A stretch of 64,000 bases of DNA, from the NCBI GenBank assembly GCA_018060985.1, contig JAGOUZ010000001.1:21057-85056 (forward strand), in the 5' to 3' direction. The stretch comes from Minisyncoccota bacterium (GTDB taxonomy: Bacteria > Patescibacteriota > Minisyncoccia > Phycocordibacterales > SBAW01). The notes below the pieces were generated by a model. The model saw only the letters and a program-made list of their open reading frames with translations. It did not search any database and was not told the origin of the DNA. Below, piece by piece: positions 1-64,000 of the stretch (within the stretch, counting starts at the first letter, position 1; each line of letters starts with the position of its first letter). The position numbers and the translations under genes are program-made.

Positions 1-201
1 GGAATTGCTGCACTGATTCTGTGCCTCTTCCGACCGCACAATTACCCTGATGTCTTCAACTCCAGCCTCGCCCTCCTGCTTCTGGAGTCGAGCGATGTCC
101 AAGCTCAGTTCCTCATATTCGGGCTCATGATGTTTGCGGAGGGGTTCGTTGGTGGAGCAGTCTATTTCTACTGCTCTGCCATGCCGGTAGAACGCCAATG
201 A
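1..201 (+). CDS. 3' end of an upstream membrane-protein gene (partial, open from window start)
   Basis: 66 codons with no stop in frame 1, hydrophobic translation (GIAALILCLF...), stop at 199-201 overlapping next ATG (ATGA coupling). Confidence 0.3.
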   Translation, partial: GIAALILCLFRPHNYPDVFNSSLALLLLESSDVQAQFLIFGLMMFAEGFVGGAVYFYCSAMPVERQ

Positions 202-380
202 AGCTCTGCAAACGATGCAAAGGGGCAGGCTCGCTCACCCGCCCCAAGAAAGGCATACCCGTGCGCAATTGGTTCAAAAATTGTACCAACTGCGCGGGCA
301 CAGGAATGCGCCCCGCTCTACGCTACCTGCGGATAGCCGACCGCAAGCCCTACGAATACCTCCAGCCGCCGATGATCTAA
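198..380 (+). CDS. small zinc-ribbon-like protein (CxxC...CxxC), 60 aa
   Basis: ORF track; two CxxC pairs (CKRC, CTNC); start overlaps upstream stop. Confidence 0.35.
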   Translation: MKLCKRCKGAGSLTRPKKGIPVRNWFKNCTNCAGTGMRPALRYLRIADRKPYEYLQPPMI

Positions 381-399
381 CCAATCACCGGCGGTTTTC

Positions 400-1539
400 T
401 TATTTCAAATACTTCTTCCCTTTTAGTTTGTCGGGCAAAAAACTTTCGTTGTCATATGCTTTGTAGCCTTTGCCATATTTTAAGTCCTTCATCAGTTTGG
501 TGGGCGCGTTGCGGATTTTTAAGGGTATTGGCAGGTTGCCGAACTTTTTTACATCATCTACCGCGTCAAAGTAGCCTTCATACGAGCTCCTGTCCTTTTT
601 GCACTGCGCCAAGTACGCCACACCGTGCGCCAGGTTTACCGCCGCCTCCGGGTAGCCGATTTTATTGCATGCATCAAATACCGCGTTTGCTACCACGAGC
701 GCCGTTGGTACTGCCAAGCCAATATCCTCGCTCGCAAAGATGACCATCCTGCGCGCGATAAACAGCGGGTCTTCGCCAGCATCTACCATACGCGCGAGGT
801 AGTACAGTGCCGCGTCGGGCTGGCTTGCACGCATGCTTTTTATAAACGCACTTATGGTGTTGTAGTGCTCCTCGCCTTTTTTGTCGTAGCGCAGGTGCGT
901 GCTCTGGATAGACTCTTTAAGCGTCTCAACCGTAATTTTATTGTAGAAACGCTGCGTGTTCTCGAGCACGGTTATAGCAGCGCGCGCATCGCCATGGGCC
1001 ATTTCTATCAGCCACTCTTTAGCATCTTTAGGCACTTTAAACTTGGTGCGTTTTAAGATTGCGTCCATTTCTGTCTCATTAAACTCATTCAGCACAAAAA
1101 CCCGGCAGCGCGAAAGTAAGGCCGGGATTACTTCAAAGCTTGGGTTCTCAGTCGTAGCACCGATCAAAGTTAATTCACCGCGCTCAACAAACGGCAGCAA
1201 AAAGTCCTGCTGGGCTTTATTAAACCGGTGGATCTCGTCAATAAAAAGCACTTTGGGCTTTAGGCTAAACTGCATCGCGCCCTTCTCCCCCACAATTCTT
1301 TTTATATCGTCTTTGCCGGCATCAACTGCGGAGATTTCGTGAAATTCGGCATCAAGCGCGTTTGCATATATACGCGCCAGTGTTGTCTTACCACTTCCCG
1401 GCGGACCCCACAACAAAAAAGAAAAGAGGTGTCCCTCTTCTATCGCCACGCGCAAAGGCTTTCCTGGCCCTACCAAATGCTCCTGGCCGACATACTCCTC
1501 AAGTGTCTCTGGGCGGATCTTGTTTGCAAGCGGCTCCAT
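400..1539 (-). CDS. rarA: recombination factor RarA/MgsA AAA+ ATPase
   Basis: Walker A GPPGSGKTT, RarA-type N-terminus KIRPETLEEYVGQEHL, 379 aa. Confidence 0.9.
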   Translation of the reverse strand: MEPLANKIRPETLEEYVGQEHLVGPGKPLRVAIEEGHLFSFLLWGPPGSGKTTLARIYANALDAEFHEISAVDAGKDDIKRIVGEKGAMQFSLKPKVLFIDEIHRFNKAQQDFLLPFVERGELTLIGATTENPSFEVIPALLSRCRVFVLNEFNETEMDAILKRTKFKVPKDAKEWLIEMAHGDARAAITVLENTQRFYNKITVETLKESIQSTHLRYDKKGEEHYNTISAFIKSMRASQPDAALYYLARMVDAGEDPLFIARRMVIFASEDIGLAVPTALVVANAVFDACNKIGYPEAAVNLAHGVAYLAQCKKDRSSYEGYFDAVDDVKKFGNLPIPLKIRNAPTKLMKDLKYGKGYKAYDNESFLPDKLKGKKYLK

Positions 1540-1627
1540 GTATCTATTGTACTCTTTCTTAAAACTTGCTTTTTACTGTATTTGTTGTATAAATATAGCA
1601 GACGAATATCAACGCACGGAGGAAGTA

Positions 1628-2116
1628 ATGCTGCACATCCGGAATGACATGCAGGAAGTGGAGAACGCTGCGCAACTACTGGCGCGGCGACTTCTCGTGG
1701 TGGCCTACTTAGCTCAGCAGGAAGGGTTGAGTGTTGAGTTCATTCCCTATAGCCCTGCAAACTTGAGCGAAGGACTCCATTTTACGCGCCTCCTGATTAA
1801 CAAGAAGCTGACCGAGATCCAACTCATTCAGAATGCGCAACGTCGACCAGGTCGAGAACAGGCTCAGGCTAACAACGGCATCTGGCTACACACTCTACTT
1901 GAGGCCAGTGTCGTGTGCATGATGGTATGTCCTCCTGGGTATGCCATGCGGATTCTGCACATACCGGCAGCCCACCTCCTCCGCACCTACTTCGACGATC
2001 AGATCAACGAATCGGAAAACGTTCGGCAGACGTTCGGGATCCCGTTGGTCTATCGGCCAGAGAACCCGCGCTTCGACTTCCTCAAGTACGAGGACGACTG
2101 GAGCGTTTACGCGTAG
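1628..2116 (+). CDS. hypothetical protein (GC-elevated orphan gene, about 162 aa)
   Basis: ORF 1520-2116; likely start ATG 1628 preceded by GGAGG; divergent from rarA; followed by intrinsic terminator; GC visibly higher than neighbours. Confidence 0.5.
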   Translation: MLHIRNDMQEVENAAQLLARRLLVVAYLAQQEGLSVEFIPYSPANLSEGLHFTRLLINKKLTEIQLIQNAQRRPGREQAQANNGIWLHTLLEASVVCMMVCPPGYAMRILHIPAAHLLRTYFDDQINESENVRQTFGIPLVYRPENPRFDFLKYEDDWSVYA

Positions 2117-2128
2117 TTCGACTTCCCT

Positions 2129-2165
2129 GCGGCGCCATTGGCGCCGCTTTTCTTTTTTATTTTTT
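2129..2165 (+). terminator. rho-independent terminator (hairpin gcggcgccattggcgccgc + T-run)
   Basis: perfect GC hairpin followed by ttttcttttttatttttt. Confidence 0.5.
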
Positions 2166-3824
2166 TACTACTTTAGGCAAATCCAAATGCCCGAGCGAAT
2201 CGCTAAACGTAGAACCTACTTTTTTGCCAGGGTTAAATATGTTTAGGGGGTCAAAGATATTTTTTACTTCATGAAAGAGCGCGTACATCGCAGGGCCAAA
2301 CATCTTTTCTACATAGGGCGTCCTTATAAACCCGTCATTGTGCTCCCCGCTTATCGAGCCCTTATACTCCACCACCAGGTCGTACACCTTATGACTTAGC
2401 TCATCTATGGTTTTGGCTGTTGTGGGGTCGTTAGGGTCAACCAGCGGAATGATGTGGAAGTTACCGTCGCCTACATGGCCCGCAATCGTGTAGGTCAGTT
2501 TGTAGGTGCTCATGATGGCTTCGAGCTTAGGTAAGAATTCCGAAAATTTAAGCGGGTTAACCACAAAGTCGTCTATAAACGGCGCCGTTCGTTTGCCGCG
2601 CACCTTCTTGCGCAACAAGTTAAAGCTCTCCCGACGGATTGTCCAATACTTGCGCGCCTTGGCCTCGTTTTTGGCAACACGTACGCCGATTTTCTTATTA
2701 CTTTTTTTGATCACCTGTGCCAACGCCTCTGCTTTTTTTAAAGCTTCGGCCTGACTGTGTTCACGGAATTCGGCCATTAAGACGAGCTTAGGCACGCCTC
2801 CGGTTAACACCATAAACACTTCGGGCAAGAATGAGAAACCTAGCTTAATAATGCCCGCCTTCATCTGCGCGGCAAACTCGGGGAAATATTTTACTGCTAA
2901 TTGGAAGGTATGGTCGTCGTACGACTCAAAGCTGTCGGGACTGTACTTCAACACTTGGGTGATGACGTCGCCCAACCCATCGAGCGAGCTAAGAAACATC
3001 ACCGTCATAGCTGCATAGGGCTTAGGATGTACGAGCTTGAACTTAATCTTGGTGGTAATTCCTAGAGTTCCTTGAGCCCCCACCATCAGCCGCGCCAGGT
3101 TAAGTGAGTTCTTGCCATCTCCAATGTCCCAAATAGCATAGCCGGAAGAATTTTTTTCTACTTGTGGCTTGCTCGCCTCTATAATTTTCTTATGCTCGGG
3201 CGTTCCGACCAATGCGGACATTTTGCGGTAGATTTCGCCCTCAAAACTCTGTTCTGCCAGCTTGCGCTGAAGAGCCTCCCCTTCCAGATTCATAAGAGTG
3301 TGTACCTGCCCGTCGCTTAACACCACTTCAAGCTCCTCTACATAGCGCGCGGTTTTGCCGTATTTAAGGTTTTTCTCACCGCCAGAATTGTTACCCACCA
3401 TCCCGCCTACGGCACACAACTCGCGACTTGCGGTGTAGCTCGGCAATTCTAGATTCTGTTTTTTTGTTTCTTTATCAAAATCTCTAAAGTACATTCCTGG
3501 CTCTACGCGCGCAGACATACCTTCCATACCCAAAAACTTGTTTAGATATTTAGTCGTATCAAGCACAATAGAATCCGTTAGCGGCCCGCCCGACATGCAG
3601 GTGCCTGCAGCGCGCGCCGTTACAGAGATATGGGTTTTAGAAGCCTCCTTCTTTTTTTGTGATACCAACTGCACTACCTTTGCAATATCTTCATTGTTCT
3701 TAGGGTATACCGCTACCTCAGGCTTGAGCACAAAAAGGCTCGCATCGCGCGAGAGCTTCTCAAGCACCTCTGCAGTGTCAGATGTTTCAACCCCGAGGCT
3801 TTTGAGCTCGTCTAACAGTGCCAT
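2157..3824 (-). CDS. FAD-linked oxidase (GlcD/D-lactate dehydrogenase-like)
   Basis: FAD-binding PCMH-type motifs (GGMVGNNSGGEKNLKYGKTARYV), 555 aa. Confidence 0.8.
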   Translation of the reverse strand: MALLDELKSLGVETSDTAEVLEKLSRDASLFVLKPEVAVYPKNNEDIAKVVQLVSQKKKEASKTHISVTARAAGTCMSGGPLTDSIVLDTTKYLNKFLGMEGMSARVEPGMYFRDFDKETKKQNLELPSYTASRELCAVGGMVGNNSGGEKNLKYGKTARYVEELEVVLSDGQVHTLMNLEGEALQRKLAEQSFEGEIYRKMSALVGTPEHKKIIEASKPQVEKNSSGYAIWDIGDGKNSLNLARLMVGAQGTLGITTKIKFKLVHPKPYAAMTVMFLSSLDGLGDVITQVLKYSPDSFESYDDHTFQLAVKYFPEFAAQMKAGIIKLGFSFLPEVFMVLTGGVPKLVLMAEFREHSQAEALKKAEALAQVIKKSNKKIGVRVAKNEAKARKYWTIRRESFNLLRKKVRGKRTAPFIDDFVVNPLKFSEFLPKLEAIMSTYKLTYTIAGHVGDGNFHIIPLVDPNDPTTAKTIDELSHKVYDLVVEYKGSISGEHNDGFIRTPYVEKMFGPAMYALFHEVKNIFDPLNIFNPGKKVGSTFSDSLGHLDLPKVVKK

Positions 3825-4347
3825 TTACCTCAGATTTTATCACGAAGCGCCACGGCTTAAGTGCGTACTCCCCAGCATAGCCAATTCCAATACGCGGTGT
3901 GCGGGCAATCTGCCGAGGCGAAATCTTTACTCCCCTGTCTTCAATCCACAACCCTGCCTTCTCGCCAAGGACTTTATGGTTGAGAGATTTATCTATTGAA
4001 AGTGCTTTAGTTAAGCGCGCAGGACCAACCACATCTCCCGCCCCTCTAATCAAAATAGCCGCCGGGTACCCCTTCTTGCCGCAGACCACATTGAGCATCC
4101 AGTGTATGCCGTAGGTAAAGTACACGTAGATAGTGCCTGCAGTATCAAACATGGGCGTATTACGCGGCGTTTGCCCCCGGTGTGCATGATTAGCTTGGTC
4201 CTTAGGGCCATCATACGCCTCAACTTCTGTAATCATCAGCGCGATTTCTTTGCGCCCAACTTTCCGCACCAAATACTTCCCCAACAGCTCTTTTGCCACA
4301 GTCAGAGCCGGCCTATCAAAAAACTCCGAACCTAAAACTTTGTTCAT
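3787..4347 (-). CDS. mpg: DNA-3-methyladenine glycosylase (Mpg/AAG family)
   Basis: Mpg-family motifs EVEAYDG, DQANHAHRG, YVYFTYGIH. Confidence 0.8.
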   Translation of the reverse strand: MNKVLGSEFFDRPALTVAKELLGKYLVRKVGRKEIALMITEVEAYDGPKDQANHAHRGQTPRNTPMFDTAGTIYVYFTYGIHWMLNVVCGKKGYPAAILIRGAGDVVGPARLTKALSIDKSLNHKVLGEKAGLWIEDRGVKISPRQIARTPRIGIGYAGEYALKPWRFVIKSEVNGTVRRAQKPRG

Positions 4348-4350
4348 TAG

Positions 4351-4422
4351 TGACCCTACGGGGATTCGAACCCCGATTTGCGCCGTGAGAGGGCGCCGTC
4401 CTAACCATTAGACGATAGGGCC
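4351..4422 (-). tRNA. tRNA-Glu (anticodon CTC by manual folding)
   Basis: minus-strand cloverleaf: acceptor GGCCCTA/TAGGGTC, T-arm GGGGTTCGAATCCCC, anticodon stem GCGCC/GGCGC with loop CTCTCAC. Confidence 0.75.
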
Positions 4423-4604
4423 AAACTGCGTTTGGCCATGTAATCTTCGCTCGTTCGGAAAAGAAAACAAGCTTTCTTTTCTCTCACTCACTCGATTATA
4501 GGGCCTTAGTTCAACACAATAAAACAAAAACTGGTAAAAAGAAAGACCTGCCACTGCTTAGTTTTCAAAGCATTTCAGTCGGGATACTATGGGGCTATCA
4601 ATAG

Positions 4605-5612
4605 TTGCATTGTATGTATATAGCTATGCAAAATTTCTGGCACCAGTATCGAATCCACGCCCTGCTCGTTATGGGTGCTTTTGCTCTCGGATTTCTTGCT
4701 GCCATGACCACGTCGGTACAGACGCGCGACACAGATGATCAAGCAATACGCGAGTACGACACCCGCTATCAGTTTATCCATCCCCTACTTATCTGTCAGG
4801 TAGACGAAAATGAGGAGGCAGGAGAGCTTACTTCGCTTGACCAAAAAGTGGGCCGTTTAATCAATGCCTCACAAGATGATGGAAAAATTATTTCTGCCTC
4901 GGTCTATTATCGCGACCTCAACTCAAACCGCTGGATGGGAGTCAATGAGTTAGAGTTATACGAGCCCGCAAGCCTGCTAAAAGTTCCCATCATGATGACC
5001 TATTTAAAACAAGTAGGGACTGATCCAGACATACTCGAAACAGTGTACCCCTATGAACTGCGTGAGGAAGCAAAAGACAAGTTAGTACAAAAGCCCATAC
5101 TGGTTCCGAACAAGTCATATACCGTACTCGACCTTATCCGCGGCATGATTATCCAATCTGACAACAGTGCGAAAGATATTTTGGAAGAGCACGCCGACCA
5201 GAAATCTCTTGACCAGACCTATCACATCCTTGGACTTAAGGACCCATACGAGAGCGAGAGCGGGCTGTACCAGCTTTCTACAAAAAGCTACGCACTCTTC
5301 TTCCGCGTACTTTATAACGGCACCTATCTCGGCCGCCGCATGTCTAACACCGCTCTGCAAATACTTTCTGAATCTGAATTCGTTTTGGGGCTGCGAGCTG
5401 GTACTCCGGAAAATATTGCAGTGGCCCACAAGTATGGTGTGCGCGGACTTACAGAAAGCAATGGAACAGAAGGTGTAGAACTGAGCGACTGCGGCATTGT
5501 GTATCACCCCGATTCACCCTACCTGTTGTGTGTGATGACTCATGGCACCGACCCGTACGTGTTGGCAGGTGTTATTAAAGACGTTGCTGAGACAGTGTAT
5601 AAAGAAATCTAG
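4605..5612 (+). CDS. class A beta-lactamase-like serine hydrolase with N-terminal TM
   Basis: SxxK (SLLK), SDN loop (QSDNSA) about 60 aa later, KxG (KYG) motif. Confidence 0.6.
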   Translation: MHCMYIAMQNFWHQYRIHALLVMGAFALGFLAAMTTSVQTRDTDDQAIREYDTRYQFIHPLLICQVDENEEAGELTSLDQKVGRLINASQDDGKIISASVYYRDLNSNRWMGVNELELYEPASLLKVPIMMTYLKQVGTDPDILETVYPYELREEAKDKLVQKPILVPNKSYTVLDLIRGMIIQSDNSAKDILEEHADQKSLDQTYHILGLKDPYESESGLYQLSTKSYALFFRVLYNGTYLGRRMSNTALQILSESEFVLGLRAGTPENIAVAHKYGVRGLTESNGTEGVELSDCGIVYHPDSPYLLCVMTHGTDPYVLAGVIKDVAETVYKEI

Positions 5613-5634
5613 AGGGCCATTATAAAAAGAAAGA

Positions 5635-5662
5635 GGCCGTCGCGGATGCATCCGCGACGGCC
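5635..5662. terminator. perfect 28-bp palindrome, likely terminator ending the murF-distal end of the minus-strand cluster
   Basis: ggccgtcgcggatgcatccgcgacggcc preceded by A-rich tract (T-run on minus strand). Confidence 0.5.
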
Positions 5663-5950
5663 ATGGTTGAGACCAGAGATTGGCACTTAAGGTGGCTAAG
5701 TAAGGCCTGTGCCCCGGGGGGAATATCAGGACTATCAGCAAGCCTGTTTGCACAGACACGAGACGGTCAACAACAACTCCCACGGTCAGGGCTCCTTAAG
5801 GAACCAAACCGCCTGTGCCCTTTCATGGAACTCAACCGGAACTATTGTATCACTTTTTATTAATCCGTCAATATTACCACTTTGCCTCCTCTCGCCTATA
5901 TCGCTTCGCGCCAAAACGTCTGCTAGTAGGAAGGAAGAAAAGATGTGCGG

Positions 5951-7258
5951 TTATCTTTTCTTCCACTCAGCATCCTGCCGCACCAGTACATCTCCTGCCT
6001 TTTCGGGCTCTGCCATCACTTCCTCAACAACTTTCTCCATTCGCATACTCTGTGAGCCTTTAACCAACACGACGTCATGTTCAAGCATCATAGCCTGGAG
6101 CTCTTTACCTGCACTCTCTGCACTTTCAAATTGCAAAATAGCTGAGTCAGGCATACCCGCATCAAGTGCGCCTTGGGCCATGTCGCGCGCACGTAGGCCG
6201 ACCGTCAACAGTAAACTGCAGGTCTTAGCCGCATGAGCGCCAACTTTTTTATGCTCAGTCGCCGAGTGTTTGCCGAGCTCGAGCATGTCGCTCAATACTG
6301 CCACCTTGCGTCCAAGCGCATGCGTACCCACCATCGTAAGGGCATCTAGGGCTGCGACAACGGCCGCAGGAGAGGAGTTGTAGGTGTCGTCGATAATAAG
6401 GGTGTTTTTAATACCACGTATCAAATGCATGCGGCCAAGCGGTGGTTCGTATCCCTCGAGTCCTTTTACAATCTGCTCAATAGGCAGGTTGAGCGCCTTC
6501 CCTACTGCTGCTCCCGCAAGTGCGGGTAGGAGCGCGTGCGCGCCAATAGCGCCCACCACCTGCACATGCACGGAAATTCCATCCACAAACATTTCTGCGC
6601 CCATACCAATCGGCCAGGACTCATCGCCTTTTGTGTAGACCAGTTTCGACTCATCAATACGCACATTGGCGTGCGGCACCAGGCCATAGGTAATTACCGG
6701 ATGATTTCCAGCGCGTGGTTTAAGCGTCTCGGCCTCAATATCGCCGGCATACAGCACCAAGGTGCCGCCCGGCTTCAACGCTTTTATAAGCGACGCCTTT
6801 TCTTCAATCACTTCTTCTGGCGAGTCAAAATATTCCACATGCACCGGCACCTCAGGCAATCGCGTAATGACTGCCACATCAACCGGGAGCCACTTGGCGA
6901 GGCTCTTAATATCGCCAGGGCGGTCTGCGCCCACTTCCAAGACCAGCCACTCCGGATATTTAGCGGGCGTGATAAGCAAAAAAAGTCCGTCTAAAAAGTT
7001 CTGGAGCCACTTAAGCGGGTTACTCCACGCGTTCGGAACGCCCAAAATAGTAAGTGGCAAGCCGATCTCGCTATTAAAGCTTTTCTGACTTTTACGTACA
7101 TGAGCATTCCCTGCAAGCACGCTAAATATGGCGTCTTTGGCAGAGGTTTTACCCACACTGCCCGTTACGGCAACAATCTTGGGCTTATATTTTTTTAATA
7201 CCGCTCGCGCCTCAAGTAAGAGGATTTTTACAATTAGTTTTTTGAAAAAGTGTCTCAT
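5951..7258 (-). CDS. murF: UDP-MurNAc-tripeptide--D-Ala-D-Ala ligase (Mur ligase family)
   Basis: Mur ligase P-loop VAVTGSVGKTS, 435 aa, position after ftsI in dcw order. Confidence 0.8.
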   Translation of the reverse strand: MRHFFKKLIVKILLLEARAVLKKYKPKIVAVTGSVGKTSAKDAIFSVLAGNAHVRKSQKSFNSEIGLPLTILGVPNAWSNPLKWLQNFLDGLFLLITPAKYPEWLVLEVGADRPGDIKSLAKWLPVDVAVITRLPEVPVHVEYFDSPEEVIEEKASLIKALKPGGTLVLYAGDIEAETLKPRAGNHPVITYGLVPHANVRIDESKLVYTKGDESWPIGMGAEMFVDGISVHVQVVGAIGAHALLPALAGAAVGKALNLPIEQIVKGLEGYEPPLGRMHLIRGIKNTLIIDDTYNSSPAAVVAALDALTMVGTHALGRKVAVLSDMLELGKHSATEHKKVGAHAAKTCSLLLTVGLRARDMAQGALDAGMPDSAILQFESAESAGKELQAMMLEHDVVLVKGSQSMRMEKVVEEVMAEPEKAGDVLVRQDAEWKKR

Positions 7259-7265
7259 CGTCGGT

Positions 7266-8783
7266 TTATCGGTCGGGCGGAATGTCGTAATAGCTTATCA
7301 GAAACTGGGTGAGCGCATTAAACGGCCGGGCGAGCGTTTGCGAAGCATACGGAGCCCCCACCGGTTCAACAGCAAACAAAAAGACAATAAACCGAGCGTC
7401 AAATGATGGGAAGTAGCCAAAGAAACTGTGGAGGAATCTATCGGCATAGTACCCGCCGCCGTTGGGGTTCGCTATTTGTGCTGTACCGGTTTTTGCCGCA
7501 ACGCTGTAGCGATCAAGCTTAATCTTACCCTCAAGAAGCGCCTTGTCCACGACCTCGGTCAACATGCGGCTTATTTGTGTAGAAGTCTGAGGTTGCAGCA
7601 CTTGCTCGTCCATAGGCCACGAAAGTTCGTGCGTGTAGCCAGTATCATAGCGGATCGCTTTAGCAAGGTGGGGCGTCACCAGCTTGCCGCCGTTTGCGAG
7701 CGTTGCAAGAGCGCGCACGGTTTCAATAGGTGTCATTGCAATGCCCTGGCCGAACGATGCGGTCGAGTACTCAACGCGGCGCGGACTCTGAAGGCCGCTC
7801 ATAAGGCCGTGCACTTCGCCAGGCAGATCTATACCCGACTCAACACCCAGTTTATATTTATCCAAAAAGTATTCGCGCATTTTTTCTGGCCCCATTTTTT
7901 GCGCTATAAACGATACGCCAAGGTTGAGCGATTGGCTGAGGATCTGCTGCATATCTACAACACCCCTCGCCCTGCCATCGAAGTTGCGAATCGTTTTTTG
8001 GTCAAGAGTAATCTCCCCCGTGTCGTTGTAGGTTGTCTGCGGCGTAATAACGCCACTATCAAGGCCCGCCGCTACCGTAAGTGGCTTAATGATGGAGCCC
8101 ATTTCATATACGTTTTCTACAAGCGCGTTAGCAAAAATGCTTGTAGTCTTTTCTTTATTAAAGGCGTTGAGGTCAAACGTAGGGTGCATAGCCATACCCA
8201 CCACCTCGCCGGTCTTGGGATCCATTATGATGCCGCCCGAGAGCCGCGGGTTCCACTCTTTATCGTAGTCCTCGAGCGTACGCTCAAGCTCGGCCTGTAC
8301 CGTAGGCTCAAGAGTAGTAATCACATCGCCCGTCGTCGGTTCGCCGCCAAGTACGGCCCGTGCTGCACCAAAGAGTTCAACAAAAAAGTTTGAGTACAGT
8401 TCCTCCTGTTCGCGTGCGAGAGTTTGCTCGTAATACCGCTCAAGACCATACCGGCCTTCAAGTTTGTTTTCGTTATACGCGACAAAACCTATTTCCTGCG
8501 CTGCAAGGGAGCCTCCGGGGTAGTAGCGTTGGCGTACCGAACTGGTAGCACCCGCCTCAAGCGTGGCCGCAAGCACCAAATTGCCCTCCTTGTCGCTCAA
8601 GTAAATAGAGTCACGCAAAAGGAGTGTGTTAACCGGCTTGGTTAACTGCGAGTCGGCGCGAGCCGCATAAAGATGACCCTGAATAATTTGCAGATAATAG
8701 AGCCGCCCGATAATAAACAGGGCGACTAGTACGCAAAGGGCAACCGTGACGCGTACGCGAGTGACAAACCGCTGCTTCTGCAT
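7266..8783 (-). CDS. ftsI: penicillin-binding protein / transpeptidase (FtsI-like)
   Basis: SxxK (SIIK), SxN (SQSLN), KTG (AKTGTAQ); N-terminal TM; dcw position. Confidence 0.85.
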   Translation of the reverse strand: MQKQRFVTRVRVTVALCVLVALFIIGRLYYLQIIQGHLYAARADSQLTKPVNTLLLRDSIYLSDKEGNLVLAATLEAGATSSVRQRYYPGGSLAAQEIGFVAYNENKLEGRYGLERYYEQTLAREQEELYSNFFVELFGAARAVLGGEPTTGDVITTLEPTVQAELERTLEDYDKEWNPRLSGGIIMDPKTGEVVGMAMHPTFDLNAFNKEKTTSIFANALVENVYEMGSIIKPLTVAAGLDSGVITPQTTYNDTGEITLDQKTIRNFDGRARGVVDMQQILSQSLNLGVSFIAQKMGPEKMREYFLDKYKLGVESGIDLPGEVHGLMSGLQSPRRVEYSTASFGQGIAMTPIETVRALATLANGGKLVTPHLAKAIRYDTGYTHELSWPMDEQVLQPQTSTQISRMLTEVVDKALLEGKIKLDRYSVAAKTGTAQIANPNGGGYYADRFLHSFFGYFPSFDARFIVFLFAVEPVGAPYASQTLARPFNALTQFLISYYDIPPDR

Positions 8784-8786
8784 CTC

Positions 8787-9104
8787 TTAAAAACTACCAC
8801 GAGAAAGGCCGCGACTAGCCTCTGTGGCAAAGACTGTGGAGACATCGTTTGGCGCAATAAAACCAAGTTCCCCTGCATGCTCAGGGGTAAGCTGCCTGGT
8901 GAGCGCGAGCGATTGTGCCTGGAGCATACCAATTTTAGACGTGAGTTCACGTACTTCGCGCCCAACGTTGGTGCGCTTAGCCGTATGAGCAACCGCCTCA
9001 AGAAGAAATACGCCGTAGAGCAGGGCCGAAATGGCGATAACCACGGCACAGACTGCACCGACGCGGGTCAAGTAAGGATTGTATTTGATAGCTATTGATT
9101 TCAT
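8787..9104 (-). CDS. FtsL/DivIC-like cell division protein (single TM + coiled coil)
   Basis: position between rsmH and ftsI; TM helix then coiled-coil; start trimmed to internal Met to avoid rsmH overlap. Confidence 0.5.
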   Translation of the reverse strand: MKSIAIKYNPYLTRVGAVCAVVIAISALLYGVFLLEAVAHTAKRTNVGREVRELTSKIGMLQAQSLALTRQLTPEHAGELGFIAPNDVSTVFATEASRGLSRGSF

Positions 9105-9111
9105 AAATTTG

Positions 9112-10089
9112 TTATTGGTCCTTCTGAATTCCGCGGAGCTTCGCACTGCGGCTAGATGGGTTATGAGTAAGTTCTTCTTTTGTGGCGACGATGGGCTTTT
9201 TTGTTAATAGTGTTCCGTTTTCTTTTGCTAAGGCCTGGAATAACCGCTTTACTACTCTGTCTTCCGTACTGTGGAAGGAGATCACGGCTATCCTGCCGCC
9301 GGGGGCTAAGTGTTTCCACGCTCCCCTCACGCCTTTGTCTATAACACTGAGCTCGTCGTTAACGGCAATGCGGAGGGCCTGGAATGAGCGTGTAGCGAAG
9401 TGTAGTTTGCCATGGCGATAATGAGACGGGACTGAATCGCGGATTATCTCAACAAATTCAACGGTTGTTTCTATTGGTTTAACCTCGCGTCGCTCAACAA
9501 TGGCTTTAGCAATGCGGCGAGCGTAGCGTTCCTCCCCGTATCCAAACAAGACGTCCGCGAGAGCCTTTTCTGACCACTGATTAAGCGCCTCTGCAGCCGT
9601 AAAGCCAGAAGCCGGGATGTCGCCATAGCTCATGATGAGCGGTTCATCCTGCTGGAAGGAAAACCCGCGACCTTGTGCGAGCTGCTCCTGCCTCCAACCA
9701 AGGTCAAACAACACGGCATCTACTTCCTGAACGCCAGAGTCGGTAAGCACGTCAGCGATCTTAGAGAAGTTGCTGTTAATGACCTCTACACGCTCTCCAA
9801 AGCGCTTCAGGCGGGTCTGTACTGCTTCTACCGCAGTCGGGTCGGCATCGAGTGCTATAAGACGCACCTGAGCCTCTTTTAGGAGTGCTTCGCTGTGTCC
9901 ACCCTGCCCCGCTGTCGCATCAACTACCACTTCCCCCTTTTTAGGGGCAAGCATGCGCACAACTTCTTGCACGAGCACGCTTTGGTGCTCTCTTTTTTTG
10001 GTATGCCCTGAATTCCACTCGCGTTGAGTAACATCCTCCTCTCGACGGGGATGATGCTTAACACGAATGGAAGTCAAAGCATGCGTCAT
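9112..10089 (-). CDS. rsmH: 16S rRNA (cytosine1402-N4)-methyltransferase
   Basis: RsmH motifs (VLVQEV, DATAGQGGHS, DLGWRQ-like), dcw position after mraZ. Confidence 0.85.
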   Translation of the reverse strand: MTHALTSIRVKHHPRREEDVTQREWNSGHTKKREHQSVLVQEVVRMLAPKKGEVVVDATAGQGGHSEALLKEAQVRLIALDADPTAVEAVQTRLKRFGERVEVINSNFSKIADVLTDSGVQEVDAVLFDLGWRQEQLAQGRGFSFQQDEPLIMSYGDIPASGFTAAEALNQWSEKALADVLFGYGEERYARRIAKAIVERREVKPIETTVEFVEIIRDSVPSHYRHGKLHFATRSFQALRIAVNDELSVIDKGVRGAWKHLAPGGRIAVISFHSTEDRVVKRLFQALAKENGTLLTKKPIVATKEELTHNPSSRSAKLRGIQKDQ

Positions 10090-10129
10090 ACGGTTAAAAA
10101 GTGATTAGTTAGAAAGAACAAACAATCTA

Positions 10130-10564
10130 CTACAGAATCCTTAGGTCTCCCAGGGTCTGGGCCATCTGCTCGGCATTTGCCTCTATCTGGCGTGTGTACT
10201 CTGACCAAGCACTTTCGCTCCAGAGTTCTACCCGATCGGACACTCCTGCAAGGACTACTGTCGAACCTAACTTAGCGAATTCTTTAAGAAAGTCTGGGAT
10301 GAGGACGCGGCCTGCTCCGTCCACCTCAACCTCAACGGCGCCAGCGAGCAAAAACCTGCTCATGCCTCGCGCGGTTGCTTCGCCGAACGGCAGCTTCTCA
10401 AGTTTTGCCGCTATCTCGTTCCATGTCCGTACGGGAAACAGAAAGAGACATTGGTCTAGCCCTCGAGTAATGACAACCTGTTCGCCGATTTCCTTTCGGA
10501 ATTTCGCCGGGAGAGAGAGGCGTTTTTTGGAGTCTAATGTGTGTTTGTATTCTCCAATCAACAT
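10130..10564 (-). CDS. mraZ: transcriptional regulator MraZ
   Basis: MLIGEYKHTLDSKKRLSLP typical MraZ N-terminus; start trimmed to that Met. Confidence 0.8.
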   Translation of the reverse strand: MLIGEYKHTLDSKKRLSLPAKFRKEIGEQVVITRGLDQCLFLFPVRTWNEIAAKLEKLPFGEATARGMSRFLLAGAVEVEVDGAGRVLIPDFLKEFAKLGSTVVLAGVSDRVELWSESAWSEYTRQIEANAEQMAQTLGDLRIL

Positions 10565-10632
10565 AATCCCACTCTGTCCCACTAGACTAGAGTATACAAC
10601 CACTCTACCCCACCTAGGGCACTTATACACAA

Positions 10633-10661
10633 CTTGACAGAATGTTTTCTATATGCTATAC
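10633..10661 (+). promoter_or_regulatory. sigma70-like promoter TTGACA-N17-TATACT
   Basis: near-consensus -35/-10 with 17-bp spacer. Confidence 0.4.
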
Positions 10662-10719
10662 TCTTTAATGGAAGTACAGGGAGGCGTTCAGCATTCACCC
10701 CCTAGTAGGAGTAGATGAC

Positions 10720-10851
10720 ATGAACGTCCAAACAAAACAATTTCTTATCATGTGCGGCATCGCTTTCTTTCTCTGCTTTTCAGTCACCGTAATCGCCTCT
10801 GACGCGATGGAACGGGTCGGACTTGAGATGCAGGAGATGCTTTGCCACTAA
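10720..10851 (+). CDS. small hydrophobic protein, 43 aa (not in ORF track)
   Basis: ATG preceded by AGGAG at -8, consensus promoter upstream, TM-like N-terminus MNVQTKQFLIMCGIAFFLCF. Confidence 0.4.
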   Translation: MNVQTKQFLIMCGIAFFLCFSVTVIASDAMERVGLEMQEMLCH

Positions 10852-10892
10852 CGAAGAGGGCGCCTCGGAGAAATCCAGGCGCCCTTTAACTT

Positions 10893-12437
10893 TTATTGAG
10901 TTACGTCTTTGAGTCTTTGCACTACAAACTCTTTTTTGAGTGACGAAAGGAACCATCCTGCCTGTGGACCCGATGTTTTATCTAAAAACGAACGGTAAAT
11001 TGCACCAAACAGCTCTGCTGGCGTAATTTTTTGAGTTTCTTTTATATCGTGAAGCTTTTTATGCAACTCTTCTCCACCTGGCATTGCCGGAGCAATTTCA
11101 ATAAAGCTTAAGAGCTCTCGCAGGGCTGCTTTTTGAGTGTCGTTAAGCGAGCGCGCTGCTTCAGGAGTAGATTCCTGCAGCTTAAAGACAAACTTCTCTG
11201 GTGCGTACTGCTCTAACCAGCGCTTTGCATACATTGCGCGCTCATCAAGCTCGGCTTTTTCGGCATCAGGAAACGACGTATAGAGGTCCATATGCGGCAT
11301 CTGCACCATAAATGCCACTTGGCTAAAGCGTGGCAGTACTGATTGCGCGGGAATCTTCCGGTCAGGATGTATCAGCTCAAACAGCCGTGCATAATCGTCT
11401 TTTGTGTCAGTCCAATACCCTGCCGCCAACTTGTCATATTGATCGTAGAGCACGGGTATAGTGTCGCCTTCTGGATCAAAGTTAAATGCTTGGTTAATTT
11501 CTTTCCCCATGAGCGCAAGACGGAAGATCTTTGCCGGCACGAGTTCAGAAATTTCTTTGGCGCTGCTTCCCCGCCCCTTGCTAGACGACATCTTCTTGCC
11601 GCCAACCAAAAAGAACTCATACGGCGCATCCATCGGTGCATCGTACTCAAATATTTCTTTAGCAATATGTGCAGCCACATCTCTCGCGCCGCCCTTGGTC
11701 GAGTGGTCTTTACCGGCGCCTTCTACCATAACGCCCACCACTTTCCATTTTGCCGGCCACTCAACTTTGAACGGGAACTTTGCCTTGCCGCCAAACGGAG
11801 AGACTTTGCCTTCGTGTGAGCAACCTTGCGCCCACTTCACCATCGTGGGTTCGCATTTGTACGACACCTCGCTGCCATCCCATGCAAACACGCGGGTTGT
11901 GCCTACTTTGCCGCACTGCTCACAAATAACCGCAAGTGGAAACCAATCTTCTGGCTTTTGTGAGCCAGAAACTTCTTTATAGATCCGGCGAATATCAGCA
12001 GCATGGTCGAGCGCTATGCGAATCACTTCATCCATCTTCCCCGCAAAGTAGAGCTCGCTCACGTTGTAGAACGTAGGAGTAAAACCTGTTTTTGTGATTA
12101 CCTCTTTAAACTCTTCTGCAAAATATTCTGCGAAGTTTTTTGCCTTGCCATCTGGCGATGGGATATTCCGAAGTGGCTGACCCATATACTGCCGAAAATC
12201 TTCAGGCAAGTATTCTGGAAACCCGTCCATCGGGTCCATGTCGTTAAACTCATAGTTAAAAGTGTTGCCTACACCCTGTTCGGTAAGCGCCTCGGCTATT
12301 GCTCCGTGTATGGCCACGCCGCGCATAGAGCCGACGTGCACACGGCCAGAAGGCGTCTTTTCGTCACGAATAAGGATTTCCTTTCCCTTTCCGTAGCGTT
12401 CAGTAATTTCGCCGGCAAGCCGGTCTGCCCAAAACAT
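10893..12437 (-). CDS. lysK: class I lysyl-tRNA synthetase
   Basis: class I LysRS architecture, HIGH-like (HVGSMRG) and KMSKS-like (KMSSSKG) motifs, 514 aa. Confidence 0.85.
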   Translation of the reverse strand: MFWADRLAGEITERYGKGKEILIRDEKTPSGRVHVGSMRGVAIHGAIAEALTEQGVGNTFNYEFNDMDPMDGFPEYLPEDFRQYMGQPLRNIPSPDGKAKNFAEYFAEEFKEVITKTGFTPTFYNVSELYFAGKMDEVIRIALDHAADIRRIYKEVSGSQKPEDWFPLAVICEQCGKVGTTRVFAWDGSEVSYKCEPTMVKWAQGCSHEGKVSPFGGKAKFPFKVEWPAKWKVVGVMVEGAGKDHSTKGGARDVAAHIAKEIFEYDAPMDAPYEFFLVGGKKMSSSKGRGSSAKEISELVPAKIFRLALMGKEINQAFNFDPEGDTIPVLYDQYDKLAAGYWTDTKDDYARLFELIHPDRKIPAQSVLPRFSQVAFMVQMPHMDLYTSFPDAEKAELDERAMYAKRWLEQYAPEKFVFKLQESTPEAARSLNDTQKAALRELLSFIEIAPAMPGGEELHKKLHDIKETQKITPAELFGAIYRSFLDKTSGPQAGWFLSSLKKEFVVQRLKDVTQ

Positions 12438-12455
12438 AGGCTAATGGTAGCCTAT

Positions 12456-12920
12456 TTATTCAACCTTGAGAATCTTGTACTTCTGAGCGCCTTTAGGAGT
12501 GTGGAATGAGAACTCATCCCCTTTCTTTTTGTTTAGGAGTGCACTGCCAAGCGGTGAGTGGTAGGAAATTTTGCCGGCAAACATGTCGGACTCTTCGGCG
12601 CCTACAATGGTGTAGCTTTTCTTTTCATCAGCACCGAGCTTCTGCACGGTAACGGTAGAACCCATACCGATGTTCTCAGATTTCTTACCCTCTACAACAA
12701 TTTTAGCGTTTTTGAGTACGTGTTCAATTTTGCCTATGCGCTCTTCTACTGCAGCCTGCATCTCGCGAGCCTCCTGGTATTCTGCATTTTCTGAAAGGTC
12801 ACCAAGCGAGCGGGCATACTCAAGCTGCTCCGCAACTTCTTTGCGACGCACCGTACGCAGCTCATCGAGCTCGCGGGTTAGTTCCTCGAATTTTTCACGG
12901 GACATTAGTTCTTCTGCCAT
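12456..12920 (-). CDS. greA: transcription elongation factor GreA
   Basis: GreA N-terminal coiled coil and C-terminal FKBP-like domain pattern, 154 aa. Confidence 0.85.
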   Translation of the reverse strand: MAEELMSREKFEELTRELDELRTVRRKEVAEQLEYARSLGDLSENAEYQEAREMQAAVEERIGKIEHVLKNAKIVVEGKKSENIGMGSTVTVQKLGADEKKSYTIVGAEESDMFAGKISYHSPLGSALLNKKKGDEFSFHTPKGAQKYKILKVE

Positions 12921-12962
12921 ATAAAAAGTGTTTGAGAAAGTGTACAGGAACTGGGGTCAAAG

Positions 12963-14642
12963 TCAATCAACATACTGCGGTGCATGCTGATTTAACCACC
13001 ACAAAAACTCGTTCATGGCGGCCGGGGCACCGGTTGCTGTATGTGCTGGAGCGCGCTCAAGGACCACCGCAAAGGCATAGCGTGGTGCTTCGTAAGGGAA
13101 AAATCCTACCACCCAAGAATTCATAAATTCATTTTTAACGCCTACCTGCGCTGTGCCGGTTTTCCCCGCCACATGGACAAACGGCATGTTAACCGCAACG
13201 GCAGTGCCTTCCGTCGCAGCAAGACGCATGCCTTCTCGTGCCACCTCAAACGCATGTGCAGTAAGTGGCAATCGCGTGCTTTTGGGAGTAGTACTTGCAA
13301 TCAACGTTGGAGTGAGCAAGGTGCCTCCGTTCGCTACCGTGGCCACCATGCGCGCCATCTGAAGCGGTGTTACCTGGACACCATACTGCCCTATTGCAGT
13401 GTTGTACGTGTCGCCTAGGCGCCAAGGATCGCCATTAAAGGTCTCTTCCTTCCACTCGGGCGTAGGTATAGTTCCAGCCGGCTCATTAAAGCCCGCAAGA
13501 CCAGTTGCGTTGCCGAGGCCAAAAAGCTGCAGGTAGCGATCGATAGTGGCAATGCCCAAACCTTTTTGATCCTTATACCCTCCGCCAACGGCATAAAAGT
13601 ACACGTCAGAAGAAACTGCTATAGCATGGCGCATGTCTACCAGCCCGTGTGCCTTCCAGTCTTTAAATACCGATGGTTTATCTGGGAAGTACGGGTTTGG
13701 AATGCTAATCGAGCCGGTGCTCAGAATTTGTTTATTCTCGCTGATGATACCTTCTGAGAGTGCGGCGATCGCCACAACTGGCTTAACAATAGACCCAGGC
13801 GAATAGAGGCCTGAGATCGCACGATTAATAAACGGCTGGCGCGTATCAGCAAGAAGTCCCGCGAGTGTTTCCTCATGACCGCCCAGCATATCTTGAGGCG
13901 AATATTCGGGATAACTGGTTATAGCGAGTAACTCTCCCGTCTGCACATCGATAATAACTCCTGACCCTCCCTGATACTTAGACTCTTGTGCACGTTTCGC
14001 TATCGAGTCGTGCAGAGCCTGGGTTACCTCTGCATCTAATGAAAGTGCGAGCGTAGTGCCGGTTACCGGAGTACGCTGAGCACTTTCTGAAATTATGTTT
14101 CCTTTTGCATCAGTTTCAGTAAGGCGGGTACCGTTTTTGCCCGCGAGCATTTCATCATAGATTTTCTCCACACCCTCTATGCCCGAAAACGAGAAGCGGT
14201 AGTAGTGGCCCGACGTGTCTTTGGTCGGAGCTTTGGCGTAGCCGAGAATATGCGCGATGCCGCGGTACGGCGCATATACCCGTTCGGCAAAGTCGTCGTC
14301 GGCATTTGCGCGGACATTAAACGCAAGTTCCGCGCCGGTGCGGTCGGTGATAAGCCCGCGGTCGGCAAACACAATCGCTTCCTCTAGTTTGTTTTCTGCC
14401 GCTTGTTTGGCGTAGGTAGCGCCGTTGACTATCTGTAAATTGAGTGCCTGTACTCCGTAGATACTAAACAACACCGCGATAAGTCCGCCAGCAAGAATAT
14501 GTGAACGATAGGACAACGGCCGCTCCATCCTGCCCTCAAACTGGTCGGTATCAAATTCGGCCGGATTCGATGCATCAATGAGAATTTCGTCTGGATGGAT
14601 CTCGTTCGCGCGGCTCTTTTTTCTCCATCGCCGTAGAATCAT
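12963..14642 (-). CDS. mrdA: penicillin-binding protein 2 (elongasome transpeptidase)
   Basis: SxxK (SIVK), SxD/N (SSD), KTG (AGKTGTA); immediately downstream of mreBCD. Confidence 0.85.
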   Translation of the reverse strand: MILRRWRKKSRANEIHPDEILIDASNPAEFDTDQFEGRMERPLSYRSHILAGGLIAVLFSIYGVQALNLQIVNGATYAKQAAENKLEEAIVFADRGLITDRTGAELAFNVRANADDDFAERVYAPYRGIAHILGYAKAPTKDTSGHYYRFSFSGIEGVEKIYDEMLAGKNGTRLTETDAKGNIISESAQRTPVTGTTLALSLDAEVTQALHDSIAKRAQESKYQGGSGVIIDVQTGELLAITSYPEYSPQDMLGGHEETLAGLLADTRQPFINRAISGLYSPGSIVKPVVAIAALSEGIISENKQILSTGSISIPNPYFPDKPSVFKDWKAHGLVDMRHAIAVSSDVYFYAVGGGYKDQKGLGIATIDRYLQLFGLGNATGLAGFNEPAGTIPTPEWKEETFNGDPWRLGDTYNTAIGQYGVQVTPLQMARMVATVANGGTLLTPTLIASTTPKSTRLPLTAHAFEVAREGMRLAATEGTAVAVNMPFVHVAGKTGTAQVGVKNEFMNSWVVGFFPYEAPRYAFAVVLERAPAHTATGAPAAMNEFLWWLNQHAPQYVD

Positions 14643-14657
14643 GGGATCCTATTGTAG

Positions 14658-14948
14658 CTAATCGAGTCTCTCTTGAGAAGTTTTGTCCAACAAATATCGC
14701 ATAGTCCAGAATCGAACGACAATGACTCCAAGCGCCACTATAGTAAATGGAAATACCAGTACATACAGGGTGCCGGTCGGTGCTCCGTAGGCAAGGTCGA
14801 GTAAAAATCCAACCGGTATGGCATACCAGCCTCTACCGACACAGCCCATAGCGATAATGCCAAGGAGAGCCAGGGGCCAGAACTGCAGCAAGAATCCTGC
14901 CGACGTAAGCAGGAACGTGAGCGCTAAAAGCATGCGAGTAGTCGTCAT
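14658..14948 (-). CDS. mreD: rod shape-determining protein MreD
   Basis: small polytopic membrane protein after mreC. Confidence 0.6.
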   Translation of the reverse strand: MTTTRMLLALTFLLTSAGFLLQFWPLALLGIIAMGCVGRGWYAIPVGFLLDLAYGAPTGTLYVLVFPFTIVALGVIVVRFWTMRYLLDKTSQERLD

Positions 14949-14952
14949 ACGA

Positions 14953-15663
14953 TTATGGTTTACGTACTTCAACAAACCTAAGGGTAAAAGGATTAGTTGG
15001 CATGTGCATGTATACCGTTTGGAACGACTCGCCCGGCAGGGCTTCTACATATGATACACTCGCCGCAAACACCGGGACAATATTTGAGAAGATAACGGTC
15101 TGGCCTACCTCAACGGGTGTACCTTGTGGAATTTTACCAACAAAAGAGCCTGCGCCCTGGCCTTCAAGCGAAATAGGTACTGACCCGCCTTCAGAAAATA
15201 TAAGTGCATCGTGCGTTTGGCCAGGTGCAGAAAAAAGAGTAGCTCGTGCCGTGCTGCCATAGACTTCTGTAATGGCACCGATAACAACCGTTCCACCGGC
15301 AAAGACAAGATCTCCGACCGCCACGTCGTTACGCCTTCCCACATCGAGAATCAGCGTATCGTAGGGCGTGCCAGGCGGGCGCAACAGTATTGCAGCAAGG
15401 AGCGAGCGCTCACCTTCCGGTACGCGGCCTAGACGCGCTTTGAGGCGCAGATTTTCTTCGTACAAGAGATTGCGATCGAGCAAAAGTACTGACGATGAAG
15501 CCACTTCCTCGCGCAGGCGCTCAAGCTCGCTCTGAGACGACTCTCTTCCGATATGCAGCACTGGTTCGGCAAAAAACCAAAACGCTTGGGTTAAGGGCTG
15601 GCGCCAAACAGCCAATATCGCTATCACCAACAGACAGAGCAGCACCAAAAGGAACATCCGCAT
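14953..15663 (-). CDS. mreC: rod shape-determining protein MreC
   Basis: N-terminal TM, coiled coil, beta-rich C-terminus; position after mreB; start trimmed to internal Met. Confidence 0.75.
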   Translation of the reverse strand: MRMFLLVLLCLLVIAILAVWRQPLTQAFWFFAEPVLHIGRESSQSELERLREEVASSSVLLLDRNLLYEENLRLKARLGRVPEGERSLLAAILLRPPGTPYDTLILDVGRRNDVAVGDLVFAGGTVVIGAITEVYGSTARATLFSAPGQTHDALIFSEGGSVPISLEGQGAGSFVGKIPQGTPVEVGQTVIFSNIVPVFAASVSYVEALPGESFQTVYMHMPTNPFTLRFVEVRKP

Positions 15664-15685
15664 GCCCTCTCCTCTGCGCCGACGT

Positions 15686-16741
15686 TTAGGAGATATCGTC
15701 GTCATGTTCTAAAAATACGTCGCGGTGCGCCTCTGGATTCTCCAAAATAACTCCGGTGCCGCGAGCGACAGCGGTCAACGGGTCGTCAGCAACCATAACC
15801 GGCACCTTGAGCCATTGTGTTAAAAGCGAGTCGAGACCTTTTAGCTGGGCCCCTCCACCCACCAAAATAATACCGTTGCGCATAATGTCAGAAAGAATTT
15901 CAGGCGGCGTAGTTTCGAGGACCTCACGCACGCTTTCAATCAATGTGTCTACAGACGTAGAAATAGCTTCGCGAATATCAGAGTCCGTAATAATAACCTC
16001 GCGCGGCAGGCCGGTAATGAGGTCACGTCCTCGTATAACCGCCTCAAGATGACTTTGTTCTTCGATAACGGATCCGATGGCCATCTTAACGGACTCGGCC
16101 GTCTTTTCGCCGATCAGCATTTTAAACTCGCTACGCACGTGGGAAATAATGTCCTGGTCGAGCTTGTCGCCGGCAACGCGCAAGTTCTTCGCCCGGACAA
16201 TGCCTCCGAGCGAAATAACCGCAATGTCGGTGGTGCCGCCCCCAATGTCGACAATCATGCTGCCGAGCGCTTCTTTAACTGGCAAGCGGATACCGAGCGC
16301 GGCGAGCATCGGCTCCTCGACAATATGCACCTCGCGGGCGCCGGCGTTTTGTGCAGCGTCTTTTACCGCGCGGATCTCCACGTTCGTAATCCCCGACGGT
16401 ACGCCAATGACCGCGCGAGGCCCAAGCAGCTTTTTAGACACGCCTTGTGCGCGGTTTATGAGGTACGCGAGCATTTCTTCGGTTGCCTCAAAGTCAGAGA
16501 CCACGCCATCAACGAGCGGCTTAACGGCAATTAAGTGCCCGGGTGTACGGCCAAGCATTTGTTTGGCACTGGTACCCACCGCCACTACCTGTCCGGTTTT
16601 CTGGTTAAGGGCTACCACTGACGGCTCTGCGACGACAATCCCCTTGCCGCGCAAATACACAAGCGTGTTAGCCGTACCGAGATCAATCCCTACGTCATTC
16701 GAAAGCCAAGGCCGAAATTTATCTTTGAGTGCATCAAACAT
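15686..16741 (-). CDS. mreB: rod shape-determining actin homolog MreB
   Basis: actin-fold motifs DLGTANTLV, DIGGGTTD, LVGGGAQL. Confidence 0.9.
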   Translation of the reverse strand: MFDALKDKFRPWLSNDVGIDLGTANTLVYLRGKGIVVAEPSVVALNQKTGQVVAVGTSAKQMLGRTPGHLIAVKPLVDGVVSDFEATEEMLAYLINRAQGVSKKLLGPRAVIGVPSGITNVEIRAVKDAAQNAGAREVHIVEEPMLAALGIRLPVKEALGSMIVDIGGGTTDIAVISLGGIVRAKNLRVAGDKLDQDIISHVRSEFKMLIGEKTAESVKMAIGSVIEEQSHLEAVIRGRDLITGLPREVIITDSDIREAISTSVDTLIESVREVLETTPPEILSDIMRNGIILVGGGAQLKGLDSLLTQWLKVPVMVADDPLTAVARGTGVILENPEAHRDVFLEHDDDIS

Positions 16742-17993
16742 GTGTGGTTAGCCCGCTGATAAGCTCCGAAGCACTCTTGTGTTCCGTCTTGCCAGTCGCG
16801 CGGTGTACGCACTCGAACTTCCCTGCAGTTAAGGTTTTTTCTGACACAACAACGCGCAGCGGCAGACCAAGGAGGTCGCTGTCTGCAAACTTTTCGCCAG
16901 CACGCGCCTCGCGATCGTCCCACAGTACTTCTATACCCGCCTCTGTTAGCTCGCGATAGAGTTCTTTCGCCTCGCTTGATACTTCCGTATTGCCATTTGA
17001 AAGTTCAATGAGATGCACGCGGTACGGTGCAACACTTTCTGGCCAGACAATGCCTTTGTCATCAGAAAGTACTTCGACAATCGTACCCATGAGCCTCCCC
17101 GGGCCAATACCATACGATCCCATCGTGACTGGCTGTGGTTCGCCCTGCTCATCTTTGTAGGTCAGGCCCAGCGCATCAGAAAAGCGCTTTCCAAGCGGGA
17201 AAATATTCCCCACTTCAATTGCCTTCATCTCTTTAAGATCAGACTTAGCTATGCCCAAGTCGGCCATTACTTCGTCGGTGTATACCTCTTTATTAACTGC
17301 AATGTTTTTGCCTTCATGGACATAAATAATATCTTCGCCCGCATCAGAAACTGTCTGGAATTCATCGCTGTACTTCGAGAACGAGCCGCCAGAAGCGAAG
17401 GTACGATACGTTTTGTCGCCAAGCCCCACACGCTTAAATATTTTTAGATACGCTTCTGCGCACGACTCATAAAATGTTCTGAACTCCTCATCGTTACGAC
17501 TAAAGGAGTAGAGGTCTTTCATTATAAATTCGCGGGAACGCATGATGCCAGACTTGGCACGGAGCTCATTGCGGAACTTTGTCTGAAACTGGTACGCGTA
17601 GCGAGGCAGGTCACGATACGAAGATATATGTTCGCGCATTAAGTTCGTAAGAGGCTCTTCGTGAGTAGGTGCAAGGCCAAGCACCCCTCCGCTTTTGAGC
17701 TCGGTCTTAAACCACACATCAACCTGTTCATCGCTCCAGCGGCCACTCGCCTCCCAATGTTTTGGCTCTTGCAATGTGGTGAGCAACATTTCCTGCCCGC
17801 CTATCTTGTTCATCTCTTCGCGGATCACCCCAATAACTTTTTGGAGCACTCGATACCCGAGCGGCAAATATGTATAAGCACCCGCCATTTCTTTATGTAT
17901 ATATCCGCCTCTTATTAAAAGCTGCGCGTTCTTTGAAACCTCGTCTTTGGGAGCCTCGCGACGAGTCTTAGTAAAAAGCTCTGACTGTCTCAT
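16734..17993 (-). CDS. proS: prolyl-tRNA synthetase (short form without insertion domain)
   Basis: class II aaRS core with ProRS anticodon-binding region, 419 aa. Confidence 0.85.
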   Translation of the reverse strand: MRQSELFTKTRREAPKDEVSKNAQLLIRGGYIHKEMAGAYTYLPLGYRVLQKVIGVIREEMNKIGGQEMLLTTLQEPKHWEASGRWSDEQVDVWFKTELKSGGVLGLAPTHEEPLTNLMREHISSYRDLPRYAYQFQTKFRNELRAKSGIMRSREFIMKDLYSFSRNDEEFRTFYESCAEAYLKIFKRVGLGDKTYRTFASGGSFSKYSDEFQTVSDAGEDIIYVHEGKNIAVNKEVYTDEVMADLGIAKSDLKEMKAIEVGNIFPLGKRFSDALGLTYKDEQGEPQPVTMGSYGIGPGRLMGTIVEVLSDDKGIVWPESVAPYRVHLIELSNGNTEVSSEAKELYRELTEAGIEVLWDDREARAGEKFADSDLLGLPLRVVVSEKTLTAGKFECVHRATGKTEHKSASELISGLTTHV

Positions 17994-18049
17994 ATACGCG
18001 CCATTGTACGGCTAATTATGCAGGGAGGCAAAAGCCACAGGCCAGATAG

Positions 18050-18078
18050 TTGACAATATGTCTAATAGGTGGTATACT
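18050..18078 (+). promoter_or_regulatory. sigma70-like promoter TTGACA-N17-TATACT
   Basis: consensus hexamers in AT-rich host-like DNA just upstream of the GC-rich CDS. Confidence 0.45.
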
Positions 18079-18124
18079 CTTTCTGCCTCAATTCAGGGGT
18101 GGACAATATAGCGAGATCATCGAC

Positions 18125-18652
18125 ATGGGCAAGCAGTTCGGGAAGAAGAAGCGTCCGGAACATCCCCCGCTCGACAAGGCGGTGGAGATCATCGGCATCG
18201 TCACCCTCTGGAACGGGGGCAAGGGCTATGGATTCGTCCAGGCCAATGCCGACCAGCCGTACACCGGCCAGGCGTTCCTGCATGTGACCAAGCTCGGCGA
18301 CCGGGACATCGACATCGGCGTCGGCTCCCCGATCACGTGCAAGGTCGAGCCGGCCAAGAAGATCGGCGATGCGCCGAGTGTCGTCCATGTCCGCGAGATC
18401 GGATCGAGGAGGGCGACCCACAAGATCAAGTTCTTCGACAAGACCAAGGGCTTCGGCTTCATCGAGAATCTCGGCGGCGGCAAGGACATGTTCCTCCACA
18501 TCAATGCGGTCGAGCGGTCCAATCTCGATCCGAGCGACCTCCAGGAAGGAACCCCGGTGATCATCCTCCGCACGGAGGATCAGCCCAAGGGGCCGGCTGC
18601 CTACATCATCGAACTCGCCGCGGTCGGTGCCGACATGGTCGGCGCCAGTTAG
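18125..18652 (+). CDS. tandem cold-shock-domain protein (2x CSD), GC-rich foreign-looking gene
   Basis: two CSD cores (GIVTLWNGGKGYGFVQ; KIKFFDKTKGFGFIE); GC3 near 90% versus genome about 48% GC; mirror ORFs on the opposite strand are artefacts of high GC. Confidence 0.8.
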   Translation: MGKQFGKKKRPEHPPLDKAVEIIGIVTLWNGGKGYGFVQANADQPYTGQAFLHVTKLGDRDIDIGVGSPITCKVEPAKKIGDAPSVVHVREIGSRRATHKIKFFDKTKGFGFIENLGGGKDMFLHINAVERSNLDPSDLQEGTPVIILRTEDQPKGPAAYIIELAAVGADMVGAS

Positions 18653-18676
18653 CCAGTACACCAACCGTGCAGTGCA

Positions 18677-18705
18677 GGGAGTCGCGAATGCGACTCCCTT
18701 TTTTA
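18677..18705 (+). terminator. rho-independent terminator
   Basis: gggagtcgcgaatgcgactccc + ttttttattt. Confidence 0.6.
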
Positions 18706-18706
18706 T

Positions 18707-19792
18707 TTATCCAACCAAACGCACGATGTCGTGATATGACACGACCAGCATCAAGGTAATAAGGAGCCCAAAGCCAGCAAGCGTCAGCGCCATCGTAATC
18801 TTTTTGGAAACTGGACGGCGCAACACGCTTTCGACAGCAATAATAAGCAGTCTGCCACCATCAAGGCCAGGTATCGGAAGCAGGTTAATGATAGCGAGGT
18901 TAATGGAAATAACTGCAGTAAGCACCACCGCCGCTGCAAAGCCGTCGGTTACAGCGCCTGCGCCAATATTTACAATACCGATTGGCCCGGCAACAGTAGT
19001 AAAGTCGGCAACACCGCGTGCAATCTGGACAAAGAACGATGCGAGACCCTGTGCGGTGCCTACCGTCATTTCATATGTAAGCTTTGCACCCTGCACAAGC
19101 GCGAGGTGGACCGGGAGTTTAAGTACGCCGACATCGCCTAGCTGTACGCCGAGCGCTTTGCGGCCCTCTACAAAACCTTCTACTGGGCGCGCAATAAATG
19201 TCTTTTCTTCGTCATCGCGAAGTACTGTGAGTATGATGCTCTCTTCTCCATGTGCGGCGATAAATGACTGCACGTCGTCTGCTGTCTCAAACGTTTGAGG
19301 TGCAATCATGCCGGTGCCCACCGTTTTAACAACATCTTCTGCTAATATCCCTGCCTTTGCTGCGGGCGAGTCTGGCAAGACTGCAGTGATCATTGTTTTA
19401 ACGTCACTCACCTGCCCTGCGTCTGCGCGATCTGCAGCTGAGGGCAGACCCACCATGTAGCCCAGACTGAGGACCAGCCAGGCAAAAAGGATGTTCATCA
19501 CAATGCCTGCAACTACTACTGCCGCCTGTGTGTAGCGCGGCTTTGAGGCAAAACTTCTTGGATCAGAAGCGTTTTCGTTATGATTCTCGCCAAAAATACG
19601 CACAAAGCCACCAAACGGCAGCCAGTTAAAGGAGTACTCGGTCTCCCCTTTTTTAATGGCAAAGAGGCGCGGTGGGAAAAAGATCCCGAACTCCTCTACT
19701 TTAATCTTAGAGAGCTTGGCGACAATAAAGTGGCCGAACTCGTGCACCAAAATAAGTGCAACGAGGATGAGGATGAATATAATAAAAGTCAT
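18707..19792 (-). CDS. rseP: site-2 protease RseP (M50) with PDZ domain
   Basis: HExxH (HEFGHF), multi-TM, PDZ-like middle region, LDGG motif. Confidence 0.8.
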   Translation of the reverse strand: MTFIIFILILVALILVHEFGHFIVAKLSKIKVEEFGIFFPPRLFAIKKGETEYSFNWLPFGGFVRIFGENHNENASDPRSFASKPRYTQAAVVVAGIVMNILFAWLVLSLGYMVGLPSAADRADAGQVSDVKTMITAVLPDSPAAKAGILAEDVVKTVGTGMIAPQTFETADDVQSFIAAHGEESIILTVLRDDEEKTFIARPVEGFVEGRKALGVQLGDVGVLKLPVHLALVQGAKLTYEMTVGTAQGLASFFVQIARGVADFTTVAGPIGIVNIGAGAVTDGFAAAVVLTAVISINLAIINLLPIPGLDGGRLLIIAVESVLRRPVSKKITMALTLAGFGLLITLMLVVSYHDIVRLVG

Positions 19793-19795
19793 GAA

Positions 19796-20344
19796 TTAGT
19801 TTGTGATTTCCTTTTCTTTACGGGCAAAGGCGTCGTCAAACGCTTTATTGGCGGCCTGCACGCGCTTTTCCATCTCGTCTTTAGCGCGAAACTTGTCGTC
19901 CTCGCTCATCTTTTTATCCTTTTCCTGCTTTTGGATATCGTTCCACACTTCGTCGCGGCCTTGGCGCAAGCTGGCACGAGCCTCTTCTACCTTTTCTTTA
20001 CCCAGTTTAAGTAGCTGAGTGCGGCGCTCGGCGGTAAGGTCAGGAAAAAAGACGCGTACGCCTTTTTCATCCACACCAACCGAAAGGCCGAGATTAGCAA
20101 CGGTAATCGCCTTTTCAATTTCCTTCCCCATTGAGGCATCCCATGGTGCTATACGTAAAGAGCGTGCGTCTTCTATAGAAACAGTGGCAACGCTCGAGAT
20201 AGGCATGCGCGTACCAAATTGTTCTACCTGTATACCGTCGAGTATTGCGGGCGTTGCGCGGCCGGTACGCACCCCTGCCAGGTCTTTACCAAGTCTTTCT
20301 GTAATCTCCTTAATTTTGGCCTCAAACGGCTTAAAGTTGTATGC
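19796..20344 (-). CDS. frr: ribosome recycling factor
   Basis: RRF-type sequence from MAYNFKPFEAKIKE onward; start trimmed to that Met. Confidence 0.85.
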   Translation of the reverse strand, partial: AYNFKPFEAKIKEITERLGKDLAGVRTGRATPAILDGIQVEQFGTRMPISSVATVSIEDARSLRIAPWDASMGKEIEKAITVANLGLSVGVDEKGVRVFFPDLTAERRTQLLKLGKEKVEEARASLRQGRDEVWNDIQKQEKDKKMSEDDKFRAKDEMEKRVQAANKAFDDAFARKEKEITN

Positions 20345-20461
20345 CATAACGAAAGTATAGCAAAAACAAACTTGAAGGACAGTGCGAGGCACGACGGTGC
20401 CGAGCCTAGGGAATTTATCAGCAGGAAATTCCCGCTGTCCTGAAAGTTTGGTTTTGCGAAA

Positions 20462-21124
20462 CTAAACTCGGAATCGTTTAGCAGCTTTTGGATAAATCTT
20501 AATTAACGGGTCTTTGGTGGTGTCGTACTTGCGGGCCGGGGCAAGGTACCGGCCATAAAAGACAACCCGGTGGCTAAAGTACGGCCATTCTTTTTTTGGG
20601 AGCAACTGCATTAAATCTTTTTCTATCTTTACAGCGTCTCTATAGTCGGAGAGATCAAACCGCTGTGCAAAGCGGATCACGTGTGTGTCCACGGTTATAC
20701 CGTCTGCAATTGCATATAAGTCGCTCAAGATAACATTGGCTGTCTTGCGCCCCACGCCAGGTATCGCAACCATCTCGTTAATATTCTTCGGCAGCTTGCC
20801 TTTGTATTTTTCTTTAACTACTTTCGCGGCCGCTAAAATATTGCGTGTTTTGTTGAAAGAAAAAGTTACCGAGTGAATCGCCTTTTCAAACTCTGCTGGG
20901 TCTACCGCAACATAGTCCTCGAGCTTTTTGTACTTCTTAAATAACTCTTTCGTGACTATGTTTACCCGCTTGTCGGTGCACTGGGCAGAAAGTTGCACGG
21001 CAACCATAAATTGCCAAGGCGTCTTGAACTTAAGCTCTGTCCCCGCCTTTGGAAACAATTTCTTAAGCTCGCGGTCTAGCTTAAGTAATCTTTCTTTTCG
21101 CTCTTTAAGCTTTTTAGGGGTCAC
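20462..21124 (-). CDS. nth: endonuclease III (HhH-GPD base-excision glycosylase)
   Basis: HhH-GPD motif (LPGVGRKTANVIL...D). Confidence 0.85.
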   Translation of the reverse strand: MTPKKLKERKERLLKLDRELKKLFPKAGTELKFKTPWQFMVAVQLSAQCTDKRVNIVTKELFKKYKKLEDYVAVDPAEFEKAIHSVTFSFNKTRNILAAAKVVKEKYKGKLPKNINEMVAIPGVGRKTANVILSDLYAIADGITVDTHVIRFAQRFDLSDYRDAVKIEKDLMQLLPKKEWPYFSHRVVFYGRYLAPARKYDTTKDPLIKIYPKAAKRFRV

Positions 21125-21783
21125 AGTGTCGGGAGGGATACAGCCAAATGTTCGAGCAACATCTTAAACGAGGGAGAGCGGTCGCCCGCATAGCTACGCA
21201 CTTTGGCAATATCATCGAGACCCTCTAAAAAAGCCTTGTCTCCCTTGGCCTTTTGGAGTTGTGTATAGAGCTCTGCTTCAAGCCCCTGCAACAGTTCGCG
21301 CACCGGCTCGCGCACATCGTCGTCTTTGAGTAGCTTTGTTATAAAAGCACTGCGATCTTTTTGATTGCTCTTTAGGAACGTAGTAGCAGATTGTTCCGAA
21401 AAAGAGTCTGGCCCGAGAGCGGCTTTGCGCGATACGGGAGACCCGAGGACTTTTTTCGGGGCAATCTGCTGCGGAGGATACGGCAACATGCGCGATCGGA
21501 GTGTCGGGATTATGGTGCCGTACGGCACCAAGAGTACAAACATAGTTCCCGGTTGAGGCTCTTCAAAAAGTTTTAGGAGTGCCTGCTGCGCTTCGGTCGG
21601 GAGCGAACCAGTGGCAATAAAAAAAGTTGCACTGCCAAAGTTCTTAAGCTGGGCTTGCTCTATCAGCGCCCGTGCCTCGTCTATGCCAAAGCGCTCAAAC
21701 TGCTCTGCCCAAAAGGGCTTGAGATGCTCTTTATAGGGCTCAAAGAGCGACAGCGGCCCTTCTATATAGTAGGCGTGGTGCAT
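21121..21783 (-). CDS. holB: DNA polymerase III delta-prime-like clamp-loader subunit
   Basis: HolB-like pattern from MHHAYYIEGP; listed ORF extends further 5' (to 21963) but the extension overlaps the divergent gene and looks non-native. Confidence 0.6.
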   Translation of the reverse strand: MHHAYYIEGPLSLFEPYKEHLKPFWAEQFERFGIDEARALIEQAQLKNFGSATFFIATGSLPTEAQQALLKLFEEPQPGTMFVLLVPYGTIIPTLRSRMLPYPPQQIAPKKVLGSPVSRKAALGPDSFSEQSATTFLKSNQKDRSAFITKLLKDDDVREPVRELLQGLEAELYTQLQKAKGDKAFLEGLDDIAKVRSYAGDRSPSFKMLLEHLAVSLPTL

Positions 21784-21819
21784 AGCCGCATCATAGCAAA
21801 AGTGATATAAGAGAACGAG

Positions 21820-22389
21820 TTGAACAACAAGGGAGTATACAACGTGAGCAAGATTCGCCTCCTTATCGCCTACTTCCATGCAGGCTTTATGGACCTTGCG
21901 GTGGGCGTCCTTCTGATAAACGCCCTTACTGCAGCATTCGGGATCCCGTTTGAATGGTGGCACCTACCCCTTGGTGCAGCCCTCACCGTGCTTCCGGACT
22001 TCGATATCTTCTGGCCGCTCCTGCGAACTGTGTTTGGCGGGACCGCACGCACCGAAGACCATCATAAGACATGGCTCCATTTCCCGATCGTGATGCTTCC
22101 TGCGATTGGACTCGTAGGCTATGCGCTCGGCGGATGGGAGTGGGCTACCATTACTGTGGTCGGCGTGCTCGCGCACTATATCCACGACGCTGCCACGATC
22201 AAAAACGGTGGCGTGTACTGGTTCTTCCGCATAGAACGTACGAGGTGGACAAACTCTGAAATACCGACAGGAACCGGAGAAGAATGGACAAGAAAAAACT
22301 GGCTGCAATGGAGCCAGTTGTCGGTGATCGAAACAACGATTGGAATATGCGCACTCTTAGGCGCCCTGGCCATCATCGCTTTGCGATGA
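21820..22389 (+). CDS. YdjM-like membrane-bound metal-dependent hydrolase (DUF457-like)
   Basis: polytopic membrane protein with His-rich motifs (HYIHD). Confidence 0.5.
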   Translation: MNNKGVYNVSKIRLLIAYFHAGFMDLAVGVLLINALTAAFGIPFEWWHLPLGAALTVLPDFDIFWPLLRTVFGGTARTEDHHKTWLHFPIVMLPAIGLVGYALGGWEWATITVVGVLAHYIHDAATIKNGGVYWFFRIERTRWTNSEIPTGTGEEWTRKNWLQWSQLSVIETTIGICALLGALAIIALR

Positions 22390-23386
22390 TGGCCTTTTTG
22401 TACGTATCTAGGTGTTCGAGCGCTATACCGGTGCCGCGTGCCACGCAAAACAGCGGGTCAGCAGCAACCGTCGCCTTAACACCCGTGCGGCGCAGCACCA
22501 GTTCTGGGAAGTTTCGAAGTTGAGACGTGCCACCGGTCATAATAATGCCGCGGTCAATAATATCAGCTGCAAGTTCAGGCGGTGTCTCTTGGAGCACGTC
22601 GCGAATGGCTTTGATTATCTCGCGCAGCTCTTTCCCCATACTTTTAACAATGTCGTTCGTTTTGAGCTCCATCGAGCGCGGCAGGCCGGTAATAAAGTCG
22701 CGGCCGCGCACGCTCATCACAATATCTTCCTCGACAGGCACGGCGGAGCCGATACCTATTTTTATATTCTCCGCCGTCTTGTCGCCTATCGCTAAGTTAA
22801 AAGATTTCTTCATATAGTCGGCAATCGCGTGGTCGAGCTTGTCTCCCGCACACTTAACCGACGTACTTGCCACAATGCCGCCAAGCGAAATAACCGCAAC
22901 GTCAGTCGTGCCGCCGCCAATGTCGACAACCATGTTGCCACGCGCCTCGTTAATCGGCACGCCCGCGCCAATTGCTGCGAGCACCGACTCTTTAACCACA
23001 TACGCGCTCCTAGCGCCGGCGCGCATTGCAGCCTCCACGACTGCGCGGCGCTCGGTCGAGGTAACGCCTGTTGGTACCGAGACCATTACTTCTGGTTTAA
23101 AAAGGCCGTACTTTGGCATCGCCTTGCGGATAAAGTAGCGAAGCATTGCTTCGGTTACGCGGTAGTCGGCTATAACACCGTCGCGCATTGGGCGGTAGGC
23201 CACGATCTCGTCTGGTGTGCGGCCGATCATCTCTTTAGCCTCCATCCCCACTGCCAAGATCGTTCTATCAAATTGAGATACGGCTACTACCGAAGGCTCA
23301 TTTAAAACCACGCCTCTCCCTGGCATAAAAACAAGAGTGTTTGCGGTGCCGAGGTCTATGCCGAGCTTTGGAGTAAAGAATGACAT
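22373..23386 (-). CDS. mreB: second MreB/actin-like paralog
   Basis: DLGTANTLVF, DIGGGTTDVAVI, MTGGTSQL; start trimmed to MSFFTPKLGIDLG. Confidence 0.85.
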   Translation of the reverse strand: MSFFTPKLGIDLGTANTLVFMPGRGVVLNEPSVVAVSQFDRTILAVGMEAKEMIGRTPDEIVAYRPMRDGVIADYRVTEAMLRYFIRKAMPKYGLFKPEVMVSVPTGVTSTERRAVVEAAMRAGARSAYVVKESVLAAIGAGVPINEARGNMVVDIGGGTTDVAVISLGGIVASTSVKCAGDKLDHAIADYMKKSFNLAIGDKTAENIKIGIGSAVPVEEDIVMSVRGRDFITGLPRSMELKTNDIVKSMGKELREIIKAIRDVLQETPPELAADIIDRGIIMTGGTSQLRNFPELVLRRTGVKATVAADPLFCVARGTGIALEHLDTYKKAIIAKR

Positions 23387-23485
23387 CGGAGCAATAATAC
23401 GTGAGAAGTGGTAACGAAACAATTATTTGACAATTTCAGACTTCGACGTATTCTGCATATTAGCAGTTCACCCTGGAGGAACGTT

Positions 23486-23698
23486 ATGGACACTCTCGTG
23501 AATGCAGTTATCACGATTGCCCTACTTTATGCCCTTGGTGCACAGATCGCGTTTGTGACCGTCTGCCGGTGGGGCGTAGGGGAAATTGATCGTATGCCCT
23601 GGCTCGCCCGTTTTCAGAGGCGCGAGTATCTCTACACCGCCATCTTTGCTGCCTTACTTTGGCCAATGGTCTTCCTGGTAACCCGCCGCGCTGAATAA
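23486..23698 (+). CDS. small two-TM membrane protein
   Basis: ATG preceded by GGAGG; hydrophobic helices. Confidence 0.35.
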   Translation: MDTLVNAVITIALLYALGAQIAFVTVCRWGVGEIDRMPWLARFQRREYLYTAIFAALLWPMVFLVTRRAE

Positions 23699-23714
23699 GC
23701 GCGGCGGATCTGTT

Positions 23715-24953
23715 TTATATTTCCTCTCTTTTTATATTGAGACCGAGTGCTTTAAGGCGCTCTTCAATCTTTTCGTATCCACGGTCAACCACATACGCAT
23801 TGCTAATTGTAGAAGTGCCGGTAGCAACCGTCGCTGCAAGAATGTACGCAAGGCCAGCGCGGAGGTCAGGGCCCTCGAGCTCTTTGCGGGTAAGCGCGCG
23901 CGGACCGCGCACCAAAATTTTATGCGGGTTCATAACCGTCATTTTTGCTCCCATGCGGGTCAGATCGTCCACATAGCGGAAGCGTCCGTCAAATATAGTC
24001 TCGAGCAGCGTCCCCTCGCCAGTGCACTGGCTCATAAACACAGCCATGGGCGCCTGTAGGTCGGTTGGGAAGCCTGGATACTCGTGCGTACGCACGGAGG
24101 TAAGTTTATATTCGCTGTTTGGCTTAGAGCCTCGGATGGTCACCGAGTCCGGCCCTACTTCAATATCAACACCGGCGCGTTTAAGTATTGAGATAAGTGC
24201 GCCTATATGCTCCGGCACACAGTTAGTAACCTTTACTTCTTTAGCAGCAAGTGCGGCAAATATCACAAAGCTACCCGCCTCGATACGATCTGGTACAACC
24301 GTATATGCCTTGCCTTCTGCTTTTAACAAACTACCTCCGGTGATTTTTATCGTTGAAGTGCCAGCGCCTTCAATTTTAGCGCCGCAGGCATTTAGGTAGG
24401 CTGCTAGATGCGGGATCTCCGGCTCCATCGCGGCGTTGTGCATTTCTGTCACACCCTCTGCCAAGACTGCGGCGAGCATCATCGTCTCGGTAGCCGTAAC
24501 AGAAACAAACGGGAAAAAAATCTGCGCCCCCTTTAATTTTTTAGCTTTAATCTTAAAGTAGCTCTCCTCTTCTTCTACCTCGGCGCCCATGGCCTTAAAG
24601 CTGTGTAAAAAGAGGTCAATCGAACGCTCTCCAAGCACACAGCCACCCGGGAACGGGAACTCCACCGAGCCCATCTTGGCCAAGACTGGCCCAGTCAAAA
24701 TTATTGACGCTCTAAAGCGCTCGGCAATATCTTTACGCAATGCAGTATTCCCCTGCTTGATATCAACGAGGAGCTCCTGCATGCGCTTAACGTCCTCTAT
24801 ACCCGGCAGGTTTTCATATTGCACCTCGTCTTCAAAGAGTACGCTTGCGGCAAGAGCAGGCAGAGCGCCGTTTTTAGCACCCTTAATCTGCACCTCGCCC
24901 TGAAGTGTCTTCTTGCCTGCCAGACCTTCGACAATAAATTTACTGTTTGCCAT
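23715..24953 (-). CDS. murA: UDP-N-acetylglucosamine 1-carboxyvinyltransferase
   Basis: EPSP-synthase fold MurA motifs, 412 aa. Confidence 0.9.
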   Translation of the reverse strand: MANSKFIVEGLAGKKTLQGEVQIKGAKNGALPALAASVLFEDEVQYENLPGIEDVKRMQELLVDIKQGNTALRKDIAERFRASIILTGPVLAKMGSVEFPFPGGCVLGERSIDLFLHSFKAMGAEVEEEESYFKIKAKKLKGAQIFFPFVSVTATETMMLAAVLAEGVTEMHNAAMEPEIPHLAAYLNACGAKIEGAGTSTIKITGGSLLKAEGKAYTVVPDRIEAGSFVIFAALAAKEVKVTNCVPEHIGALISILKRAGVDIEVGPDSVTIRGSKPNSEYKLTSVRTHEYPGFPTDLQAPMAVFMSQCTGEGTLLETIFDGRFRYVDDLTRMGAKMTVMNPHKILVRGPRALTRKELEGPDLRAGLAYILAATVATGTSTISNAYVVDRGYEKIEERLKALGLNIKREEI

Positions 24954-25293
24954 ACGATTTGTAGTTTTTGAATGGTTTTTTAGTATCGAGCGCAGCGAAC
25001 TTCTTTTTCTGCTCTTCTTTTGCTTCTTTAGTATGATTCTTTGGATTGACCTCCCACCAGAATTTTTTAGAAAAGTCGGGTGCCTGGTTGCATACGCTCT
25101 GTAAATAGTAGAGATCCTTGGTCGGTATAAGCTGGAGGACCTTTGCCATCCGCGCCAAGCTGAGTGCCGTGTAGCCGTCGCGCACGCGGGTGCTGTTTAA
25201 CTTATCACGAAAATATTGCATAAGCTCGCCACGCTCAGTCACCTTTTCCTTCTTGCTCAAGGTCTTGGTTATGTGCATTTTTATGTGCTCCAT
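24940..25293 (-). CDS. hypothetical protein with lysine-rich C-terminal tail
   Basis: ORF overlaps murA start by 14 bp (coupled); tail KEAKEEQKKKFAALDTKKPFKNYKSYGKQ. Confidence 0.45.
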   Translation of the reverse strand: MEHIKMHITKTLSKKEKVTERGELMQYFRDKLNSTRVRDGYTALSLARMAKVLQLIPTKDLYYLQSVCNQAPDFSKKFWWEVNPKNHTKEAKEEQKKKFAALDTKKPFKNYKSYGKQ

Positions 25294-25358
25294 TCCTCCT
25301 ATTGTACCTGTCCCGATACGCTGTTGACAAAAGACTATACCGGCAGTATTGTGTTTGG

Positions 25359-25575
25359 TAGTTAGTTTCGAACGCAGAAATGCAGATGGGTCCTCTGGCT
25401 AACCCCCCACCCCGACCTCCAGCCATGACCCTAGGTCGGTTCCGTGCGCCCCCACGGGACCGACCACCCCATTCCAATCTGCGTGTTGCCGCGTTTTCCC
25501 GCCCCCCTCGAACGCGCCGCATGCGCAGATACTAGGCCGGCTCCCACCGAGAGCCGGCCTTTTCTTTTACCCAAA
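25359..25575 (+). ncRNA. candidate structured GC-rich ncRNA or cis-regulatory leader upstream of def (identity unknown)
   Basis: promoter TTGACA(25324)-N17-TATTGT(25347); about 215 nt GC-rich non-coding; intrinsic terminator ggccggctcccaccgagagccggcc+ttttctttt at 25538-25575; only low-complexity spurious ORF on minus strand. Confidence 0.35.
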
Positions 25576-25594
25576 AAGTCGTTATCGTAAATCA

Positions 25595-26140
25595 GTGAAT
25601 GACTCTATAGTCCAAATCGGCGACCCGGTCCTTAAGGCTGTGGCTAAGCCTGTCCTTAAAAAGGACATTGCCTCCCGCAAAATACAGACCCTTCTTTCTA
25701 AAATGAGCAAAGTGCTCGCGAAGGAGGGTTTTGGTGTTGCCTTAGCGGCACCGCAGGTTGGCGAGTCGCTCCGTATTTTTGTTATTGCCGGCAAGGTCTT
25801 CCAGCCAGAAGAAATGGCCGATGATAAGCCCACTCCCCCCGATCGCGTATTTATTAACCCGGAGTTTGTCCGCGTGTCTAAGGCTACGGTAGAAATGACC
25901 GAGGGCTGCCTGTCGGTGCGACACAAATACGGCAGCGTGGTCAGACACGAGAAGGCAAGCGTCAAAGCTCTTAACGAAAAGGGCGCTCCGTTTATCTACC
26001 ACGGGAGCGGCCTCGTGGCACAGATCTTCCAGCACGAGATAGATCACCTTGATGGCATTCTATATATAGACAAAGCCGAGAGCGTTACTGACGACGAAAA
26101 TTGGCAGAGCCTTAAAGAAAAGAGAGAAACACGTGACTAG
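25595..26140 (+). CDS. def: peptide deformylase
   Basis: GVALAAPQVG, EGCLS, HEIDHLDG motifs. Confidence 0.9.
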   Translation: MNDSIVQIGDPVLKAVAKPVLKKDIASRKIQTLLSKMSKVLAKEGFGVALAAPQVGESLRIFVIAGKVFQPEEMADDKPTPPDRVFINPEFVRVSKATVEMTEGCLSVRHKYGSVVRHEKASVKALNEKGAPFIYHGSGLVAQIFQHEIDHLDGILYIDKAESVTDDENWQSLKEKRETRD

Positions 26141-26990
26141 CACCAACCCCTTATTCGCATTTTTTGGTACACCGCGCTTTGCTGTGCGAGTTTTGGATGC
26201 ACTTGAAGCGAAGGGCCTGCTTCCTGCATTGGTGATTACTGCGCCAGATAAACCCGCAGGGCGCGGACTCGAGGTTAAGCAATCGCCTGTTAAAGAATGG
26301 GCGCTCGCCCGAGGCATAGATGTGCTTACGCCTACAACGCTAAAAGACGAAACTTTGGTGGCAGAACTTCAGAACACCGATTGGGACGTATTTTTAGTTG
26401 CCGCCTATAACAAGCTAATCCCCAACGCCATTTTGAATATTCCACAGAAGGGTTCGCTTAACGTGCACCCGTCTCTCTTACCCAAATTCCGCGGCCCTTC
26501 CCCCGCCCTTTCTGCCGTTCTAGCCGACGAACGCACCACCGGCGTAAGCGTTATGCAAATGTCAGACAAAATGGATGCCGGCCCCGTGGTGGCACAAGCA
26601 CGCATTGAACTTGAAGAAAGTGAGTGGCCTCCGAAAGGTTCTTTGTTTGAAGACCTACTTGCGACCGAGGGCGGCACCCTGCTTGCAGAGACTTTGCCCG
26701 AGTGGCTTAAGGGCACCATTACTCCCGAGGTGCAGGACGAAACTATGGCGACGTTTACAAAAAAGTTTAGCTCTAATGATGCACTCATTGACCTTAGCGG
26801 CAACGCACGCGAGCAGCTGCTTAAAATCCGCGCATTCGACAAAAACCCACGCGCTTTTTATATAGATCAAAACGGTAAGCGCATCATCATTACCGAAGCA
26901 GACATAGTTGACGGCAAACTAGAAATCCTTAAAGTCATACCCGAGGGCAAAAAGGAGATGGAATATAAGGAGTTTTTGAAGGGGGCCTAA
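26133..26990 (+). CDS. fmt: methionyl-tRNA formyltransferase
   Basis: formyltransferase N-domain (NVHPSLLPKFRG) plus C-terminal domain; overlaps def stop. Confidence 0.9.
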   Translation: MTSTNPLFAFFGTPRFAVRVLDALEAKGLLPALVITAPDKPAGRGLEVKQSPVKEWALARGIDVLTPTTLKDETLVAELQNTDWDVFLVAAYNKLIPNAILNIPQKGSLNVHPSLLPKFRGPSPALSAVLADERTTGVSVMQMSDKMDAGPVVAQARIELEESEWPPKGSLFEDLLATEGGTLLAETLPEWLKGTITPEVQDETMATFTKKFSSNDALIDLSGNAREQLLKIRAFDKNPRAFYIDQNGKRIIITEADIVDGKLEILKVIPEGKKEMEYKEFLKGA

Positions 26991-27349
26991 AACCTATCAC
27001 GCAGGCCACGAACCATATCTTTAATGGCACCGGCGCCACGGCGCACTAGGTGTTGGTGCTTCTTTTTTGTTTTACGTAATTCGTTCTCTAGCACCGCAAT
27101 CGCTAGATCGATTGCCTCGTGCATAGAGTGGCCCCACTGCTCCGCACGGTACAACCCGCCACCCAGAGCTAGATTGAACTCGGCACGATACTTACCACCA
27201 TCGCGCACCTGTGCAAATTCGAGCTCTACATCCGCATGCGCCGTAGAGTCCTTCCCCACAAATTTATCGGCAACCAAGAGTCTTTTTTCTACATAGCCGC
27301 GCAACTCGTCGGTTATCTGCAGACCGGTGCCTTTTATATTGTGGTTCAT
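26987..27349 (-). CDS. hpf: ribosome hibernation promoting factor / RaiA family
   Basis: MNHNIKGTGLQITDELRGYVEKRL typical HPF start. Confidence 0.8.
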   Translation of the reverse strand: MNHNIKGTGLQITDELRGYVEKRLLVADKFVGKDSTAHADVELEFAQVRDGGKYRAEFNLALGGGLYRAEQWGHSMHEAIDLAIAVLENELRKTKKKHQHLVRRGAGAIKDMVRGLRDRF

Positions 27350-27444
27350 ATACACGTAGTATAACAAACGCGCTCAACACACAGTTTCAATTACACCACA
27401 TTGGTTGACAACCTGTACACAAGATATCAAAAATTTTAAACCTT

Positions 27445-28416
27445 TTGGCATTTGCAGCGCTTTGTGCTATTACGAACGCGTATATTTACCAGTTGACTAC
27501 ATGGCTTATGATGTTTTTTACCGCGTTCAGCAACTCTGTGTTGATTAAAAATGTAGGGGCAGTAGTGACCGCACTCGCGCTTATCGCTGGGGCGTATACG
27601 GTTTCCTTGCCAGCCGCATCGGCGGAGGTAAATCCGACCGCAGGCGCTATGTGCTCATTCTTGGGCGGTATACTAACAGAAGATGGTTGTCAGATTGCAG
27701 GTACGGCTATTTGTATCCTGCTCGAGACTCACTCAGCAGAGTCAGTAGAAGCAGCACTTAACCTCTTCGGTATGACCGTGGATGATTTTGACTGCGCCGA
27801 AGAAGAAACTACGCCTCAGGACCACTGCTCAACCGTAGCCGGTGTTCAGACTGAAGAAGACACCTGTCCATCGCAAGCAGAATTAGACTGCACTACCAGG
27901 GGCGGCACCTGGAATTCTGAAACTGCCGTATGTACGCCTGCAAACAATGATGAAGGCGAAGGAAACGGAGACGGTGAAGGTTCCGGTGGTTCAGATACCA
28001 GTGGTACTACTACCCAAGGTGGTGGCTTAACTGGCGGCGGTTCTATGGGCGGAGGCGGCGGTTCTGGCGGCCAGGTCTTGGGTGCAAGCACCGACGATGT
28101 CTGCTCGACACCTCTTATCACCAGCTACCTGCGTTTTGGCCAGAAGAACGACTTTGTTCAAATGGTATTGCTGCAGGTCTTCCTAAGGAACGAGCTCGGA
28201 AGCAAACTCCTTATTACCGGTGAGTTTGATGCCGACACGAAGGCAGCGGTAGATCAGTTCCAAGTTAAATACTCAGGCGAGGTGTTGGCTCCGTGGGTGC
28301 CCTTTGGCCTCGAGTCCACAAGCACTCCAACGAGTTATGTGTACAAAACAACGAAGCGCATGATCAACAAGATCCACTGCGCAGCGCTCGATATTCCGAT
28401 GCCACAGCTTCCCTAA
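27445..28416 (+). CDS. secreted Gly/Thr-rich protein with C-terminal peptidoglycan-binding (PGBD-like) domain
   Basis: signal/TM, Cys-containing acidic region, poly-Gly linker, PG_binding_1-like C-terminus (LxxGxxGxxV...DGxFDADTKAAVxxFQ). Confidence 0.6.
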   Translation: MAFAALCAITNAYIYQLTTWLMMFFTAFSNSVLIKNVGAVVTALALIAGAYTVSLPAASAEVNPTAGAMCSFLGGILTEDGCQIAGTAICILLETHSAESVEAALNLFGMTVDDFDCAEEETTPQDHCSTVAGVQTEEDTCPSQAELDCTTRGGTWNSETAVCTPANNDEGEGNGDGEGSGGSDTSGTTTQGGGLTGGGSMGGGGGSGGQVLGASTDDVCSTPLITSYLRFGQKNDFVQMVLLQVFLRNELGSKLLITGEFDADTKAAVDQFQVKYSGEVLAPWVPFGLESTSTPTSYVYKTTKRMINKIHCAALDIPMPQLP

Positions 28417-28440
28417 GCTCACCTCTTATCTCCTGATAGC

Positions 28441-28470
28441 AAAACCCCGCGCATCATTGCGCGGGGTTTT
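28441..28470. terminator. bidirectional rho-independent terminator
   Basis: aaaaccccgcgcatcattgcgcggggtttt between convergent genes. Confidence 0.6.
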
Positions 28471-28494
28471 GTATGTGCACTAATGCAATCAGAT

Positions 28495-29910
28495 TTACGG
28501 AAGTGCGGAAACAAATGTCGAGAGTGAGGCTGCGTCAGAGTTAACGCGCCAATCGCGTTCTTTGTTCTGGTTGAACCAGAGCCAACCCTTCACTTCTGGA
28601 TACTTGTAGAGCTGCACCGTAAGGAAGTCTTTAATCCAAGCTGCCTTGCCAGTACCAGCGGCCGTGGCCATAGAGAACAAGTAGATTGGCTTCTTGTACG
28701 TCTTAAGCTTGGCAAGAGGACCATCGAGTAATTGCGAGGGTGACCGCTCTTCCGTGCCGCCACCGAAGTTAAAGGCATCAATCCCAACATAATCCACCAC
28801 GTCATCTCCCGGGTAAGCCAGTTCAAACTGGTTAGCTGGCGTGTTTGGTACCGAGCCCGCATTTGGTGCCCATCCAAACTTTACATTCGGCACATCCTTG
28901 AAGAAGTTATGGATGTAGCGATACGCAGCTTTATGTTTTTCTGCTGTATTGGTGCCAATAGTAATGCCCCATGGATACCAGTTGCCATTAAACTCTGAGT
29001 ACGGAATAAGAATGACCGGACCACCGTATGCCTTAGCCCCCTCGGCAAACGTCTTAAAGTAACTATCGAGTTTACCGGCAAGCACCGAGTCATACGAGTA
29101 TTCTGGCTGAGAGAATGCATCGCGCTTAAAGTCGCTAGCCTCCCAGAACAGCACCATCGTTCTCCCCTGGTCGCGGATGCGCCCTGCATAGTACGAAGGG
29201 AACGTGGTTTCATTGCCCCAGTGTACGAACACCATTTCCATCTCAGGCTTCTTTTTTGTAAGGGCCTCAAACTCGGTCATAGACGAGGCGTGCCAACCTG
29301 TATACGCGCCCCACTTCACTCCTGCCGGCATCTTGCCTGTACTGCTTGCCACTGATGTGGAAGTAGTTGCAACGGGCGTTACTGGCGGCTTAACCGGTGT
29401 CGTCGTAGCGGTTGAGGTTGCTACAGGCGGCTTCGGTGATACGACAGGCGTTGTCGTAGCCGGTTTAGTTGAAGGCGTGGTTGTTGCAACAGGAGCCGGC
29501 GCTGTTGGTGCTGGTGCAGGTTTTGTTCTGCATTCAGGAACGGCAACAGAGACCTCGGTCGAGTACACGAGACTTCCTTCTTTCTGCGCAATAATTCGAT
29601 ACTGAAACTTCATCGCGCCGTAGTCGCTCTTGAAGCGCTTATCTACATGCGATGTTGTTTTGATCTGACTATCAAGAATGCCGGACCACGGCGCGCTCGC
29701 TACATTCTTTCGTTGAATTTTATAATAGAGGGCTTTATCTACCGAACCCCAAGACAAACTAACTTGTGGTAAACCATTTACACATTGCACTGTTGCTTGA
29801 TTCTGCGTGAACGTCTGCGGTGTTTCGACTCCCAGGGCTTTATCTGCGTTACTGAATAATCCGAAAACAATACCAATAAATCCTACCGTAATCAGTAATT
29901 TCTGTATCAC
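28495..29910 (-). CDS. secreted clan GH-A glycoside hydrolase (GH26/GH5-like) with Thr/Pro-rich linker and N-terminal beta-sandwich
   Basis: signal peptide; (beta/alpha)8-type motifs incl. VHWGNE; long PT-rich linker. Confidence 0.5.
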   Translation of the reverse strand: MIQKLLITVGFIGIVFGLFSNADKALGVETPQTFTQNQATVQCVNGLPQVSLSWGSVDKALYYKIQRKNVASAPWSGILDSQIKTTSHVDKRFKSDYGAMKFQYRIIAQKEGSLVYSTEVSVAVPECRTKPAPAPTAPAPVATTTPSTKPATTTPVVSPKPPVATSTATTTPVKPPVTPVATTSTSVASSTGKMPAGVKWGAYTGWHASSMTEFEALTKKKPEMEMVFVHWGNETTFPSYYAGRIRDQGRTMVLFWEASDFKRDAFSQPEYSYDSVLAGKLDSYFKTFAEGAKAYGGPVILIPYSEFNGNWYPWGITIGTNTAEKHKAAYRYIHNFFKDVPNVKFGWAPNAGSVPNTPANQFELAYPGDDVVDYVGIDAFNFGGGTEERSPSQLLDGPLAKLKTYKKPIYLFSMATAAGTGKAAWIKDFLTVQLYKYPEVKGWLWFNQNKERDWRVNSDAASLSTFVSALP

Positions 29911-29959
29911 CTATAGATAATCCCCTATTGCCGAACGCCTGACAACCCTAGACAATGAA

Positions 29960-32900
29960 CTAATTCATTGATGCAACACCCTCTTGCACTGTAATAACGT
30001 TAATTGGCACGGTTTTTATATAATTCACAGTTGTCTGAAGAAAGGCCGGTGTAGCAGTAAGTGGATCTGTAGACAAATCTGTATCTATCTGGTGGAACAT
30101 GAGGATGAGCCATGTCTTATCTGCCATTGCCTGCTCTACCCATCCCTGCACATCTTCGAGGGTCGTAGTGGTATTTATCTGCTGAATTTTAAGCGCGTAC
30201 TTGTCGGTCGTCTTAGTGTTGTATCCACGCTCAACGCCGCGTGCAGCGATATAGCCACCATTGCGAGTTACGTTTTGAACATCTTGATCGTACTCTCCGT
30301 ACGGATATGCGATTGTCGTTACTGAGTCAACGCCCATGGCAAGAATGTCTGTGCGAGAATTTACGATTTCATCAATTTTCTCTTCCTGTGTAAGAAGCGG
30401 CAAGTGTGCGTGGGTCTTAGTGTGACCGCCTATCTCATGACCATTCGCTTCCATCTCAAGAACTTGCGACTGGCTCATAAAGGTCTGCTCGGTCTTGAGC
30501 GAGTAGTTATCAACCGTGAGCGAGCCGACAGCTGCAAGTGAGTGGAACATGGTCATTGAGATTGCTCCTACAGGCGGTGTAACTGTGCGGGTAAGGGTTT
30601 GCCAAGTACCATCCGTTGATGGCAACCATGCCAAGAATACGTATTGAGTCGTGCCGTCACTCATGGTGTAGCGCATCAAGGTCTCTGACGGCGCAGTTGT
30701 TTTATATTGATCAGAAATGGTGTAAACATGGCCCTCTACTATCGGCACATCAGCAAAGAACCACTTAGCGTCGCCGTTCGTATAGCTAGACATTTCGATC
30801 TGCGCAGCACTTACACCATTTACGCCTTCTGCTGGGTAGGTAAACACGGTGGTGTTAGTGCCCCAGTTACCACGAGACCAATTGAGTGGATTGCTACCGG
30901 TGCCAAAAGTCTCAAGTGATGGGTTCTGTATAAGTTCGTCTGAAGCTCCCTGCAAGACTTCATTGCTGGTGATATAAAAGACGCCCTTAAGGTTGCCTGA
31001 GTTTAGGATCGGGTATGCCTGGCTGTAATGTGAGTACCAACCGTCATCGAACGTAAATGAGATCATGCCCGAATTGAATGTTCCTTCAAGACCCGCTGTA
31101 AGCGCGTAGTCATCGACTTCAAGCCAACCGACTTTGTTCATGCTGTGGAATAGTGTCATGGACACAACGCCAGTTGGGATAACGAGTACATGTGCATCTG
31201 CCACCCACTCTGCAGAAGCAGCCGGATCGCCGAGACCGATGTATACAACGCTGCCATCAGTCTTGGTATAACGGACCGTAAGATTGGTCGATACGCTTGA
31301 TTTATATTTGTGTCTAAGGGTATACGTCTTTCCGGCGGTTACTGGAGCGTCCGTAAAGTACCACTTAGCATCGCCGTTGGTGTAGCTGGTGAGCTCGATG
31401 CGAGCACCCTTAGCTCCATCTACGCCCGCTACCGGATAGGTAAAAACAGGAGTGTTAGTACCCCAGGCGCTGCGTGCCCAGTTTTGAGGATTGCCGCCGG
31501 TTCCTGCTGTCTCCAGCGATGCGTTTGGTATAAGGTTTGAGACAGAAACCTGGTTATTTACTTCGACATTCACCGTGGCAGATGGGGTGATATTTCCTGC
31601 ATGGTCTTCTGCGCGGGCACTCAAGGCATGAGAGCCGTTGGCAACTGTTTTAGTGTCCCACGTAAAGTCATAGGGAGCCGCCGTATCTACGACGCCTATT
31701 GGAGTACCGTCGAGGAGCAGAGTTACACCGGTCACACCGACATTGTCTGCTGCAGTTACTGAAACCGTAGTAGTACCCACGAGCGTGGCGCCTTCTGCCG
31801 GAGATGCGATAGAAACGGTCGGCGCTTCGGTATCGGCAGTAGCGGTTGGATCAGCAAGTACAAAGTCATCAACTTCAAGGAAGCCAACTGAGTGCACCAC
31901 ATGAAAGACCGTGAGTGACACCGCGTTAAGAGGAGCAGTTATGGAGTATGCATTTTGAGACCATGTAGCAGATGCGGGAGCATTACCCAAAAACTGATAT
32001 TGTGTTGCGCCACCCGTGAGCGTGTAGCGCGCAAGCACCTCTGTGGTCGTATTGCTTCTATAGACGTGATCAAACGAGTAGGTCTTGCCGCCAGTTACCG
32101 GAACTTCAGCAAAGTACCACTTTGCATCGCCGTTGGTATAGCTCGTAATTTCTACACGTGCTGACTTAGCAGACGTTGGACCAGCTACTGGGTAGGTAAA
32201 GGCGCGGTTGTTGGTGCCCCATCCGCCGCGGAGCCATGAAGTCGGGTCGCCGGAAACAGCTGCGGATTCAAGTGACGGGTTAACGATGAGGTTTGAGTTC
32301 GTTGGAGGGGTTACTGAGTTGTCTACGTTAACCGTTATGGTGTGTGTTGAATTGTTGCCTGACGGATCGTGCGTCGTTGCCTTAATAGTGTGAGAACCAT
32401 TTCCAACGGTAGTCGTATCAAAATTATAGAGATATGGTGCATCGTGGATCTGTCCAGTTACTGGAATGCCGTCTACCGCATAGAAGATATACGTAACGGC
32501 TGTGTCGTCAGTAGAAGACGCCGTAATGCCAACGGTGCCATGAATGGTCTGGCCAGCGAGCGGATTAGTGATCTCTACAATCGGCGTATTGGTTTCTGAC
32601 GGAGTGCCGGAACCAGAGACGTACATTTGAGCATCATCGATTTCGATATAGCCAACTGCACTGATGAGGTGGAAGAACGTAACGTGAGTTGCGTTAGCTG
32701 GCGGCGTAAAGGTATGCGAAACGGTATTCCAAGTCGTTGATGGCTGAATTTCTTTTACGAGTCCAAAGTAGTGGAAGCTACCGTCGGCAAGAGTGTACTG
32801 ACCGATGATGTCGGAAATGGTGTTTGAGCGGTAGTGGTCAGAATAGGTGTACTGCGTACCTGGAGTTACAGCAATTTTAGTAAAGGCCCATTTTGCATCG

Positions 32901-35674
32901 CCGGTGCCAGTCGGAGGGGTCGGATATGCCGTGATGTTAGTGCGAAGTGCCTTGCCGCCGTTGTAGCCAGTAATTGGGTACTCATATGAGCGAGTATGAT
33001 TACCCCAACCACCCTGAGTCCAGCCTTGTGGTGCAGTACCCACTTGGGTCTCCATGTCCCCGTTTTGAATAAGATTTGTTGGAGTAGCTTGATTAGACAC
33101 AGTAACGGTAATTTGCGGAGCAGTACCAGTGTTGCCTGCAATGTCGCGTGCGCGTGCAGAAATAGTGTGGGTACCATTTGTAAGAGTCGTGGTATTCCAC
33201 GCAAATTCATACGGAGCCACGGTGTCTTCGGCGCCTACATCTGTACCATCAACAACAAGCGTGACACCAGCAACGCCGCCAGAGTCCCCTGCAGTAACGG
33301 CAACGGTCGTCGTGGTGCTTACAGTGCTTCCGTTAACTGGAGAATCAATAACAAGAAGAGGCGCCGTAGTATCTACGCTATTGTCGATATGTGTAATTGA
33401 AAAGTTGTCGGTGGTGAGTGAGCCAACTGCGTAGATTTCATGCCAAACGGTGAGAGATTCTACCCCAGCTGGAATAGTGACCGTTCTTTCAATTTTGGTT
33501 GGCGTGCCAACCGCAGGAACAGCACCGAGGTCGAGGTACTGGTACGTACCATTAGAGAGGCCGAGCTGCGCGTAAATCGACGTAACCACCGTTGCGGTGT
33601 AGTACTCGGTGTACACATATTGCGCTCCCGGAATAACGCTTATGGGGCTGAAGTACCACTTAGCGTTTCCGTCCACGTGATAATCCATGCTGAGTTGGAG
33701 GCCCTTAGAGCCTTCAAAGCCGGTGACCGGATACGTAAAGGTAGGATTGTTGAGACCAAAGTTTCCGCGAAGCCAGTTGAGTGGGTTGCCGCCAGGACCG
33801 TCTGCAGGAATTTCAACTGACGGGTTCTGAATAAGATTTCCCTGAACACCTGAACCGTTGTCGAGGTACAGGTTGGTGCTTGCAGTGCTAATGAGGCCTG
33901 CTGAGTCGGTTACCGTGAGAATAATTTCTGTGTATACGTCTGCTGAGCTGTGGTCAGGCGCAATAAACCAAGGATTTTTTGTATTAGTAAAATCCTGCTC
34001 AATGTGAGTATGGGTGTTGTGATGGAGAATTACCTGCCAATGAAATGCTGACGCTGGAAGAGTGCCGTCTTCACTGTCTACACCTGTACCCGTAAGCTGG
34101 ATAACATCGTTCGGCGTGTAAAGTGAGCCTGATGCCGGGCTTGTAATAGATGCGGTCGGCGCCTGATTACCGGCTGTAATCGTGATCGTCTTTGATGCCG
34201 ATGCGCCATGCGCATCAGTGAGCTTCATCACAACATTGTAGGTGCCGTTGGTAGCAAATGTATGGGATGGATTTGCCGTGTTCGAGAATGATCCGTCGTC
34301 AAAATTCCACTCGTAAGTAAGCGCATCGTTGTCCGGGTCGTATGAACCGAAGCTCGTAAATGACACCTGGAGCGGCGTAAGACCAGAAGTCGGATTACCG
34401 GAGATCTCAACAATCGGACGACGGTTACCAGTCGTGTGGGTGATGCGGTTCAACTCGCCCGTGTAAATAGAAAGGTAGTACACATTACCATCGGGACCAG
34501 TCGTTATATCCACCGGACCATCAGGGTTGTCCATAAAGTCATGCACGGAAACAAAGTTGCCGTTTTGGTCGAGCACTATGCGCTTGATCCAGTTCTGAGC
34601 GTAGTCACCAAAAAACAGGCTTGTGTCGTATGTGTCTGGATACGCATCGTTGCTTGGGAATGCACCTGCAGTTACTGAGCCCGCGCCAAACTGGTTGTGC
34701 GGATAGTCGTAGAGCGGAGTCGTGTTAGACGAGGTACAGCCGTGAGAGGTAAGACCGGTACCTTCCCAACATGGCCAGCCGTAGTTTGCACCAGCAACTA
34801 CTTTATTTATTTCCTCACGATTGCTCCAGCCCACATCGCCAGCAAACAAGGTGCCTGTAGTAGGATTAAAGTTAAAGCGGAATGAGTTACGTACGCCAAG
34901 GGCAAATACTTTAGAGCGGTTTGAGTTCGTACCATCATAAAATGGGTTTGCATCTTCTGCAGGACCATTTGTTGGTGCAGTGCCGTCACGGTCAATGCGG
35001 AGCACCTTGCCTGCAAGTGAATTTAGATCCTGTGCGCGGAGCGAACGTGGGTCCGCATAGTCAAAGTTTGCGCCGTCGCCCAAGGTTGCGTAGAGCATGC
35101 CATCTGGTCCAAAGCGAAGACCTCCAACACTGTGACTTGGAGAGTCCGAAGGAATGCAGTCTGCAGTAACTGGATAGTCCTCGCAAGACGGTGTTGCTGC
35201 ATTACCGCCAACGGTACCAACAAGGATCACCTTGCTTGACTCAAGGGCTGTATCTCCTACTACGGTAACGCGCACGATGCGGCCTGTCTTTTCGCCGCCG
35301 ACGTCAGTACCTGGGGTGTTTTCAAATGTGTATGACAAATAGAGATACCCTGTTTCAGAAAAGTTCGGATCAGCAGCAATGCCAAGAAGGCCGCGGTCGC
35401 CGAAGGTGTTGATGTCAGAAAGCCCTATAACTGGCGTCGGAAGCAGTACGCCGTTTTTAACTACCCGAACGGTGCCGCCTTTTTCTGCAATAAAGATGCG
35501 GCCGTCGTTGGCAAAGGTCATCGCGGTAGGAATAGTCAAACCCCCTACGACGGTCTCTGTCTCAAAGCCCGGCTCACTTATAGCAGCCTGTGCTACGTTA
35601 GAAGGCAAAAGGCCCGTTATGATAACGAGTGAGAAGAACGTTCCGGTGACGAATTTTTGAATAGAAGTGTTCAT
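29960..35674 (-). CDS. giant multidomain surface protein (1904 aa): signal peptide, PQQ-dependent sugar dehydrogenase-like beta-propeller, PKD, 5x CBM4_9-like modules alternating with 4x Ig-like domains, C-terminal polysaccharide deacetylase (NodB) domain split by a CBM insertion
   Basis: uninterrupted 5.7-kb ORF; propeller motifs; PKD (TYEWNFDDGS); recurring CBM starts such as NLIQNGDMETQVGTAPQGWTQGGWG, each with a GDAKWYF-type motif; NodB motifs TFDDG ... HTKTH ... YPYG ... LxH with about 170 aa inserted between MT1 and MT2. Confidence 0.85.
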   Translation of the reverse strand: MNTSIQKFVTGTFFSLVIITGLLPSNVAQAAISEPGFETETVVGGLTIPTAMTFANDGRIFIAEKGGTVRVVKNGVLLPTPVIGLSDINTFGDRGLLGIAADPNFSETGYLYLSYTFENTPGTDVGGEKTGRIVRVTVVGDTALESSKVILVGTVGGNAATPSCEDYPVTADCIPSDSPSHSVGGLRFGPDGMLYATLGDGANFDYADPRSLRAQDLNSLAGKVLRIDRDGTAPTNGPAEDANPFYDGTNSNRSKVFALGVRNSFRFNFNPTTGTLFAGDVGWSNREEINKVVAGANYGWPCWEGTGLTSHGCTSSNTTPLYDYPHNQFGAGSVTAGAFPSNDAYPDTYDTSLFFGDYAQNWIKRIVLDQNGNFVSVHDFMDNPDGPVDITTGPDGNVYYLSIYTGELNRITHTTGNRRPIVEISGNPTSGLTPLQVSFTSFGSYDPDNDALTYEWNFDDGSFSNTANPSHTFATNGTYNVVMKLTDAHGASASKTITITAGNQAPTASITSPASGSLYTPNDVIQLTGTGVDSEDGTLPASAFHWQVILHHNTHTHIEQDFTNTKNPWFIAPDHSSADVYTEIILTVTDSAGLISTASTNLYLDNGSGVQGNLIQNPSVEIPADGPGGNPLNWLRGNFGLNNPTFTYPVTGFEGSKGLQLSMDYHVDGNAKWYFSPISVIPGAQYVYTEYYTATVVTSIYAQLGLSNGTYQYLDLGAVPAVGTPTKIERTVTIPAGVESLTVWHEIYAVGSLTTDNFSITHIDNSVDTTAPLLVIDSPVNGSTVSTTTTVAVTAGDSGGVAGVTLVVDGTDVGAEDTVAPYEFAWNTTTLTNGTHTISARARDIAGNTGTAPQITVTVSNQATPTNLIQNGDMETQVGTAPQGWTQGGWGNHTRSYEYPITGYNGGKALRTNITAYPTPPTGTGDAKWAFTKIAVTPGTQYTYSDHYRSNTISDIIGQYTLADGSFHYFGLVKEIQPSTTWNTVSHTFTPPANATHVTFFHLISAVGYIEIDDAQMYVSGSGTPSETNTPIVEITNPLAGQTIHGTVGITASSTDDTAVTYIFYAVDGIPVTGQIHDAPYLYNFDTTTVGNGSHTIKATTHDPSGNNSTHTITVNVDNSVTPPTNSNLIVNPSLESAAVSGDPTSWLRGGWGTNNRAFTYPVAGPTSAKSARVEITSYTNGDAKWYFAEVPVTGGKTYSFDHVYRSNTTTEVLARYTLTGGATQYQFLGNAPASATWSQNAYSITAPLNAVSLTVFHVVHSVGFLEVDDFVLADPTATADTEAPTVSIASPAEGATLVGTTTVSVTAADNVGVTGVTLLLDGTPIGVVDTAAPYDFTWDTKTVANGSHALSARAEDHAGNITPSATVNVEVNNQVSVSNLIPNASLETAGTGGNPQNWARSAWGTNTPVFTYPVAGVDGAKGARIELTSYTNGDAKWYFTDAPVTAGKTYTLRHKYKSSVSTNLTVRYTKTDGSVVYIGLGDPAASAEWVADAHVLVIPTGVVSMTLFHSMNKVGWLEVDDYALTAGLEGTFNSGMISFTFDDGWYSHYSQAYPILNSGNLKGVFYITSNEVLQGASDELIQNPSLETFGTGSNPLNWSRGNWGTNTTVFTYPAEGVNGVSAAQIEMSSYTNGDAKWFFADVPIVEGHVYTISDQYKTTAPSETLMRYTMSDGTTQYVFLAWLPSTDGTWQTLTRTVTPPVGAISMTMFHSLAAVGSLTVDNYSLKTEQTFMSQSQVLEMEANGHEIGGHTKTHAHLPLLTQEEKIDEIVNSRTDILAMGVDSVTTIAYPYGEYDQDVQNVTRNGGYIAARGVERGYNTKTTDKYALKIQQINTTTTLEDVQGWVEQAMADKTWLILMFHQIDTDLSTDPLTATPAFLQTTVNYIKTVPINVITVQEGVASMN
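30424..33817 (-). repeat. five diverged tandem module repeats (about 600-770 bp period) inside the giant gene
   Basis: nucleotide motif ccactt(a/t)gc(g/a)tcgccgtt recurs at about 30761, 31361, 32117, 32887, 33656 (encodes GDAKW(Y/A)F). Confidence 0.6.
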
Positions 35675-35680
35675 ACTGTA

Positions 35681-36007
35681 TTAGTGGCCGACGTATACAA
35701 TCTCAGTGCTGCTAATCAAGTCCTCCACTGCCTGACCGATATATGAGTACGAATGCGTGATGTAGTCGGCGTTTGAGGTGTCGTTCACTGCTTCCTGGAC
35801 GATGTAGATAGCGGTTGATGCGGTAAAGATAAAAAAGCCGCCGATCATAGTGAAGGCGAAGATAGCAGAAAGAGACTCATTAAACGTAAGAATCTTTGTG
35901 AAGAATGAGCGAACCGGTGTCGTATATACGGGGTTTATAAGGGAAAGAACCGACCCAACAAGGACGATACTGACGCTTATAAGAAATGAGATTCCTGAAA
36001 ATGGCAT
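35681..36007 (-). CDS. small polytopic membrane protein, candidate IcaD/PgaD-like synthase partner
   Basis: 108 aa, 2-3 TM helices, stop-start abutting the GT2 gene (36007/36009). Confidence 0.5.
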   Translation of the reverse strand: MPFSGISFLISVSIVLVGSVLSLINPVYTTPVRSFFTKILTFNESLSAIFAFTMIGGFFIFTASTAIYIVQEAVNDTSNADYITHSYSYIGQAVEDLISSTEIVYVGH

Positions 36008-36008
36008 A

Positions 36009-37049
36009 TTATGAAAGTATCTTGCGACGCTCTGGGTGGAACCAAACCATGTTCTTCTTGCGTAGCACTACCTCTTTAACGAACTGCTCGAGAAACACGT
36101 AAGCGTTTACGAAGAGAAGGACGATATAGGTCGGAGAGTACAGAAGTAGATCCCAACGTTTGCGGGCAATAGCGCCATACACGCCAAGCGTAAGGAGGAA
36201 GGCGAAGTACGGAACAACAAAGTAGAAAAAGAGAACGATGTTAAGGAACGGCATAAGGAAGAGGAGGCCTGCAAAGAAAAAGCCTTCAATATAGATAAGG
36301 GCAAAGGTAAAAGCGTTTGCCGGGTTCTGGAGCACGCGGAAGTGCTTGCGGAGGTTCTGCCAACCGCCGCAGTACCAGCGACGCATCTGGTTAATGTATG
36401 AAGAAAGAGTAGCGGGGTCCTGGGTATATACAATCGCCTTGCGATCATAAATAATCTTCTGCTCCTGAGCATGCAGCTTGTAGGTAAGGTCGAGATCTTC
36501 TGTAAGGGTGTCGTGATCGAAAGTAATCACAGAGCGGAAAAGTTCGGTGCGGAATGCACCGGCGCAACCTGGGATCACGAAGATAGCGTGGAGAAACGCT
36601 TGAGCTTGTTTGTAGAGGTCCTGACCAAGAAGATAGTCGAGCTCGCGACATGCAGTAAGCCAGTTGTGAGAGAGACTCTTTACATAGCCGCCCATTGCGG
36701 CAACTTCAGGATCTTGGAAGTCGATTTCAACGCGCTCAATAAAGTGACGGTCAATAATAGTATCGCCATCGGTTGCAACAACCACTTCGCTAGAAATGTG
36801 CTGTAAGCCGATCTGCTGCGCATGACTTTTGTTGCCGGTTGCAACCGGAATAGTGACAACTTTAATTTTATTACCAAAAGTTTTAAGCACGTCAGCCGTC
36901 TTGTCGGTTGATCCGTCGTTAATGACAACGACCTCATCAGCAGGACGAGTCTGATCGAGACATGACTGAACACAAGCCGCAACAGATTTTTCCTCGTTGT
37001 GGCAAGGGATAAGTATCGAAATAGTTATATTTTTAGGGCTTTTTACCAT
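36009..37049 (-). CDS. processive family-2 glycosyltransferase (IcaA/PgaC/NodC/cellulose-synthase-like)
   Basis: D (DGSTD), DxD (DGD), GxxxFR, TED and Q(R)xRW (QMRRW) motifs; C-terminal TM helices. Confidence 0.85.
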   Translation of the reverse strand: MVKSPKNITISILIPCHNEEKSVAACVQSCLDQTRPADEVVVINDGSTDKTADVLKTFGNKIKVVTIPVATGNKSHAQQIGLQHISSEVVVATDGDTIIDRHFIERVEIDFQDPEVAAMGGYVKSLSHNWLTACRELDYLLGQDLYKQAQAFLHAIFVIPGCAGAFRTELFRSVITFDHDTLTEDLDLTYKLHAQEQKIIYDRKAIVYTQDPATLSSYINQMRRWYCGGWQNLRKHFRVLQNPANAFTFALIYIEGFFFAGLLFLMPFLNIVLFFYFVVPYFAFLLTLGVYGAIARKRWDLLLYSPTYIVLLFVNAYVFLEQFVKEVVLRKKNMVWFHPERRKILS

Positions 37050-37208
37050 AGAAACGAGCTCACGCGATTAGTGAGCTCTGGGGTATATATAACATGCTAT
37101 GTATTGCATGTCAATATTGCGTGTTCCTTAATCAAATGTTGTTGACATATATAGATATTTTGTGTGATTACCTTCAATTTAAAAAACATGCATCGAGTGC
37201 GGATTTTA

Positions 37209-37236
37209 TTGACACAAAACACTCGAAGCATATAGT
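37209..37236 (+). promoter_or_regulatory. sigma70-like promoter TTGACA-N16-TATAGT
   Basis: in AT-rich divergent intergenic region, followed by GAGGAG RBS and ATG 37279. Confidence 0.35.
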
Positions 37237-37278
37237 ACCGAGAGGAGTACTGAGCTAACCCAACTGAGGAGACGGACC

Positions 37279-38085
37279 ATGCGTGCAATTCTCGCTGCGC
37301 TTTTTTTCTGCCTCGCAACTTCTGCAAAGGCCTTCGGCCCCGAGTGCGCGACAGACCCCCTGCCCCACCTGCTGCGCACGACCGTGATGCTCGAGCGCAT
37401 GTTCGACGAAGACGAGCGATACTTCGATCAAAAAGAATTTAAGTGGGTCGAAGGCATCCAGGGCACGGCGTGGTTTGTCGACAAGCAGACCATCGCTACG
37501 ATCGGCCATGTTGCCACGAGCGCAAAGCTGGATGGCAGCTGGAAGGAAGTGACACTTGCCTGGAGTGACGGCAAGGACGAGGAGACCTCGCTTGCACTGC
37601 AGGTTCACGTGCAGCTCAAGGACATCATCGTCGGCCCCGAAAACTTGGAGCCGATCATGACACTGGAACTTGAAATCCCCATCGACGACGCCTTTGTGGC
37701 CCCCATTCGCTACACACCACTCCAGAACAAAGAGGCGGTGGTGGGGCTAGGGTATCGAGATGGAGCACTCCGGTTCGCCCACGGGTACCTTAACTATCCG
37801 AAGCCGAGCAGCGAACCTTCTGACAGCGATCCACCGCCCAAGCCCTACCTGCCGTTCGAGCTCTTTGATGCAGACGAAAGCAAGAACGACCGGTACGTGT
37901 TTGACCACGGCGCGTCGGGGTCTCCGCTCTTTGACTGCGATGGCAATGTGGTGGCAGTTGTGCAGGCCATGATGGAGTGGCCCTTCCCTGCCGGAAAGGT
38001 TTTTGGCAGAACCACTACCACGTCCGCATGGGGCGACGCCAACATGACCGGCGTCTCAACCGCAAACATGGGCAAGCAGAAGTAA
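37279..38085 (+). CDS. secreted trypsin-like (S1/PA clan) peptidase-domain protein, GC-rich
   Basis: signal peptide MRAILAALFFCLATSAKAF; His region TIGHVAT; GDSGGP-equivalent GASGSPLFDC; GC about 58% with GC-rich third positions. Confidence 0.55.
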   Translation: MRAILAALFFCLATSAKAFGPECATDPLPHLLRTTVMLERMFDEDERYFDQKEFKWVEGIQGTAWFVDKQTIATIGHVATSAKLDGSWKEVTLAWSDGKDEETSLALQVHVQLKDIIVGPENLEPIMTLELEIPIDDAFVAPIRYTPLQNKEAVVGLGYRDGALRFAHGYLNYPKPSSEPSDSDPPPKPYLPFELFDADESKNDRYVFDHGASGSPLFDCDGNVVAVVQAMMEWPFPAGKVFGRTTTTSAWGDANMTGVSTANMGKQK

Positions 38086-38100
38086 TCGTGCCAATACGAA

Positions 38101-38131
38101 AGGCCGCCCGAGGATACGGGCGGCCTTTTTC
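38101..38131 (+). terminator. rho-independent terminator
   Basis: aaggccgcccgaggatacgggcggcctt + tttctatt. Confidence 0.6.
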
Positions 38132-38148
38132 TATTCTTTATATATGTA

Positions 38149-38955
38149 TTAATTCGGATACCACTCTGCTAAAACAACTTCAATAGTCGGGTCGCCCCTA
38201 TGTACTCGCTGTGTAAACTGGCTCAGGTTTTGGGCATCGTTGTCACCATGATAATGATACGGAAAGACCTTGCGGGGTTTAAACGCAATCACCGCGTCGG
38301 CCGCATCTTCAAAGTTCATAGTGTACGGCATGTTCATTGGTATCAGTGCCACATCGATGTCCGTTAGCGCACGCATCTCTGGCGTGCCTGCGGTGTCGCC
38401 CGCAATGTAGAGCCGTGCCCCATTTCCTTCTACTAGATATCCATTGCCGCGCCCACGTGGGTGGAATCCCTCATTTACAGCGCCGGGCAGATTGTACATA
38501 GGCACCGCCGTAATCTTGAGCCCCTGCTCAGTCAGAGAGCTGTCGTTATCTAGCGCAGTCGCTTTCTCGGCAAGCTCGGGCGGCAGCAGGTCTTTAACGG
38601 CGCGCGGCACGACAAGCGCTGCGCTACCCAGAACCGCCGCCAGCGTTGAGGTACTAAAGTGGTCGCCATGAATATCGGTCACCAAGACTATGTCGGCAGG
38701 CGGCTGACCAACAAACGCTTCTACCCCGCCGGTCGGGTCGGTATATATAGTCTTGCCTGCAATACGGATCACCGCCGTTGCGTGTTTAATTGGTGTTACT
38801 TGTATGTCATCATGTTGCATAGATTGTTCGAGGCCAGCATTCTCCTCGTTTTTATTAGTACTAGTAATCCCGTTGCTATACGCAAACCAGCCAAGCGCTC
38901 CGAACACTACTACGCCTCCAAGCAGGTATATAACTTTCATGACTCTAGTATACAA
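38149..38955 (-). CDS. membrane-anchored MBL-fold metallo-hydrolase
   Basis: N-terminal TM; metal-binding pattern (DIHGDH..., later D/H residues). Confidence 0.7.
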   Translation of the reverse strand: MYTRVMKVIYLLGGVVVFGALGWFAYSNGITSTNKNEENAGLEQSMQHDDIQVTPIKHATAVIRIAGKTIYTDPTGGVEAFVGQPPADIVLVTDIHGDHFSTSTLAAVLGSAALVVPRAVKDLLPPELAEKATALDNDSSLTEQGLKITAVPMYNLPGAVNEGFHPRGRGNGYLVEGNGARLYIAGDTAGTPEMRALTDIDVALIPMNMPYTMNFEDAADAVIAFKPRKVFPYHYHGDNDAQNLSQFTQRVHRGDPTIEVVLAEWYPN

Positions 38956-39101
38956 AATCGGCTTTTTGCGCGCGTGCGTAGGGTGATTAGGGTTATCTAA
39001 AGAAGTGTGTCATAAAACAATTTATGTTGTGCTTTGTCAAAAAGGACGACATACTGACTCGGTCGTACTTCTTATTAGAGAATCGTAACATCTTGAATAT
39101 C

Positions 39102-39209
39102 ATGACTGACGAAGTAAAGCCCGAGGCAACAGTGCCTGCTGAGGCACCAGCACCAACTTCTACTCCAGAAGTAAAGCCAGAACCTGCAGCTGAAACAAAG
39201 ACTGCATAA
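39102..39209 (+). CDS. possible small acidic Pro/Ala/Glu-rich peptide (35 aa)
   Basis: short ORF followed by a clean intrinsic terminator (39209-39245); no clear RBS. Confidence 0.25.
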   Translation: MTDEVKPEATVPAEAPAPTSTPEVKPEPAAETKTA

Positions 39210-39251
39210 ATAAAACCACCGGCCCTACTGGCCGGTATTTTTATACCCAAA

Positions 39252-39572
39252 CTACAGTGTTGTGGTGGGTGGTACCTGCGTTGGTTCTGCGGCAGTGTCC
39301 TGTACGGTATGTTTTGTCTCTGCAAGCTCTTCTTCGAGCTTTCTCTTTTGTCTGCGCAAAGAAGAAATAGAAAACACGTCTTTAATAAAACTCGGGAGCA
39401 GCACCAGCAATATAATGAGAGCGCCCGAGATAATTGCGAGAAAGAGTATCAATGCCAACGATCCCTCCAGCTGCCACGTTAAGAACGACACCGTAACAAC
39501 GTCTGTATTTTGCGCAACAAATATAACCGAAATAATGCCAAGAAACACACCTAACAGAAGGAAGAGTATCAT
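39252..39572 (-). CDS. LapA/DUF1049-like small inner-membrane protein
   Basis: two TM helices followed by a charged coiled tail. Confidence 0.5.
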   Translation of the reverse strand: MILFLLLGVFLGIISVIFVAQNTDVVTVSFLTWQLEGSLALILFLAIISGALIILLVLLPSFIKDVFSISSLRRQKRKLEEELAETKHTVQDTAAEPTQVPPTTTL

Positions 39573-39599
39573 GCGGCAACTATAGCACGTTTGGGTGTA

Positions 39600-40001
39600 C
39601 TACATGCCCTTTGGCTGCAGCATCCCCACTTTGTTTCCCTCGCTGTCTTCTATCGTTATATACAAACCTATACCAGGTATATCATCCGGTTCGCCGGGCT
39701 TCTGAGCACCAATTATCTTGCCCCCCAACTCTTCAATCTTTTTCATCGATGCCTGTATATCCTTAACTGCAATCACTACCGAGGTGTTTTGCGAGTCCCG
39801 ACTCTTCTTAAAAAATCCGCCGTTTATATGACCTGGGGTTTGCACCATGTTGTGCGAATCAGTTTCGGTGGTGTGCATCATGACATACTCGCCCATTTCT
39901 GCACCAAGCATATTGGCCTTCCAACCAAAGGCGTTGGTATAAAAGCTGGCCATGCGAGCTTTGTCTTGGTACGGCATTTCAAAATGTACTACGGGATCCA
40001 T
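39600..40001 (-). CDS. VOC/glyoxalase-family protein (PhnB-like)
   Basis: paired beta-alpha-beta-beta-beta modules, 133 aa. Confidence 0.75.
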   Translation of the reverse strand: MDPVVHFEMPYQDKARMASFYTNAFGWKANMLGAEMGEYVMMHTTETDSHNMVQTPGHINGGFFKKSRDSQNTSVVIAVKDIQASMKKIEELGGKIIGAQKPGEPDDIPGIGLYITIEDSEGNKVGMLQPKGM

Positions 40002-40066
40002 AGAGGTATTCGTTAGTGGTTATGCAGCCAGTATAGCACCGTGGGTGTTCATGCAGGTCGCATAAG

Positions 40067-40096
40067 AAAAACCCCCGCAATTAAGCGGGGGTTTGT
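40067..40096. terminator. bidirectional intrinsic terminator
   Basis: aaaacccccgcaattaagcgggggttt with flanking A/T runs. Confidence 0.55.
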
Positions 40097-40102
40097 TCTT
40101 TA

Positions 40103-40216
40103 GACAGAAGTATGTTTTGCGTCTGCCTGCTTTTTAGCCTCGGCTTCTGCGCGTTCTTTTTGCTCTTTAGCCTGCTTTTCTTTTTCTATCATGTCTTTAT
40201 TGTCAAATGTCATAGT
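40103..40216 (-). CDS. possible small K/E-rich protein (37 aa, not in ORF track)
   Basis: minus-strand ORF MTFDNKDMIEKEKQAKEQKERAEAEAKKQADAKHTSV ending just before the terminator. Confidence 0.25.
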
Positions 40217-40372
40217 AGTTCAATCGTGTTTAGGCTCGTAATACCCTCGACCACATAGCAAACTCTACACTAGTACCACTGTGGTTTGCGTGAACGCCCT
40301 ACACGGCTTCCACTCTCAGGAGATACTCGAAAAACCTCAAAAACTATGTATAATCGGGATGTTCGCTCACAT

Positions 40373-40447
40373 TCCGCGGTAGCTCAATGGTAGAGCAGCT
40401 CCCTGTTAAGGAGTTGGTTGTAGGTTCGAGTCCTACCCGCGGAGCCA
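40373..40447 (+). tRNA. tRNA-Asn (GTT), CCA encoded
   Basis: acceptor TCCGCGG/CCGCGGA, D-arm AGCTCAATGGTAGAGC, anticodon loop CTGTTAA, T-arm GTAGGTTCGAGTCCTAC; TATAAT at about 40350. Confidence 0.9.
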
Positions 40448-42016
40448 GTTGGGATTAGCGTCGCCAAAAGCGACGCTTTCCCGTTTAGGAGAGCCACCTT
40501 TAGGAGGTTCGAACCGGTCGTTTTTTCGTCTTACCGAATTTGAGACGAGAATCATCGGCAAAAGCGCAATATCGGTGTCAATGCTGATTATTTTGTCTTT
40601 CAGGAGGAGGTTCGAACCGAGGGCGGATAAAAAGACCTTTCGGGCATGCTGGCCCCGTTCGGTGAAGGCTTCTCTGGCGTCGCTTGCGAACGTGAGCACC
40701 TTGTCGGCCGTCTGCAGCCAACTGTCCACCCGGGCGTCGGTGTCATTCAAAAGTTCGTGGAGTTTTGCTTTCTCCTGATTTATCTCCGACTTCTTTCGTG
40801 CAAATTCTTCTTCGCTTATTTCTCCCGAAGCTCGCATGTCGATGAGCGCGTCGAGCTTCTTTACGCATGCCTCGTAGTTCTGTTGCTGGTTGGCAAGAAT
40901 CGCATTGCGGTCAGCGGCCTCCCGACCATTCTCGTTCTGCAGCCACTTCATTGCCCACTCGTGGAAATCCTCTGGTGGCTTGACCCGGCCAAGAGTATCC
41001 TCGATCTGTTTGTCCAGCTCCTTCACCTCGATGCATTTCTGCTTGCAGGGACCTTTGCGTTTCGTGCAGTGGTAATAAATATATCGGTGGATGTTGCCGT
41101 TCTTATTCCTCTTGGTCTTGTGCTCGGCCGTGACCATGCATCCGCACTCTCCACAGCGGATCATGCCCGTGTAGGCAAAGCTGTGCTCCTCGGGCTTTGG
41201 CTTGCTGCCACGGCCTAGAAGCGCCTGCATGCGGTCGTACTCCTCGCGTGTGATCATTGGCTCGTGCTTGCCCTTGTGCCAGTTGCCCGAGCCTTGCGGC
41301 CACTCGAACCAGCCGTAGTAGAAGGGATTGTAGAGCACGCGGTAGAAACCGCTTCGCGCGAGCTTCTTTAAGCCCCACTGGTTTACTGCGATCTCATGCA
41401 CCCTCGGCGTTGTGTATGTGCCGCTGAGGAGCATGTCGAACATTTTTCGGATGATCGGAAACATCTTCGGGTCTTTGCGTATCGTCTTGAATCCTTTCAT
41501 TTTGTCCGGCGTGTTCATGTAACCGATTGGAGCCGGGCCTGGATGCCAGCCCATCTCTACTTTGCGCCGGAGGCCGCGCTTTACGTCGACGCCTTTGTTG
41601 TCGTTCTCCAATTTCGCCTGGCTGCAGAGGAGGTTGAGAAGGAATTTGTCGTTCGGCGTATTTTTGTAAGCCTGTCCGGGCGTGCGAATGTCCTGAAGCC
41701 TGTTCTGGTCCATGAGATAGACCAGATAGCCGGTGTCGACGGAATTGCGCGAGAGGCGGTTCGGGTGCCAGGCGATGATGCCTTCGGCTTCGCCCTTTTC
41801 GATGCGCTTAATCATCGCGTTGAAGATCTCGCGCCCGGGCGCTTTGGCCGAGTACGATTCTTCGAGGCGCTCCACCACATGGAGCTTCTCTCTTTTTGCG
41901 AGTGCTTCCAATTCGCTCTTTTGCGAGTCTATCGAAAGTACCTGTCTATCTTCTTGTTCGGACGATTTGCGAGCGTAGAGGAAGTACTTGTGCTTTTGCT
42001 GTACTTCCTGGTTCAT
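40433..42016 (-). CDS. large serine recombinase (resolvase/invertase N-domain + recombinase domain + zinc ribbon)
   Basis: catalytic region YARKSSEQEDRQVLSIDSQ, recombinase domain, zinc ribbon CGECGC...YYHC...C, 527 aa; 3' end overlaps tRNA-Asn 3' end. Confidence 0.85.
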   Translation of the reverse strand: MNQEVQQKHKYFLYARKSSEQEDRQVLSIDSQKSELEALAKREKLHVVERLEESYSAKAPGREIFNAMIKRIEKGEAEGIIAWHPNRLSRNSVDTGYLVYLMDQNRLQDIRTPGQAYKNTPNDKFLLNLLCSQAKLENDNKGVDVKRGLRRKVEMGWHPGPAPIGYMNTPDKMKGFKTIRKDPKMFPIIRKMFDMLLSGTYTTPRVHEIAVNQWGLKKLARSGFYRVLYNPFYYGWFEWPQGSGNWHKGKHEPMITREEYDRMQALLGRGSKPKPEEHSFAYTGMIRCGECGCMVTAEHKTKRNKNGNIHRYIYYHCTKRKGPCKQKCIEVKELDKQIEDTLGRVKPPEDFHEWAMKWLQNENGREAADRNAILANQQQNYEACVKKLDALIDMRASGEISEEEFARKKSEINQEKAKLHELLNDTDARVDSWLQTADKVLTFASDAREAFTERGQHARKVFLSALGSNLLLKDKIISIDTDIALLPMILVSNSVRRKNDRFEPPKGGSPKRESVAFGDANPNWLRG

Positions 42017-42018
42017 GG

Positions 42019-42732
42019 CTATTGTGTGAGGTTAAATTCCTTCAGCGCGTTCCTGTATAAATCGATCGTGTTGTTGTAGCTGAAGATGTATCCGTTTGAG
42101 GCGATGCCGACTTGGATGAATGGGGCGCGTTCTGCTTCTGCGCCGTTCGGCAATTCGCTTGCGTAGCCCATGTCATTCCAGGTGAAGAAGAGGTTGCTGC
42201 CCTCCGGTCGGCCGGTCTTGCTGTTGTTCTCGAAGGTAAGCGTCGACTCTACCTGTGCGAAGTTCGGATATACCTTTGCGAGGAATGCGCGGACCTGCTG
42301 CTCAAGTTCTGCGGATGTTTTTGCGTTGCCGGTGTAATCCACCTCCCGGTGGAATGCGACGACCTGGTTTGTCTTGGGGTCTACCTCGGCGTACTCGTTA
42401 TCGGTCGCGCCTCTGAATTTGAGTGCCATTTCGTCGACGAGTCCGACGCTCTTTACTTCGTTGACCTGCTGCACGATGCCGAAGTTTGCGTAGCCTCCGT
42501 AGGTCGGCTGGGCGCTAAAGTCGTATTGTGCGCCTCCGGCTGCCTCTACCGCGCTCTTAAGAGATTTCGTGGCCTGGCTTAGGTCTGTCTGGCTCACAGC
42601 CCCCTCTCTTGGGGCCATATCGCCTGAATTCGGGACCTTATGCCCGAAGAGGTAGTAACTGCCGACCGCGAGTACTGCGATGGCGACGAGTGCTATTACG
42701 CCGTTTGTTGCTGTTTTTGTCATTGTGTTCAC
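42019..42732 (-). CDS. membrane-anchored/secreted hypothetical protein (237 aa), GC-elevated
   Basis: N-terminal TM, no recognisable domain; stop abuts recombinase start. Confidence 0.5.
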   Translation of the reverse strand: MNTMTKTATNGVIALVAIAVLAVGSYYLFGHKVPNSGDMAPREGAVSQTDLSQATKSLKSAVEAAGGAQYDFSAQPTYGGYANFGIVQQVNEVKSVGLVDEMALKFRGATDNEYAEVDPKTNQVVAFHREVDYTGNAKTSAELEQQVRAFLAKVYPNFAQVESTLTFENNSKTGRPEGSNLFFTWNDMGYASELPNGAEAERAPFIQVGIASNGYIFSYNNTIDLYRNALKEFNLTQ

Positions 42733-42931
42733 TAATTTAATTGATAATCTCTACCAACCTAACACTGGTCCTACTGGTGGAAGAAGTCAAACGATCATAG
42801 TGGTTTTTCTGGTCGCCTTTTGGTCGCCTGTTGTATAACCCTTTTCCGAGGGAGAGGGCCAAATATACCCGTCGCGTCCCCGATGGCACACCGCAAACCT
42901 GTACCGATGCTGTTCGCCTCTTGTCCGGGTC

Positions 42932-43065
42932 ATTTTCCGCCCAAGTTTTACCCAAGGTTTGCCCAAGCTCTTTAGGCGATTTTCCACCCCCATTTCACCC
43001 ACACTTTGCCCACATCTGCCTGTCGATTTCCACCCCAGTTTTACCCCAATGTTACCCCAGATACC
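42932..43065. repeat. iteron-like array: about 10 degenerate direct repeats TTT(T)NCCCA(A/C) at 12-13 bp spacing, followed by an AT-rich tract (43085-43210)
   Basis: attttccgcccaag / ttttacccaagg / tttgcccaagc / ttttccaccccca / atttcacccacac / tttgcccacatc / atttccaccccag / ttttaccccaa / gttaccccag. Confidence 0.55.
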
Positions 43066-43211
43066 CGTCGTCTCCCCGAAGCCGTACCGAACCTGCTTTT
43101 TAGCCCCTTTTGAGACTTTTAACGTTGTTAATGCTGATAATTTCATAGTTATACACAGATGGTTAGAGGGTCTTAATAATTCTTTTTATTTCTAAAGTCT
43201 TAATAAGGGGT

Positions 43212-43649
43212 TCATGGTGGTCTCGGGCGAGGGACCATAGTGGTCCCTGACCGGAGACCACTATGGTCTCCGGTGCTCATAAGGTGGGGATAAATGCGGT
43301 ACTGCGTTCCGGGCCAATGGCCATGCTCCGGTGAATCCTGTTTTGTTTCGATAAGCCCGAGTGCTACAAGTCGCTTTCGGACGCGTTTGCATGTCGAGGT
43401 ACCAAAACCATACGCCTCGAATCCGCGCTCCTTGCCTTTGCGTGTATTGAAAGATTTATCTGTGTGCCAGAACCAACCGTCCCTATCCGCGAAGCGGTTG
43501 GAGAGATGACAGAGAACTATGAAAAAGTCGCGCTCTGCGTGCGATAGCGTACCGCGCAGATGGTCACTGTCGAACGCGACGTGAGGAGCAAGGAAAAAGT
43601 TCGAGTGCTTATCGCTCGATTTCCGGTTCGGCTGGTCCATACTGTTCAC
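43212..43649 (-). CDS. hypothetical protein with winged-HTH-like segment; candidate replication initiator for the adjacent iterons
   Basis: ORF next to iterons plus AT-rich region; wHTH-like STCKRVRKRLVALGLIE; 3' end carries 13-bp perfect inverted repeat. Confidence 0.4.
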   Translation of the reverse strand: MNSMDQPNRKSSDKHSNFFLAPHVAFDSDHLRGTLSHAERDFFIVLCHLSNRFADRDGWFWHTDKSFNTRKGKERGFEAYGFGTSTCKRVRKRLVALGLIETKQDSPEHGHWPGTQYRIYPHLMSTGDHSGLRSGTTMVPRPRPP

Positions 43650-43911
43650 TAAATATTTCGGCTACTTTTTCACTAACGGCTTGCTCGACCTGCAAGCCGA
43701 CCTCTGGGTTTATTGGATGAAAGATATTGATGTTCTGCCCGGCCACTTTGCGCGTCGGGTACACGAGCCGGTATCCGCCATCCTTCCTGCTGAATACGGC
43801 CACCGATCCCATCCAGAATTTTCCATCGAGCACAAACGAAACGAACCCCACCATGCCGTCCTGGGGTTTAACCGCGTAGAACTGTATTTCGCTAATGGTT
43901 GTTGAGGTCAT
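43609..43911 (-). CDS. SpoVG-family protein
   Basis: VSFVLDGKF..GSVAVFSRK..G..YRLVYPTRKV...INIFHPINPEVGLQVEQAV matches SpoVG core. Confidence 0.6.
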   Translation of the reverse strand: MTSTTISEIQFYAVKPQDGMVGFVSFVLDGKFWMGSVAVFSRKDGGYRLVYPTRKVAGQNINIFHPINPEVGLQVEQAVSEKVAEIFSEQYGPAEPEIER

Positions 43912-44086
43912 GGCTTTTCACTACTTTTTCTTTGAAGTCGTCGATGTTTGGTTCGCCCATGTAGGTGATCTTGTAGAGCTTGAAAAGATTGTTCGCACGC
44001 AAAGACGCCTCCTCGTCGGAGAGCTTCACGCCGTAGCGCTTTTCGTAGAGGTTTTTAAATTCTTGGATTGCTTCTTGGGGCAACAT
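43892..44086 (-). CDS. small hypothetical protein (64 aa)
   Basis: ORF overlapping SpoVG-like start; co-directional. Confidence 0.35.
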   Translation of the reverse strand: MLPQEAIQEFKNLYEKRYGVKLSDEEASLRANNLFKLYKITYMGEPNIDDFKEKVVKSHDLNNH

Positions 44087-44451
44087 AAAAGGCTGGCCCC
44101 TGCGCGGAGTCAGCCTTAGTTGGTCGTATCAAATGGTCGGTTCGAATCTGGGCTTAGGCCACAGAGGGATTATGGAAATGCAAAACGGGACCGCTTGCAG
44201 TGCTGTCCCGTCATTCGTACCTATCAGCTTTGGAGTTTCACTCGGACAAATCTAGTACCTATAGCGTAGCTGATTTGCCAGCATCCCGTCAAGGACTGGC
44301 TGTGGGTATGTGGCTAAACTGCCACAGGGACTGCGTTTTCAACTAATTCAAAGAATTGATTTGAATTCAAGATTTCTGTCCGGGTACTGCAATGAGATCA
44401 GGTATTCCAGCTCGTTCGTGTGCCCGGATTTGATATGGCATCCGTAGGGCG

Positions 44452-45798
44452 TTAGTGACCACTATGGTCAACGCTCGCGTTGCCGTAAAAGATATCAGGT
44501 CGCTCCTCTCCTTCAACCTCAATAATCGCCCAAGCTCCTTTGTTCATGCGAGCGAGGGCGTGGTCAACTAGCACGATGTTGCCGGGCACCTCTGGGGTAA
44601 ATTCAACAATAGTTGCGCCACCTGGTAAAACCGCAGTTGTTTGGATATTTTCATGCGGCTCAGCATCGATACCACCCTCAGCATAAACTGTGTCCCATAT
44701 CTCGCCGATCGGGTGGAATGACGAAATGAGATTCACACCACCATTTCCAACGAAAATGCGCACCCTCTCACCTGTTTTTACTTTCATGCGTGGGTGTCCG
44801 TCGGTCTCGATACGTCCGTTGAAGGTCACATAATTTGGCAAACCATCAAGGAGTGCGTTGCCGTCGAAAATAGTAAGTCCCTTCTTTCCAATCTCACCTT
44901 TGGTATAAAGCTCACCTTGCACAAGATAAAACTCTTTATCGACGGGGGGCAACCCTTCTTTTGGTTCGACTAGGATAAGTCCGTACTGTCCGTGTGAGTT
45001 ATGTGTACTCACGTTTGGTGTCGCACAGTGATAAATGTAAAGGCCCGGTTGAAGCGCCTTCCATGTAAACACTTTTGTCTCACCGGGCTCGACGCGCGAA
45101 AGCGTTGAACCACCCCCCGGGCCAGTTACTGCGTGAAGGTCAATGTTGTGTGCATGGAGGCTCGACGGATGATTGGTAATTGTCATTTCGACCATGTCTC
45201 CTTCGAGCACGCGCAGCATCGGTCCGGGCACTTGCTTATTGAACGTCCAGTAGTTGAAATAGATACCTTTGGCCACTTCGGCGATCACCTCCTGTGCTGT
45301 AAGAGATATCCTAACGGTTTCGTTTGTGTCTCGGCTGATGGGCGGCGGAACATTGTTAGGGTCGGCACCTATGTCCTCGACATACTCAAAGTTTTTAAAG
45401 TTCTTTATGAACACAAGTACGTTCTTGAATGGGAGGTCGGGAAGCGCTCCACCTGGGTGATAGACATGCATGAACGCGGGCATTGCAAAATGTGGCGAGT
45501 AGGTTTTATCTGCCCACATGTATAAAAGTCCTGCAGCCATAATTACGCCAAATGTGACCGCAAGAATCTTTGAATGCACACGATATAGAAGGCGGAGTAT
45601 GAAGAAGGAGAGCGCCAAGACCACAATCGTAATGGCCCCACCCTGCATCACCGAGTAATGAATGAATGGATAGAAAGTGATCAGATTTCCAAAGCCAAAG
45701 TATGAAAACATGCTAATGAAGCCCAGGAGCACAAGGATACCGATACCAATGCCGATCTTAGTCATTGGACGACTCATCTTTCTGTATTTGAACTCCAT
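44452..45798 (-). CDS. nirK: copper-containing nitrite reductase (NirK)-family two-cupredoxin-domain protein with about 130-aa N-terminal multi-TM extension
   Basis: HNIDLHAVTGPGGG (T1/T2 Cu His motif), IYHCATPNVSTHNSHGQ (Cys/His T1 ligands; Gln at the usual axial Met position by manual alignment), 448 aa. Confidence 0.7.
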   Translation of the reverse strand: MEFKYRKMSRPMTKIGIGIGILVLLGFISMFSYFGFGNLITFYPFIHYSVMQGGAITIVVLALSFFILRLLYRVHSKILAVTFGVIMAAGLLYMWADKTYSPHFAMPAFMHVYHPGGALPDLPFKNVLVFIKNFKNFEYVEDIGADPNNVPPPISRDTNETVRISLTAQEVIAEVAKGIYFNYWTFNKQVPGPMLRVLEGDMVEMTITNHPSSLHAHNIDLHAVTGPGGGSTLSRVEPGETKVFTWKALQPGLYIYHCATPNVSTHNSHGQYGLILVEPKEGLPPVDKEFYLVQGELYTKGEIGKKGLTIFDGNALLDGLPNYVTFNGRIETDGHPRMKVKTGERVRIFVGNGGVNLISSFHPIGEIWDTVYAEGGIDAEPHENIQTTAVLPGGATIVEFTPEVPGNIVLVDHALARMNKGAWAIIEVEGEERPDIFYGNASVDHSGH

Positions 45799-45809
45799 AG
45801 TATCAATCG

Positions 45810-46172
45810 CTAATATGGGATTTTACAATCCTCAAAGCAATGTGCGCTGCGGTTAAGTGTATAAATGCGCTCCCTACCACGATCTTCGCTTTTCACCGCA
45901 TCAACTGATCGAAGGACGTTGAGGTGGTGTGTCACGGTCGGCTGCTTCAGTTTTACTTGCTCGGTAAGTTCTCCAACCGTCATGCCTTCCTTAGCTTTAC
46001 CAAGCATGCACACAAGGTTGTAGCGACTCCTGTCGCCGACTACCTTAAAGCAATCGGGGCACAGTTCCTCTTCACCGCTCGTAACCCATTCGGGGCGCGG
46101 ATATGTTTTTTCTTCTTTACCATGAACCGGTTTCGTGTTGCGACGCTTTATCCCCAACGATTTCTTATTCAT
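45810..46172 (-). CDS. ArsR/SmtB-family metalloregulator
   Basis: HTH region YNLVCMLGKAKEGMTVGELTEQVKLKQPTVTHHLNVL; Cys pairs CPDC and CFEDC; directly upstream of nirK. Confidence 0.7.
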   Translation of the reverse strand: MNKKSLGIKRRNTKPVHGKEEKTYPRPEWVTSGEEELCPDCFKVVGDRSRYNLVCMLGKAKEGMTVGELTEQVKLKQPTVTHHLNVLRSVDAVKSEDRGRERIYTLNRSAHCFEDCKIPY

Positions 46173-46232
46173 AGATGAACATCTATATGTATTATGTATA
46201 GACACTTATCAATATAACAATACCAAACCCCT

Positions 46233-47525
46233 ATGTCCAAGACACAATCCCCAGGTCTCACCGAGATAATTAAGCGCGACGGCTCAAGAGTTCCTTTTGA
46301 TAAGAAGAAGATCGTTATTGCTGTCGAGAAGGCCATGCGGGCTGCTGGGGAGTACGCGGAACATGCACCGGATATTGTCGCGGACGCGGTTGTGAAAACG
46401 CTTGCCGAAAAAAAGAAAGCGGACGACAGCTTCATTCCTTCAGTGGAGGGCGTACAAGATGAGGTCGAGCGAGTGTTGATGCTTGAAGAATTTCCTACTA
46501 CAGCAAAATCGTACATACTCTATCGCCAAGAACATGCGCTCCTACGGAAACGAGATATTTTCAAAAAGCGCATTAACCTTAAGCCGTACGAATATCCGGA
46601 ACTTTTAGAGTATGTCGATGCGATTCGTCATTCCTATTGGATACACACCGAGTTCAACTTCACGAGTGATATTCAGGACTTCAAGGTACACGTGACGCCT
46701 GCCGAGCGCACCGCAATCAAGAACGCGATGCTCGCAATCGCACAAATCGAGGTCTCGGTGAAAACATTCTGGGGGAATATCTATCATAAGCTACCGAAGC
46801 CGGAGATCGGCAATGTGGGCTACACGTTCGCGGAGAGTGAGGTACGACACCAAGATGCGTATGCCCATCTTCTTGAGATACTTGGGTTGAATCACGAGTT
46901 TGAAAAAATAAAGGAGATGCCAGCCATTCTGAAGCGTGTGAACTATCTTGAGAAGTCAATACAGCATGCGAAGAGCGACGACAATCGCGACTATGCGCAG
47001 TCCATTCTCCTTTTCTCACTCTTCGTCGAACATGTGTCGCTATTTTCGCAGTTCCTTATCATCATGGCGTTTAACAAGCATAAGAACATCTTCAAAGGAA
47101 TCTCGAATGTGATCGAGGCAACTTCAAAAGAGGAGCAAATACATGGTCTCTTCGGTATCGACATCATCAACATCATCAAACAGGAGCACCCCGAATGGTT
47201 TGACGACGCGTATAACGAAGCCATTATTGAATCGTGTCGTGAGGCGTACGAGGCGGAGAGTGCGATTGTTGATTGGATTTTCGAGGATGGCGAGCTTGAA
47301 CATATTCCCTCTGCGGTTGTGAAGGAGTTCATTAAAAACCGCTTTAACAACTCACTCTCTTCCATTGGTCTGCCGCGCATCTTTCCGACCGATGCAAAAC
47401 TGCTCGATAAAACCGAATGGTTCGACGATGAAGTTATCGCAACCAAGCATGGCGATTTCTTCGTGAAGCGCTCCATCAACTACAACAAACGCAGCAAGAG
47501 TATTACTGAGGATGATCTTTTTTAA
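46233..47525 (+). CDS. nrdB: class I ribonucleotide reductase beta subunit with N-terminal ATP-cone
   Basis: ATP-cone (IIKRDGSRVPFDKKKI...AKSYILYRQEHA) fused to ferritin-like R2 (AESEVRHQDAY, EEQIHG) with C-terminal EDDLF tail. Confidence 0.8.
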   Translation: MSKTQSPGLTEIIKRDGSRVPFDKKKIVIAVEKAMRAAGEYAEHAPDIVADAVVKTLAEKKKADDSFIPSVEGVQDEVERVLMLEEFPTTAKSYILYRQEHALLRKRDIFKKRINLKPYEYPELLEYVDAIRHSYWIHTEFNFTSDIQDFKVHVTPAERTAIKNAMLAIAQIEVSVKTFWGNIYHKLPKPEIGNVGYTFAESEVRHQDAYAHLLEILGLNHEFEKIKEMPAILKRVNYLEKSIQHAKSDDNRDYAQSILLFSLFVEHVSLFSQFLIIMAFNKHKNIFKGISNVIEATSKEEQIHGLFGIDIINIIKQEHPEWFDDAYNEAIIESCREAYEAESAIVDWIFEDGELEHIPSAVVKEFIKNRFNNSLSSIGLPRIFPTDAKLLDKTEWFDDEVIATKHGDFFVKRSINYNKRSKSITEDDLF

Positions 47526-47533
47526 TTCAACAT

Positions 47534-49204
47534 ATGTACTGGCTCAATGAAAACAGTAGGACGTTTCTCGCTAAAGGATACCTTCGTACCGGAGACAGCC
47601 CCGAAGCTCGCATCAGATTTATCGCTAACCGAGCCCAAGAAATACTTGGCATCGAAGGATTCGCCGACAAGTTTTACGAGTACATGTCACGCGGCTACTA
47701 CTCGCTTGCAACACCGGTGTGGGCGAACTTTGGTCTGCGCAAAGGTCTCCCGATCAGTTGCTTCGGCTCTTACATCGGCGACACCATGGGAGACATACTC
47801 TTTACACAAGCCGAGGCGGGAATGATGAGTAAGTTTGGTGGCGGCACATCCGGCTATTTTGGTGCTCTGCGTGGACGCGGCGCACCAATTACTGACAATG
47901 GTGTTTCGTCTGGCTCCGTGCATTTCATGCGTCTCTTTGAGAGCGTCGTGAATGTCGTATCACAAGGAGCAACACGGCGTGGGCACTTCTCCCCCTATCT
48001 TCCCATTGATCACCTGGATATCGAAGAGTTCCTCGAGATTGGCACCGAAGGAAATCCTATTCAAGAACTCACGCACGCAGTATGTGTAAGCGATGAATGG
48101 ATGAAGCAGATGATCGCAGGTGATGCGGCGAAGCGTGCAGTCTGGGCTAAGGTGCTGCAACGCCGTTCGCAGATGGGCTACCCGTACATATTCTTTACCG
48201 ATACCGTAAATAACAACACGGTCGATGTGTACAAAGATAAAGGGCTTCGCATCCACGCGAGCAATCTATGCAGCGAAATCGCCCTGCCCGCAGGTGCGGA
48301 ATGGTCATTCGTGTGCGATCTCTCGTCGCTCAACCTCCTTCACTTCGAGTTGTGGAAGGACACGGATGCGGTTGAGACGCTCGTGTATTTCCTTGATGCG
48401 GTCATGACCGACTTTATCGGTAAGCTCGAAGAAATGCGCGACTCGGAGTCGAGAGAACACAGACTGGCGTTTCAGTTTATGGAGCGAGCATACAACTTTG
48501 CCGTGGCGAACCGCGCACTTGGCGTTGGCGTACTCGGTTGGCACTCGCTCTTGCAGAGCAAGATGCTTTCGTTTGAGAGCATGGAAGCAGCAAAGCTCAA
48601 TGTTCAAATCTTCAAGACGATCAAAGAGCGCGCCTATGCGGCATCCGCAGAGCTCGCAAACCTGTACGGCGAGCCAGAGGTTCTTAAAGGATATGGTCGC
48701 CGCAATACCACGCTCATGGCGATTGCTCCGACGACATCGTCAGCGTTCATTCTCGGGCAAGTTTCGCAGAGCATCGAGCCGGTATGGTCCAACTGCTACG
48801 TGAAAGACATCGACAAAATGAAAGTGACGATCAAAAATCCATTTCTTGAAAAGCTGCTCGAAGAGAAAGGAAAAAATGACAAAGAGACATGGCACAGTGT
48901 CCGCGATAATGACGGCTCGGTACAGCATCTTCCGTTCCTGACGCAAGAAGAAAAGGATGTTTTTAAGACGTTCGCTGAGATCGACCAGTACGCTGTCGTC
49001 GGACAGGCAGCGGTACGGCAGCTGTATATCGACCAGAGTCAGTCACTCAACCTCATGATCAATCCCAAGACTCCAACCAAAGATGTGAACGCGCTATACA
49101 TCGAAGCATGGAAGCAGGGCGTGAAGTCGCTTTATTATCAACACAGCATGAACGCAGCACAGACTCTCAACAGGAAGAAGCTCTGCGTTAATTGCGAAGC
49201 CTAA
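47534..49204 (+). CDS. nrdA: class I ribonucleotide reductase alpha subunit lacking ATP-cone
   Basis: active-site NLCSEI, C-terminal Cys pair (CVNCEA), 556 aa, no N-terminal cone. Confidence 0.85.
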   Translation: MYWLNENSRTFLAKGYLRTGDSPEARIRFIANRAQEILGIEGFADKFYEYMSRGYYSLATPVWANFGLRKGLPISCFGSYIGDTMGDILFTQAEAGMMSKFGGGTSGYFGALRGRGAPITDNGVSSGSVHFMRLFESVVNVVSQGATRRGHFSPYLPIDHLDIEEFLEIGTEGNPIQELTHAVCVSDEWMKQMIAGDAAKRAVWAKVLQRRSQMGYPYIFFTDTVNNNTVDVYKDKGLRIHASNLCSEIALPAGAEWSFVCDLSSLNLLHFELWKDTDAVETLVYFLDAVMTDFIGKLEEMRDSESREHRLAFQFMERAYNFAVANRALGVGVLGWHSLLQSKMLSFESMEAAKLNVQIFKTIKERAYAASAELANLYGEPEVLKGYGRRNTTLMAIAPTTSSAFILGQVSQSIEPVWSNCYVKDIDKMKVTIKNPFLEKLLEEKGKNDKETWHSVRDNDGSVQHLPFLTQEEKDVFKTFAEIDQYAVVGQAAVRQLYIDQSQSLNLMINPKTPTKDVNALYIEAWKQGVKSLYYQHSMNAAQTLNRKKLCVNCEA

Positions 49205-49217
49205 TTGAAAAAGTACT

Positions 49218-49589
49218 ATGGAACTCTCAAACGAAGTTATCGATCTCCTGCTCAACGCTGACAGCAAAGCACTTGCCACGACGGGTCCAAACGGTCTCAA
49301 CGTCGTACCGGTTTCAACGATCCGCGTCGTTGATGGAAAGATTTTGCTTATGAACTACTTCTTTAGGAAAACTATCGAAAATATCGCTGTTCAACCCCAA
49401 GTGTCGCTCGTAGGATGGAAGGGTTTCGATGGGTACCAAGTAAAAGGTAACGTCTTGTATGTGACTGAAGGTCCTCAGTTTGACGAAGCAAAGGCGTGGG
49501 TAGCACAAAACCTGCGTGATCGAATCGTCAAAGGACTCCTTATCCTCACGCCCGAAGCCATATACAACATTTCGCCGACCACAACATAA
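49218..49589 (+). CDS. PNPOx-like FMN-binding split-barrel protein
   Basis: 123 aa, pyridoxamine-5'-phosphate-oxidase-like pattern. Confidence 0.5.
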   Translation: MELSNEVIDLLLNADSKALATTGPNGLNVVPVSTIRVVDGKILLMNYFFRKTIENIAVQPQVSLVGWKGFDGYQVKGNVLYVTEGPQFDEAKAWVAQNLRDRIVKGLLILTPEAIYNISPTTT

Positions 49590-49595
49590 AAATTC

Positions 49596-50291
49596 ATGTT
49601 TGTCGATGTTTCCGAATATATTGTACTGGCACGGAAGCAGGAAACATGCACCACGACCACGCTTACACTCGCGAAATCGGACGGCTCTATTCCTCAGTAC
49701 CGTCCAGGGCAGTGCCTCACGGTATATTTCACCGATTTTAGTCCCACGCTCGGTAAGCAGTACAGCATATCGAGCGCGCCATGTGAACAAATGTGCGCCA
49801 TAACAGTGAAGGCGATAGGAAGATTCTCCAATCGATTGTGTTCACTAGTTCCAGGAAATCGGATACTCGCTTCCGACCCACAGGGCAACTTTTGTCCTAC
49901 ATGGGAACGTAGTATGGTTCTCCTCGCTGGCGGCATGGGTATCACTCCTTTTCGAAGCGTTATTGTCGAGGCAATGTTGCTATCTCTCAATCCACAAATA
50001 AAGCTCTTTTATAGCAACAAGCTTTCAACAGATATGCCTTTTGGAAATGAACTATATTTACTTTCCCAGCAATACTCTCCGTTTAGTATCGAGCGGTTTG
50101 TTACTAAAGAGCCAACTTCGTCTACGGAGTTAAGGTATCGTCGAATGCGTCCAGATGACATTCTCAGCATACGCGACCCTCAAATCGAATACTTAATCAG
50201 TGGCTCGCTCAACTTTGTCCTCGGACTCAAGAACGCGCTCGTAGTAGCGGGTGTGGATCGGGCAAACATATTAACCGAGTCATATTTTTGA
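49596..50291 (+). CDS. ferredoxin-NADP reductase-like oxidoreductase (FAD + NAD(P) domains)
   Basis: RxYS-type FAD motif (KQYSIS), GGMGITP NAD(P) motif. Confidence 0.6.
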   Translation: MFVDVSEYIVLARKQETCTTTTLTLAKSDGSIPQYRPGQCLTVYFTDFSPTLGKQYSISSAPCEQMCAITVKAIGRFSNRLCSLVPGNRILASDPQGNFCPTWERSMVLLAGGMGITPFRSVIVEAMLLSLNPQIKLFYSNKLSTDMPFGNELYLLSQQYSPFSIERFVTKEPTSSTELRYRRMRPDDILSIRDPQIEYLISGSLNFVLGLKNALVVAGVDRANILTESYF

Positions 50292-50603
50292 CAGCACGAA
50301 TACGTATGTATTTATTTGCTAGCGAGCGCGAAGGAAGATAATTAAAATAGTGGCGGAGTATCCTGACGGCAGCATTCATCTCTTAGGAGGATCATCCCCG
50401 CTGCGGATGTACTTTCTCCATCCACCGCATGGTTTCCTCGTCGAACGGCTCCTCGTTCCGGAGGACTTTGACGGCTGCGTCCATTTCGTAGGAGTGCCAA
50501 CCGTTCTGAATGACGGTTCGAAGTTCTCGCGCTGCTCGGAGCATGATAACGACAGACCCTGCCTTGTGCAGGGTTTCGTCGTATCACGAGCACTCGCGAG
50601 CGT

Positions 50604-50697
50604 AGGGCTCGAACCGCAGGCACCCAAAAATAAGGAATCCTATGACTATATTTTTGGGGTGTTCCGACCGAAGGGAGGGGCGAGCCCTACCCGCGGA
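50604..50697. repeat. nested imperfect palindrome at the island boundary, containing the attR-like copy of the tRNA-Asn 3' end
   Basis: outer arms gcgtagggctcg / cgagccctac; inner arms cacccaaaaata / tatttttggggtg; right arm equals tRNA 3'-end repeat 50679-50697. Confidence 0.45.
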
Positions 50698-50773
50698 GCA
50701 AATTTTGACGGATATAATATATTGTGTTATATTCTTTTTGAGTAGTTCCCGCCCAATGTAAAGGAGAACGGCA

Positions 50774-51004
50774 ATGCCGCCAGAATATTCCATTCCGCTC
50801 ATCGTCTTGGGAATTTGGCTGTGGTGCCTCGGTGCGGCAGCCAGCATGTGGTTTGAACCCACCTTCATCAAGAAGGATCGGTTCATGTGGTTTCTGTCAT
50901 TTTTCGTTTGGTGGCTCGTTCTGCCCTATCAGTTATGGGGCATGCGCCACTTCGACATCTACCGTTACCTTTGGAACGAATCATGGATAAAGGATAACGG
51001 TTGA
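50774..51004 (+). CDS. small membrane protein (76 aa, Trp-rich)
   Basis: AAGGAG RBS before ATG; two TM helices; terminator downstream (51039-51073). Confidence 0.45.
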   Translation: MPPEYSIPLIVLGIWLWCLGAAASMWFEPTFIKKDRFMWFLSFFVWWLVLPYQLWGMRHFDIYRYLWNESWIKDNG

Positions 51005-51038
51005 TTCCTCAACTATCGTTCAGTCTACCGCCCACAGA

Positions 51039-51073
51039 AAGCCGCTTGGCTTCGATCGGGCGGCTTTTCTTTT
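51039..51073 (+). terminator. rho-independent terminator
   Basis: aagccgcttggcttcgatcgggcggctt + ttcttttt. Confidence 0.55.
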
Positions 51074-51183
51074 TAAAATATGGGAACGTAGATTAACTCG
51101 TTCTGAAGACTTATCCACGTTCGAACAAACCCAACGGTTTGGAGCCCCGGTAACTAAACCCTCTAATTTGCTACACTGGAACT

Positions 51184-51366
51184 ATGGAAACGAGAACTAA
51201 AGTAAAAGTAGTTACAGCAGTAATTCTTTTTGCGGCACTGATATTCCTCGGAGCAACCTGGTGGGTAAATGGCCAAAATGACACGTGGCTGTACGTATCA
51301 TCTGCACTGATCGTCGTGACGTCATTCTTTTATATATCCTCTCCTAAAAAGAACAAAGATAAGTAG
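51184..51366 (+). CDS. small two-TM protein (60 aa)
   Basis: ORF with hydrophobic helices. Confidence 0.3.
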   Translation: METRTKVKVVTAVILFAALIFLGATWWVNGQNDTWLYVSSALIVVTSFFYISSPKKNKDK

Positions 51367-51451
51367 GCGGCTTGCTCGGACTATACGAAAAGCTATACGA
51401 AAAGCGCCCCAGAGGGGGCGCTTTTCTGTTTCCTGCAACTGGAACCGAACC

Positions 51452-51790
51452 TTAGATACTCTTCTTTCTCCAATTAGTAATGGTGAGGAAGATACCTGCC
51501 GCAAGAATGACCGGGAGCGACCATAGGAGCGCTGTCGTAAATGCATTCGTTCCTTGGCCACCGTCGATACCATTCACCACGGTGCCACTGAGCGCCTGCT
51601 CCCCCTTCACGTTCATGATTGTTGCTTCTTCACCTCCGAGTAGTGATCCACTGCCACTTTGGTCGGTAGAGCCGTCCGAGGACAGAGAACCCGTTACTTC
51701 AGAAGCGAAGGCGATCGGGGCGCTGCCCGCTAACACGAGAAGTGATAGAAGAGCAGTTTGGGCAATGATGCGTGAGATGTTACGAGTCAT
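51452..51790 (-). CDS. small secreted Gly/Ser-rich protein with C-terminal membrane anchor
   Basis: signal peptide, C-terminal hydrophobic segment + RKK. Confidence 0.5.
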   Translation of the reverse strand: MTRNISRIIAQTALLSLLVLAGSAPIAFASEVTGSLSSDGSTDQSGSGSLLGGEEATIMNVKGEQALSGTVVNGIDGGQGTNAFTTALLWSLPVILAAGIFLTITNWRKKSI

Positions 51791-51801
51791 AAGCGTTGTT
51801 G

Positions 51802-52833
51802 TTATTCGAGTGTCCTAACACCGTAGTTGGTGCTGTAGTTGCCGTTGAAGGTGCTCGTAGGGATGGCAACTTCGACAAGAACCTTAACCTGCAAACCTTC
51901 CTCGGTCGGGTCGAGGTCGCCTGTCATATGGAGGTCAGGCGAAGAGTAGGTGTTTGCTGCAGTAAGGAGTACAGTGCTGCTTGCACTTGCCTGCGCAGAA
52001 GAGATGCGCATATTGTTTGCAACCGGGATAGTGTGGGCTGCGTTGTTTTCATCTACCCAGTTGGCAAACTTCATTGCCAAGTTCGGCTCATCGGTTGGTA
52101 CCGTGATGTTGAAGACATACTGCCAGCCGTCGGTAAACTGCCCATTTGCAGTTGCGGTAGTTTTCTTTGCTTCAACCGAGGTCACTTCAAGGTCACCCGG
52201 GTCTTCAGTAGTCTGGCCACCAGTTACGGTACCAGTAATTTCTCCTGATGATCCACCTGGAGTGGTGGTTGCGTTGTCATCACAGCTCTTGTTCCACACA
52301 ATGACGTACTTGTCTTGCTGGAGGTCAGTAAAGGACGGAGATGTCGTGCTGACAGCTGCTGCCTTTGCTTGTGCAAGGGTTGAGCCCACGCTGTAGCCAA
52401 CGAGCGCAAAAGGTTTGCTGCTCTCGACAGTACATGCAGCGCTTACATTTGCGCCGTCGAGTACTTCATTAGTGCTGTAGGATGAACCCTTATTGAGTTC
52501 AGCTGTTTTAGCTTGATAGGCCGGAGAGGTGTCTGACGAAAGTGCGTAGTTACCACTTCCCTCGCCTACGCCCTCTTCGTCATTCCAAGAGGCCATCATA
52601 GGGAACGACACGCTGTCAGCAGTTGCTACGGTTGCCGCTTCACCATCGATGTATTTCTTTATCGTAACCGTTACCATGTCATCGCCCTCTTCGGCATGCG
52701 CATGGTTAGGCCACCACCAAAAGGCTTGTGCCGGGGTGGCTTGCACAAATCCTGCTCCGAGTATTGCAACTCCGAGAGAAAGTGCGACTGTAGCCTTACC
52801 TACTGTTTTTATTTGTTCAGTAATTGATTTCAT
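51802..52833 (-). CDS. secreted hypothetical surface protein (about 344 aa)
   Basis: signal peptide MKSITEQIKTVGKATVALSLGVAILGAGFVQATPAQA; start trimmed from the listed ORF; co-operonic with 51452-51790. Confidence 0.5.
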   Translation of the reverse strand: MKSITEQIKTVGKATVALSLGVAILGAGFVQATPAQAFWWWPNHAHAEEGDDMVTVTIKKYIDGEAATVATADSVSFPMMASWNDEEGVGEGSGNYALSSDTSPAYQAKTAELNKGSSYSTNEVLDGANVSAACTVESSKPFALVGYSVGSTLAQAKAAAVSTTSPSFTDLQQDKYVIVWNKSCDDNATTTPGGSSGEITGTVTGGQTTEDPGDLEVTSVEAKKTTATANGQFTDGWQYVFNITVPTDEPNLAMKFANWVDENNAAHTIPVANNMRISSAQASASSTVLLTAANTYSSPDLHMTGDLDPTEEGLQVKVLVEVAIPTSTFNGNYSTNYGVRTLE

Positions 52834-53020
52834 AGTGTGTTTAATTATTGTTACTAATAAGAAGCTTTTAATAGTGCGCCCCTGAAAGCTGTACATTGAT
52901 GACGGATGACACGCACCAGTCTCAGCCATATCTGGGATGCACTACTTACCCTACATAAAGGCTACTTAAGTTTGGATGAACTAGGCCGCCATAAGAAAAA
53001 AGCCGCTGTGAGGCGGCTTG

Positions 53021-53323
53021 TTATTTTATAGATTGTTTACTCAGGGCCCACCGCACTGATGGGCTTACTTTCTTATCGGTACGGTGTATACAGCCTATCC
53101 AGCAGCACGGGCACCGCTTCCCGTCTTTTAGTTCGCTAACCATGCGGGTGGTATGCTCTTTTCGCGTCTCTACCCTTTTGACAGTGACAACCCAGCAGAT
53201 CCACTCGTTGCGTGCGAGCGGCGAAATGTCTTCCCACGCGGCAAGCGCTTTTGGCGAGGCAGCGAGTGCTTTTTGCATATCGGCAGGCAGCTTGTGCACA
53301 GTGCCGCTTGAGATCTTAGCCAT
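53021..53323 (-). CDS. YdeI/OmpD-associated (OmdA) family protein with Cys-rich tail
   Basis: pattern LPADMQKALAASPKALAAWEDISPLARNEWICWVVTVKRVETR. Confidence 0.5.
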   Translation of the reverse strand: MAKISSGTVHKLPADMQKALAASPKALAAWEDISPLARNEWICWVVTVKRVETRKEHTTRMVSELKDGKRCPCCWIGCIHRTDKKVSPSVRWALSKQSIK

Positions 53324-54095
53324 GCTTCAGTTTATCCCGATAAATGATAGTAACAAGCGCAAAACTCAAAATAAGCAGCAAGAACCATGAACCCATTTTG
53401 CTAAATGATACGAGGTGCCAATACTCGAGTTGATTTGGGTAGAGCCAAATACTCGTAAATGTACCAATGTTTTCTGCAATCCACACAAACAGCGACGTTA
53501 AAAACGAGGTAAGCAAAAAAGGCATGTTACGAACTTTTTTATATACCTGGAAGCGCACATTGGTCCTCCAAAAAATAATAATTGTATAGGCGAACAAGAC
53601 GTACCGGATGTCGTAAATATAGTGGTGTGTAAAGAAGTTCACATAAATAAGCGTCGCGAGTATCCAAAGATGATAATAGGCAGGAAAACGCTCAAAGGTA
53701 AGGTGTAGAAAGATAAAAGCACGCGAGATGTAGCTCCCTATCGCCGAGTAGAGAAAGCCAGTAAACAATGGCACGGTGCTGAGCATAAACACCACCCCTT
53801 CCCTCCCTGGATACATCCACGAGCCAATCGCCGGACTGGTCTTAAAGAGCTCCATTCCAGTTGCAAGCAGGTGGAAGATAATAATGACAAAAAACTCTCT
53901 TTTACTTTCAAACTTACACAGCAGTGCGCAGAGCTGGAAGCCAACTGCAGAAAGAAAGATAAAGTCGTAGCGACTTATAAACGGGATAGGAACCAGTTCG
54001 GTAAGCAAAAATAACGAAAGTAGGTACGCACCAAAAATGCTTGCTCTTAGGTTGGCAATAAAAAAGCACCATAGCTCTATGATGAAATTCCGCAT
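53316..54095 (-). CDS. polytopic integral membrane protein (unknown family)
   Basis: 7-8 predicted TM helices, 259 aa. Confidence 0.5.
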   Translation of the reverse strand: MRNFIIELWCFFIANLRASIFGAYLLSLFLLTELVPIPFISRYDFIFLSAVGFQLCALLCKFESKREFFVIIIFHLLATGMELFKTSPAIGSWMYPGREGVVFMLSTVPLFTGFLYSAIGSYISRAFIFLHLTFERFPAYYHLWILATLIYVNFFTHHYIYDIRYVLFAYTIIIFWRTNVRFQVYKKVRNMPFLLTSFLTSLFVWIAENIGTFTSIWLYPNQLEYWHLVSFSKMGSWFLLLILSFALVTIIYRDKLKHG

Positions 54096-54240
54096 GTGTA
54101 TCTAGTATGTATCACCCTCTTATAACCTCTCCTAATGCCCCAAAAGTTCTTAAAAGTAATTTGACAAATCAACATATGCAAGGCATTTTATATCTAACTA
54201 GTTCCTATATAAGTGTCTGACGAGCCCACGGAGGAACGAC

Positions 54241-54447
54241 ATGTTCTGGATTGGAATCGGCCTTATCGTTTTGGGAGTAATCTTAGTGTATTACTCTTCA
54301 GTGCGCTTAGCTGGCACATTTGGATCGAAAAAACCTGTGCTTGTCCATCCAACCTCAACCAGAATCTGGAGCAACGTGCAGTCTTTTGCAATACTAGGCG
54401 CGGCAGTCGGCGTAGCGTTCGTGGCTATAGACCTGCTCGTGCTCTAG
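54241..54447 (+). CDS. small two-TM membrane protein
   Basis: 68-aa hydrophobic ORF. Confidence 0.3.
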   Translation: MFWIGIGLIVLGVILVYYSSVRLAGTFGSKKPVLVHPTSTRIWSNVQSFAILGAAVGVAFVAIDLLVL

Positions 54448-54552
54448 ATTGCCGCGCCCGATCGAGATTGTCTCGACATCCAAGCCGCCCCTTCCACCGG
54501 GCGGCTTCTTCTTTTGCCACAGACTCTTTGCATGGTATGCTCTTTACTTATG

Positions 54553-54984
54553 TCAAAACGCGGGTCGAAATATCAGGTGGGCGATTTTAAGCTCCAGGTT
54601 AAGCGGTCAAAGACCGGCAAAGGCCTTTTTGCTAATACCGCTATACCCAGGGGCGCCTGTATCATCGAGTACACCGGCCGTGTCGTGAGCGAAGCGAAGC
54701 AGGCACGCATGTCGGGTAAATATCTTTTCGAGGTAAGTAAAAAAGTCACTATCGACGGCAACATCCCCTCCAACAAAGCGCGTTATATAAACCACTCCTG
54801 CGCCCCCAACTGCGAGGCCGATGGACCTAGCGGCAAAGTATTTATTCTTGCATTGCGGAACATCAAACCTGGCGAAGAACTGACCTACGACTACGGCGAA
54901 GAATATTTTGACGAGCACATTAAGCCAAAAGGCTGCCGCTGCCCCAAGTGCACGGCTAAGCGCTCCGCTAAAAACCGAACCTAA
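54553..54984 (+). CDS. SET-domain protein (putative lysine methyltransferase) with post-SET Cys cluster
   Basis: GKGLFA...IIEYTGRVV, RYINHSCAPN, ELTYDYG, CRCPKC. Confidence 0.8.
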   Translation, partial: SKRGSKYQVGDFKLQVKRSKTGKGLFANTAIPRGACIIEYTGRVVSEAKQARMSGKYLFEVSKKVTIDGNIPSNKARYINHSCAPNCEADGPSGKVFILALRNIKPGEELTYDYGEEYFDEHIKPKGCRCPKCTAKRSAKNRT

Positions 54985-55008
54985 GTATTTTATTGCTATA
55001 CTTTCTAC

Positions 55009-55734
55009 ATGACCGAAGCATCAGAGCCAGCAATGCATCCTGAGGAGCCACATACGGGTGGAGAGGGTTCTAAACTTAACTGGCTGCGAGCAGCCGTGCT
55101 GGGCGCCAACGACGGCATTGTATCTGTTGCTGCACTGGTGGTTGGCGTAGCAGGTGCCACCGACTCGGCAAGCTTTATTTTTACTGCCGGCATTGCCGGT
55201 GTTATCGCAGGCGCCCTCTCAATGGCCGTTGGTGAGTATGTCTCGGTCTCAAGCCAAAGCGACACCGAAAAGGCGCTTATTGAAAAAGAGCGTCGCGAGC
55301 TTGCCGAGGAGCCAGACATAGAACTTGAGGAGCTTACAAAAATATACGAAAACAAGGGTCTTTCCCGCTCTACCGCCGAAACTGTGGCAAAAGAGCTGAC
55401 TGCACACGATGCCCTTACGGCTCACCTTGAGGCCGAGCTGAACATCCGCCAGGAGCACCTAACTAACCCCTGGCAGGCTGCAGTAGCATCGGCGGCATCG
55501 TTTTTTGCCGGCGCGGCACTACCTATGATTGCCATCACGGTGCCGCCGCCCGAGTGGCGCATCCAGGTCACTTTTGTGTCGGTCGCTCTAGCTCTAGCCA
55601 TTACCGGCTCTCTCAGCGCGTATGTGGGTGATGCAAGCAAAAAGCGCGCCACCATGCGTGTGGTGATGGGGGGCGCGCTTGCGATGGCAATAACCTTCGG
55701 TATTGGCAAGATATTTGGCGTTACAGGGATATAG
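55009..55734 (+). CDS. VIT1/CCC1-family iron/manganese transporter
   Basis: NWLRAAVLGANDGIVSVAALVVGVAGA, GEYVSVSSQ, cytoplasmic helical insert, C-terminal TMs. Confidence 0.8.
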   Translation: MTEASEPAMHPEEPHTGGEGSKLNWLRAAVLGANDGIVSVAALVVGVAGATDSASFIFTAGIAGVIAGALSMAVGEYVSVSSQSDTEKALIEKERRELAEEPDIELEELTKIYENKGLSRSTAETVAKELTAHDALTAHLEAELNIRQEHLTNPWQAAVASAASFFAGAALPMIAITVPPPEWRIQVTFVSVALALAITGSLSAYVGDASKKRATMRVVMGGALAMAITFGIGKIFGVTGI

Positions 55735-55792
55735 GTTTGGGGGTCCTGTAGTTGTAGCTTTTATATTTATTTTGTGAGATTGTAGCTAGCCC

Positions 55793-56428
55793 ATGTTACA
55801 CCCTGAGCCACTCCCCATTCTCTGGCAGAAACGCCTTTTTGACGTTGTTGCAGCAACCTTTTTAATTGCGCTCACCTCGCCACTATTTGTACTGTTTACA
55901 GTGCTTATAGTGCTGGAGCACATCCTGCGTGGCCGTCCGTTTGACCCGCTATTTTATTGCGACACGCGCATATCGCGCGGAAAAAAGTTCCGTCTGTGTA
56001 AATTTAATATCTTCGACCAGCGTGTCATAGATAAATTCCGCAAGGACGGAGTATTTATTCATACCAAACACCTTGAGTGGCAGGGCCAACTTCTTTGGGT
56101 TGGTAAAGTCTTACGACAAATCTATCTCGATGAGCTACCTCAGCTGTTTAATGTCCTCAAGGGAGATATGTCGGTAGTAGGTCCCCGCCCGGTTAACCTA
56201 GAGGTATTTGCCAAGATGTGCGAACAGGGTGTCCCGCCGGTTGCTCTTATTTTAGGAGGCACCACGGGTAACTATCAGTCACGCAAAGATACGAAAGGGG
56301 TCAGCGCCGCTGCTCTCGAGGCAGAATATTTGGCTCAATATAAAAAAGGCGGATGGCAGATTGTGTTCACGGATATACGCACGATACTGCGAACCCTAAA
56401 GGTATTGTTACGTGCAGAGGGAGTGTAA
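55793..56428 (+). CDS. undecaprenyl-phosphate sugar phosphotransferase (Bac_transf family)
   Basis: KRLFD start, DELPQLFNVLKGDMSVVGPRP. Confidence 0.8.
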   Translation: MLHPEPLPILWQKRLFDVVAATFLIALTSPLFVLFTVLIVLEHILRGRPFDPLFYCDTRISRGKKFRLCKFNIFDQRVIDKFRKDGVFIHTKHLEWQGQLLWVGKVLRQIYLDELPQLFNVLKGDMSVVGPRPVNLEVFAKMCEQGVPPVALILGGTTGNYQSRKDTKGVSAAALEAEYLAQYKKGGWQIVFTDIRTILRTLKVLLRAEGV

Positions 56429-56455
56429 ACGGGCAATACGGTACACTAATCACTT

Positions 56456-57751
56456 ATGGTTAAAACGTTTTACTACATCGCTGCCAACACTCTGCTTGTA
56501 ACCCTTACAAACTTTATTGTCTGGTTTGCGCTCACCTTCTGGCTCTATCTAGAGACCCAATCGGTCTTAGCGACCGGCATTATCGGAGGCTCCTTTATGG
56601 CCATCACTGCCGTACTGGGCATGTGGCTTGGCTCTATTGTCGACCATAATAAAAAGAAGACGGTACTGATGTGGTCAAGTTTGATTACGCTCGCCTTCTT
56701 TAGTCTAGCGCTGGTGTTGTTCGTGAGCGCACCTGAAACAGAGTTTATACAGCTGACAAACCCAGGGCTGTGGTTCTTTGTGTTTGCGCTTCTCGCCGGA
56801 GTGCTTGCGGGCAACCTGCGCGGCATTGCGCTCCCGACACTGGTGACCCTTCTGGTGCCAGATGACCGCCGCGACAAAGCCAATGGCATGACTGGCATGA
56901 TTATGGGCCTCTCGTCCTCCGGCGCAGGCATTGTGAGCGGTTTTGCGCTCGCCTACCTTGGCATGTTTTGGATATTGGTTGGCGGCGTTGTGTTTACCGC
57001 GCTTTCCATCGTGCACCTATTTTTTATTTCAATTCCTGAGGCCGCGATAGTACACACCGAAGAAAAACCTAAAAAGATAGACATTAAGGGCACGATAGCG
57101 GTTATTGCGGGAATTAACGGCCTGTTTGCACTCATATTCTTTACGACCTTCAACAATTTCCTCGGTGGCGTATTTATGGCGCTGATGGACCCTTACGGCC
57201 TGTCGCTTATGTCGGTGCAGGCGTGGGGCACGGCATGGGGCTTCCTGAGCCTTGGGTTTATCGCTGGCGGCATGTATATAGCAAAATACGGCCTCGGTAA
57301 AAATCCGCTGAGAAGCCTCTTCGTGGTCAACATTCTCATGTGGGTGGCATGTATTATCTTCCCGCTGCAGGCTTCTATCCCGCTGCTACTTGCAGGCATT
57401 CTCGTGTGGACATTGCTTATGCCGTTTATCGAAGCAACCGAACATACGATTGTGCAGAAAATTGTTCCCTTTGAGCGTCAGGGGCGCGTCTTTGGTTTTG
57501 CACAGAGTGTTGAGACCGCTGCCTCTCCGGTGACATCATTTATGATCGGCCCGATAGCACAATTTATCTTTATTCCGTTTATGACTACCGGCGCAGGCGT
57601 AACGCTCATAGGCGACTGGTTTGGCGTTGGCCCCGGCCGCGGTATGGCGCTTGTGTTTATAATTGCCGCTGTGATTGGCCTTATCGTCACGCTTGTCGCT
57701 ATGCGCTCACGACCCTACAAACTCCTCGCCGCTCGCTACCAGGCAGAGTAG
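56456..57751 (+). CDS. MFS transporter
   Basis: 12 TM helices, 431 aa. Confidence 0.75.
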   Translation: MVKTFYYIAANTLLVTLTNFIVWFALTFWLYLETQSVLATGIIGGSFMAITAVLGMWLGSIVDHNKKKTVLMWSSLITLAFFSLALVLFVSAPETEFIQLTNPGLWFFVFALLAGVLAGNLRGIALPTLVTLLVPDDRRDKANGMTGMIMGLSSSGAGIVSGFALAYLGMFWILVGGVVFTALSIVHLFFISIPEAAIVHTEEKPKKIDIKGTIAVIAGINGLFALIFFTTFNNFLGGVFMALMDPYGLSLMSVQAWGTAWGFLSLGFIAGGMYIAKYGLGKNPLRSLFVVNILMWVACIIFPLQASIPLLLAGILVWTLLMPFIEATEHTIVQKIVPFERQGRVFGFAQSVETAASPVTSFMIGPIAQFIFIPFMTTGAGVTLIGDWFGVGPGRGMALVFIIAAVIGLIVTLVAMRSRPYKLLAARYQAE

Positions 57752-57799
57752 TCAATTTATTGGCATCTTGTTTTAGGGCGGTATACTAGAGAGGTACTT

Positions 57800-58681
57800 A
57801 TGCAAAAGCTTCCACCACTCGTATGGGGTCTGTTTGGCGTGTTGCTTGCTGCCCTTCTTGGCCTAGGCGGCTATAGCTATGTCCAAATCACCGAGCTTAC
57901 AACTCGTCTCGAAAACCTTTCTGTTGAGTTTGTAGCGACCACTAACGTTCTCAAAGACCAGATAGCGACCACCAGTCTAGCTTTTGAAAGCGCCATTGCG
58001 ACTGAGCGTCAAAATATAGAATCAAAGCTCGGCACGGTAGAGAACCGTGTTGGCTCTATCTCTGGCACCGTGGGCACCCTTGAAAAACTTTCGAAAACCG
58101 ACCCGGAGCTCTTGCAGAAATATTCTAAAGTGTTTTTCCTCAATGAACACTATGCGCCAGAACGCGTTTCAACCATTGATACTAAGTACCTCTATCGCGA
58201 ACAAAACCCTGAAGTCATTCAGGCAAGCGTATGGCCACGGCTCCGCAGCCTGTTAGAAGCGGCGGAAGATGATGACATAGCACTGTATGTTTCTTCAGCC
58301 TATCGATCATTCGACGAACAGAAAGCGCTTAAGGGTGCCTATTCGGTAACCTACGGTGCAGGCACAGCTAACACCTTTTCTGCTGACCAGGGGTACAGCG
58401 AACACCAGCTCGGTACTACATTGGACTTTATTACCACCGGTCTCGGTGGCCAGCTTGAAGGCTTTGACACAACCGCTGCGTATAAATGGCTCCTTAAAAA
58501 TGCTCATAAATACGGCTTTACACTTTCGTATCCACAGGGCAACAAAAGCTATATCTTTGAGCCCTGGCACTGGCGCTACGTAGGAGTAGAGCTAGCTACC
58601 TATCTCTATACCAACGATCTACATTTTTATGACCTCGAACAACGCAAAATCGACGAGTATCTGGTAAATATCTTCGACTAG
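57800..58681 (+). CDS. membrane-anchored D-Ala-D-Ala carboxypeptidase (VanY/M15B)
   Basis: SAYRSFDEQ, SEHQLGTTLD, EPWHWRY motifs. Confidence 0.75.
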   Translation: MQKLPPLVWGLFGVLLAALLGLGGYSYVQITELTTRLENLSVEFVATTNVLKDQIATTSLAFESAIATERQNIESKLGTVENRVGSISGTVGTLEKLSKTDPELLQKYSKVFFLNEHYAPERVSTIDTKYLYREQNPEVIQASVWPRLRSLLEAAEDDDIALYVSSAYRSFDEQKALKGAYSVTYGAGTANTFSADQGYSEHQLGTTLDFITTGLGGQLEGFDTTAAYKWLLKNAHKYGFTLSYPQGNKSYIFEPWHWRYVGVELATYLYTNDLHFYDLEQRKIDEYLVNIFD

Positions 58682-58700
58682 TCTGCATGCTCTAAACACA

Positions 58701-58738
58701 AAGCCGCGCCCCCTTTGGAGCGCGGCTTTTCTTTTTTC
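58701..58738. terminator. bidirectional intrinsic terminator
   Basis: aagccgcgccccctttggagcgcggctt + ttcttttttc between convergent genes. Confidence 0.6.
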
Positions 58739-58752
58739 TTACGTACTTCCTT

Positions 58753-60360
58753 TTACTGTCCTGGGTTCGGAACATTCTGTTCCTGCCAGTCGGCTGCAGT
58801 GTTGGTATCCACTGTCGCGTCTATGCGCGCAATAGAGTGCCCAGCATTAACGTCGATATTAGGAACCGAGGGTGAGAAGGCGGTGGTGTTGGTACCCCAG
58901 CTTACCGCATCAACTGTAGTCGTGCCGACAACAAGCACTAGGGATACCATATCTCCAGAATTGCCTAAGCCGTTGCCCAGCGTAGTGTTAGCGATTTGAG
59001 CTATCACTGCGTCAGCTGGGATGGTGTAGAAAGACGCTGTGGTAGAAGATGCGACAATTACGGCATATTTCCCTGCTGGGACGACCACATTTGGTAGCGC
59101 GTCGGTTGAAGACGCATCGCTTATTGAATAATCGGACAACGTTATTGAGCTATTAGTCCCATTAAATAACTCTATCCATTCGTTTGCAGTTTCGCTGCCC
59201 TGTGGAGTAGTGGTCGAGGTAGTAAGGTCATACATCACCTCTGTAATAAGGAGCTTTCCTGTTGGTGTGGGATCTTCTGCATCCAGGATTACATTAACTG
59301 TGATCGTGTCTGCGATAGTGCCGCCATCTCCTGTGCAGGTGAGCGTATAGGTAGTTGTCGCTGTTGGGCCCACCACTTCACTGCCATCCACTGCCTTGCC
59401 GCCGTTCCAGCCATTTGAGGCAGTGCAGGACGTTGCATTTGAGGAGTTCCACGTAAGCGTGGTCGTGGCACCTTCGTTAATAGTATTTTGTGCTGCCGTA
59501 AAGGTAAGCGTTGGATCTTCAGGTTCTGGAGCAACGGACGTTACGCTAACCACAACACTCTGCGTTGTGGTGCCACCTGCACCTGAACACTCGAGCTGAT
59601 ACGTCGTCGTTGCTGTTGGGGACACACTCTGTGACCCATCTACCGTCTTAGACCCTGACCAGCCATTTGTTGCTGTGCAGGCTGTAGCGTTCGTTGAGTC
59701 CCAGGTAAGAACTGAAGAGGAACCAGTTTGTATAGAGGTCGGATTAGCGCTAAAGCTAAGCGTTGGCTGTGTGGGTGTTGGGAAGTTACAGGAGTCTCCG
59801 TCCCAAGTTCCCCCATTCGCTACGCACTGTGCATCAGCACAGGGACCGCTTGATTGATTACCGGGCACATTTGGGCACGCGTCAGTAGGTTGCGGCACTT
59901 CGCACGAGTCGCCATCCCACGTACCCCCATTGTCCTCACAGACATCGTCTGCACACGGACGGGAAGTCTGATCACCTGGCACATTTGGGCATTTATCAAC
60001 CGGCGGAGGCGGAGGAGTATCTTTTTTACATGGCAAGAACACCGGCACCGAGAGCCAGCCCGCTTTAATAGTTGAAGGGCACAGTTTACCCGGGAAATTA
60101 TTAAAGTTACCAAAAAAGTTGGAAGAATTTCCCTTCCTTGAGGAATTTTCTTCACTTGCCTCTTCACTTACATCTATATCATCTAACCTCTCATCTGCAG
60201 CAATGCGCATTTGTATACGCTCTTGTGCACTCTGCCGTATGCTATCTCGGTCAAGAGAAAGCCCGCCCTGTGCAGCACTAACTGCAAATGGCGTAACAAC
60301 GAATAACGAGACCCCGATCAGTAACCCAACAGTCTTCCCCAAACAACGCAGTCGGTCCAT
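58753..60360 (-). CDS. secreted surface protein: Cys-knot repeats, two Ig-like repeats, C-terminal lamin-tail domain
   Basis: signal peptide; repeated CPNVPG...C..GGTWDGDSC; duplicated about 95-aa Ig-like units; LTD pattern LLITEVMYD...EWIELFN. Confidence 0.7.
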   Translation of the reverse strand: MDRLRCLGKTVGLLIGVSLFVVTPFAVSAAQGGLSLDRDSIRQSAQERIQMRIAADERLDDIDVSEEASEENSSRKGNSSNFFGNFNNFPGKLCPSTIKAGWLSVPVFLPCKKDTPPPPPVDKCPNVPGDQTSRPCADDVCEDNGGTWDGDSCEVPQPTDACPNVPGNQSSGPCADAQCVANGGTWDGDSCNFPTPTQPTLSFSANPTSIQTGSSSVLTWDSTNATACTATNGWSGSKTVDGSQSVSPTATTTYQLECSGAGGTTTQSVVVSVTSVAPEPEDPTLTFTAAQNTINEGATTTLTWNSSNATSCTASNGWNGGKAVDGSEVVGPTATTTYTLTCTGDGGTIADTITVNVILDAEDPTPTGKLLITEVMYDLTTSTTTPQGSETANEWIELFNGTNSSITLSDYSISDASSTDALPNVVVPAGKYAVIVASSTTASFYTIPADAVIAQIANTTLGNGLGNSGDMVSLVLVVGTTTVDAVSWGTNTTAFSPSVPNIDVNAGHSIARIDATVDTNTAADWQEQNVPNPGQ

Positions 60361-60460
60361 AGGTATATGCGAATGTTATTCAAATAATTGAAAGTACTAC
60401 CTTGATACTACTCTCAATACTCTCGCTTCAAAGGTGCGGGATGTGAATAACTGGGGACAG

Positions 60461-61666
60461 CTAGCGCATTCGCACTACCACCCACCACGCCAAGACGATA
60501 AGAAATCCGCCGATAACAAACGGCGCACTGATGCCTAAAAATCCAGAGCCAACGCCTGCAAGTACAGGTCCCACACCGTTTGAAAGCGCAAGAATAGAGC
60601 CATTTATACCGAGTGCTACACCCTGCTTCTGTTCTGACACTCCTTTACTTATAAGCCCTGTAATCGTAGCGATGGCCAACCCCTGCCCTATAGCCACAAA
60701 CGGCATAACCGCGTAGAGCCAGAGGACGTTCGGCAAAAATGCATATGATGCTGAAGAGAGTGCGAGCATAACTAAACCCCACTTAAGTATGGCGCGGTCG
60801 CGGAAGCGGTCGAGCACGATACGCAAGATAACTGCCTGAGTAATAGCGACCCAAATGCCAACTACGGCAAAGAATGCCCCCACCATACCCGGACTAAATT
60901 TAAACTTAACGACAAGAAGTATGCCGATGAATGTCGTAAAGAATGCAAACCCTGCCTGTGACAGGAAGTTTGTCAGATACACAGGTCTAGCATCCTTGTC
61001 TAAGACTGCGGAACGGATGTTATGAAGCCCTCGCCAAATGTCGAAATGATGCTTTTCTTCTGCTGATACTTTGCGAGTTTCAGGAAGAAACAAGCTAATA
61101 AAGACCAAGTTTACGATACCAAGGGCCCCCGCTACCCAAAACGGTGCTGTGGCCGAAGCAGAAAAGTCAGAGATTAGACCGCCGAGGAGCGGCCCCAGAA
61201 TAAAGCCTATACCGAAGGCGGCACCTACGAGACCAAAGTTCTTAGCACGATCCTGGGGTGGCGTAACATCTGCTATCGCAGCCTGCGCGATAGAAAAGTT
61301 TGCGGCTCCAAGACCGCTGATTGCGCGACTAATAAACAGAAGTGGTAGAGACATAACTGCAATTGCAAAGCCGAAGACGAGCTGAGAAATAGCAAATACC
61401 GCAATACCTACGGTAAGGAGCTTCTTGCGGCCGTATACGTCAGAGAGTTCGCCCAAAATGGGTGCGACGATAAACTGCACGACACTAAAGAGCGCTGTGA
61501 GCACCCCCGCCATAACGTAGCGCATATCTACCGAGTAGCCCTGAAGCATAAAGTAGGGCGAAAGAGAGTCGGTAAATATGGCCGGCAGAATTGGGAAAAT
61601 CATTCCCACGCCGATCATGTCTAACAGAAGAGTACCGAATAGCACGGCTAAAACGCGTTTTTGCAT
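60461..61666 (-). CDS. MFS transporter (TetA/TCR-like)
   Basis: 12 TM, N-terminal MFS motif region. Confidence 0.8.
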   Translation of the reverse strand: MQKRVLAVLFGTLLLDMIGVGMIFPILPAIFTDSLSPYFMLQGYSVDMRYVMAGVLTALFSVVQFIVAPILGELSDVYGRKKLLTVGIAVFAISQLVFGFAIAVMSLPLLFISRAISGLGAANFSIAQAAIADVTPPQDRAKNFGLVGAAFGIGFILGPLLGGLISDFSASATAPFWVAGALGIVNLVFISLFLPETRKVSAEEKHHFDIWRGLHNIRSAVLDKDARPVYLTNFLSQAGFAFFTTFIGILLVVKFKFSPGMVGAFFAVVGIWVAITQAVILRIVLDRFRDRAILKWGLVMLALSSASYAFLPNVLWLYAVMPFVAIGQGLAIATITGLISKGVSEQKQGVALGINGSILALSNGVGPVLAGVGSGFLGISAPFVIGGFLIVLAWWVVVRMR

Positions 61667-61720
61667 ATCGGATTACTCTATCATGATACTCACTAGTGCC
61701 AATACGTACTATTTAGACAC

Positions 61721-62860
61721 TTATCTCCACTCTTTAAGCAGTTGCCACTTGTGGTTGAGTACCGTGCCCAGCGTAAGGAGCATCAGTGCAAACTGTATCA
61801 GCCACCCAACGAACGGTAGCGCGCTTAATATCACGTACGCAAACACGCCAATGAGAATAGACTTCCAGTTAACAACAAACTCTCCCTTCGTAAACCATTG
61901 GTAGACAAAGCTACCAAGTAGCACTGGCGCCATAAGCCAGGTAAAGATCATCAGTGCTACGAACCCGATAAGGCCGAGTATACCGAGGGGTAGACCAATT
62001 ACCGTGATCATGAGCAGTACCGAGAGCACAGGAAGCACGATAAGCGCTATAAGTCCGCGAGCCATTTCTGGCCAAGGGCGGCGCAAGGCGCTATGTACCA
62101 AGTGTGTGCTGTAACGTTTAAATACCAAGCCAATCACCAAGGCACCGGTCAGAAGCATAAGAATCTTCACAAACAGCCCGAAGGAGATAAACGCTGCGAG
62201 AGCCGCCCCGCTTGCATGTTTGCCTGGAGTTGGGGTGTAGGTAGTCTGACCACGCACCTGCGCCCCTTGCTCTATAATCGCTGCATTTGGTGACTTGTAG
62301 GTAAAATTGCCGGAAATAATAGCGTTGCTCCCAAGAGTAATTTTATCTGCCTCAATTTCTACATTGCCTGCAACCGGTCCATTTATATACACCTCTCCGC
62401 CACCTGCTTTAACATCCTGCCCTACTGGTGACTCAATGCGCACCGTGCCGCCGCCCGCGAGCACGTCACCGCCAATCTGACCCCCCGCTAACTGTATCTG
62501 ACCTCCGCCCACAACCACATCACCTCCCACAGGGCCCTGCACGACAATCGTGCCTCCGCCAATACGTAAGTCATCGCCTACCGAACCGGTAACCGTAACG
62601 GTACCGCCGCCAATGACTGCATCTGCCAGTACTGAACCGGTAATAAGCACCGTACCGCCACCCGCATATAAATCGCCCCCTATAGATCCGGCAGAAGTTA
62701 CCGTGCCTCCTGCAGCATATACATCGTCAGCAATATTCTCTCCTGCATTCGCATGAATGCTAACGGTATCCCCCGAATGAAAGGTTGCTGCTAACACTAC
62801 AGCCGGTACCAAAAAAGCAATACCGACAGCGCCCATGACCCGAAAAGTCGTTTTAGTCAT
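61721..62860 (-). CDS. membrane protein with extracytoplasmic beta-helical GG-rich repeats (DUF4097/bactofilin-like) and C-terminal TM helices
   Basis: tandem units like GGGTVxVxGxVGGDV; N-terminal signal; 4 C-terminal TMs. Confidence 0.5.
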   Translation of the reverse strand: MTKTTFRVMGAVGIAFLVPAVVLAATFHSGDTVSIHANAGENIADDVYAAGGTVTSAGSIGGDLYAGGGTVLITGSVLADAVIGGGTVTVTGSVGDDLRIGGGTIVVQGPVGGDVVVGGGQIQLAGGQIGGDVLAGGGTVRIESPVGQDVKAGGGEVYINGPVAGNVEIEADKITLGSNAIISGNFTYKSPNAAIIEQGAQVRGQTTYTPTPGKHASGAALAAFISFGLFVKILMLLTGALVIGLVFKRYSTHLVHSALRRPWPEMARGLIALIVLPVLSVLLMITVIGLPLGILGLIGFVALMIFTWLMAPVLLGSFVYQWFTKGEFVVNWKSILIGVFAYVILSALPFVGWLIQFALMLLTLGTVLNHKWQLLKEWR

Positions 62861-62898
62861 AAAAATATACTAGCGATTAGTAGCGTAAGCATAACACA

Positions 62899-62928
62899 CG
62901 GCCGCCCCGCGATGATGCGGGGCGGCCG
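62899..62928. other. GC-rich perfect hairpin (12-bp stem) downstream of the SWIB gene
   Basis: cggccgccccgcgatgatgcggggcggccg. Confidence 0.35.
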
Positions 62929-62952
62929 ATAGGTGTTAAATCGCAACCGAAA

Positions 62953-63207
62953 TTATTTGAGGTGTCCGGAAACCAGTTTAGTCATCTCGAACATCGTTAC
63001 CTCGTTTTTGCCGAAAATCTTCTTCAGCTTGTCGTCTGCTAAGATATTGCGCTTGTTCTTTGGGTTCTGAAGGTCGTGCTTCTTGATGTACACCCAGATC
63101 TTTTTAACGACTTCAGAGCGCGGCATAGGACCCTTCCCTATTACGTCTTCAAGGTCAGACGAAAGGTTCATAGGCTTCGTTAGAGCCGCATTTGCAGTTC
63201 TCACCAT
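62953..63207 (-). CDS. SWIB/MDM2-domain protein (84 aa)
   Basis: GPMPRSEVVKKIWVYIKKHDLQNPKNKRNILADDKLKKIFG...MFEMTKLVSGHLK, near-canonical standalone SWIB. Confidence 0.8.
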   Translation of the reverse strand: MVRTANAALTKPMNLSSDLEDVIGKGPMPRSEVVKKIWVYIKKHDLQNPKNKRNILADDKLKKIFGKNEVTMFEMTKLVSGHLK

Positions 63208-63284
63208 AGATTTAATTCCAACTATCTACTAATTAAATAATAATTACTTTCCCGAAATCTATTATACTGTAGATATTATGCGCA

Positions 63285-64000
63285 AGGAGCTAATGGTACT
63301 CATCGGTGGATTGCTAGTTTTGGGCCTTTTAATAGTGCTGTTTAAACCAAATGCGGAGCAAAACGTACCACAAGAAGAGGGGGCAAATATCCAAAAAACC
63401 CTTAGTTTTAGCCTTCCCACGGGATTTGAGGCCACGCTGTATAGCGGAGATGTGCCTGGAGTACGCGTTATTACCCGCGATTCTAAGACAACGATCGTAG
63501 CCTCCCTGACCTCTGAAGGAAAGGTGGTTGCCCTCCCAAACAGCGACTTTGACCAAATTGCAGACAGGGTCGTAACCGTGCTCGAAGGGCTAAATCATCC
63601 CCATGGAGTCGCCTTTATAGGTGACACACTCTACGTTGCAGAGGAGGGAGCGGTAAAATCTTATACGTACAATCCGGATACCTTTACTGCGACATATATA
63701 GAAACACTGACTACCCTACCGACCGGAGACGGACACTCAACACGTTCGCTCATGGTGTGGCCCGATAATTCAAAGTTATTGGTATCTGCCGGATCGTCCT
63801 GCAATGTTTGTCATGAGGAAGATCCACGACGCGCAGCTATACTCTCGATTAATTTAGCTACAAAAGAAGTTACACCATTTGCCAAAGGTCTCCGTAATAC
63901 GGTCTTCATGGCCCTTCACCCAGTTACCGGCGACATTTGGGGCACCGAGATGGGCCGGGACTGGCTGGGCGACGACCTGCCCCCGGAAGAAATCAATATT
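63285..64000 (+). CDS. PQQ-dependent sugar (glucose/sorbosone) dehydrogenase, 5' part (runs off window)
   Basis: AAGGAG RBS; N-terminal TM; LNHPHGVAFIGDTLYVAE propeller motif; not in ORF track because no stop within window. Confidence 0.7.

Follow-up and report, generated by a model that had tools for sequence, protein, structure and literature searches.

The stretch of DNA analysed here (the window, 64,000 nt) contains a tRNA-Asn gene against which a large serine recombinase (LSR) gene abuts, together with the following features (coordinates in the window, strand).

40373–40447 (+): tRNA-Asn(GTT), the proposed integration target (ARAGORN; Rfam RF00005, 73.3 bits)
40433–42016 (−): LSR in its integrated form, 527 aa; 524 codons of its own, then L-R-G-stop from the tRNA T-stem
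40441–40445 (+): attL core GGAGC (last two acceptor bases, discriminator and C74; junction alignment of ~25 loci)
40446–40490 (+): attL P′ arm (CA NN TGGGATT...), a conserved feature of this element family
40458–40487 (+): 7-bp hairpin and T-run, 11 nt past CCA in the tRNA direction, within the antisense integrase coding region
42019–42732 (−): 237-aa protein conserved beside the integrase; no accepted family match in Pfam, NCBIfam or PHROGs
42810–43060 (no strand): iteron-like region with three short arrays of 11-bp period (TRF) and TTTNCCC repeats (direct-repeat family D1)
43212–43649 (−): 145-aa protein weakly related to phage replication initiators (phrog_270, E = 8.3e−6; phrog_428, E = 3.1e−4)
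43609–43911 (−): SpoVG-like protein, conserved in the core (PF04026, 31.9 bits, just above the cut-off of 29.6)
43892–44086 (−): 64-aa conserved core protein, 88–95% identical in close relatives
44087–44305 (no strand): conserved non-coding end of the core with several hairpins (blastn limits; alignment with long invariant runs)
44452–45798 (−): nirK, encoding a copper-containing nitrite reductase that has an N-terminal membrane extension (TIGR02376, 315.4 bits, cut-off 296.3)
45810–46205 (−): ArsR/SmtB-family regulator (PF01022, PF12840, NF033788)
46233–47525 (+): NrdB, RNR small subunit with an N-terminal ATP-cone (PF03477, PF00268)
47534–49204 (+): NrdA, RNR large subunit without an ATP-cone (TIGR02510, 771.7 bits, cut-off 602)
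49218–49589 (+): PNPOx-like FMN protein (PF01243)
49596–50291 (+): FNR-like NAD-binding reductase (PF00175)
50392–50541 (−): C-terminal integrase tail, separated from the body of the gene; 49 codons LRAARELRTV...PQRG (50395–50541) and a stop
50538–50542 (+): attR core GGAGC, flanked by the tail-coding sequence (P arm, left) and host DNA (B′ arm, from 50543)
50543–50709 (+): host DNA natively behind tRNA-Asn and outside the element; contains a terminator-like hairpin followed by a long one that holds a 19-mer resembling the tRNA 3′ end

Conserved core and composition

The recombinase ORF overlaps the 3′ end of the tRNA by 15 nt, and its product matches the phrog_95 integrase and carries Resolvase (PF00239, 70.8 bits against a cut-off of 23.3, residues 12–156), Recombinase (PF07508, 25.9 against 21.1) and Zn_ribbon_recom (PF13408, 33.7 against 25.3) domains. 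This agrees with a preliminary description of the locus, made from the sequence, which had placed an LSR at the tRNA-Asn 3′ end and listed the SpoVG-like, nirK, ArsR and NrdB/NrdA genes and the iteron-like module recovered here. In an AF2 model, the best fold matches were the SPbeta, Bxb1, PhiC31 and A118 integrases, the predicted catalytic domain matched those of TP901-1 and TnpX, and long helices were predicted at residues 351–452, in keeping with a zinc-ribbon domain that has a coiled coil inserted in it. The LSR body has a dN/dS of 0.035–0.09 against relatives, and a convergent tRNA lies at the LSR 3′ end in 57/80 related genome loci.

The LSR forms a conserved core with the 237-aa protein, the 11-bp repeats, the weak Rep-like protein, the SpoVG-like protein and the 64-aa protein. 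The 237-aa protein was 68–82% identical in 12 loci (L004–L011, L013–L018) and 43% identical in L033, and had no match in L012 or L019–L031. The three 11-bp arrays hold 2.2–2.6 copies each (TRF) and the TTTNCCC count over the whole window is at chance level; the region is a putative origin, a weak assignment. The 145-aa protein is kept in the core of all relatives, and its assignment as a Rep is likewise weak. The 64-aa protein, which had no family match in NCBIfam or PHROGs, is by position only a candidate regulator or directionality factor, and the SpoVG-like protein is a candidate directionality factor on the same positional grounds. The alignment of 44087–44305 was too invariant for covariation testing, and homology to other elements ends at ~44305 (blastn). 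Comparison of the core proteins with Pfam, NCBIfam and PHROGs revealed no capsid, terminase, relaxase or conjugation genes, on which grounds a prophage or an integrative conjugative/mobilizable element was rejected, and a viral-contig scan gave one distant, unrelated match.

Base composition differed from the preliminary description, which had given 55–58% GC at 40.4–44.1 kb and 50.3–50.6 kb around a host-like middle. GC was 52.7% for 40427–44100 and 52.8% for 50300–50600 (host, 50.5%), and 58.8% was reached only in the 148-bp stretch 50395–50542. Nor is the middle of the element host-like: its GC is 48.2% and its tetranucleotide distance from the host 0.259, compared with 0.141 ± 0.027 (maximum 0.217) for 6.09-kb host reference windows. 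Tetranucleotide usage was the most atypical of the window in the nirK–RNR block.

Element ends and an uninterrupted site

An empty tRNA-Asn site, which the preliminary description had proposed seeking in relatives, was found in a related metagenome contig (L147) from a different species than the source of the window. There, an identical tRNA-Asn is joined straight to the equivalent of window 50543–50709 (86.9% identity over 175 nt), the junction reading tRNA ...CCGCGGAGC|ATGATAACGACAG, with the part after the bar corresponding to the window from 50543 on. The flanks diverge from the window past 50709. No integrase, nirK, ArsR, NrdB/NrdA, PNPOx-like or FNR-like gene was found in the L147 locus (13.4 kb, 9.2 kb of it downstream of the tRNA).

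The element spans 40446–50542 (10,097 bp) and is flanked by the GGAGC cores at 40441–40445 and 50538–50542. The junction alignment, the empty site in L147 and the reconstruction of attP and attB all support the attL core and place the crossover within GAGC. The attL form tRNA...GAGCCA|NN TGGGATT occurs in ~25 loci, each with a host-specific acceptor stem whose 3′ half co-varies with the host 5′ half. Across 29 distinct junction sequences the P′ arm aligned without gaps, CA and TGGGAT being invariant. The tRNA-Asn gene itself is intact; its acceptor 3′ strand is host-derived and the element supplies the final two bases of the encoded CCA. At the far end, the attR junction ...GCTCGGAGC| is common to L028, L160, L013 and L004. 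It is followed by host sequence in the first two and by another truncated integrase in L013 and L004, which indicates tandem arrays. The predicted attP (...GCTGCTCGGAGCCAGTTGGGATT...) and the predicted attB (...CCGCGGAGCATGATAACG...) share only GAGC to CGGAGC and are otherwise unrelated in their arms. Such a very short core shared by attP and attB is expected for a serine integrase.

The preliminary description had instead closed the element with a 19-bp copy of the tRNA 3′ end set in a palindrome. This copy exists (18/19 identical), although at 50681–50699 rather than 50679–50697, and it does form part of a long hairpin (RNA fold z = −6.5; no Rfam match for 50543–50709). A chance match, which had been named as a possible objection, is excluded, with 0.01 matches expected at up to 3 mismatches. 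The reality of the repeat speaks for an element running from the tRNA to ~50.69 kb with the repeat as attR, in the style of tyrosine integrases, yet we regard this as extremely improbable. The 19-mer lies 139 nt outside the element in structured host DNA, and in the uninterrupted L147 site the repeat and the preceding 139 nt stand directly behind the tRNA. In addition, 20 related loci searched for a repeat of their own tRNA end yielded none comparable (the closest of the other forward matches differed at 5 of 19 positions), the tRNA 3′ halves come from the host, and no Phage_integrase match was found among the ten element proteins scanned against Pfam (40433–50291, the 64-aa ORF excepted). The true attR is the GGAGC at 50538–50542, so that the left end had been placed correctly to within ~20 bp and the right end was off by ~155 bp. 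Given that attP and attB share a 4–6 bp core, with no tyrosine-type repeat, and that the 19-mer is host DNA, the tension previously seen between a serine recombinase and a tRNA-end repeat disappears. The data would allow the repeat to be the remnant of an earlier event, as had been suggested.

Split integrase gene and cargo

When 50542 is joined to 40446, an uninterrupted in-frame ORF of 573 aa results (524 codons and the 49-codon tail), with attP inside the LSR gene at codons W524-L525-R526. Because attP lies within the gene, integration would shift the last 49 codons to the opposite end of the element, 10 kb off; the junction of the tail with host DNA creates an ATG at 50542–50544. The elements in L004, L013, L028 and L160 carry the same tail at their far ends (five loci counted), and P0241 has the same tail type at an unsplit junction. 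A tail with an LRALDDVRT-like motif right after the junction is present in ~23/120 homologues (full-length, unsplit), and most of the remainder read into tRNA-encoded residues, e.g. LRG-stop or RGWDSNPRP. The tail has a dN/dS of 0.2–0.33 and low AF2 confidence (pLDDT 51–63). Judged from the comparisons with homologues, it is a real part of the integrase protein. Since the catalytic and DNA-binding domains are kept in one ORF under strong purifying selection, the integrated gene is probably not a dead pseudogene. Chimeric integrase ORFs occur in L004 and L013, and between the window and L004 dS was 0.56 over the LSR body and 0.16 over the tail, suggesting a mosaic history.

At the sequence level, the analysis shows two junctions, an empty site, an in-frame split, a family-wide pattern and cargo lying between attL and attR. 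We therefore read 40446–50542 as a 10.1-kb LSR element at the end of tRNA-Asn, with attP in the LSR gene and the cargo included, at a probability of about 85%. This upholds the earlier proposal of an integrated element at tRNA-Asn with nirK and RNR inside. The element belongs to a family that is widespread in Patescibacteria.

Between the conserved core and the tail, members of this family have a variable cargo slot, occupied elsewhere by restriction-modification, Fic or copper-resistance genes. Type I restriction-modification and Fic cargo is common to L007, L015, L017 and L023, in different hosts and on tRNA-Asn and tRNA-Gln. In L011, a nirK–RNR block also adjoins the core, in opposite orientation; the two blocks share 71.7% nucleotide identity, compared with about 80–85% for the element core. 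The PNPOx-like and FNR-like genes travel with RNR genes in relatives. All six genes occur in the same order in L093 and L094, in a chromosomal context that lacks any LSR or tRNA-Asn out to 10 kb. L173, also chromosomal, has five of them, the FNR-like gene being absent. As the block is found in ordinary chromosomal contexts and its divergence is above that of the core, it looks captured from a host.

The same occurrences outside elements, the host-like look of the block's divergence and the end of homology at ~44305 could also mean that only the core (40446 to ~44305) is mobile and that nirK and RNR are ordinary host genes beside the insertion. This we consider quite unlikely, as the detached tail and the native post-tRNA host sequence lie beyond the block (50395–50709), no attR-like junction was found near 44.3 kb or elsewhere inside, and the block is the part of the window most atypical in tetranucleotide usage. 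Alternatively, the att ends may be genuine and the RNR block a later arrival through secondary rearrangement (e.g. between two element copies), now immobile through an essential gene. Tandem and decayed arrays are common in the element family (L004, L013, L021, L170) and L174/L175 and L093 have RNR blocks in the neighbourhood of other LSRs and tRNAs, both of which, like the mosaic dS values, would fit such a history. It nevertheless appears rather doubtful, since integrase, tail and both att cores have stayed intact under purifying selection and no internal junction scar was found. The composite or nested insertion envisaged in the preliminary description similarly found no support, with no internal att-like junction or tail motif between 42016 and 50395. 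RNR is normally essential; if this were the sole copy, a cell that lost the element by excision would die, and the present copy may thus be fixed in place.

Proposed mechanism and relation to known systems

For the 10.1-kb LSR element, we propose that the recombinase joined attP of the circular element to attB, the very 3′ terminus of tRNA-Asn. The tRNA is left intact, and the element sets a co-varying hairpin and T-run just behind it. This hairpin (40458–40487) had 99% of cells paired, compensatory changes in 3/7 pairs (41 cells) and a covariation score of 0.548, compared with 0.170 in shuffles (0/500) and 0.009–0.115 when slid, and is proposed as a candidate replacement terminator for the tRNA. 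Integration would detach the last 49 codons, leaving a gene that ends in L-R-G-stop from the tRNA T-stem, and excision would rebuild the 573-aa gene. We further infer that the circle may replicate from the iteron/Rep-like module, that the tail may change integrase activity or directionality, and that the present copy may still excise.

A broader and tentative possibility is that, in a large Patescibacteria LSR clade with attP in the 3′ end of the gene, the integrase reports the location of the element. The episome would yield the full-length enzyme, conserved helical tail included, and the integrated element a tail-less enzyme with a tRNA-encoded end, the presence of the tail setting directionality or activity. 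Tandem insertions would swap tails and so make chimeric integrases. If true, these elements would carry core metabolism (RNR, nirK) and defence genes between reduced genomes.

By domains and fold, the enzyme belongs to the same family as those of SPbeta (SprA), PhiC31, Bxb1, A118 and the SCCmec Ccr elements. The element likewise resembles LSR elements and prophages such as SPbeta in its very short attP/attB core and in having the integrase gene at one end. Unlike these systems, it targets the 3′ terminus of a tRNA gene, for which the literature searched contained no report for serine integrases. In archaeal elements with SSV-type 'suicidal' tyrosine integrases (SSV1, pT26-2), the att site is inside the integrase ORF, and insertion at a tRNA gene divides this ORF between the two ends of the element (PMC7253208). 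The present element shares the attP inside the integrase ORF, the partitioning upon integration and hybrid genes of mixed origin (here the chimeric ORFs in L004 and L013). However, its enzyme is a serine recombinase, from another superfamily and another domain of life, and the gene loses just the last 49/573 codons and keeps the catalytic and DNA-binding domains in one ORF.

Islander-type tRNA islands are similar in that insertion leaves the tRNA functional, accessory cargo is carried and tandem accretion occurs at one tRNA. They differ in that the present element has neither a tyrosine integrase nor a displaced tRNA fragment as attR, and recombines at the CCA end rather than within the tRNA body. 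An island of this type was rejected here on the lack of a Phage_integrase match and on the distal 19-mer, which is host DNA in L147 and absent from related elements. In myxophage Mx8 (IntP/IntX), attP reportedly lies inside a phage gene, and integration alters the C-terminus of the product and hence its activity or stability. In the integration-dependent immunity of mycobacteriophage BPs, attP reportedly lies inside a phage gene as well, with a comparable effect on the C-terminus and on activity or stability, the gene truncated there being that of the repressor. Both are tyrosine-integrase systems, unlike the present element.

The empty site and the boundaries of the insertion

To place both ends of the tRNA-Asn-associated element, we compared the window with related loci. 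The features on which the comparison rests are:

40373-40447, tRNA-Asn(GTT), called by ARAGORN and Rfam
40433-42016, minus strand, large serine recombinase (LSR, the integrase), 527-aa ORF with Resolvase, Recombinase and Zn_ribbon_recom domains, all above Pfam cut-offs
40458-40487, hairpin of 7 bp plus T-run in the tRNA direction, within antisense integrase coding sequence, 11 bases past the CCA
50395-50541, minus strand, small ORF, the detached integrase tail, which joins in frame with the integrase body

The integrase is a bona fide large serine recombinase and its stop codon falls within tRNA-Asn, as the overlap in the preliminary description had it. Searching the 3' half of the window tRNA-Asn against metagenome contigs returned 73 loci. 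One of these, L147 (Ga0163150_10004581), carries a tRNA identical to that of the window, ending ...CCGCGGAGC, which is followed directly by ATGATAACGACAGACCCTGCC..., the counterpart of window 50543-50709 (86.9% identity over 175 nt). The def-fmt genes lie upstream of the tRNA in both, so L147 is a syntenic relative. By tblastn, the 13.4-kb L147 locus, which covers 9.2 kb downstream of the tRNA, gave no match to the integrase or to any one of the six cargo genes. The island proposed at tRNA-Asn is thus real: L147 joins its flanks, and the window insertion is exactly 40446-50542 (10,097 bp), with a GGAGC pentamer at either boundary (40441-40445 and 50538-50542). For attB, the predicted sequence is GAGTCCTACCCGCGGAGC joined to ATGATAACGACAGACCCTGCC.

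This placement differs from the right bracket chosen previously, a 19-bp copy of the tRNA 3' end. The copy itself stands: CGAGTCCTACCCGCGGAGC (40427-40445) recurs with one mismatch, against a chance expectation of 0.01, at 50681-50699, two bases to the right of where it had been put. As attR it is ruled out, since it lies 139 nt right of the true junction in a strongly folding host segment that is also present in the empty site. The tension seen between a tRNA-end repeat and a serine integrase disappears with it, because the shared core of only 4-6 bp fits the LSR family. No comparable repeat of the own tRNA 3' end was found in 20 related loci, where the best other forward match had 5 mismatches in 19. 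Exact-protein look-ups of the flanking genes returned only the same arrangement, and one Logan contig ending within the tRNA was uninformative.

The native follower of tRNA-Asn (50543-50709) holds a hairpin resembling a terminator and, behind it, a long, imperfect hairpin made of two inverted stretches that resemble tRNA 3' ends. The segment is much more stably folded than its shuffled versions (z = -6.5) and is kept in L147, where one or more compensatory changes are visible by eye; a sensitive Rfam scan of 50250-50850 gave no credible match. An inverted T-arm copy (gtaggactcgaa) occurs 60-90 nt past tRNA-Asn in many relatives, and L104, another related locus, has a similar pseudo-3'-end 3.6 kb downstream. 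The segment may be what remains of an old att site, or a structure that serves a function.

At the left end, alignment of element-family junctions gave an attL that invariably reads tRNA...GAGCCA, then NN TGGGATT(A/T)GC. The acceptor 3' strands of the tRNAs vary by host and each pairs with its own 5' strand, which makes the 3' end of the tRNA host-derived and puts the crossover at GAGC or beyond it, not in the tRNA body. A convergent tRNA was present at the integrase 3' end in 57/80 genome loci with relatives (41-91% identity), mostly Asn (26) or Gln (21), with a few Trp, Lys, Ser, Arg, Ile, Glu and Gly. The integrase ORF terminates inside the convergent tRNA-Asn in related loci, and inside tRNA-Gln in L017. 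Some Patescibacteria tRNA-Asn genes are missed by ARAGORN because a group I intron interrupts them, as in L004 at 15866-16133 (RF00028, 73.3 bits vs a cut-off of 50) and, by eye, in L018, L132 and L161. A SET-domain gene lies 3' of the element in the window (54514-54984) and 5' of tRNA-Asn in L011 (15121-15534), a sign of rearrangements in the neighbourhood of this tRNA. At 29960-35674, 5 kb upstream of tRNA-Asn, lies the gene of a secreted 1904-aa protein that has repeated domains.

Since integration moves the native downstream hairpin of the tRNA (50544-50586) away from it, we infer that the hairpin at 40458-40487, in the P' arm, is a replacement terminator for tRNA-Asn. Across 29 distinct junctions 99% of cells pair, with compensatory changes in 3/7 pairs, and its covariation score was 0.548 vs 0.170 for shuffles (0/500 as high) and 0.009-0.115 for slid partners. 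Scans for consensus promoters and terminators added little.

An integrase gene that spans its own attP

Joining 50542 to 40446 reconstructs an attP of the form ...GCTGCTCGGAGC joined to CAGTTGGGATT..., with CGAAGTTCTCGCGCTGCTCGGAGC and CAGTTGGGATTAGCGTCGCC meeting at the predicted junction. The join fuses integrase W524 in frame with LRAARELRTVIQNGWHSYEMDAAVKVLRNEEPFDEETMRWMEKVHPQRG and a stop codon, rebuilding a protein of 573 aa. Four more loci have the same tail, with the same ...GCTCGGAGC junction, at the distal end of their element. Beyond the tail, L028 has a host terminator and L160 a spacer and then another copy of tRNA-Asn, and L013 and L004 continue with another truncated integrase, i.e. 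a tandem array with chimeric ORFs. We had considered the 50-aa ORF at 50395-50547, which is fused to a different LSR in L013, as a relic of a second integrase; this reading was dropped because L147 and the in-frame join show the ORF to be the element's own tail, and the L013 ORF is a chimera from tandem insertion. A composite or nested insertion had also been suggested, yet no att-like junctions or tail motifs were found inside 42016-50395, and a simple tandem composite is therefore unsupported.

Most of the 120 closest homologues have endings read from a tRNA (LRG and stop, RGWDSNPRP, RGQDSNLQP), and about 23 run on into a genuine tail in which a conserved motif (LRALDDVRT, LRLCDNIRT, LALLRDFRT) directly adjoins the junction. 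In one homologue, P0241, the window-type tail is unsplit. Sequence comparison indicates that body and tail are both under purifying selection, with dN/dS of 0.035-0.09 for the 524-codon body and 0.2-0.33 for the tail. When the rebuilt protein was modelled with AF2 (mean pLDDT 78.7), the model matched the SPbeta, Bxb1, PhiC31 and A118 integrases; it shows the tail as three low-confidence helices behind a disordered linker (residues 489-525) and yields no mechanistic insight. We found no conserved junction on the stop-codon side of the tail, and no P arm mirroring P' (AATCCCA, CCCA NN TGG) in the region.

Integration creates an ATG (50544-50542, minus strand) at the start of the detached tail, as it does in L028, and a weak promoter-like match (TGCACA-16-TATCAT; 50542-50570, minus strand) ends exactly at that ATG in the window. 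It is conceivable that the detached tail is expressed on its own, as a 50-aa peptide. Tandem integrase-element arrays at one tRNA also occur in L021 and L170-L172; such arrays give ORFs combining the body of one integrase with the tail of another, as well as truncated relics, for example a 129-136-aa C-terminal fragment adjoining defence-like genes. A gene spanning its own attP suggests a built-in switch between episomal and integrated states.

Element family and the nirK-RNR cargo

Relatives of the integrase number in the thousands; where a source is named, it is nearly always Patescibacteria. A module of 64-66-aa, SpoVG-like and 142-145-aa proteins, a repeat region and the integrase recurs across hosts, joined in closer relatives by a 234-237-aa protein. 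In the window, the SpoVG-like gene matches just above the Pfam cut-off, the 145-aa protein is weakly Rep-like, and short arrays of 11-bp period lie at 42810-43060. Homology between the window and other elements ends at ~44305. Past this point, a type I R-M system and Fic are common to four loci from different hosts (L007, L015, L017, L023), and others contain different R-M systems or copper resistance with an IS3 element; on this gene content, elements of the family do carry cargo. The ~220 nt non-coding stretch at 44087-44305, upstream of the 64-aa gene, is better conserved than its neighbour genes (window, L008, L011, L016). It has several hairpins, with too little variation for a covariation test, and is a candidate regulatory RNA, operator or origin. 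A scan of viral contigs with the integrase gave one distant match, which was not useful.

The gene list drawn up initially (SpoVG-like, nirK, ArsR, RNR, iteron-type arrays) held. nirK and NrdA score above the TIGR02376 and TIGR02510 cut-offs, respectively, and the block also encodes ArsR, NrdB with an N-terminal ATP-cone, and PNPOx-like and FNR-like proteins. That nirK and RNR are cargo agrees with position: attL lies on one side of the block and attR on the other, and in the empty site the flanks are joined. The compositional contrast had been overstated for the ends, and the middle is not host-like: the tetranucleotide distance of the cargo from the host is 0.259, against 0.141 +/- 0.027 (maximum 0.217) for 6.09-kb host windows.

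Base composition of the element and its flanks (region, GC)
Core, 40446-44305: 52.6%
Cargo, 44306-50394: 48.2%
Tail, 50395-50542 (148 bp): 58.8%
Segment previously described as GC-rich, 50300-50600: 52.8%
Left host flank, 1-40372: 50.5%
Right host flank: 49.4%

Judged by its history, the block seems to have been captured from a host. The same six genes in the same order occur in ordinary chromosomal context in L093 and L094, with no integrase or tRNA-Asn within 10 kb; L173 lacks the FNR-like gene and has the other five, and L091 has five genes, without nirK. NrdA is 73-90% identical across very many Patescibacteria. L011 carries the same integrase core at tRNA-Asn adjoining the block in opposite orientation, with a cytochrome cd1-like gene, its far end falling outside the DNA examined; DNA identity to the window is ~85% for core genes and 71.7% for the RNR block. 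In L174/L175 all six genes lie between tRNA-Ser and a different, 439-aa serine recombinase.

The nirK-ArsR-NrdB(ATP-cone)-NrdA-PNPOx-FNR cluster (window 44452-50291) is recurrent in this Patescibacteria group in surroundings that vary by genome, and in several it is near a tRNA gene (in L093, for example, tRNA-Gln is 1.4 kb distant). It is possible that the cluster moves as a unit in its own right. RNR is normally essential, and should the genome have no copy other than that of the window, losing the element would kill the cell.

Comparison with known systems

As read from the sequence, this is a serine-integrase element that targets a tRNA 3' end and, on integrating, splits its integrase gene. 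To our knowledge, tRNA 3' end targeting is not associated with the serine integrase family, and tRNA targets go unmentioned in a large survey of serine integrases. The literature searched contained no description of the present Patescibacteria elements. Exact attL, attR, attP and attB are now defined for a large uncharacterised serine-integrase clade targeting tRNA 3' ends, and such a site set is directly testable, serine integrases being genome-engineering enzymes. For Patescibacteria, the elements provide a concrete vehicle for defence, metal-resistance and even nucleotide- and nitrogen-metabolism genes, and a normally essential RNR operon can sit between functional-looking att sites.

An attP inside the integrase ORF is unusual for serine integrases. 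The literature searched held no description of an attP-spanning, integration-split serine integrase gene, an absence that is no proof of novelty. Integration alters a C-terminus in the bacterial tyrosine systems Mx8 IntP/IntX and the BPs repressor; in its general form, a gene spanning its own attP is so far known to us only from archaeal SSV-type tyrosine integrases. Integration into tRNA genes divides the gene of these 'suicidal' integrases, which likewise form hybrids (PMC7253208). They are the nearest described parallel for an attP within the integrase ORF, although they are tyrosine recombinases, whereas that of the window is a serine recombinase.

Follow-up and report, generated by a model that had tools for sequence, protein, structure and literature searches.

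Short direct repeats, an AT-rich tract and a winged-helix gene lie next to one another in this DNA, and the question they raise is how the mobile element that carries them is propagated. The preliminary description saw in this layout an iteron-type origin of replication, and hence an element able to replicate autonomously. In what follows, the window is the whole stretch of DNA that was analysed, 64 kb in length. Having compared it with related islands in Patescibacteria and with viral contigs, we find that the element fits a phage-satellite-like island better than it fits an integrative plasmid.

The island and its repeat array

That the segment belongs to a mobile element is borne out. A 10.3-kb island with a large serine recombinase occupies approximately 40427-50699 at the tRNA-Asn of a Patescibacteria (Candidate Phyla Radiation, CPR) genome, and its extent follows from a displaced copy of the tRNA 3' end. 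A right end at ~44100 was considered and rejected, given the conserved backbone sequence at 44087-44305 and the attR remnant at 50677-50699. The landmarks of the island are as follows.

40373-40447, plus strand: tRNA-Asn(GTT), attL (ARAGORN, Rfam), its last ~15 nt overlapped by the recombinase stop region
40433-42016, minus strand: large serine recombinase (integrase), 527 aa (Pfam Resolvase, Recombinase, Zn_ribbon_recom, SHOCT; phrog_95 integrase, E 1e-65)
42019-42732, minus strand: membrane-anchored protein, 237 aa, a variable backbone gene upstream of the recombinase, with homologues in related islands
43212-43640, minus strand: stand-alone winged-helix protein, 142 aa, with a weak resemblance to the DNA-binding N-terminal domains of replication initiators
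43609-43911, minus strand: SpoVG-like protein, 100 aa (Pfam SpoVG, E 1.5e-7, above cut-off), overlapping the winged-helix gene and conserved in all islands
43892-44086, minus strand: 64-aa protein (p66 family), conserved, first gene of the backbone operon
44087-44305, minus strand: leader of the backbone operon, non-coding, with hairpins that resemble terminators (consensus fold)
50677-50699, plus strand: tRNA-Asn 3'-end remnant, attR, GGGGCGAGCCCTACCCGCGGAGC (pattern search, blastn, sequence)

An integrase, site-specific insertion and a size of about 10-15 kb are expected of a satellite, and all three are found here (10.3 kb). The overlap between tRNA and recombinase stop recurs in most related islands, the backbone leader is 76-84% identical over ~220 nt in five islands, and the 237-aa membrane protein has weak homologues in phage contigs L090 and L091. 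The winged-helix gene, previously placed at 43212-43649, is real and its product is a winged helix in the structure model, but it lies on the minus strand, and the 142-aa length of homologues makes the ATG at 43640 a more probable start than the GTG at 43649. Relative to this gene, the AT-rich tract and the repeats lie downstream.

The repeats had been described as about ten copies at a spacing of 12-13 bp. They are real and non-random, but they number nine, their period is 11 bp and they come in triplets: on the plus strand, 42929-43062 holds nine 11-bp units grouped as three 33-nt modules of three units each, unevenly spaced, with 44-47 bp from one module start to the next. Within a module, one 5-7-nt word comes three times in 11-bp phase, and the words vary from module to module; those of the window are G-rich and are separated by A-rich linkers. 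The array and its surroundings comprise the following features.

43022-43062, minus strand: module 1, three 11-bp units, word TGGGGT, ~68% identical to terS-embedded modules
42976-43016, minus strand: module 2, three 11-bp units, word GTGGG/TGGGG (gatGTGGGcaaagtGTGGGtgaaatGGGGGtggaaaat)
42929-42969, minus strand: module 3, three 11-bp units, word CTTGGG (minus strand agCTTGGGcaaacCTTGGGtaaaaCTTGGGcggaaaat)
43061-43089: proximal copy of a 29-nt direct repeat, homologous to the terS codons directly preceding the module position
42865-42893: distal copy of the 29-nt direct repeat, ATACCCGTCGCGTCCCCGA..., corresponding to terS codons 'GxGxxxGIW' in a different reading frame
42810-42833, minus strand: two GGCGACC 11-bp units (TRF period 11), within 42781-42833, ahead of the 237-aa gene
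42794-42804, minus strand: degenerate dyad ACCACTATGAT, an inverted repeat ahead of the 237-aa gene
42785-42790, minus strand: TTGACT, a -35-like box ahead of the 237-aa gene; TTTGACTTC is kept at the same place in relatives

When all 33-nt stretches of the 64-kb window were scanned for self-identity of at least 17/22 at a given lag, only three stretches emerged at lag 11 (42935, 42982 and 43026); lags of 9, 10, 12 and 13 gave none anywhere in the window, and 20 shuffles gave none. The short pattern TTTNCCCA by itself is not enriched in the window (11 found vs 9 expected). Two other identities for the modules were dropped: as DnaA boxes they reach at best 7/9 matches by inspection, and as DNA-uptake sequences they would not fit words that are not enriched elsewhere in the window. 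ARAGORN and Rfam reported no RNA families or tRNAs for the repeat region beyond the tRNA-Asn.

The ORFs over the repeats had been set aside as spurious translations. The array is indeed non-coding in the window, because the indels that separate it from its closest relative, L006 (28, 10, 13, 15 and 1 nt), do not come in multiples of three, and a coding low-complexity region is rejected for the window on the same ground. The dismissal went too far in that the minus-strand ORF at 42787-43146 begins with what remains of a small-terminase gene (alignment, translations), and in that the homologous module of relatives and phages lies inside an intact terS.

One way to understand such an array is as regulatory or architectural DNA, a curved platform read by the winged-helix protein, the SpoVG-like protein or a host factor. 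Phased A-tracts bend DNA, and A-tracts phased at 11 bp imply intrinsic curvature; throughout the family the arrays stop shortly before the conserved TTTGACTTC box, and in the window the GGCGACC units and the degenerate dyad abut that box. The platform would then control the membrane-protein/recombinase promoter ~60-100 bp downstream and, in phages, the expression of terS and terL. We consider the platform improbable, and its control of these promoters equally so: the rise of module number upon loss of terS and the coexistence of many different words would be left unexplained, and the phage module stands mid-gene, not at a promoter.

The variable slot and phage terS regions

Look-ups in genomes, metagenomes and assemblies returned ~80 related loci, essentially all of them in Patescibacteria MAGs, with a common gene order of p66, SpoVG-like gene, winged-helix gene, a variable slot, membrane (TM) protein and large serine recombinase. 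The recombinase is 80-88% identical across CPR phyla and abuts tRNA-Asn in most loci and tRNA-Gln in some. What differs is the slot, which contains either a terS-like gene or a non-coding array of 1 to ~11 modules, the latter being its state in the window and its closest relatives. The slot gene encodes 185-207 aa and matches phrog_6299 'terminase small subunit' (E 1e-8), and nine IMG/VR viral contigs (L090-L098) encode homologues 45-51% identical to its product. In 9/9 of these contigs terS overlaps a downstream ORF of ~515-528 aa, which is the large terminase in 4/4 examined (GpA_ATPase, E 6e-20 to 2e-12, above the Pfam cut-off). Because of this terS-terL synteny we regard the assignment of the slot gene as terS as settled.

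Module number is inversely related to the presence of terS. Across 76 loci counted, at least one module is present in 41 of the 48 islands without terS (mean 2.5, rising to ~11 modules with different words in L068), and the other seven are mostly truncated elements; by a strict test, 7/28 terS-bearing islands have one module each, located inside terS. Strict mutual exclusion of terS and modules is accordingly rejected. The density of modules in the slot is ~22x that in the rest of the loci. Their spacing is nearly always 11+11, with a unit consensus of tT(G/T)GG(G/A)nnAAAn, a linker consensus of xAAAx, a second linker of AAAAC and a tail of GGAWTT, and the family uses further words (GGCGAC, GGCGGA, CATCGG, TGTCGG, CTTCA(N), TGCAC and TGTGAC).

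The same kind of module is present in phage terS, at the place coding for the loop that joins the helices of the N-terminal helix-turn-helix. Strict modules occur only in L090 (ggTTGGGGcaaagTGGGGGtgaaaTGGGGGtggaattt, TTGGGG/TGGGGG), L093/L094 (TTGGGG x3) and L095 (CTTCAC x3), with looser ones in L091 and L098 and weaker ones in L092, L096 and L097. The three units of L090 begin in codon phases 0, 2 and 1, which argues that the repeat is maintained at the level of DNA (or RNA) and not by selection on the protein. The modules of island and phage are homologous: over the 30 nt at 42982-43011, module 2 of the window shares 96.7% identity with the L090 terS module, and module 3 shares 82% with its counterpart in the island terS of L046 and 77% with that of phage L091. 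Searching IMG/VR directly with module sequences gave only chance matches in giant-virus DNA, and arm-type integrase sites of unrelated prophages, a result that counts against the packaging reading set out below.

A second set of shared sites, together with the remains of terS itself, lies between the array and the winged-helix gene, reaching into the last codons of the latter.

43093-43146, minus strand: terS relic, what is left of the 5' end of a gene for a small terminase (ATGAAATTATCAGCATTAACAACG...AAGCAG; aligned to L011 and to the intact terS of L003 and L005)
43100-43210: AT-rich tract, with two copies of GTCTTAATAA (43170-43179 and 43197-43206)
43149-43157, plus strand: DnaA-box consensus match TTATACACA (consensus TTATNCACA; minus-strand reading TGTGNATAA)
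43207-43274: three dyad-symmetric sites at a spacing of 21-23 bp, overlapping the last ~20 codons of the winged-helix gene
43250-43274: dyad ACCGGAGACCACTATGGTCTCCGGT, inverted repeat
43230-43248: dyad AGGGACCATAGTGGTCCCT, inverted repeat
43207-43224: third dyad, a degenerate inverted repeat

The dyad pattern occurs 4 times vs 0.05 expected and is conserved in the island family. In viral contigs, the terS ATG has dyads within the 60 nt that precede it. The dyad pair GGGACCAnnnTGGTC at the 3' end of the winged-helix gene recurs directly upstream of the L090 terS ATG, with 81% identity over 42 nt and the same 23-bp spacing; a Parcubacteria-type dyad is found upstream of terS in L093/L094, and islands of the Parcubacteria type match phages L093/L094, L098 and L091 likewise.

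The window and L011 retain the first ~54 nt of terS as well as the codons ahead of the module position, and a 29-nt direct repeat brackets the array, its two copies 79% identical to each other. Both traits are what one would expect if the array were a functionless scar, the remains of a decaying terS expanded by replication slippage and kept through recent common descent, and the identity between window and L006 is not clearly higher in the array than in flanking DNA. We nevertheless give this account little credence, since at least one intact module is kept by those 41 of 48 terS-less islands, which belong to several CPR phyla, since the modules have their 11+11 spacing, linkers and tail in common, and since decay of a single terS cannot yield arrays of ~11 modules with different words.

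The winged-helix gene and the question of an origin

The sole sequence or fold matches of the winged-helix protein, all of them weak, are to the DNA-binding N-terminal domains of replication initiators. Its structure model is of moderate quality (pLDDT 70, core 83-91) and shows a winged helix whose ends are disordered; the C-terminal tail is the part that the dyads encode. The best four Foldseek matches are RepA N-terminal domains (4pt7, 4pql, 5kbj; probability about 1, TM 0.45-0.5), and two PHROG profiles annotated 'replication initiation protein', 270 (E 8e-6) and 428 (E 3e-4), are aligned only over their N-terminal winged-helix part. Although the N-terminal domain of RepA_N initiators thus provides the closest folds, the protein differs from these initiators in having no C-terminal domain, no sequence-level match and no match to Pfam RepA_N, and the fold E is only 0.015-0.03. 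Pfam returned only RP-C N-terminal (E 0.052, 13.8 bits vs a cut-off of 24.4), NCBIfam zero matches and a PDB sequence search nothing relevant, so that the search against Rep families proposed in the preliminary description reached no Pfam or NCBIfam threshold. Relatives were absent from viral contigs, cultured phages and plasmid collections. An exhaustive profile search gathered 65 relatives, nearly all of 100-170 aa; none is fused to a helicase, primase or loader, and the longer members add no informative domains. In the window as in the wider family, the protein is a bare domain without an effector domain. Across the family, the module words vary but the recognition helix hardly does, which fits one conserved target and not varied words.

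The AT-rich tract had been correctly recognised, GC being 0.27-0.32 over 43100-43219 vs 0.53-0.63 on either side. It is kept in islands with and without terS. In the phage contigs nothing corresponds to this stretch, which separates dyads and terS by ~95 bp; L090 and L093/L094 have their dyads directly against the start of terS. Thirteen related loci keep the DnaA-box match of the tract at +54 to +65 from the stop of the winged-helix gene, with only the N position varying, and it is absent upstream of phage terS. It sits 2-3 nt ahead of the start codon of terS or its relic, where a promoter is expected, and could alternatively be part of the -10 region or promoter of the terS relic; a simple promoter scan of the minus strand produced nothing convincing. 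We regard it as a tentative possibility, somewhat short of an even chance, that the AT-rich tract with its DnaA box and the winged-helix protein would serve as replication origin and initiator of the island. Alternatively, they may be the promoter of the slot and its regulator. As a satellite replication module, the Rep-like winged-helix protein and the AT-rich tract are all that was found, and no helicase, primase or loader domain was detected anywhere in the island family.

Of the iteron-type layout first proposed, the parts that stand are the winged-helix gene and, judged by its composition, the AT-rich tract that adjoins it beside the repeats; the tract contains a single DnaA-box consensus match. 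The repeats themselves are not classical iterons. Copies of one 17-22-bp iteron at a spacing of ~22 bp would be expected, and what is found are 11-bp triplets of differing words, in an array that occupies the terS slot and whose modules recur in phage terS; no recognised Rep family was matched in Pfam, NCBIfam, PDB or the plasmid and phage collections. Repeats, an AT-rich tract and a winged-helix gene are thus insufficient for annotating an iteron origin.

A closer analogue is the SaPI origin, where iterons flank an AT-rich region that closely follows rep (PMC9371898). The window has the same order of rep-like gene, repeated sites, AT-rich tract and short direct repeats, and this arrangement beside a Rep-like protein also counts against assigning the array to packaging. 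If the island had an origin of this type, its winged-helix protein would bind the dyads and modules flanking the AT-rich tract and melt it, and the excised island would replicate. The weak matches of that protein to initiator DNA-binding domains agree with such a role, as does the conserved DnaA-box consensus. Head-to-tail direct repeats at 11 bp are typical winged-helix sites (OmpR/PhoB boxes, lambda Xis), and headful packaging itself would need a replicating concatemer, for which the winged-helix protein is the only candidate initiator. We nonetheless think an origin of this type unlikely. The Rep of SaPIs is a helicase bearing its winged helix at the C-terminus, and it has one iteron word, whereas the window has a bare 142-aa winged helix and several words, which differ within the array and across the family despite the near-invariant recognition helix. 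Phage terS regions, too, contain both of the window's repeat sets, modules and dyads, and no homologue of the winged-helix protein was detected there (neither it nor the SpoVG-like protein, p66 or the recombinase has one in the examined parts of the nine terS contigs, and a collection-wide scan of viral contigs for winged-helix relatives was likewise empty); this also weakens the case for the dyads as operators or iterons of that protein. The strict test detects no module in most islands that bear terS. No Rep family threshold was reached, the family has no helicase, primase or loader domain, and the check for circular forms that the preliminary description suggested came back negative: terminal overlap is absent in 36/36 whole short contigs (7 Logan, 29 metagenome), and in all long contigs the element is integrated beside a tRNA.

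Proposed packaging signals and comparison with known satellites

The best explanation, to which we assign a somewhat better than even chance on the strength of these sequence comparisons, is that the array consists of phage terminase-recognition (pac-like) modules of a satellite-like island. Pac-type phages often have their packaging signal in or beside terS, as in P22, Sf6 and SPP1, and TerS, an oligomeric ring, recognises it through its N-terminal helix-turn-helix. The location is matched here, with modules inside phage terS and dyads upstream of it. We infer from this that TerS binds the modules and that the island depends on helper phages for packaging, and it is most likely packaged in this way rather than carrying a plasmid-type iteron origin.

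The mechanism that we propose begins with the large serine recombinase, which would integrate the 10.3-kb island into tRNA-Asn, the widespread island family behaving like a phage satellite. The module would be a DNA site bound by the helix-turn-helix of phage TerS, a packaging signal of the pac type, and its phased A-tracts would let the DNA wrap around the TerS oligomer. Islands that bear terS have zero or one module, inside terS; those that have lost it, including the window's, appear to have kept and multiplied the module and to have retained the dyads that precede terS in phages. TerS and TerL of a helper phage could then package the island by way of these modules and dyads. It is a speculation of ours that coexisting modules with different words widen the range of usable helpers. 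The phages of contigs L090-L098 are candidate helpers, and the module is predicted to be the pac site of this nine-contig group. Satellites are recognised by a hijack of packaging, through an own TerS or a copied signal, and at sequence level this is what we see.

Among known systems, the PLE satellite of Vibrio cholerae mimics the pac site of phage ICP1, placing it beside its own origin, and PLE transduction needs a 14-bp match inside an 89-bp region (PMC11417361). The likeness to the window lies in a terminase-less integrative island with a short copy, in the window a putative one, of a helper packaging signal near the origin region; the window has 30 nt at 96.7% identity to a phage terS module, and the dyads in addition. 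It differs from PLE in that the signal is a tandem multi-word array in the slot of a lost terS, in its Patescibacteria hosts and its large serine recombinase, and in the absence of visible packaging-redirection proteins.

Packaging-signal mimicry is also found in SaPIs such as SaPIbov5, which carry cos sites. The sister islands resemble PICIs and SaPIs with their own TerS, having a TerS 45-51% identical to that of phages, an integrase, tRNA insertion, a size of ~10 kb and cargo (restriction-modification, KAP NTPase, Fic), but they lack a primase-helicase Rep, an identified master repressor and capsid-remodelling genes, and the window island has lost terS. For the modules themselves the nearest likeness is to the pac sites of SPP1, P22 and Sf6. 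In the Bacillus phage SPP1, the TerS boxes pacL and pacR span the start of terS in bent DNA, about one helical turn apart, and in P22 and Sf6 the pac sites are inside terS. Phased short repeats, intrinsic bending and a position upstream of and inside terS are shared with the window modules, which have no sequence relation to these sites. We know of no earlier description of a three-by-11-bp module with word-specific variants, nor of a phage-satellite family of this type in Patescibacteria, and our literature searches for this island family found nothing.

Across phages and islands, the module word tracks the helix class of TerS: for example, TT[IL]ExWSKK goes with T(T/G)GGG, RTLAxWSKK with CTTCA and RNIE[KQ]WS with CATCGG. 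Together with the spread of the units over three codon phases, this gives the proposed binding by TerS some indirect support. The association of word and helix could be plain linkage, both being in one gene, and the island words TTGGAT, GGCGAC and GGCGGA have no terS-embedded counterpart in the nine phage contigs. A bolder proposal, for which we would put the chance at about one in three, is that these islands form a widespread but unreported satellite family with a modular pac 'library', each module read by one specificity class of TerS. If so, one island with ~11 modules could be packaged by many helper phages, a new way to a broad helper range that would also explain recombinases ~85% identical across CPR phyla. 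The modules would moreover point to the terminase recognition sites of uncultured phages, the 33-nt terS module being the pac site for a whole group of them.

Almost nothing is known, as far as we are aware, about mobile elements in the Candidate Phyla Radiation, whose members are mostly without conjugation systems. The island is a probable phage satellite of a CPR bacterium, judged by the comparisons above, and a family of satellites that ride on phages would give the gene flow observed here a concrete route. At stake would be the defence systems of the sister islands, whose cargo includes a methylase with a helicase and KAP NTPase, XhoI restriction-modification, PIN-TPR and Fic genes, and, in the window island, genes for a copper oxidase, an ArsR regulator and a ribonucleotide reductase.

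Backbone operon and its possible phage connection

The 237-aa membrane-anchored protein of the island backbone (42019-42732) has weak homologues in two IMG/VR phage contigs that carry terS, L090 and L091 (tblastn E 4e-8 to 6e-5), at the following positions:

L090 9243-9368, weak homologue of the 237-aa protein
L091 9148-9387, weak homologue of the 237-aa protein
L091 10577-10987, weak homologue of the 237-aa protein

These phage homologues sit 3-4.5 kb downstream of terS. Because it has such relatives, the membrane protein gene may be a second backbone gene of phage origin.

Upstream of the gene for the 64-aa protein lies a further conserved segment:

44087-44305, minus strand, non-coding leader of ~220 nt

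Among five related islands, this leader is 76-84% identical. Within it, a TTGAC box precedes two terminator-like hairpins that carry T-runs. One of these hairpins ends directly at the start codon, and covariation is limited to one pair. For the backbone operon, it may serve as a leader of the attenuator type.

Module arrays, dyads and look-alike sites

The biggest array of modules that we found, at 10520-11020 of the island-bearing contig L068, comprises ~11 modules in succession. Every module uses a different word, present in three copies (in one module, four) spaced 10-12 bp apart: TGGCAC, TTGCAC, TGGGT, GTGGGA, TTGGAT, GGCGGA, TGTGAC, CTTCAA, TGTCCGT, TGTCGGT and CATCGGT.

The dyad ACCAnnnTGGT occurs four times in the window, against an expectation of 0.05. 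Further copies are located as follows:

40275-40285, outside the island, 100 bp left of the tRNA
44458-44468, at the end of the copper-oxidase gene 44452-45798, where it forms the final codons (..DHSGH*)

Extra copies like these two are absent from related islands. The DHSGH* C-terminus of the copper oxidase echoes the 'DHSG' that the dyad encodes in the wHTH tail.

Doublets of TGGGGTGAAACTGGGGTGAAAA are also present in unrelated prophages (six IMG/VR contigs, L037-L042), just past a tRNA-like 3' end, with a TTCAAATCC T-loop, and its terminator. They look like arm-type integrase sites; the likeness in site architecture is due to chance and not to homology.

Cargo, truncated copies and contig ends

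The island cargo in the window (44452-50300) is metabolic, not defensive, and includes the following features, of which a Pfam scan covered only the first two:

two-domain multicopper oxidase, nitrite-reductase-like
ArsR-family regulator
two ORFs, of 430 aa and 556 aa, that are ribonucleotide-reductase-like
a 123-aa ORF and a 231-aa ORF

Truncated backbone copies in WWE3 genome and metagenome contigs (L024, L062-L064) keep p66, SpoVG and wHTH and are missing the array, the membrane protein and the recombinase; they are probably decayed islands. Five assembly contigs (L002, L005, L008, L012 and L013) stop within the tRNA, within 25-135 nt past the recombinase gene, as would be expected if the junction were heterogeneous in the population, either because occupied sites coexist with empty ones or because the insertion has more than one context.

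Follow-up and report, generated by a model that had tools for sequence, protein, structure and literature searches.

A class Id ribonucleotide reductase operon with an ATP-cone on NrdB and a candidate flavoprotein helper pair on a tRNA-Asn island of a CPR bacterium

The window, a stretch of 64,000 nucleotides from a Minisyncoccota bacterium (contig JAGOUZ010000001.1), contains an operon that, judging from its sequence, almost certainly encodes an aerobic, Mn-type ribonucleotide reductase (RNR) of class Id (NrdAi/NrdBi). Taken as a whole, the locus is on balance best explained as a class Id RNR with a flavoprotein helper pair on a mobile island. The initial annotation had placed four genes between positions 46233 and 50291, and all four ORFs were found there on the forward strand (Table 1). 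Since the gaps between them are only 8, 13, and 6 nt, we regard nrdB, nrdA, the PNPOx-like gene, and the FNR-like gene as one tightly packed operon. The class Id architecture with the cone on NrdB has been known since 2018 from a marine flavobacterium. New with respect to the literature that we searched are the PNPOx-like gene as a recurrent partner of class Id operons and the location of the whole cassette on a tRNA-Asn island.

Table 1. Features of the RNR locus and its surroundings (positions in the window)
Feature	Position	Strand	Basis
tRNA-Asn (GTT), integration target, left end of the putative island	40373..40447	+	ARAGORN; Rfam tRNA 73 bits
Large serine recombinase/integrase, 527 aa	40433..42016	-	Pfam Resolvase, Recombinase, Zn_ribbon_recom; phrog_95
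Island backbone ORFs: 237 aa, 145 aa, SpoVG-like 100 aa, 64 aa	42019..44086	-	
Copper nitrite reductase NirK	44452..45798	-	TIGR02376, 315 bits, cut-off 296
ArsR/SmtB-family regulator, 120 aa from ATG	45810..46172	-	NF033788, 62.6 bits, cut-off 55
Operator-like palindromes in the 60-nt divergent region between arsR and nrdB	46171..46202	.	See sequences in the text
NrdB (class Id beta, NrdBi), 430 aa	46233..47525	+	Pfam; PDB 5OLK; residues
NrdA (class Id alpha, NrdAi), 556 aa	47534..49204	+	TIGR02510; PDB 6DQX/6DQW; motifs
Split-barrel (PNPOx-like) protein, 123 aa	49218..49589	+	PNPOx_N; AF2/Foldseek
FNR-type NAD(P)H:FAD oxidoreductase, 231 aa	49596..50291	+	NAD_binding_1; NF009805; AF2/Foldseek
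Imperfect direct repeat of the tRNA-Asn 3' end, right end of the putative island (att remnant)	50676..50704	+	

As had been proposed, NrdB begins with an ATP-cone (residues 11-102; Pfam E=9.5e-20, 71.4 bits, cut-off 25.8), which is followed by a Ribonuc_red_sm domain (residues 113-387, E=8.7e-62). The suggested likeness to NrdB of Leeuwenhoekiella blandensis was borne out by a gap-free alignment with its NrdBi (PDB 5OLK; residues 6-430 on 6-430, E=5.7e-185) and by the matches of NrdA to class Id alpha structures. The full set of class Id hallmark residues is present (E173, K177, W180, E203/H206, Y210, E266, T297, E301/H304), and so is the Tyr/Glu pairing that defines the class (PMC8463856). 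In the cone, the interface and phosphate residues are K14, R15, D76, E79, M83, K92, I95/L96, R98, and R105; compared with the reference (PMC5794259), interface and gamma-phosphate residues are kept except for one conservative Asp-to-Glu change at E79. An in-frame stop lies 18 nt upstream of the nrdB start codon.

By its domain content, NrdA is a minimal catalytic subunit without a cone. A Pfam scan of its 556 residues returned Ribonuc_red_lgN and Ribonuc_red_lgC only, and no ATP-cone. The initial annotation had allowed that a cone might be missed through a wrong start; a stop in the same frame, 21 nt before the ATG of nrdA, excludes this. NrdA scored 771.7 bits against TIGR02510 (cut-off 602) and matched the class Id alpha structures 6DQX (E=1.5e-216) and 6DQW (E=3e-182). 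The active-site motif NLCSEI (N244/C246/E248) and the C-terminal C551-x-x-C554 were located as described, together with Y534-Y535. The beta-to-alpha gene order, which is typical of cone-bearing beta subunits (PMC9669993), is also found here.

The closest known system is that of L. blandensis (5OLK; PMC5794259, PMC8350387). Its 430-residue NrdB is collinear with ours, about 70% identical in the core, and agrees with it in the metal ligands and in the Lys, Trp, Tyr, and Thr, as well as in the interface and phosphate residues of the cone apart from position 79; the NrdA encoded after it likewise lacks a cone and is about 560 aa long. By analogy with such orthologues of about 70% identity, the RNR biochemistry should carry over. 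NrdB would carry a Mn2(IV,III) radical-initiating cofactor, built from Mn(II) and superoxide in the Mn2-type ferritin-like core; ATP or dATP binding to the N-terminal cone would switch overall activity, and dATP would drive the formation of inactive beta4 tetramers, as in L. blandensis. What distinguishes the window is the host, a CPR (Paceibacteria-type) bacterium, two extra flavoprotein genes, a divergent arsR-nirK unit with a conserved palindrome common to both, and the setting on a tRNA-Asn serine-integrase island. The class Id enzymes of Flavobacterium johnsoniae, Actinobacillus ureae, and Facklamia ignava (6CWP, 6DQW, 6DQX; PMC8463856, PMC6754362) share the Tyr/Glu pairing, the conserved Lys in an unwound helix 1, and the minimal alpha subunit. 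A cone is lacking in the beta subunit of F. johnsoniae, whereas that of F. ignava combines a fused Grx domain (PMC6187632) with a cone and that of the window has the cone; for none of these three is an accessory flavoprotein on record.

The initial annotation was right about this architecture, but not about its rarity. The ATP-cone::NrdB fusion was found in all 120 of the 120 best database clusters, and at least 579 metagenomic and at least 539 viral stretches were confirmed to encode it. It is not rare outside RefSeq: CPR bacteria, marine metagenomes, and viral contigs all have it in abundance.

The genes for NirK, ArsR, NrdB, NrdA, and the PNPOx-like and FNR-like proteins are very probably cargo of a serine-integrase island of approximately 10.3 kb in tRNA-Asn, in agreement with the mobile segment suggested earlier. 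The integrase gene abuts the tRNA-Asn gene, its stop overlapping the tRNA 3' end, and its product matched the phrog_95 integrase family of PHROG (E=1.2e-65). The repeat of the tRNA 3' end (24 of 29 nt identical, with the 14-nt exact core CCTACCCGCGGAGC) begins 385 nt past the FNR-like gene. Integrase homologues lie beside the same cassette in loci L030, L007, L004, L029, and L164-L166. Among the backbone ORFs, the 100-aa one matched Pfam SpoVG (E=1.5e-7), and the 145-aa one, weakly replication-initiator-like, matched phrog_270 (E=8e-6). L030 carries the same backbone set with the integrase at 82-94% identity, and in L166 a 527-aa integrase comes after a SpoVG-like gene, an ORF of 234 aa, and further small ORFs. 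In L007, an analogous 19-nt exact repeat bounds a tRNA-Asn island of about 6.9 kb that holds only integrase, PNPOx-like, FNR-like, and NirK genes, and no RNR.

With equally high confidence, we read the nrd operon as divergent from arsR-nirK, both sharing a conserved candidate operator, and the cassette as island cargo. The palindrome ATAGAT-N4-ATCTAT (46171-46186) is unique in the window (0 expected by chance), and TCTATA-N9-TATAGA spans positions 46182-46202; promoter-like hexamers on both strands overlap the palindrome between arsR and nrdB. The 6-4-6 palindrome was present in 24 of 26 ArsR-containing loci, with either nrdB or the PNPOx-like gene first. The arsR ORF is open up to position 46205, in L001 the gene was called at 120 aa, and arsR lies 11 nt upstream of nirK. 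Hydropathy analysis of the N-terminal extension of NirK (about 130 aa) gave three hydrophobic segments (peaks at approximately residues 13-37, 49-75, and 76-96).

The operon runs on, as annotated, into the two flavoprotein-like genes. The 123-aa product of the first matched PNPOx_N (Pfam E=1.2e-9, 39 bits, cut-off 28.1), and a Foldseek search with its AF2 model (pLDDT 94.3) returned Streptococcus pyogenes HupZ (TM 0.82) and the FMN-binding protein (FMN-bp) of Desulfovibrio vulgaris (Miyazaki F; TM 0.79). Both share its fold of about 120 aa but are only 24-26% identical to it, and neither has an established physiological role. K51-T52, invariant in the PNPOx-like family, aligned with the phosphate-contacting K53-T54 of FMN-bp, in which K53 touches the FMN phosphate (PMC4699859); HupZ has Gln-Thr instead. 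The FMN-stacking Trp32 of FMN-bp has no counterpart in the aligned protein, from which the Trp32-Asn33 insert is missing, and membership in the split-barrel fold does not entail FMN binding (PMC11602992). The protein contains neither His nor Cys, and haem binding by HupZ was traced to a His-tag artefact (PMC7865249). These two points and the invariant K51-T52 indicate that FMN is probably its cofactor.

The 231-aa FNR-like protein matched NAD_binding_1 (Pfam E=2.1e-6), and its residues 5-228 aligned end to end with the flavohaemoglobin reductase part of NF009805 (model positions 154-390). Its AF2 model (pLDDT 92.9) resembled 1GVH (TM 0.86), 4EH1 (0.85), and flavodoxin reductase 1FDR (0.80), and the motifs K54-x-Y56-S57 and G113-x-G115-x-T117-P118 are conserved. 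The FAD/NAD reductase module of flavohaemoglobin (Hmp; 4EH1, 1GVH) is thus its best match in sequence and structure, but the FNR-like protein stands alone without a globin domain. Fre was not among the top 50 Foldseek matches; the Hmp and Fpr modules were nearer. Because the gene comes immediately after the PNPOx-like gene in each of the 15 loci where it was found, and because the fold is close to Hmp and flavodoxin reductase, we regard its product as the likely reductase of the PNPOx-like protein. The two probably form an electron-transfer pair, in which electrons would pass from NAD(P)H via FAD (FNR-like protein) to FMN (split-barrel protein).

To characterize the neighbourhood of the PNPOx-like gene, we counted neighbours within 5 kb on each side in 80 genomes. 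NrdB and NrdA (41 each) were the most common, followed by NirK (23), ArsR (21), and FNR (10); the next family reached 7. In 36 of 72 evaluable loci, from both CPR and Flavobacteriaceae, the gene lies directly 3' of nrdA (median gap 27.5 nt; 18-107 nt in Flavobacteriaceae), and in another seven an RNR lies within 10 kb. In the remaining 29, no class Id RNR lies within 10 kb, and 10 of these have NirK nearby. Every deep clade of the family tree includes RNR-linked members. Among evaluable metagenomic cone-NrdB operons, just 6 of 55 (about 11%) contain the gene; it was absent from all 80 viral cone-NrdB loci, and no relative was encoded among 2.9 million viral contigs searched. The PNPOx-like gene is accessory to class Id operons.

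Given that NrdB and NrdA are its commonest neighbours and that half of the loci have it directly after nrdA, we consider the gene an RNR partner. From the conserved gene order and the fold, we tentatively suggest that the pair may help to assemble the Mn2 cofactor. As a non-essential, NrdI-like helper it would reduce O2 beside NrdB, and the resulting superoxide or peroxide would oxidise Mn2(II,II), or the pair would maintain the cofactor in some other way. A fermentative CPR cell, in which superoxide would have few endogenous sources, could profit from such a helper. For class Id no activase is known, and assembly in vivo has been left open (PMC6754362). In class Ib, NrdI and flavodoxin reductase activate the Mn2 form of NrdF; NrdI, a small FMN protein from a class I RNR operon, can be recharged by an FNR-type reductase and serves a beta subunit that needs superoxide (PMC8463856). 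The window offers a parallel, with a small probable FMN protein and then an FNR-type reductase after nrdA; however, NrdI is flavodoxin-like, not a split beta-barrel, and the PNPOx-like gene is neither universal in its subclass nor confined to RNR loci. Flavin reductases are described, in work cited by PMC5302844 (its references 28 and 66), as superoxide sources and participants in RNR radical generation. In E. coli, where Fre and YfaE make up the maintenance system of class Ia RNR, an NAD(P)H-dependent flavin or FNR-family reductase has been linked to the formation or upkeep of the cofactor. Fre is encoded outside the nrd operon and uses free flavins, whereas the FNR-like gene lies in the operon of the window. 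An obligatory role is argued against by the scarcity of the gene in metagenomic operons, by its absence from the viral ones, and by the finding that class Id beta needs nothing more than Mn(II) and free superoxide to be activated in vitro (PMC8463856).

Less probably, the pair is a general cytoplasmic module for redox stress or for handling nitrogen oxides or oxygen, such as an NAD(P)H oxidase or detoxifying reductase, functionally tied to ArsR and NirK and merely placed with the RNR on one island and in one ArsR-controlled divergon. The 29 loci without RNR, the RNR-free island of L007, and the presence of nine of ten FNR-carrying genome loci in an ArsR/NirK context all speak against an RNR-specific role, and the last, together with a Cyt-b5/cytochrome-d1 protein gene immediately after FNR in L166, points to a nitrogen-oxide or redox-stress theme. 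In eight loci (L005, L012, L027, L032, L075, L076, L010, L055) the PNPOx-like gene lies beside ArsR/NirK without an RNR, one and the same operator palindrome stands in front of nrdB in some loci and of the PNPOx-like gene in others, viral RNR modules lack the latter gene, and the nearest structures to the FNR-like protein are reductase modules of NO dioxygenases. However, 21 of the 36 RNR-adjacent loci, all Flavobacteriaceae loci among them, have neither ArsR nor NirK (L051, L057, L059, and L065 keep the nrdA-PNPOx order without FNR as well), and no other neighbour is nearly as common as the RNR genes. Lacking His and Cys, the PNPOx-like protein offers no haem ligand for an Hmp-like NO dioxygenase, and NirK, predicted from its hydrophobic segments to face outward, would not be a direct partner of a cytoplasmic flavoprotein.

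Cofactor maintenance, the part of the initial annotation that genomic context makes plausible, also has to be weighed against the other role proposed there, the supply of reducing equivalents. On that reading the pair would replace thioredoxin or glutaredoxin as the electron donor for NrdA, re-reducing its active-site cysteines and its C-terminal CxxC. In its favour, RNR operons often encode their own reductant, such as NrdH or the Grx fused to NrdB of F. ignava (PMC6187632), and the FNR-like protein belongs to the NAD(P)H oxidoreductases. Such a role is very improbable, because the 123-aa protein has no cysteine; the FNR-like protein also showed no redox-active disulfide motif or fold of the thioredoxin-reductase type (Foldseek). 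We know of no flavin-only split-barrel protein that acts as a disulfide reductase. It is also improbable, though less so, that the flavoprotein genes have no functional link to the RNR and are hitch-hiking cargo spread en bloc by horizontal transfer. Integrase islands with shuffled cargo (the window, L030, L007, L164-L166) would fit such a history, and NrdB cores 70-76% identical between CPR and Flavobacteriaceae suggest lateral operon transfer. Yet the nrdA-PNPOx order is kept despite divergence down to 45% (PNPOx-like) and 65% (NrdA) identity, and it also occurs where the examined flanks show neither an integrase nor NirK or ArsR. Translational coupling is suggested by the gaps of 4-44 nt, and in the sampled cone-NrdB operons no same-strand gene other than the PNPOx-like one recurs downstream of nrdA.

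The operon consists of nrdB, nrdA, a gene for a PNPOx-like protein and a gene for an FNR-like protein, separated by only 8, 13 and 6 nt, and no convincing internal terminator was found within it. NrdB begins with an ATP-cone, as the initial annotation had claimed: the cone spans residues 11-102 in Pfam (E=9.5e-20, 71.4 bits) and is followed by the RNR small-chain domain at residues 113-387 (E=8.7e-62). NrdA, previously described as cone-less with an NLCSEI active site and a C-terminal CxxC, indeed matched large-chain domains only. It contains the motifs N244-L-C246-S-E248, Y534-Y535 and C551-x-x-C554 and passed the NCBIfam equivalog TIGR02510 ("NrdE-prime") with 771.7 bits against a cut-off of 602. 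In-frame stops are located 18 nt 5' of the nrdB start and 21 nt 5' of the nrdA start; because of the latter, a cone lost on NrdA through a wrong start can be excluded. The continuation of the operon with the two flavoprotein genes was also borne out, by matches to PNPOx_N and to NAD_binding_1 and the flavohaemoglobin reductase, respectively.

Positions of the features discussed (loci designated L are fetched genome loci encoding relatives of the cassette proteins)
Feature	Position	Strand	Description
nrdB	46233-47525	+	430 aa; Pfam ATP-cone and RNR small chain
nrdA	47534-49204	+	556 aa; RNR large-chain domains only
PNPOx-like gene	49218-49589	+	123 aa; PNPOx_N
FNR-like gene	49596-50291	+	231 aa; NAD_binding_1
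tRNA-Asn	40373-40447	+	integrase stop overlaps tRNA
Serine integrase	40433-42016	-	
nirK	44452-45798	-	
arsR	45810-46172	-	
Class III RNR genes near PNPOx-like gene	L061:11371-14385; L074:13422-17268; L064:2389-6003		
MreB paralogues, MreC and lysyl-tRNA synthetase (listed jointly)	15686-16741, 22373-23422, 10893-12437	-	

Residues 6-430 of NrdB aligned without a gap to residues 6-430 of 5OLK, the crystallised class Id beta subunit (NrdBi) of L. blandensis (E=5.7e-185), and the best PDB matches of NrdA were both solved class Id alpha subunits (6DQX, E=1.5e-216; 6DQW, E=3e-182). Class Id beta subunits are defined by Glu as first metal ligand and a conserved second-sphere Tyr, the Tyr/Glu pairing (PMC8463856). 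NrdB has Glu, not Asp, at this position: E173 and Y210 correspond to Glu170 and Tyr207 of L. blandensis, the numbering being offset by +3, which stems from the tagged crystal sequence. Likewise, K177, T297 and W180 with E266 match K174, T294, W177 and E263. In class Id, the Lys in distorted helix 1 is directed to the metal site, the Thr forms a hydrogen bond with the Tyr, and the Trp forms one with the Glu ligand (PMC5794259). The further hallmark residues E203/H206 and E301/H304 are present as well, and all of these residues were invariant among 18 homologues. Thus, NrdB has every residue highlighted in the literature for L. blandensis or class Id (PMC5794259, PMC8463856).

The residues of the cone that form the dATP-tetramer interface and contact the gamma-phosphate are also kept (D76, E79, M83, K92, I95/L96, R98 and R105). 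Compared with D73, D76, M80, K89, I92/I93, R95 and R102 of L. blandensis, there is one conservative change from Asp to Glu (E79). A beta-to-alpha gene order was reported for cone-bearing beta subunits (PMC9669993), and the order in the window agrees with it. Based on the structural alignments, the hallmark and cone residues and the gene order, we conclude from sequence that this is a class Id RNR (NrdAi/NrdBi) with beta-subunit allostery, and the proposed L. blandensis-type regulation via the beta subunit holds as an architecture. By analogy to the L. blandensis orthologue, a stable Mn2(IV,III) cofactor, built from Mn(II) and superoxide and lacking a tyrosyl radical, is predicted, as are an inhibited beta4 tetramer driven by dATP and an active dimer that binds ATP.

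This architecture had been called rare, a description that could not be maintained. In 2018, 93 RefSeq sequences were counted, mostly from Flavobacteriales. We found both the ATP-cone and the RNR small chain in all 120 best database clusters, and pattern scans confirmed at least 579 cone-NrdB stretches in contigs from metagenomes and at least 539 in those from viruses. The cone was present in 80/80 fetched metagenome loci and 78/80 fetched viral loci, and 76 of these 80 viral loci kept the beta-to-alpha order. A protein 100% identical to the NrdB of the window occurs in a 'Candidatus Pacebacteria' MAG. The beta-cone RNR architecture is common in environmental sequence, and class Id enzymes with a beta-cone were described in 2018. 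The RNR adds one more member to a characterised enzyme type, which it firmly extends into the Candidate Phyla Radiation (CPR) and onto a mobile island. Its presence on such an island means that organisms with tiny genomes can laterally acquire an oxygen-dependent way of making DNA precursors. The variant features are the conserved split-barrel partner with or without its reductase, the ArsR divergon shared with NirK, and the carriage on a tRNA-Asn island in CPR.

The PNPOx-like protein scored 39 bits with PF01243 (PNPOx_N; cut-off 28.1, E=1.2e-9), and its AF2 model is a minimal split beta-barrel (pLDDT 94.3). [quoted passage not shown] K51-T52, invariant in the PNPOx-like family, aligned with K53-T54 of the FMN-binding protein, whose K53 makes an ionic contact to the FMN phosphate (PMC4699859). 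HupZ, in contrast, has Gln-Thr at this position, and the Trp32 loop of the FMN-binding protein differs in the PNPOx-like protein. Membership in the split-barrel fold does not imply FMN binding (PMC11602992). The likeness to HupZ, together with the Hmp-like FNR, raised the alternative of a haem-binding split flavohaemoglobin acting as NO dioxygenase. This is unlikely, since the 123-aa protein contains neither His nor Cys and the haem binding of HupZ is a His-tag artefact (PMC7865249). For the same two reasons, we favour FMN over haem as its probable cofactor.

The FNR-like protein matched the reductase part of flavohaemoglobin end to end. Its AF2 model (pLDDT 92.9) has a two-domain fold, an FAD-barrel and an NAD-binding domain, and most resembles the flavohaemoglobin FAD/NAD module (TM 0.85-0.86; 4EH1, 1GVH), with TM 0.80 to flavodoxin reductase. 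A Fre-like free-flavin reductase instead of an FAD-bound module was considered and dismissed, since the top 50 Foldseek matches did not include Fre. Both motifs expected of the fold are conserved: K54-Q-Y56-S57 for flavin, in which Lys replaces the Arg of R-x-Y-S/T, and G113-M-G115-I-T117-P118 for the nucleotide (G-x-G-x-x-P type). The family is small (52 clusters, all of 214-244 aa), and none of its clusters contains a Rosetta-stone fusion.

The family of the PNPOx-like protein is also small (93 clusters). We fetched 80 genome loci with relatives, 72 of which have enough flank to be evaluated. Within 5 kb on either side, the only recurrent neighbours in the 80 loci were NrdB (41), NrdA (41), NirK (23), ArsR (21) and the FNR-like gene (10); the next-commonest family was seen in 7 loci. 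In 36/72 loci, cone-nrdB and nrdA lie directly upstream in the order of the window, with a median gap of 27.5 nt. Class Id RNR genes were found less than 10 kb away, not adjacent, in 7 more, and the remaining 29 have none nearby (10 kb). In a neighbour-joining tree, each deep clade contains RNR-linked members, interleaved with NirK-linked and unlinked ones, which rules out an RNR-specific subfamily. Viewed from the RNR, 6/55 evaluable metagenome cone-NrdB operons carry the PNPOx-like gene, the only recurrent same-strand gene 3' of nrdA in this sample. An RNR-specific role was also tested on viruses, with a negative outcome: no relatives were detected in 2.9 million viral contigs, nor in any of the 80 viral cone-NrdB loci. 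Given this frequent linkage but infrequent metagenome and absent viral carriage, the PNPOx-like gene is a recurrent yet dispensable partner of class Id operons. Where the FNR-like gene was found, it was directly 3' of the PNPOx-like gene (15/15 loci), even at 42% identity, and we read its product as the reductase of the PNPOx-like protein. At three loci, the PNPOx-like gene is 1-6 kb away from class III RNR genes, which encode an ATP-cone NrdD and a radical-SAM NrdG. In L061 and L064 these genes cluster with a class Id RNR, and L074 has the class III RNR only.

That the RNR operon lies on a mobile segment was corroborated by a tRNA-Asn gene, an abutting serine integrase of 527 aa (phrog_95, E=1.2e-65) and a distant repeat of the tRNA 3' end. 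The repeat, at 50676-50704, begins 385 nt after the FNR-like stop and is identical at 24 of 29 positions, with an exact core of 14 nt. The resulting island of ~10.3 kb contains the integrase, four small backbone ORFs, NirK, ArsR, nrdB, nrdA, PNPOx and FNR; outside it, the window is ordinary core chromosome. The cassette is cargo of a tRNA-targeting serine-integrase island. A prophage was rejected, as no phage structural matches were found; the only hits were the integrase and an ORF weakly resembling a replication initiator. Neither GC content nor skew sets the island apart within the window. AT skew is strongly negative (-0.25 to -0.29) over 40000-43000, the region of the integrase and a 237-aa ORF, and differs there from that of the remaining window. 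On the minus strand between the FNR-like stop and the repeat, hand translation revealed a helical-looking ORF of about 50 aa (MLRAARELRTVIQNGWHSYEMDAAV...), roughly at 50376-50530, which could belong to the island; scanning the minus-strand translation of 50376-50530 against Pfam, in a frame that may differ from that of the ORF, gave no match.

The same island design was found independently in L007, where a 33%-identical serine integrase accompanies tRNA-Asn and the tRNA 3' end recurs at the boundary as an exact copy of 19 nt. This island (~6.9 kb, L007:6746-13657) carries PNPOx-FNR-NirK without RNR. The backbone seen in the window, or one like it, lies at the opposite end of the cargo in L030 and L166; L164 and L165 carry a serine recombinase other than that of the window. 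No second att repeat was found within the 20-kb locus of L030. In L166, where the cassette is otherwise identical, the gene directly 3' of the FNR-like gene (L166:8703-10787) encodes a protein of 694 aa that combines a Cyt-b5 domain with a cytochrome-d1 propeller of the cd1 nitrite-reductase type (240 bits); such a combination is unusual for a CPR island.

[quoted passage not shown] The palindrome ATAGATGAACATCTAT (ATAGAT-N4-ATCTAT) at 46171-46186 overlaps the arsR start codon and occurs once in the window, where 0 copies are expected by chance. This 6-4-6 palindrome is kept in 24/26 ArsR-containing loci, in which the first divergent gene is nrdB or PNPOx-like. A second palindrome, TCTATA-N9-TATAGA, overlaps the first (46171-46202 jointly) and is common to L004, L030 and L162-L166. 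Both look like a putative operator for ArsR, through which nirK and the nrd/flavoprotein operon would be coupled as a divergon. NirK has an N-terminal extension of ~130 aa with hydrophobic segments at ~13-37, 49-75 and 76-96, and is probably a membrane-anchored, outward-facing nitrite reductase.

According to the literature, class Id has no known activase, and the assembly of its cofactor in vivo is unresolved; in our literature search, which had incomplete coverage, we found neither an accessory flavoprotein of class Id nor a CPR cone-NrdB. A small flavoprotein repeatedly encoded right after nrdA, sometimes with an NAD(P)H reductase, is a concrete candidate. In the proposed scheme, NAD(P)H would reduce FAD on the FNR-like protein, which would in turn reduce FMN on the split-barrel protein. 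Reduced FMN would react with O2 to give superoxide or peroxide, which could oxidise Mn2(II,II) in NrdB through the K177-lined channel. Such a pair would parallel NrdI and flavodoxin reductase of class Ib (PMC8463856). However, NrdI has a flavodoxin-like fold, whereas the 123-aa protein is nearest to HupZ and the FMN-binding protein; because its AF2 model is a split beta-barrel, it is by this model not an NrdI member and at most a functional analogue. NrdI is operon-encoded and universal with its RNR subclass; the PNPOx-like gene lies in the RNR operon at 36/72 of its loci and was present in 6/55 metagenome cone-NrdB operons and 0/80 viral ones. These viral and metagenome frequencies, and the self-activation of class Id RNR in vitro, mean that a helper role cannot be obligatory. 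The earlier suggestion that the flavoproteins could maintain the cofactor is plausible and has support from the conserved linkage of the split-barrel gene to class Id operons; the helper role itself has somewhat less than an even chance.

More specifically, the 123-aa flavoprotein, recharged by the FNR-like protein where present, might be the missing in-vivo activase that generates superoxide at the NrdB channel, which we consider rather unlikely. It would then be a non-homologous analogue of NrdI, recruited where free superoxide is scarce, as in fermentative CPR bacteria or in cells whose NirK-derived NO scavenges superoxide. The main alternative links the pair to ArsR and NirK, with a function in redox or nitrogen-oxide stress. 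The cargo of L007 indicates that the flavoprotein pair and NirK travel together without RNR; on the other hand, RNR-linked PNPOx-like loci include Flavobacteriaceae MAGs without NirK, ArsR or FNR nearby (L051, L057, L059, L065), and we regard this function, too, as doubtful. If the pair does belong with NirK and ArsR, CPR islands would carry a small redox cassette under ArsR control, in which nitrite reduction and aerobic dNTP synthesis are regulated together. Speculatively, both readings could be united: NO derived from NirK would scavenge free superoxide, and therefore class Id activation would need a dedicated source.

Elsewhere in the window, this reduced CPR genome encodes two MreB paralogues (444 and 445 bits), MreC and a class I (archaeal-type) lysyl-tRNA synthetase. 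The minus-strand gene at 29960-35674, which adjoins that of a GH26-like protein, encodes a multidomain protein of the surface type (1904 aa) that contains GSDH, PKD, three Big_7 and polysaccharide deacetylase domains. Two 89-nt direct repeats with 71% identity and a spacing of 114 nt lie at 59789-59991, in the gene of a 535-aa lamin-tail-domain protein.
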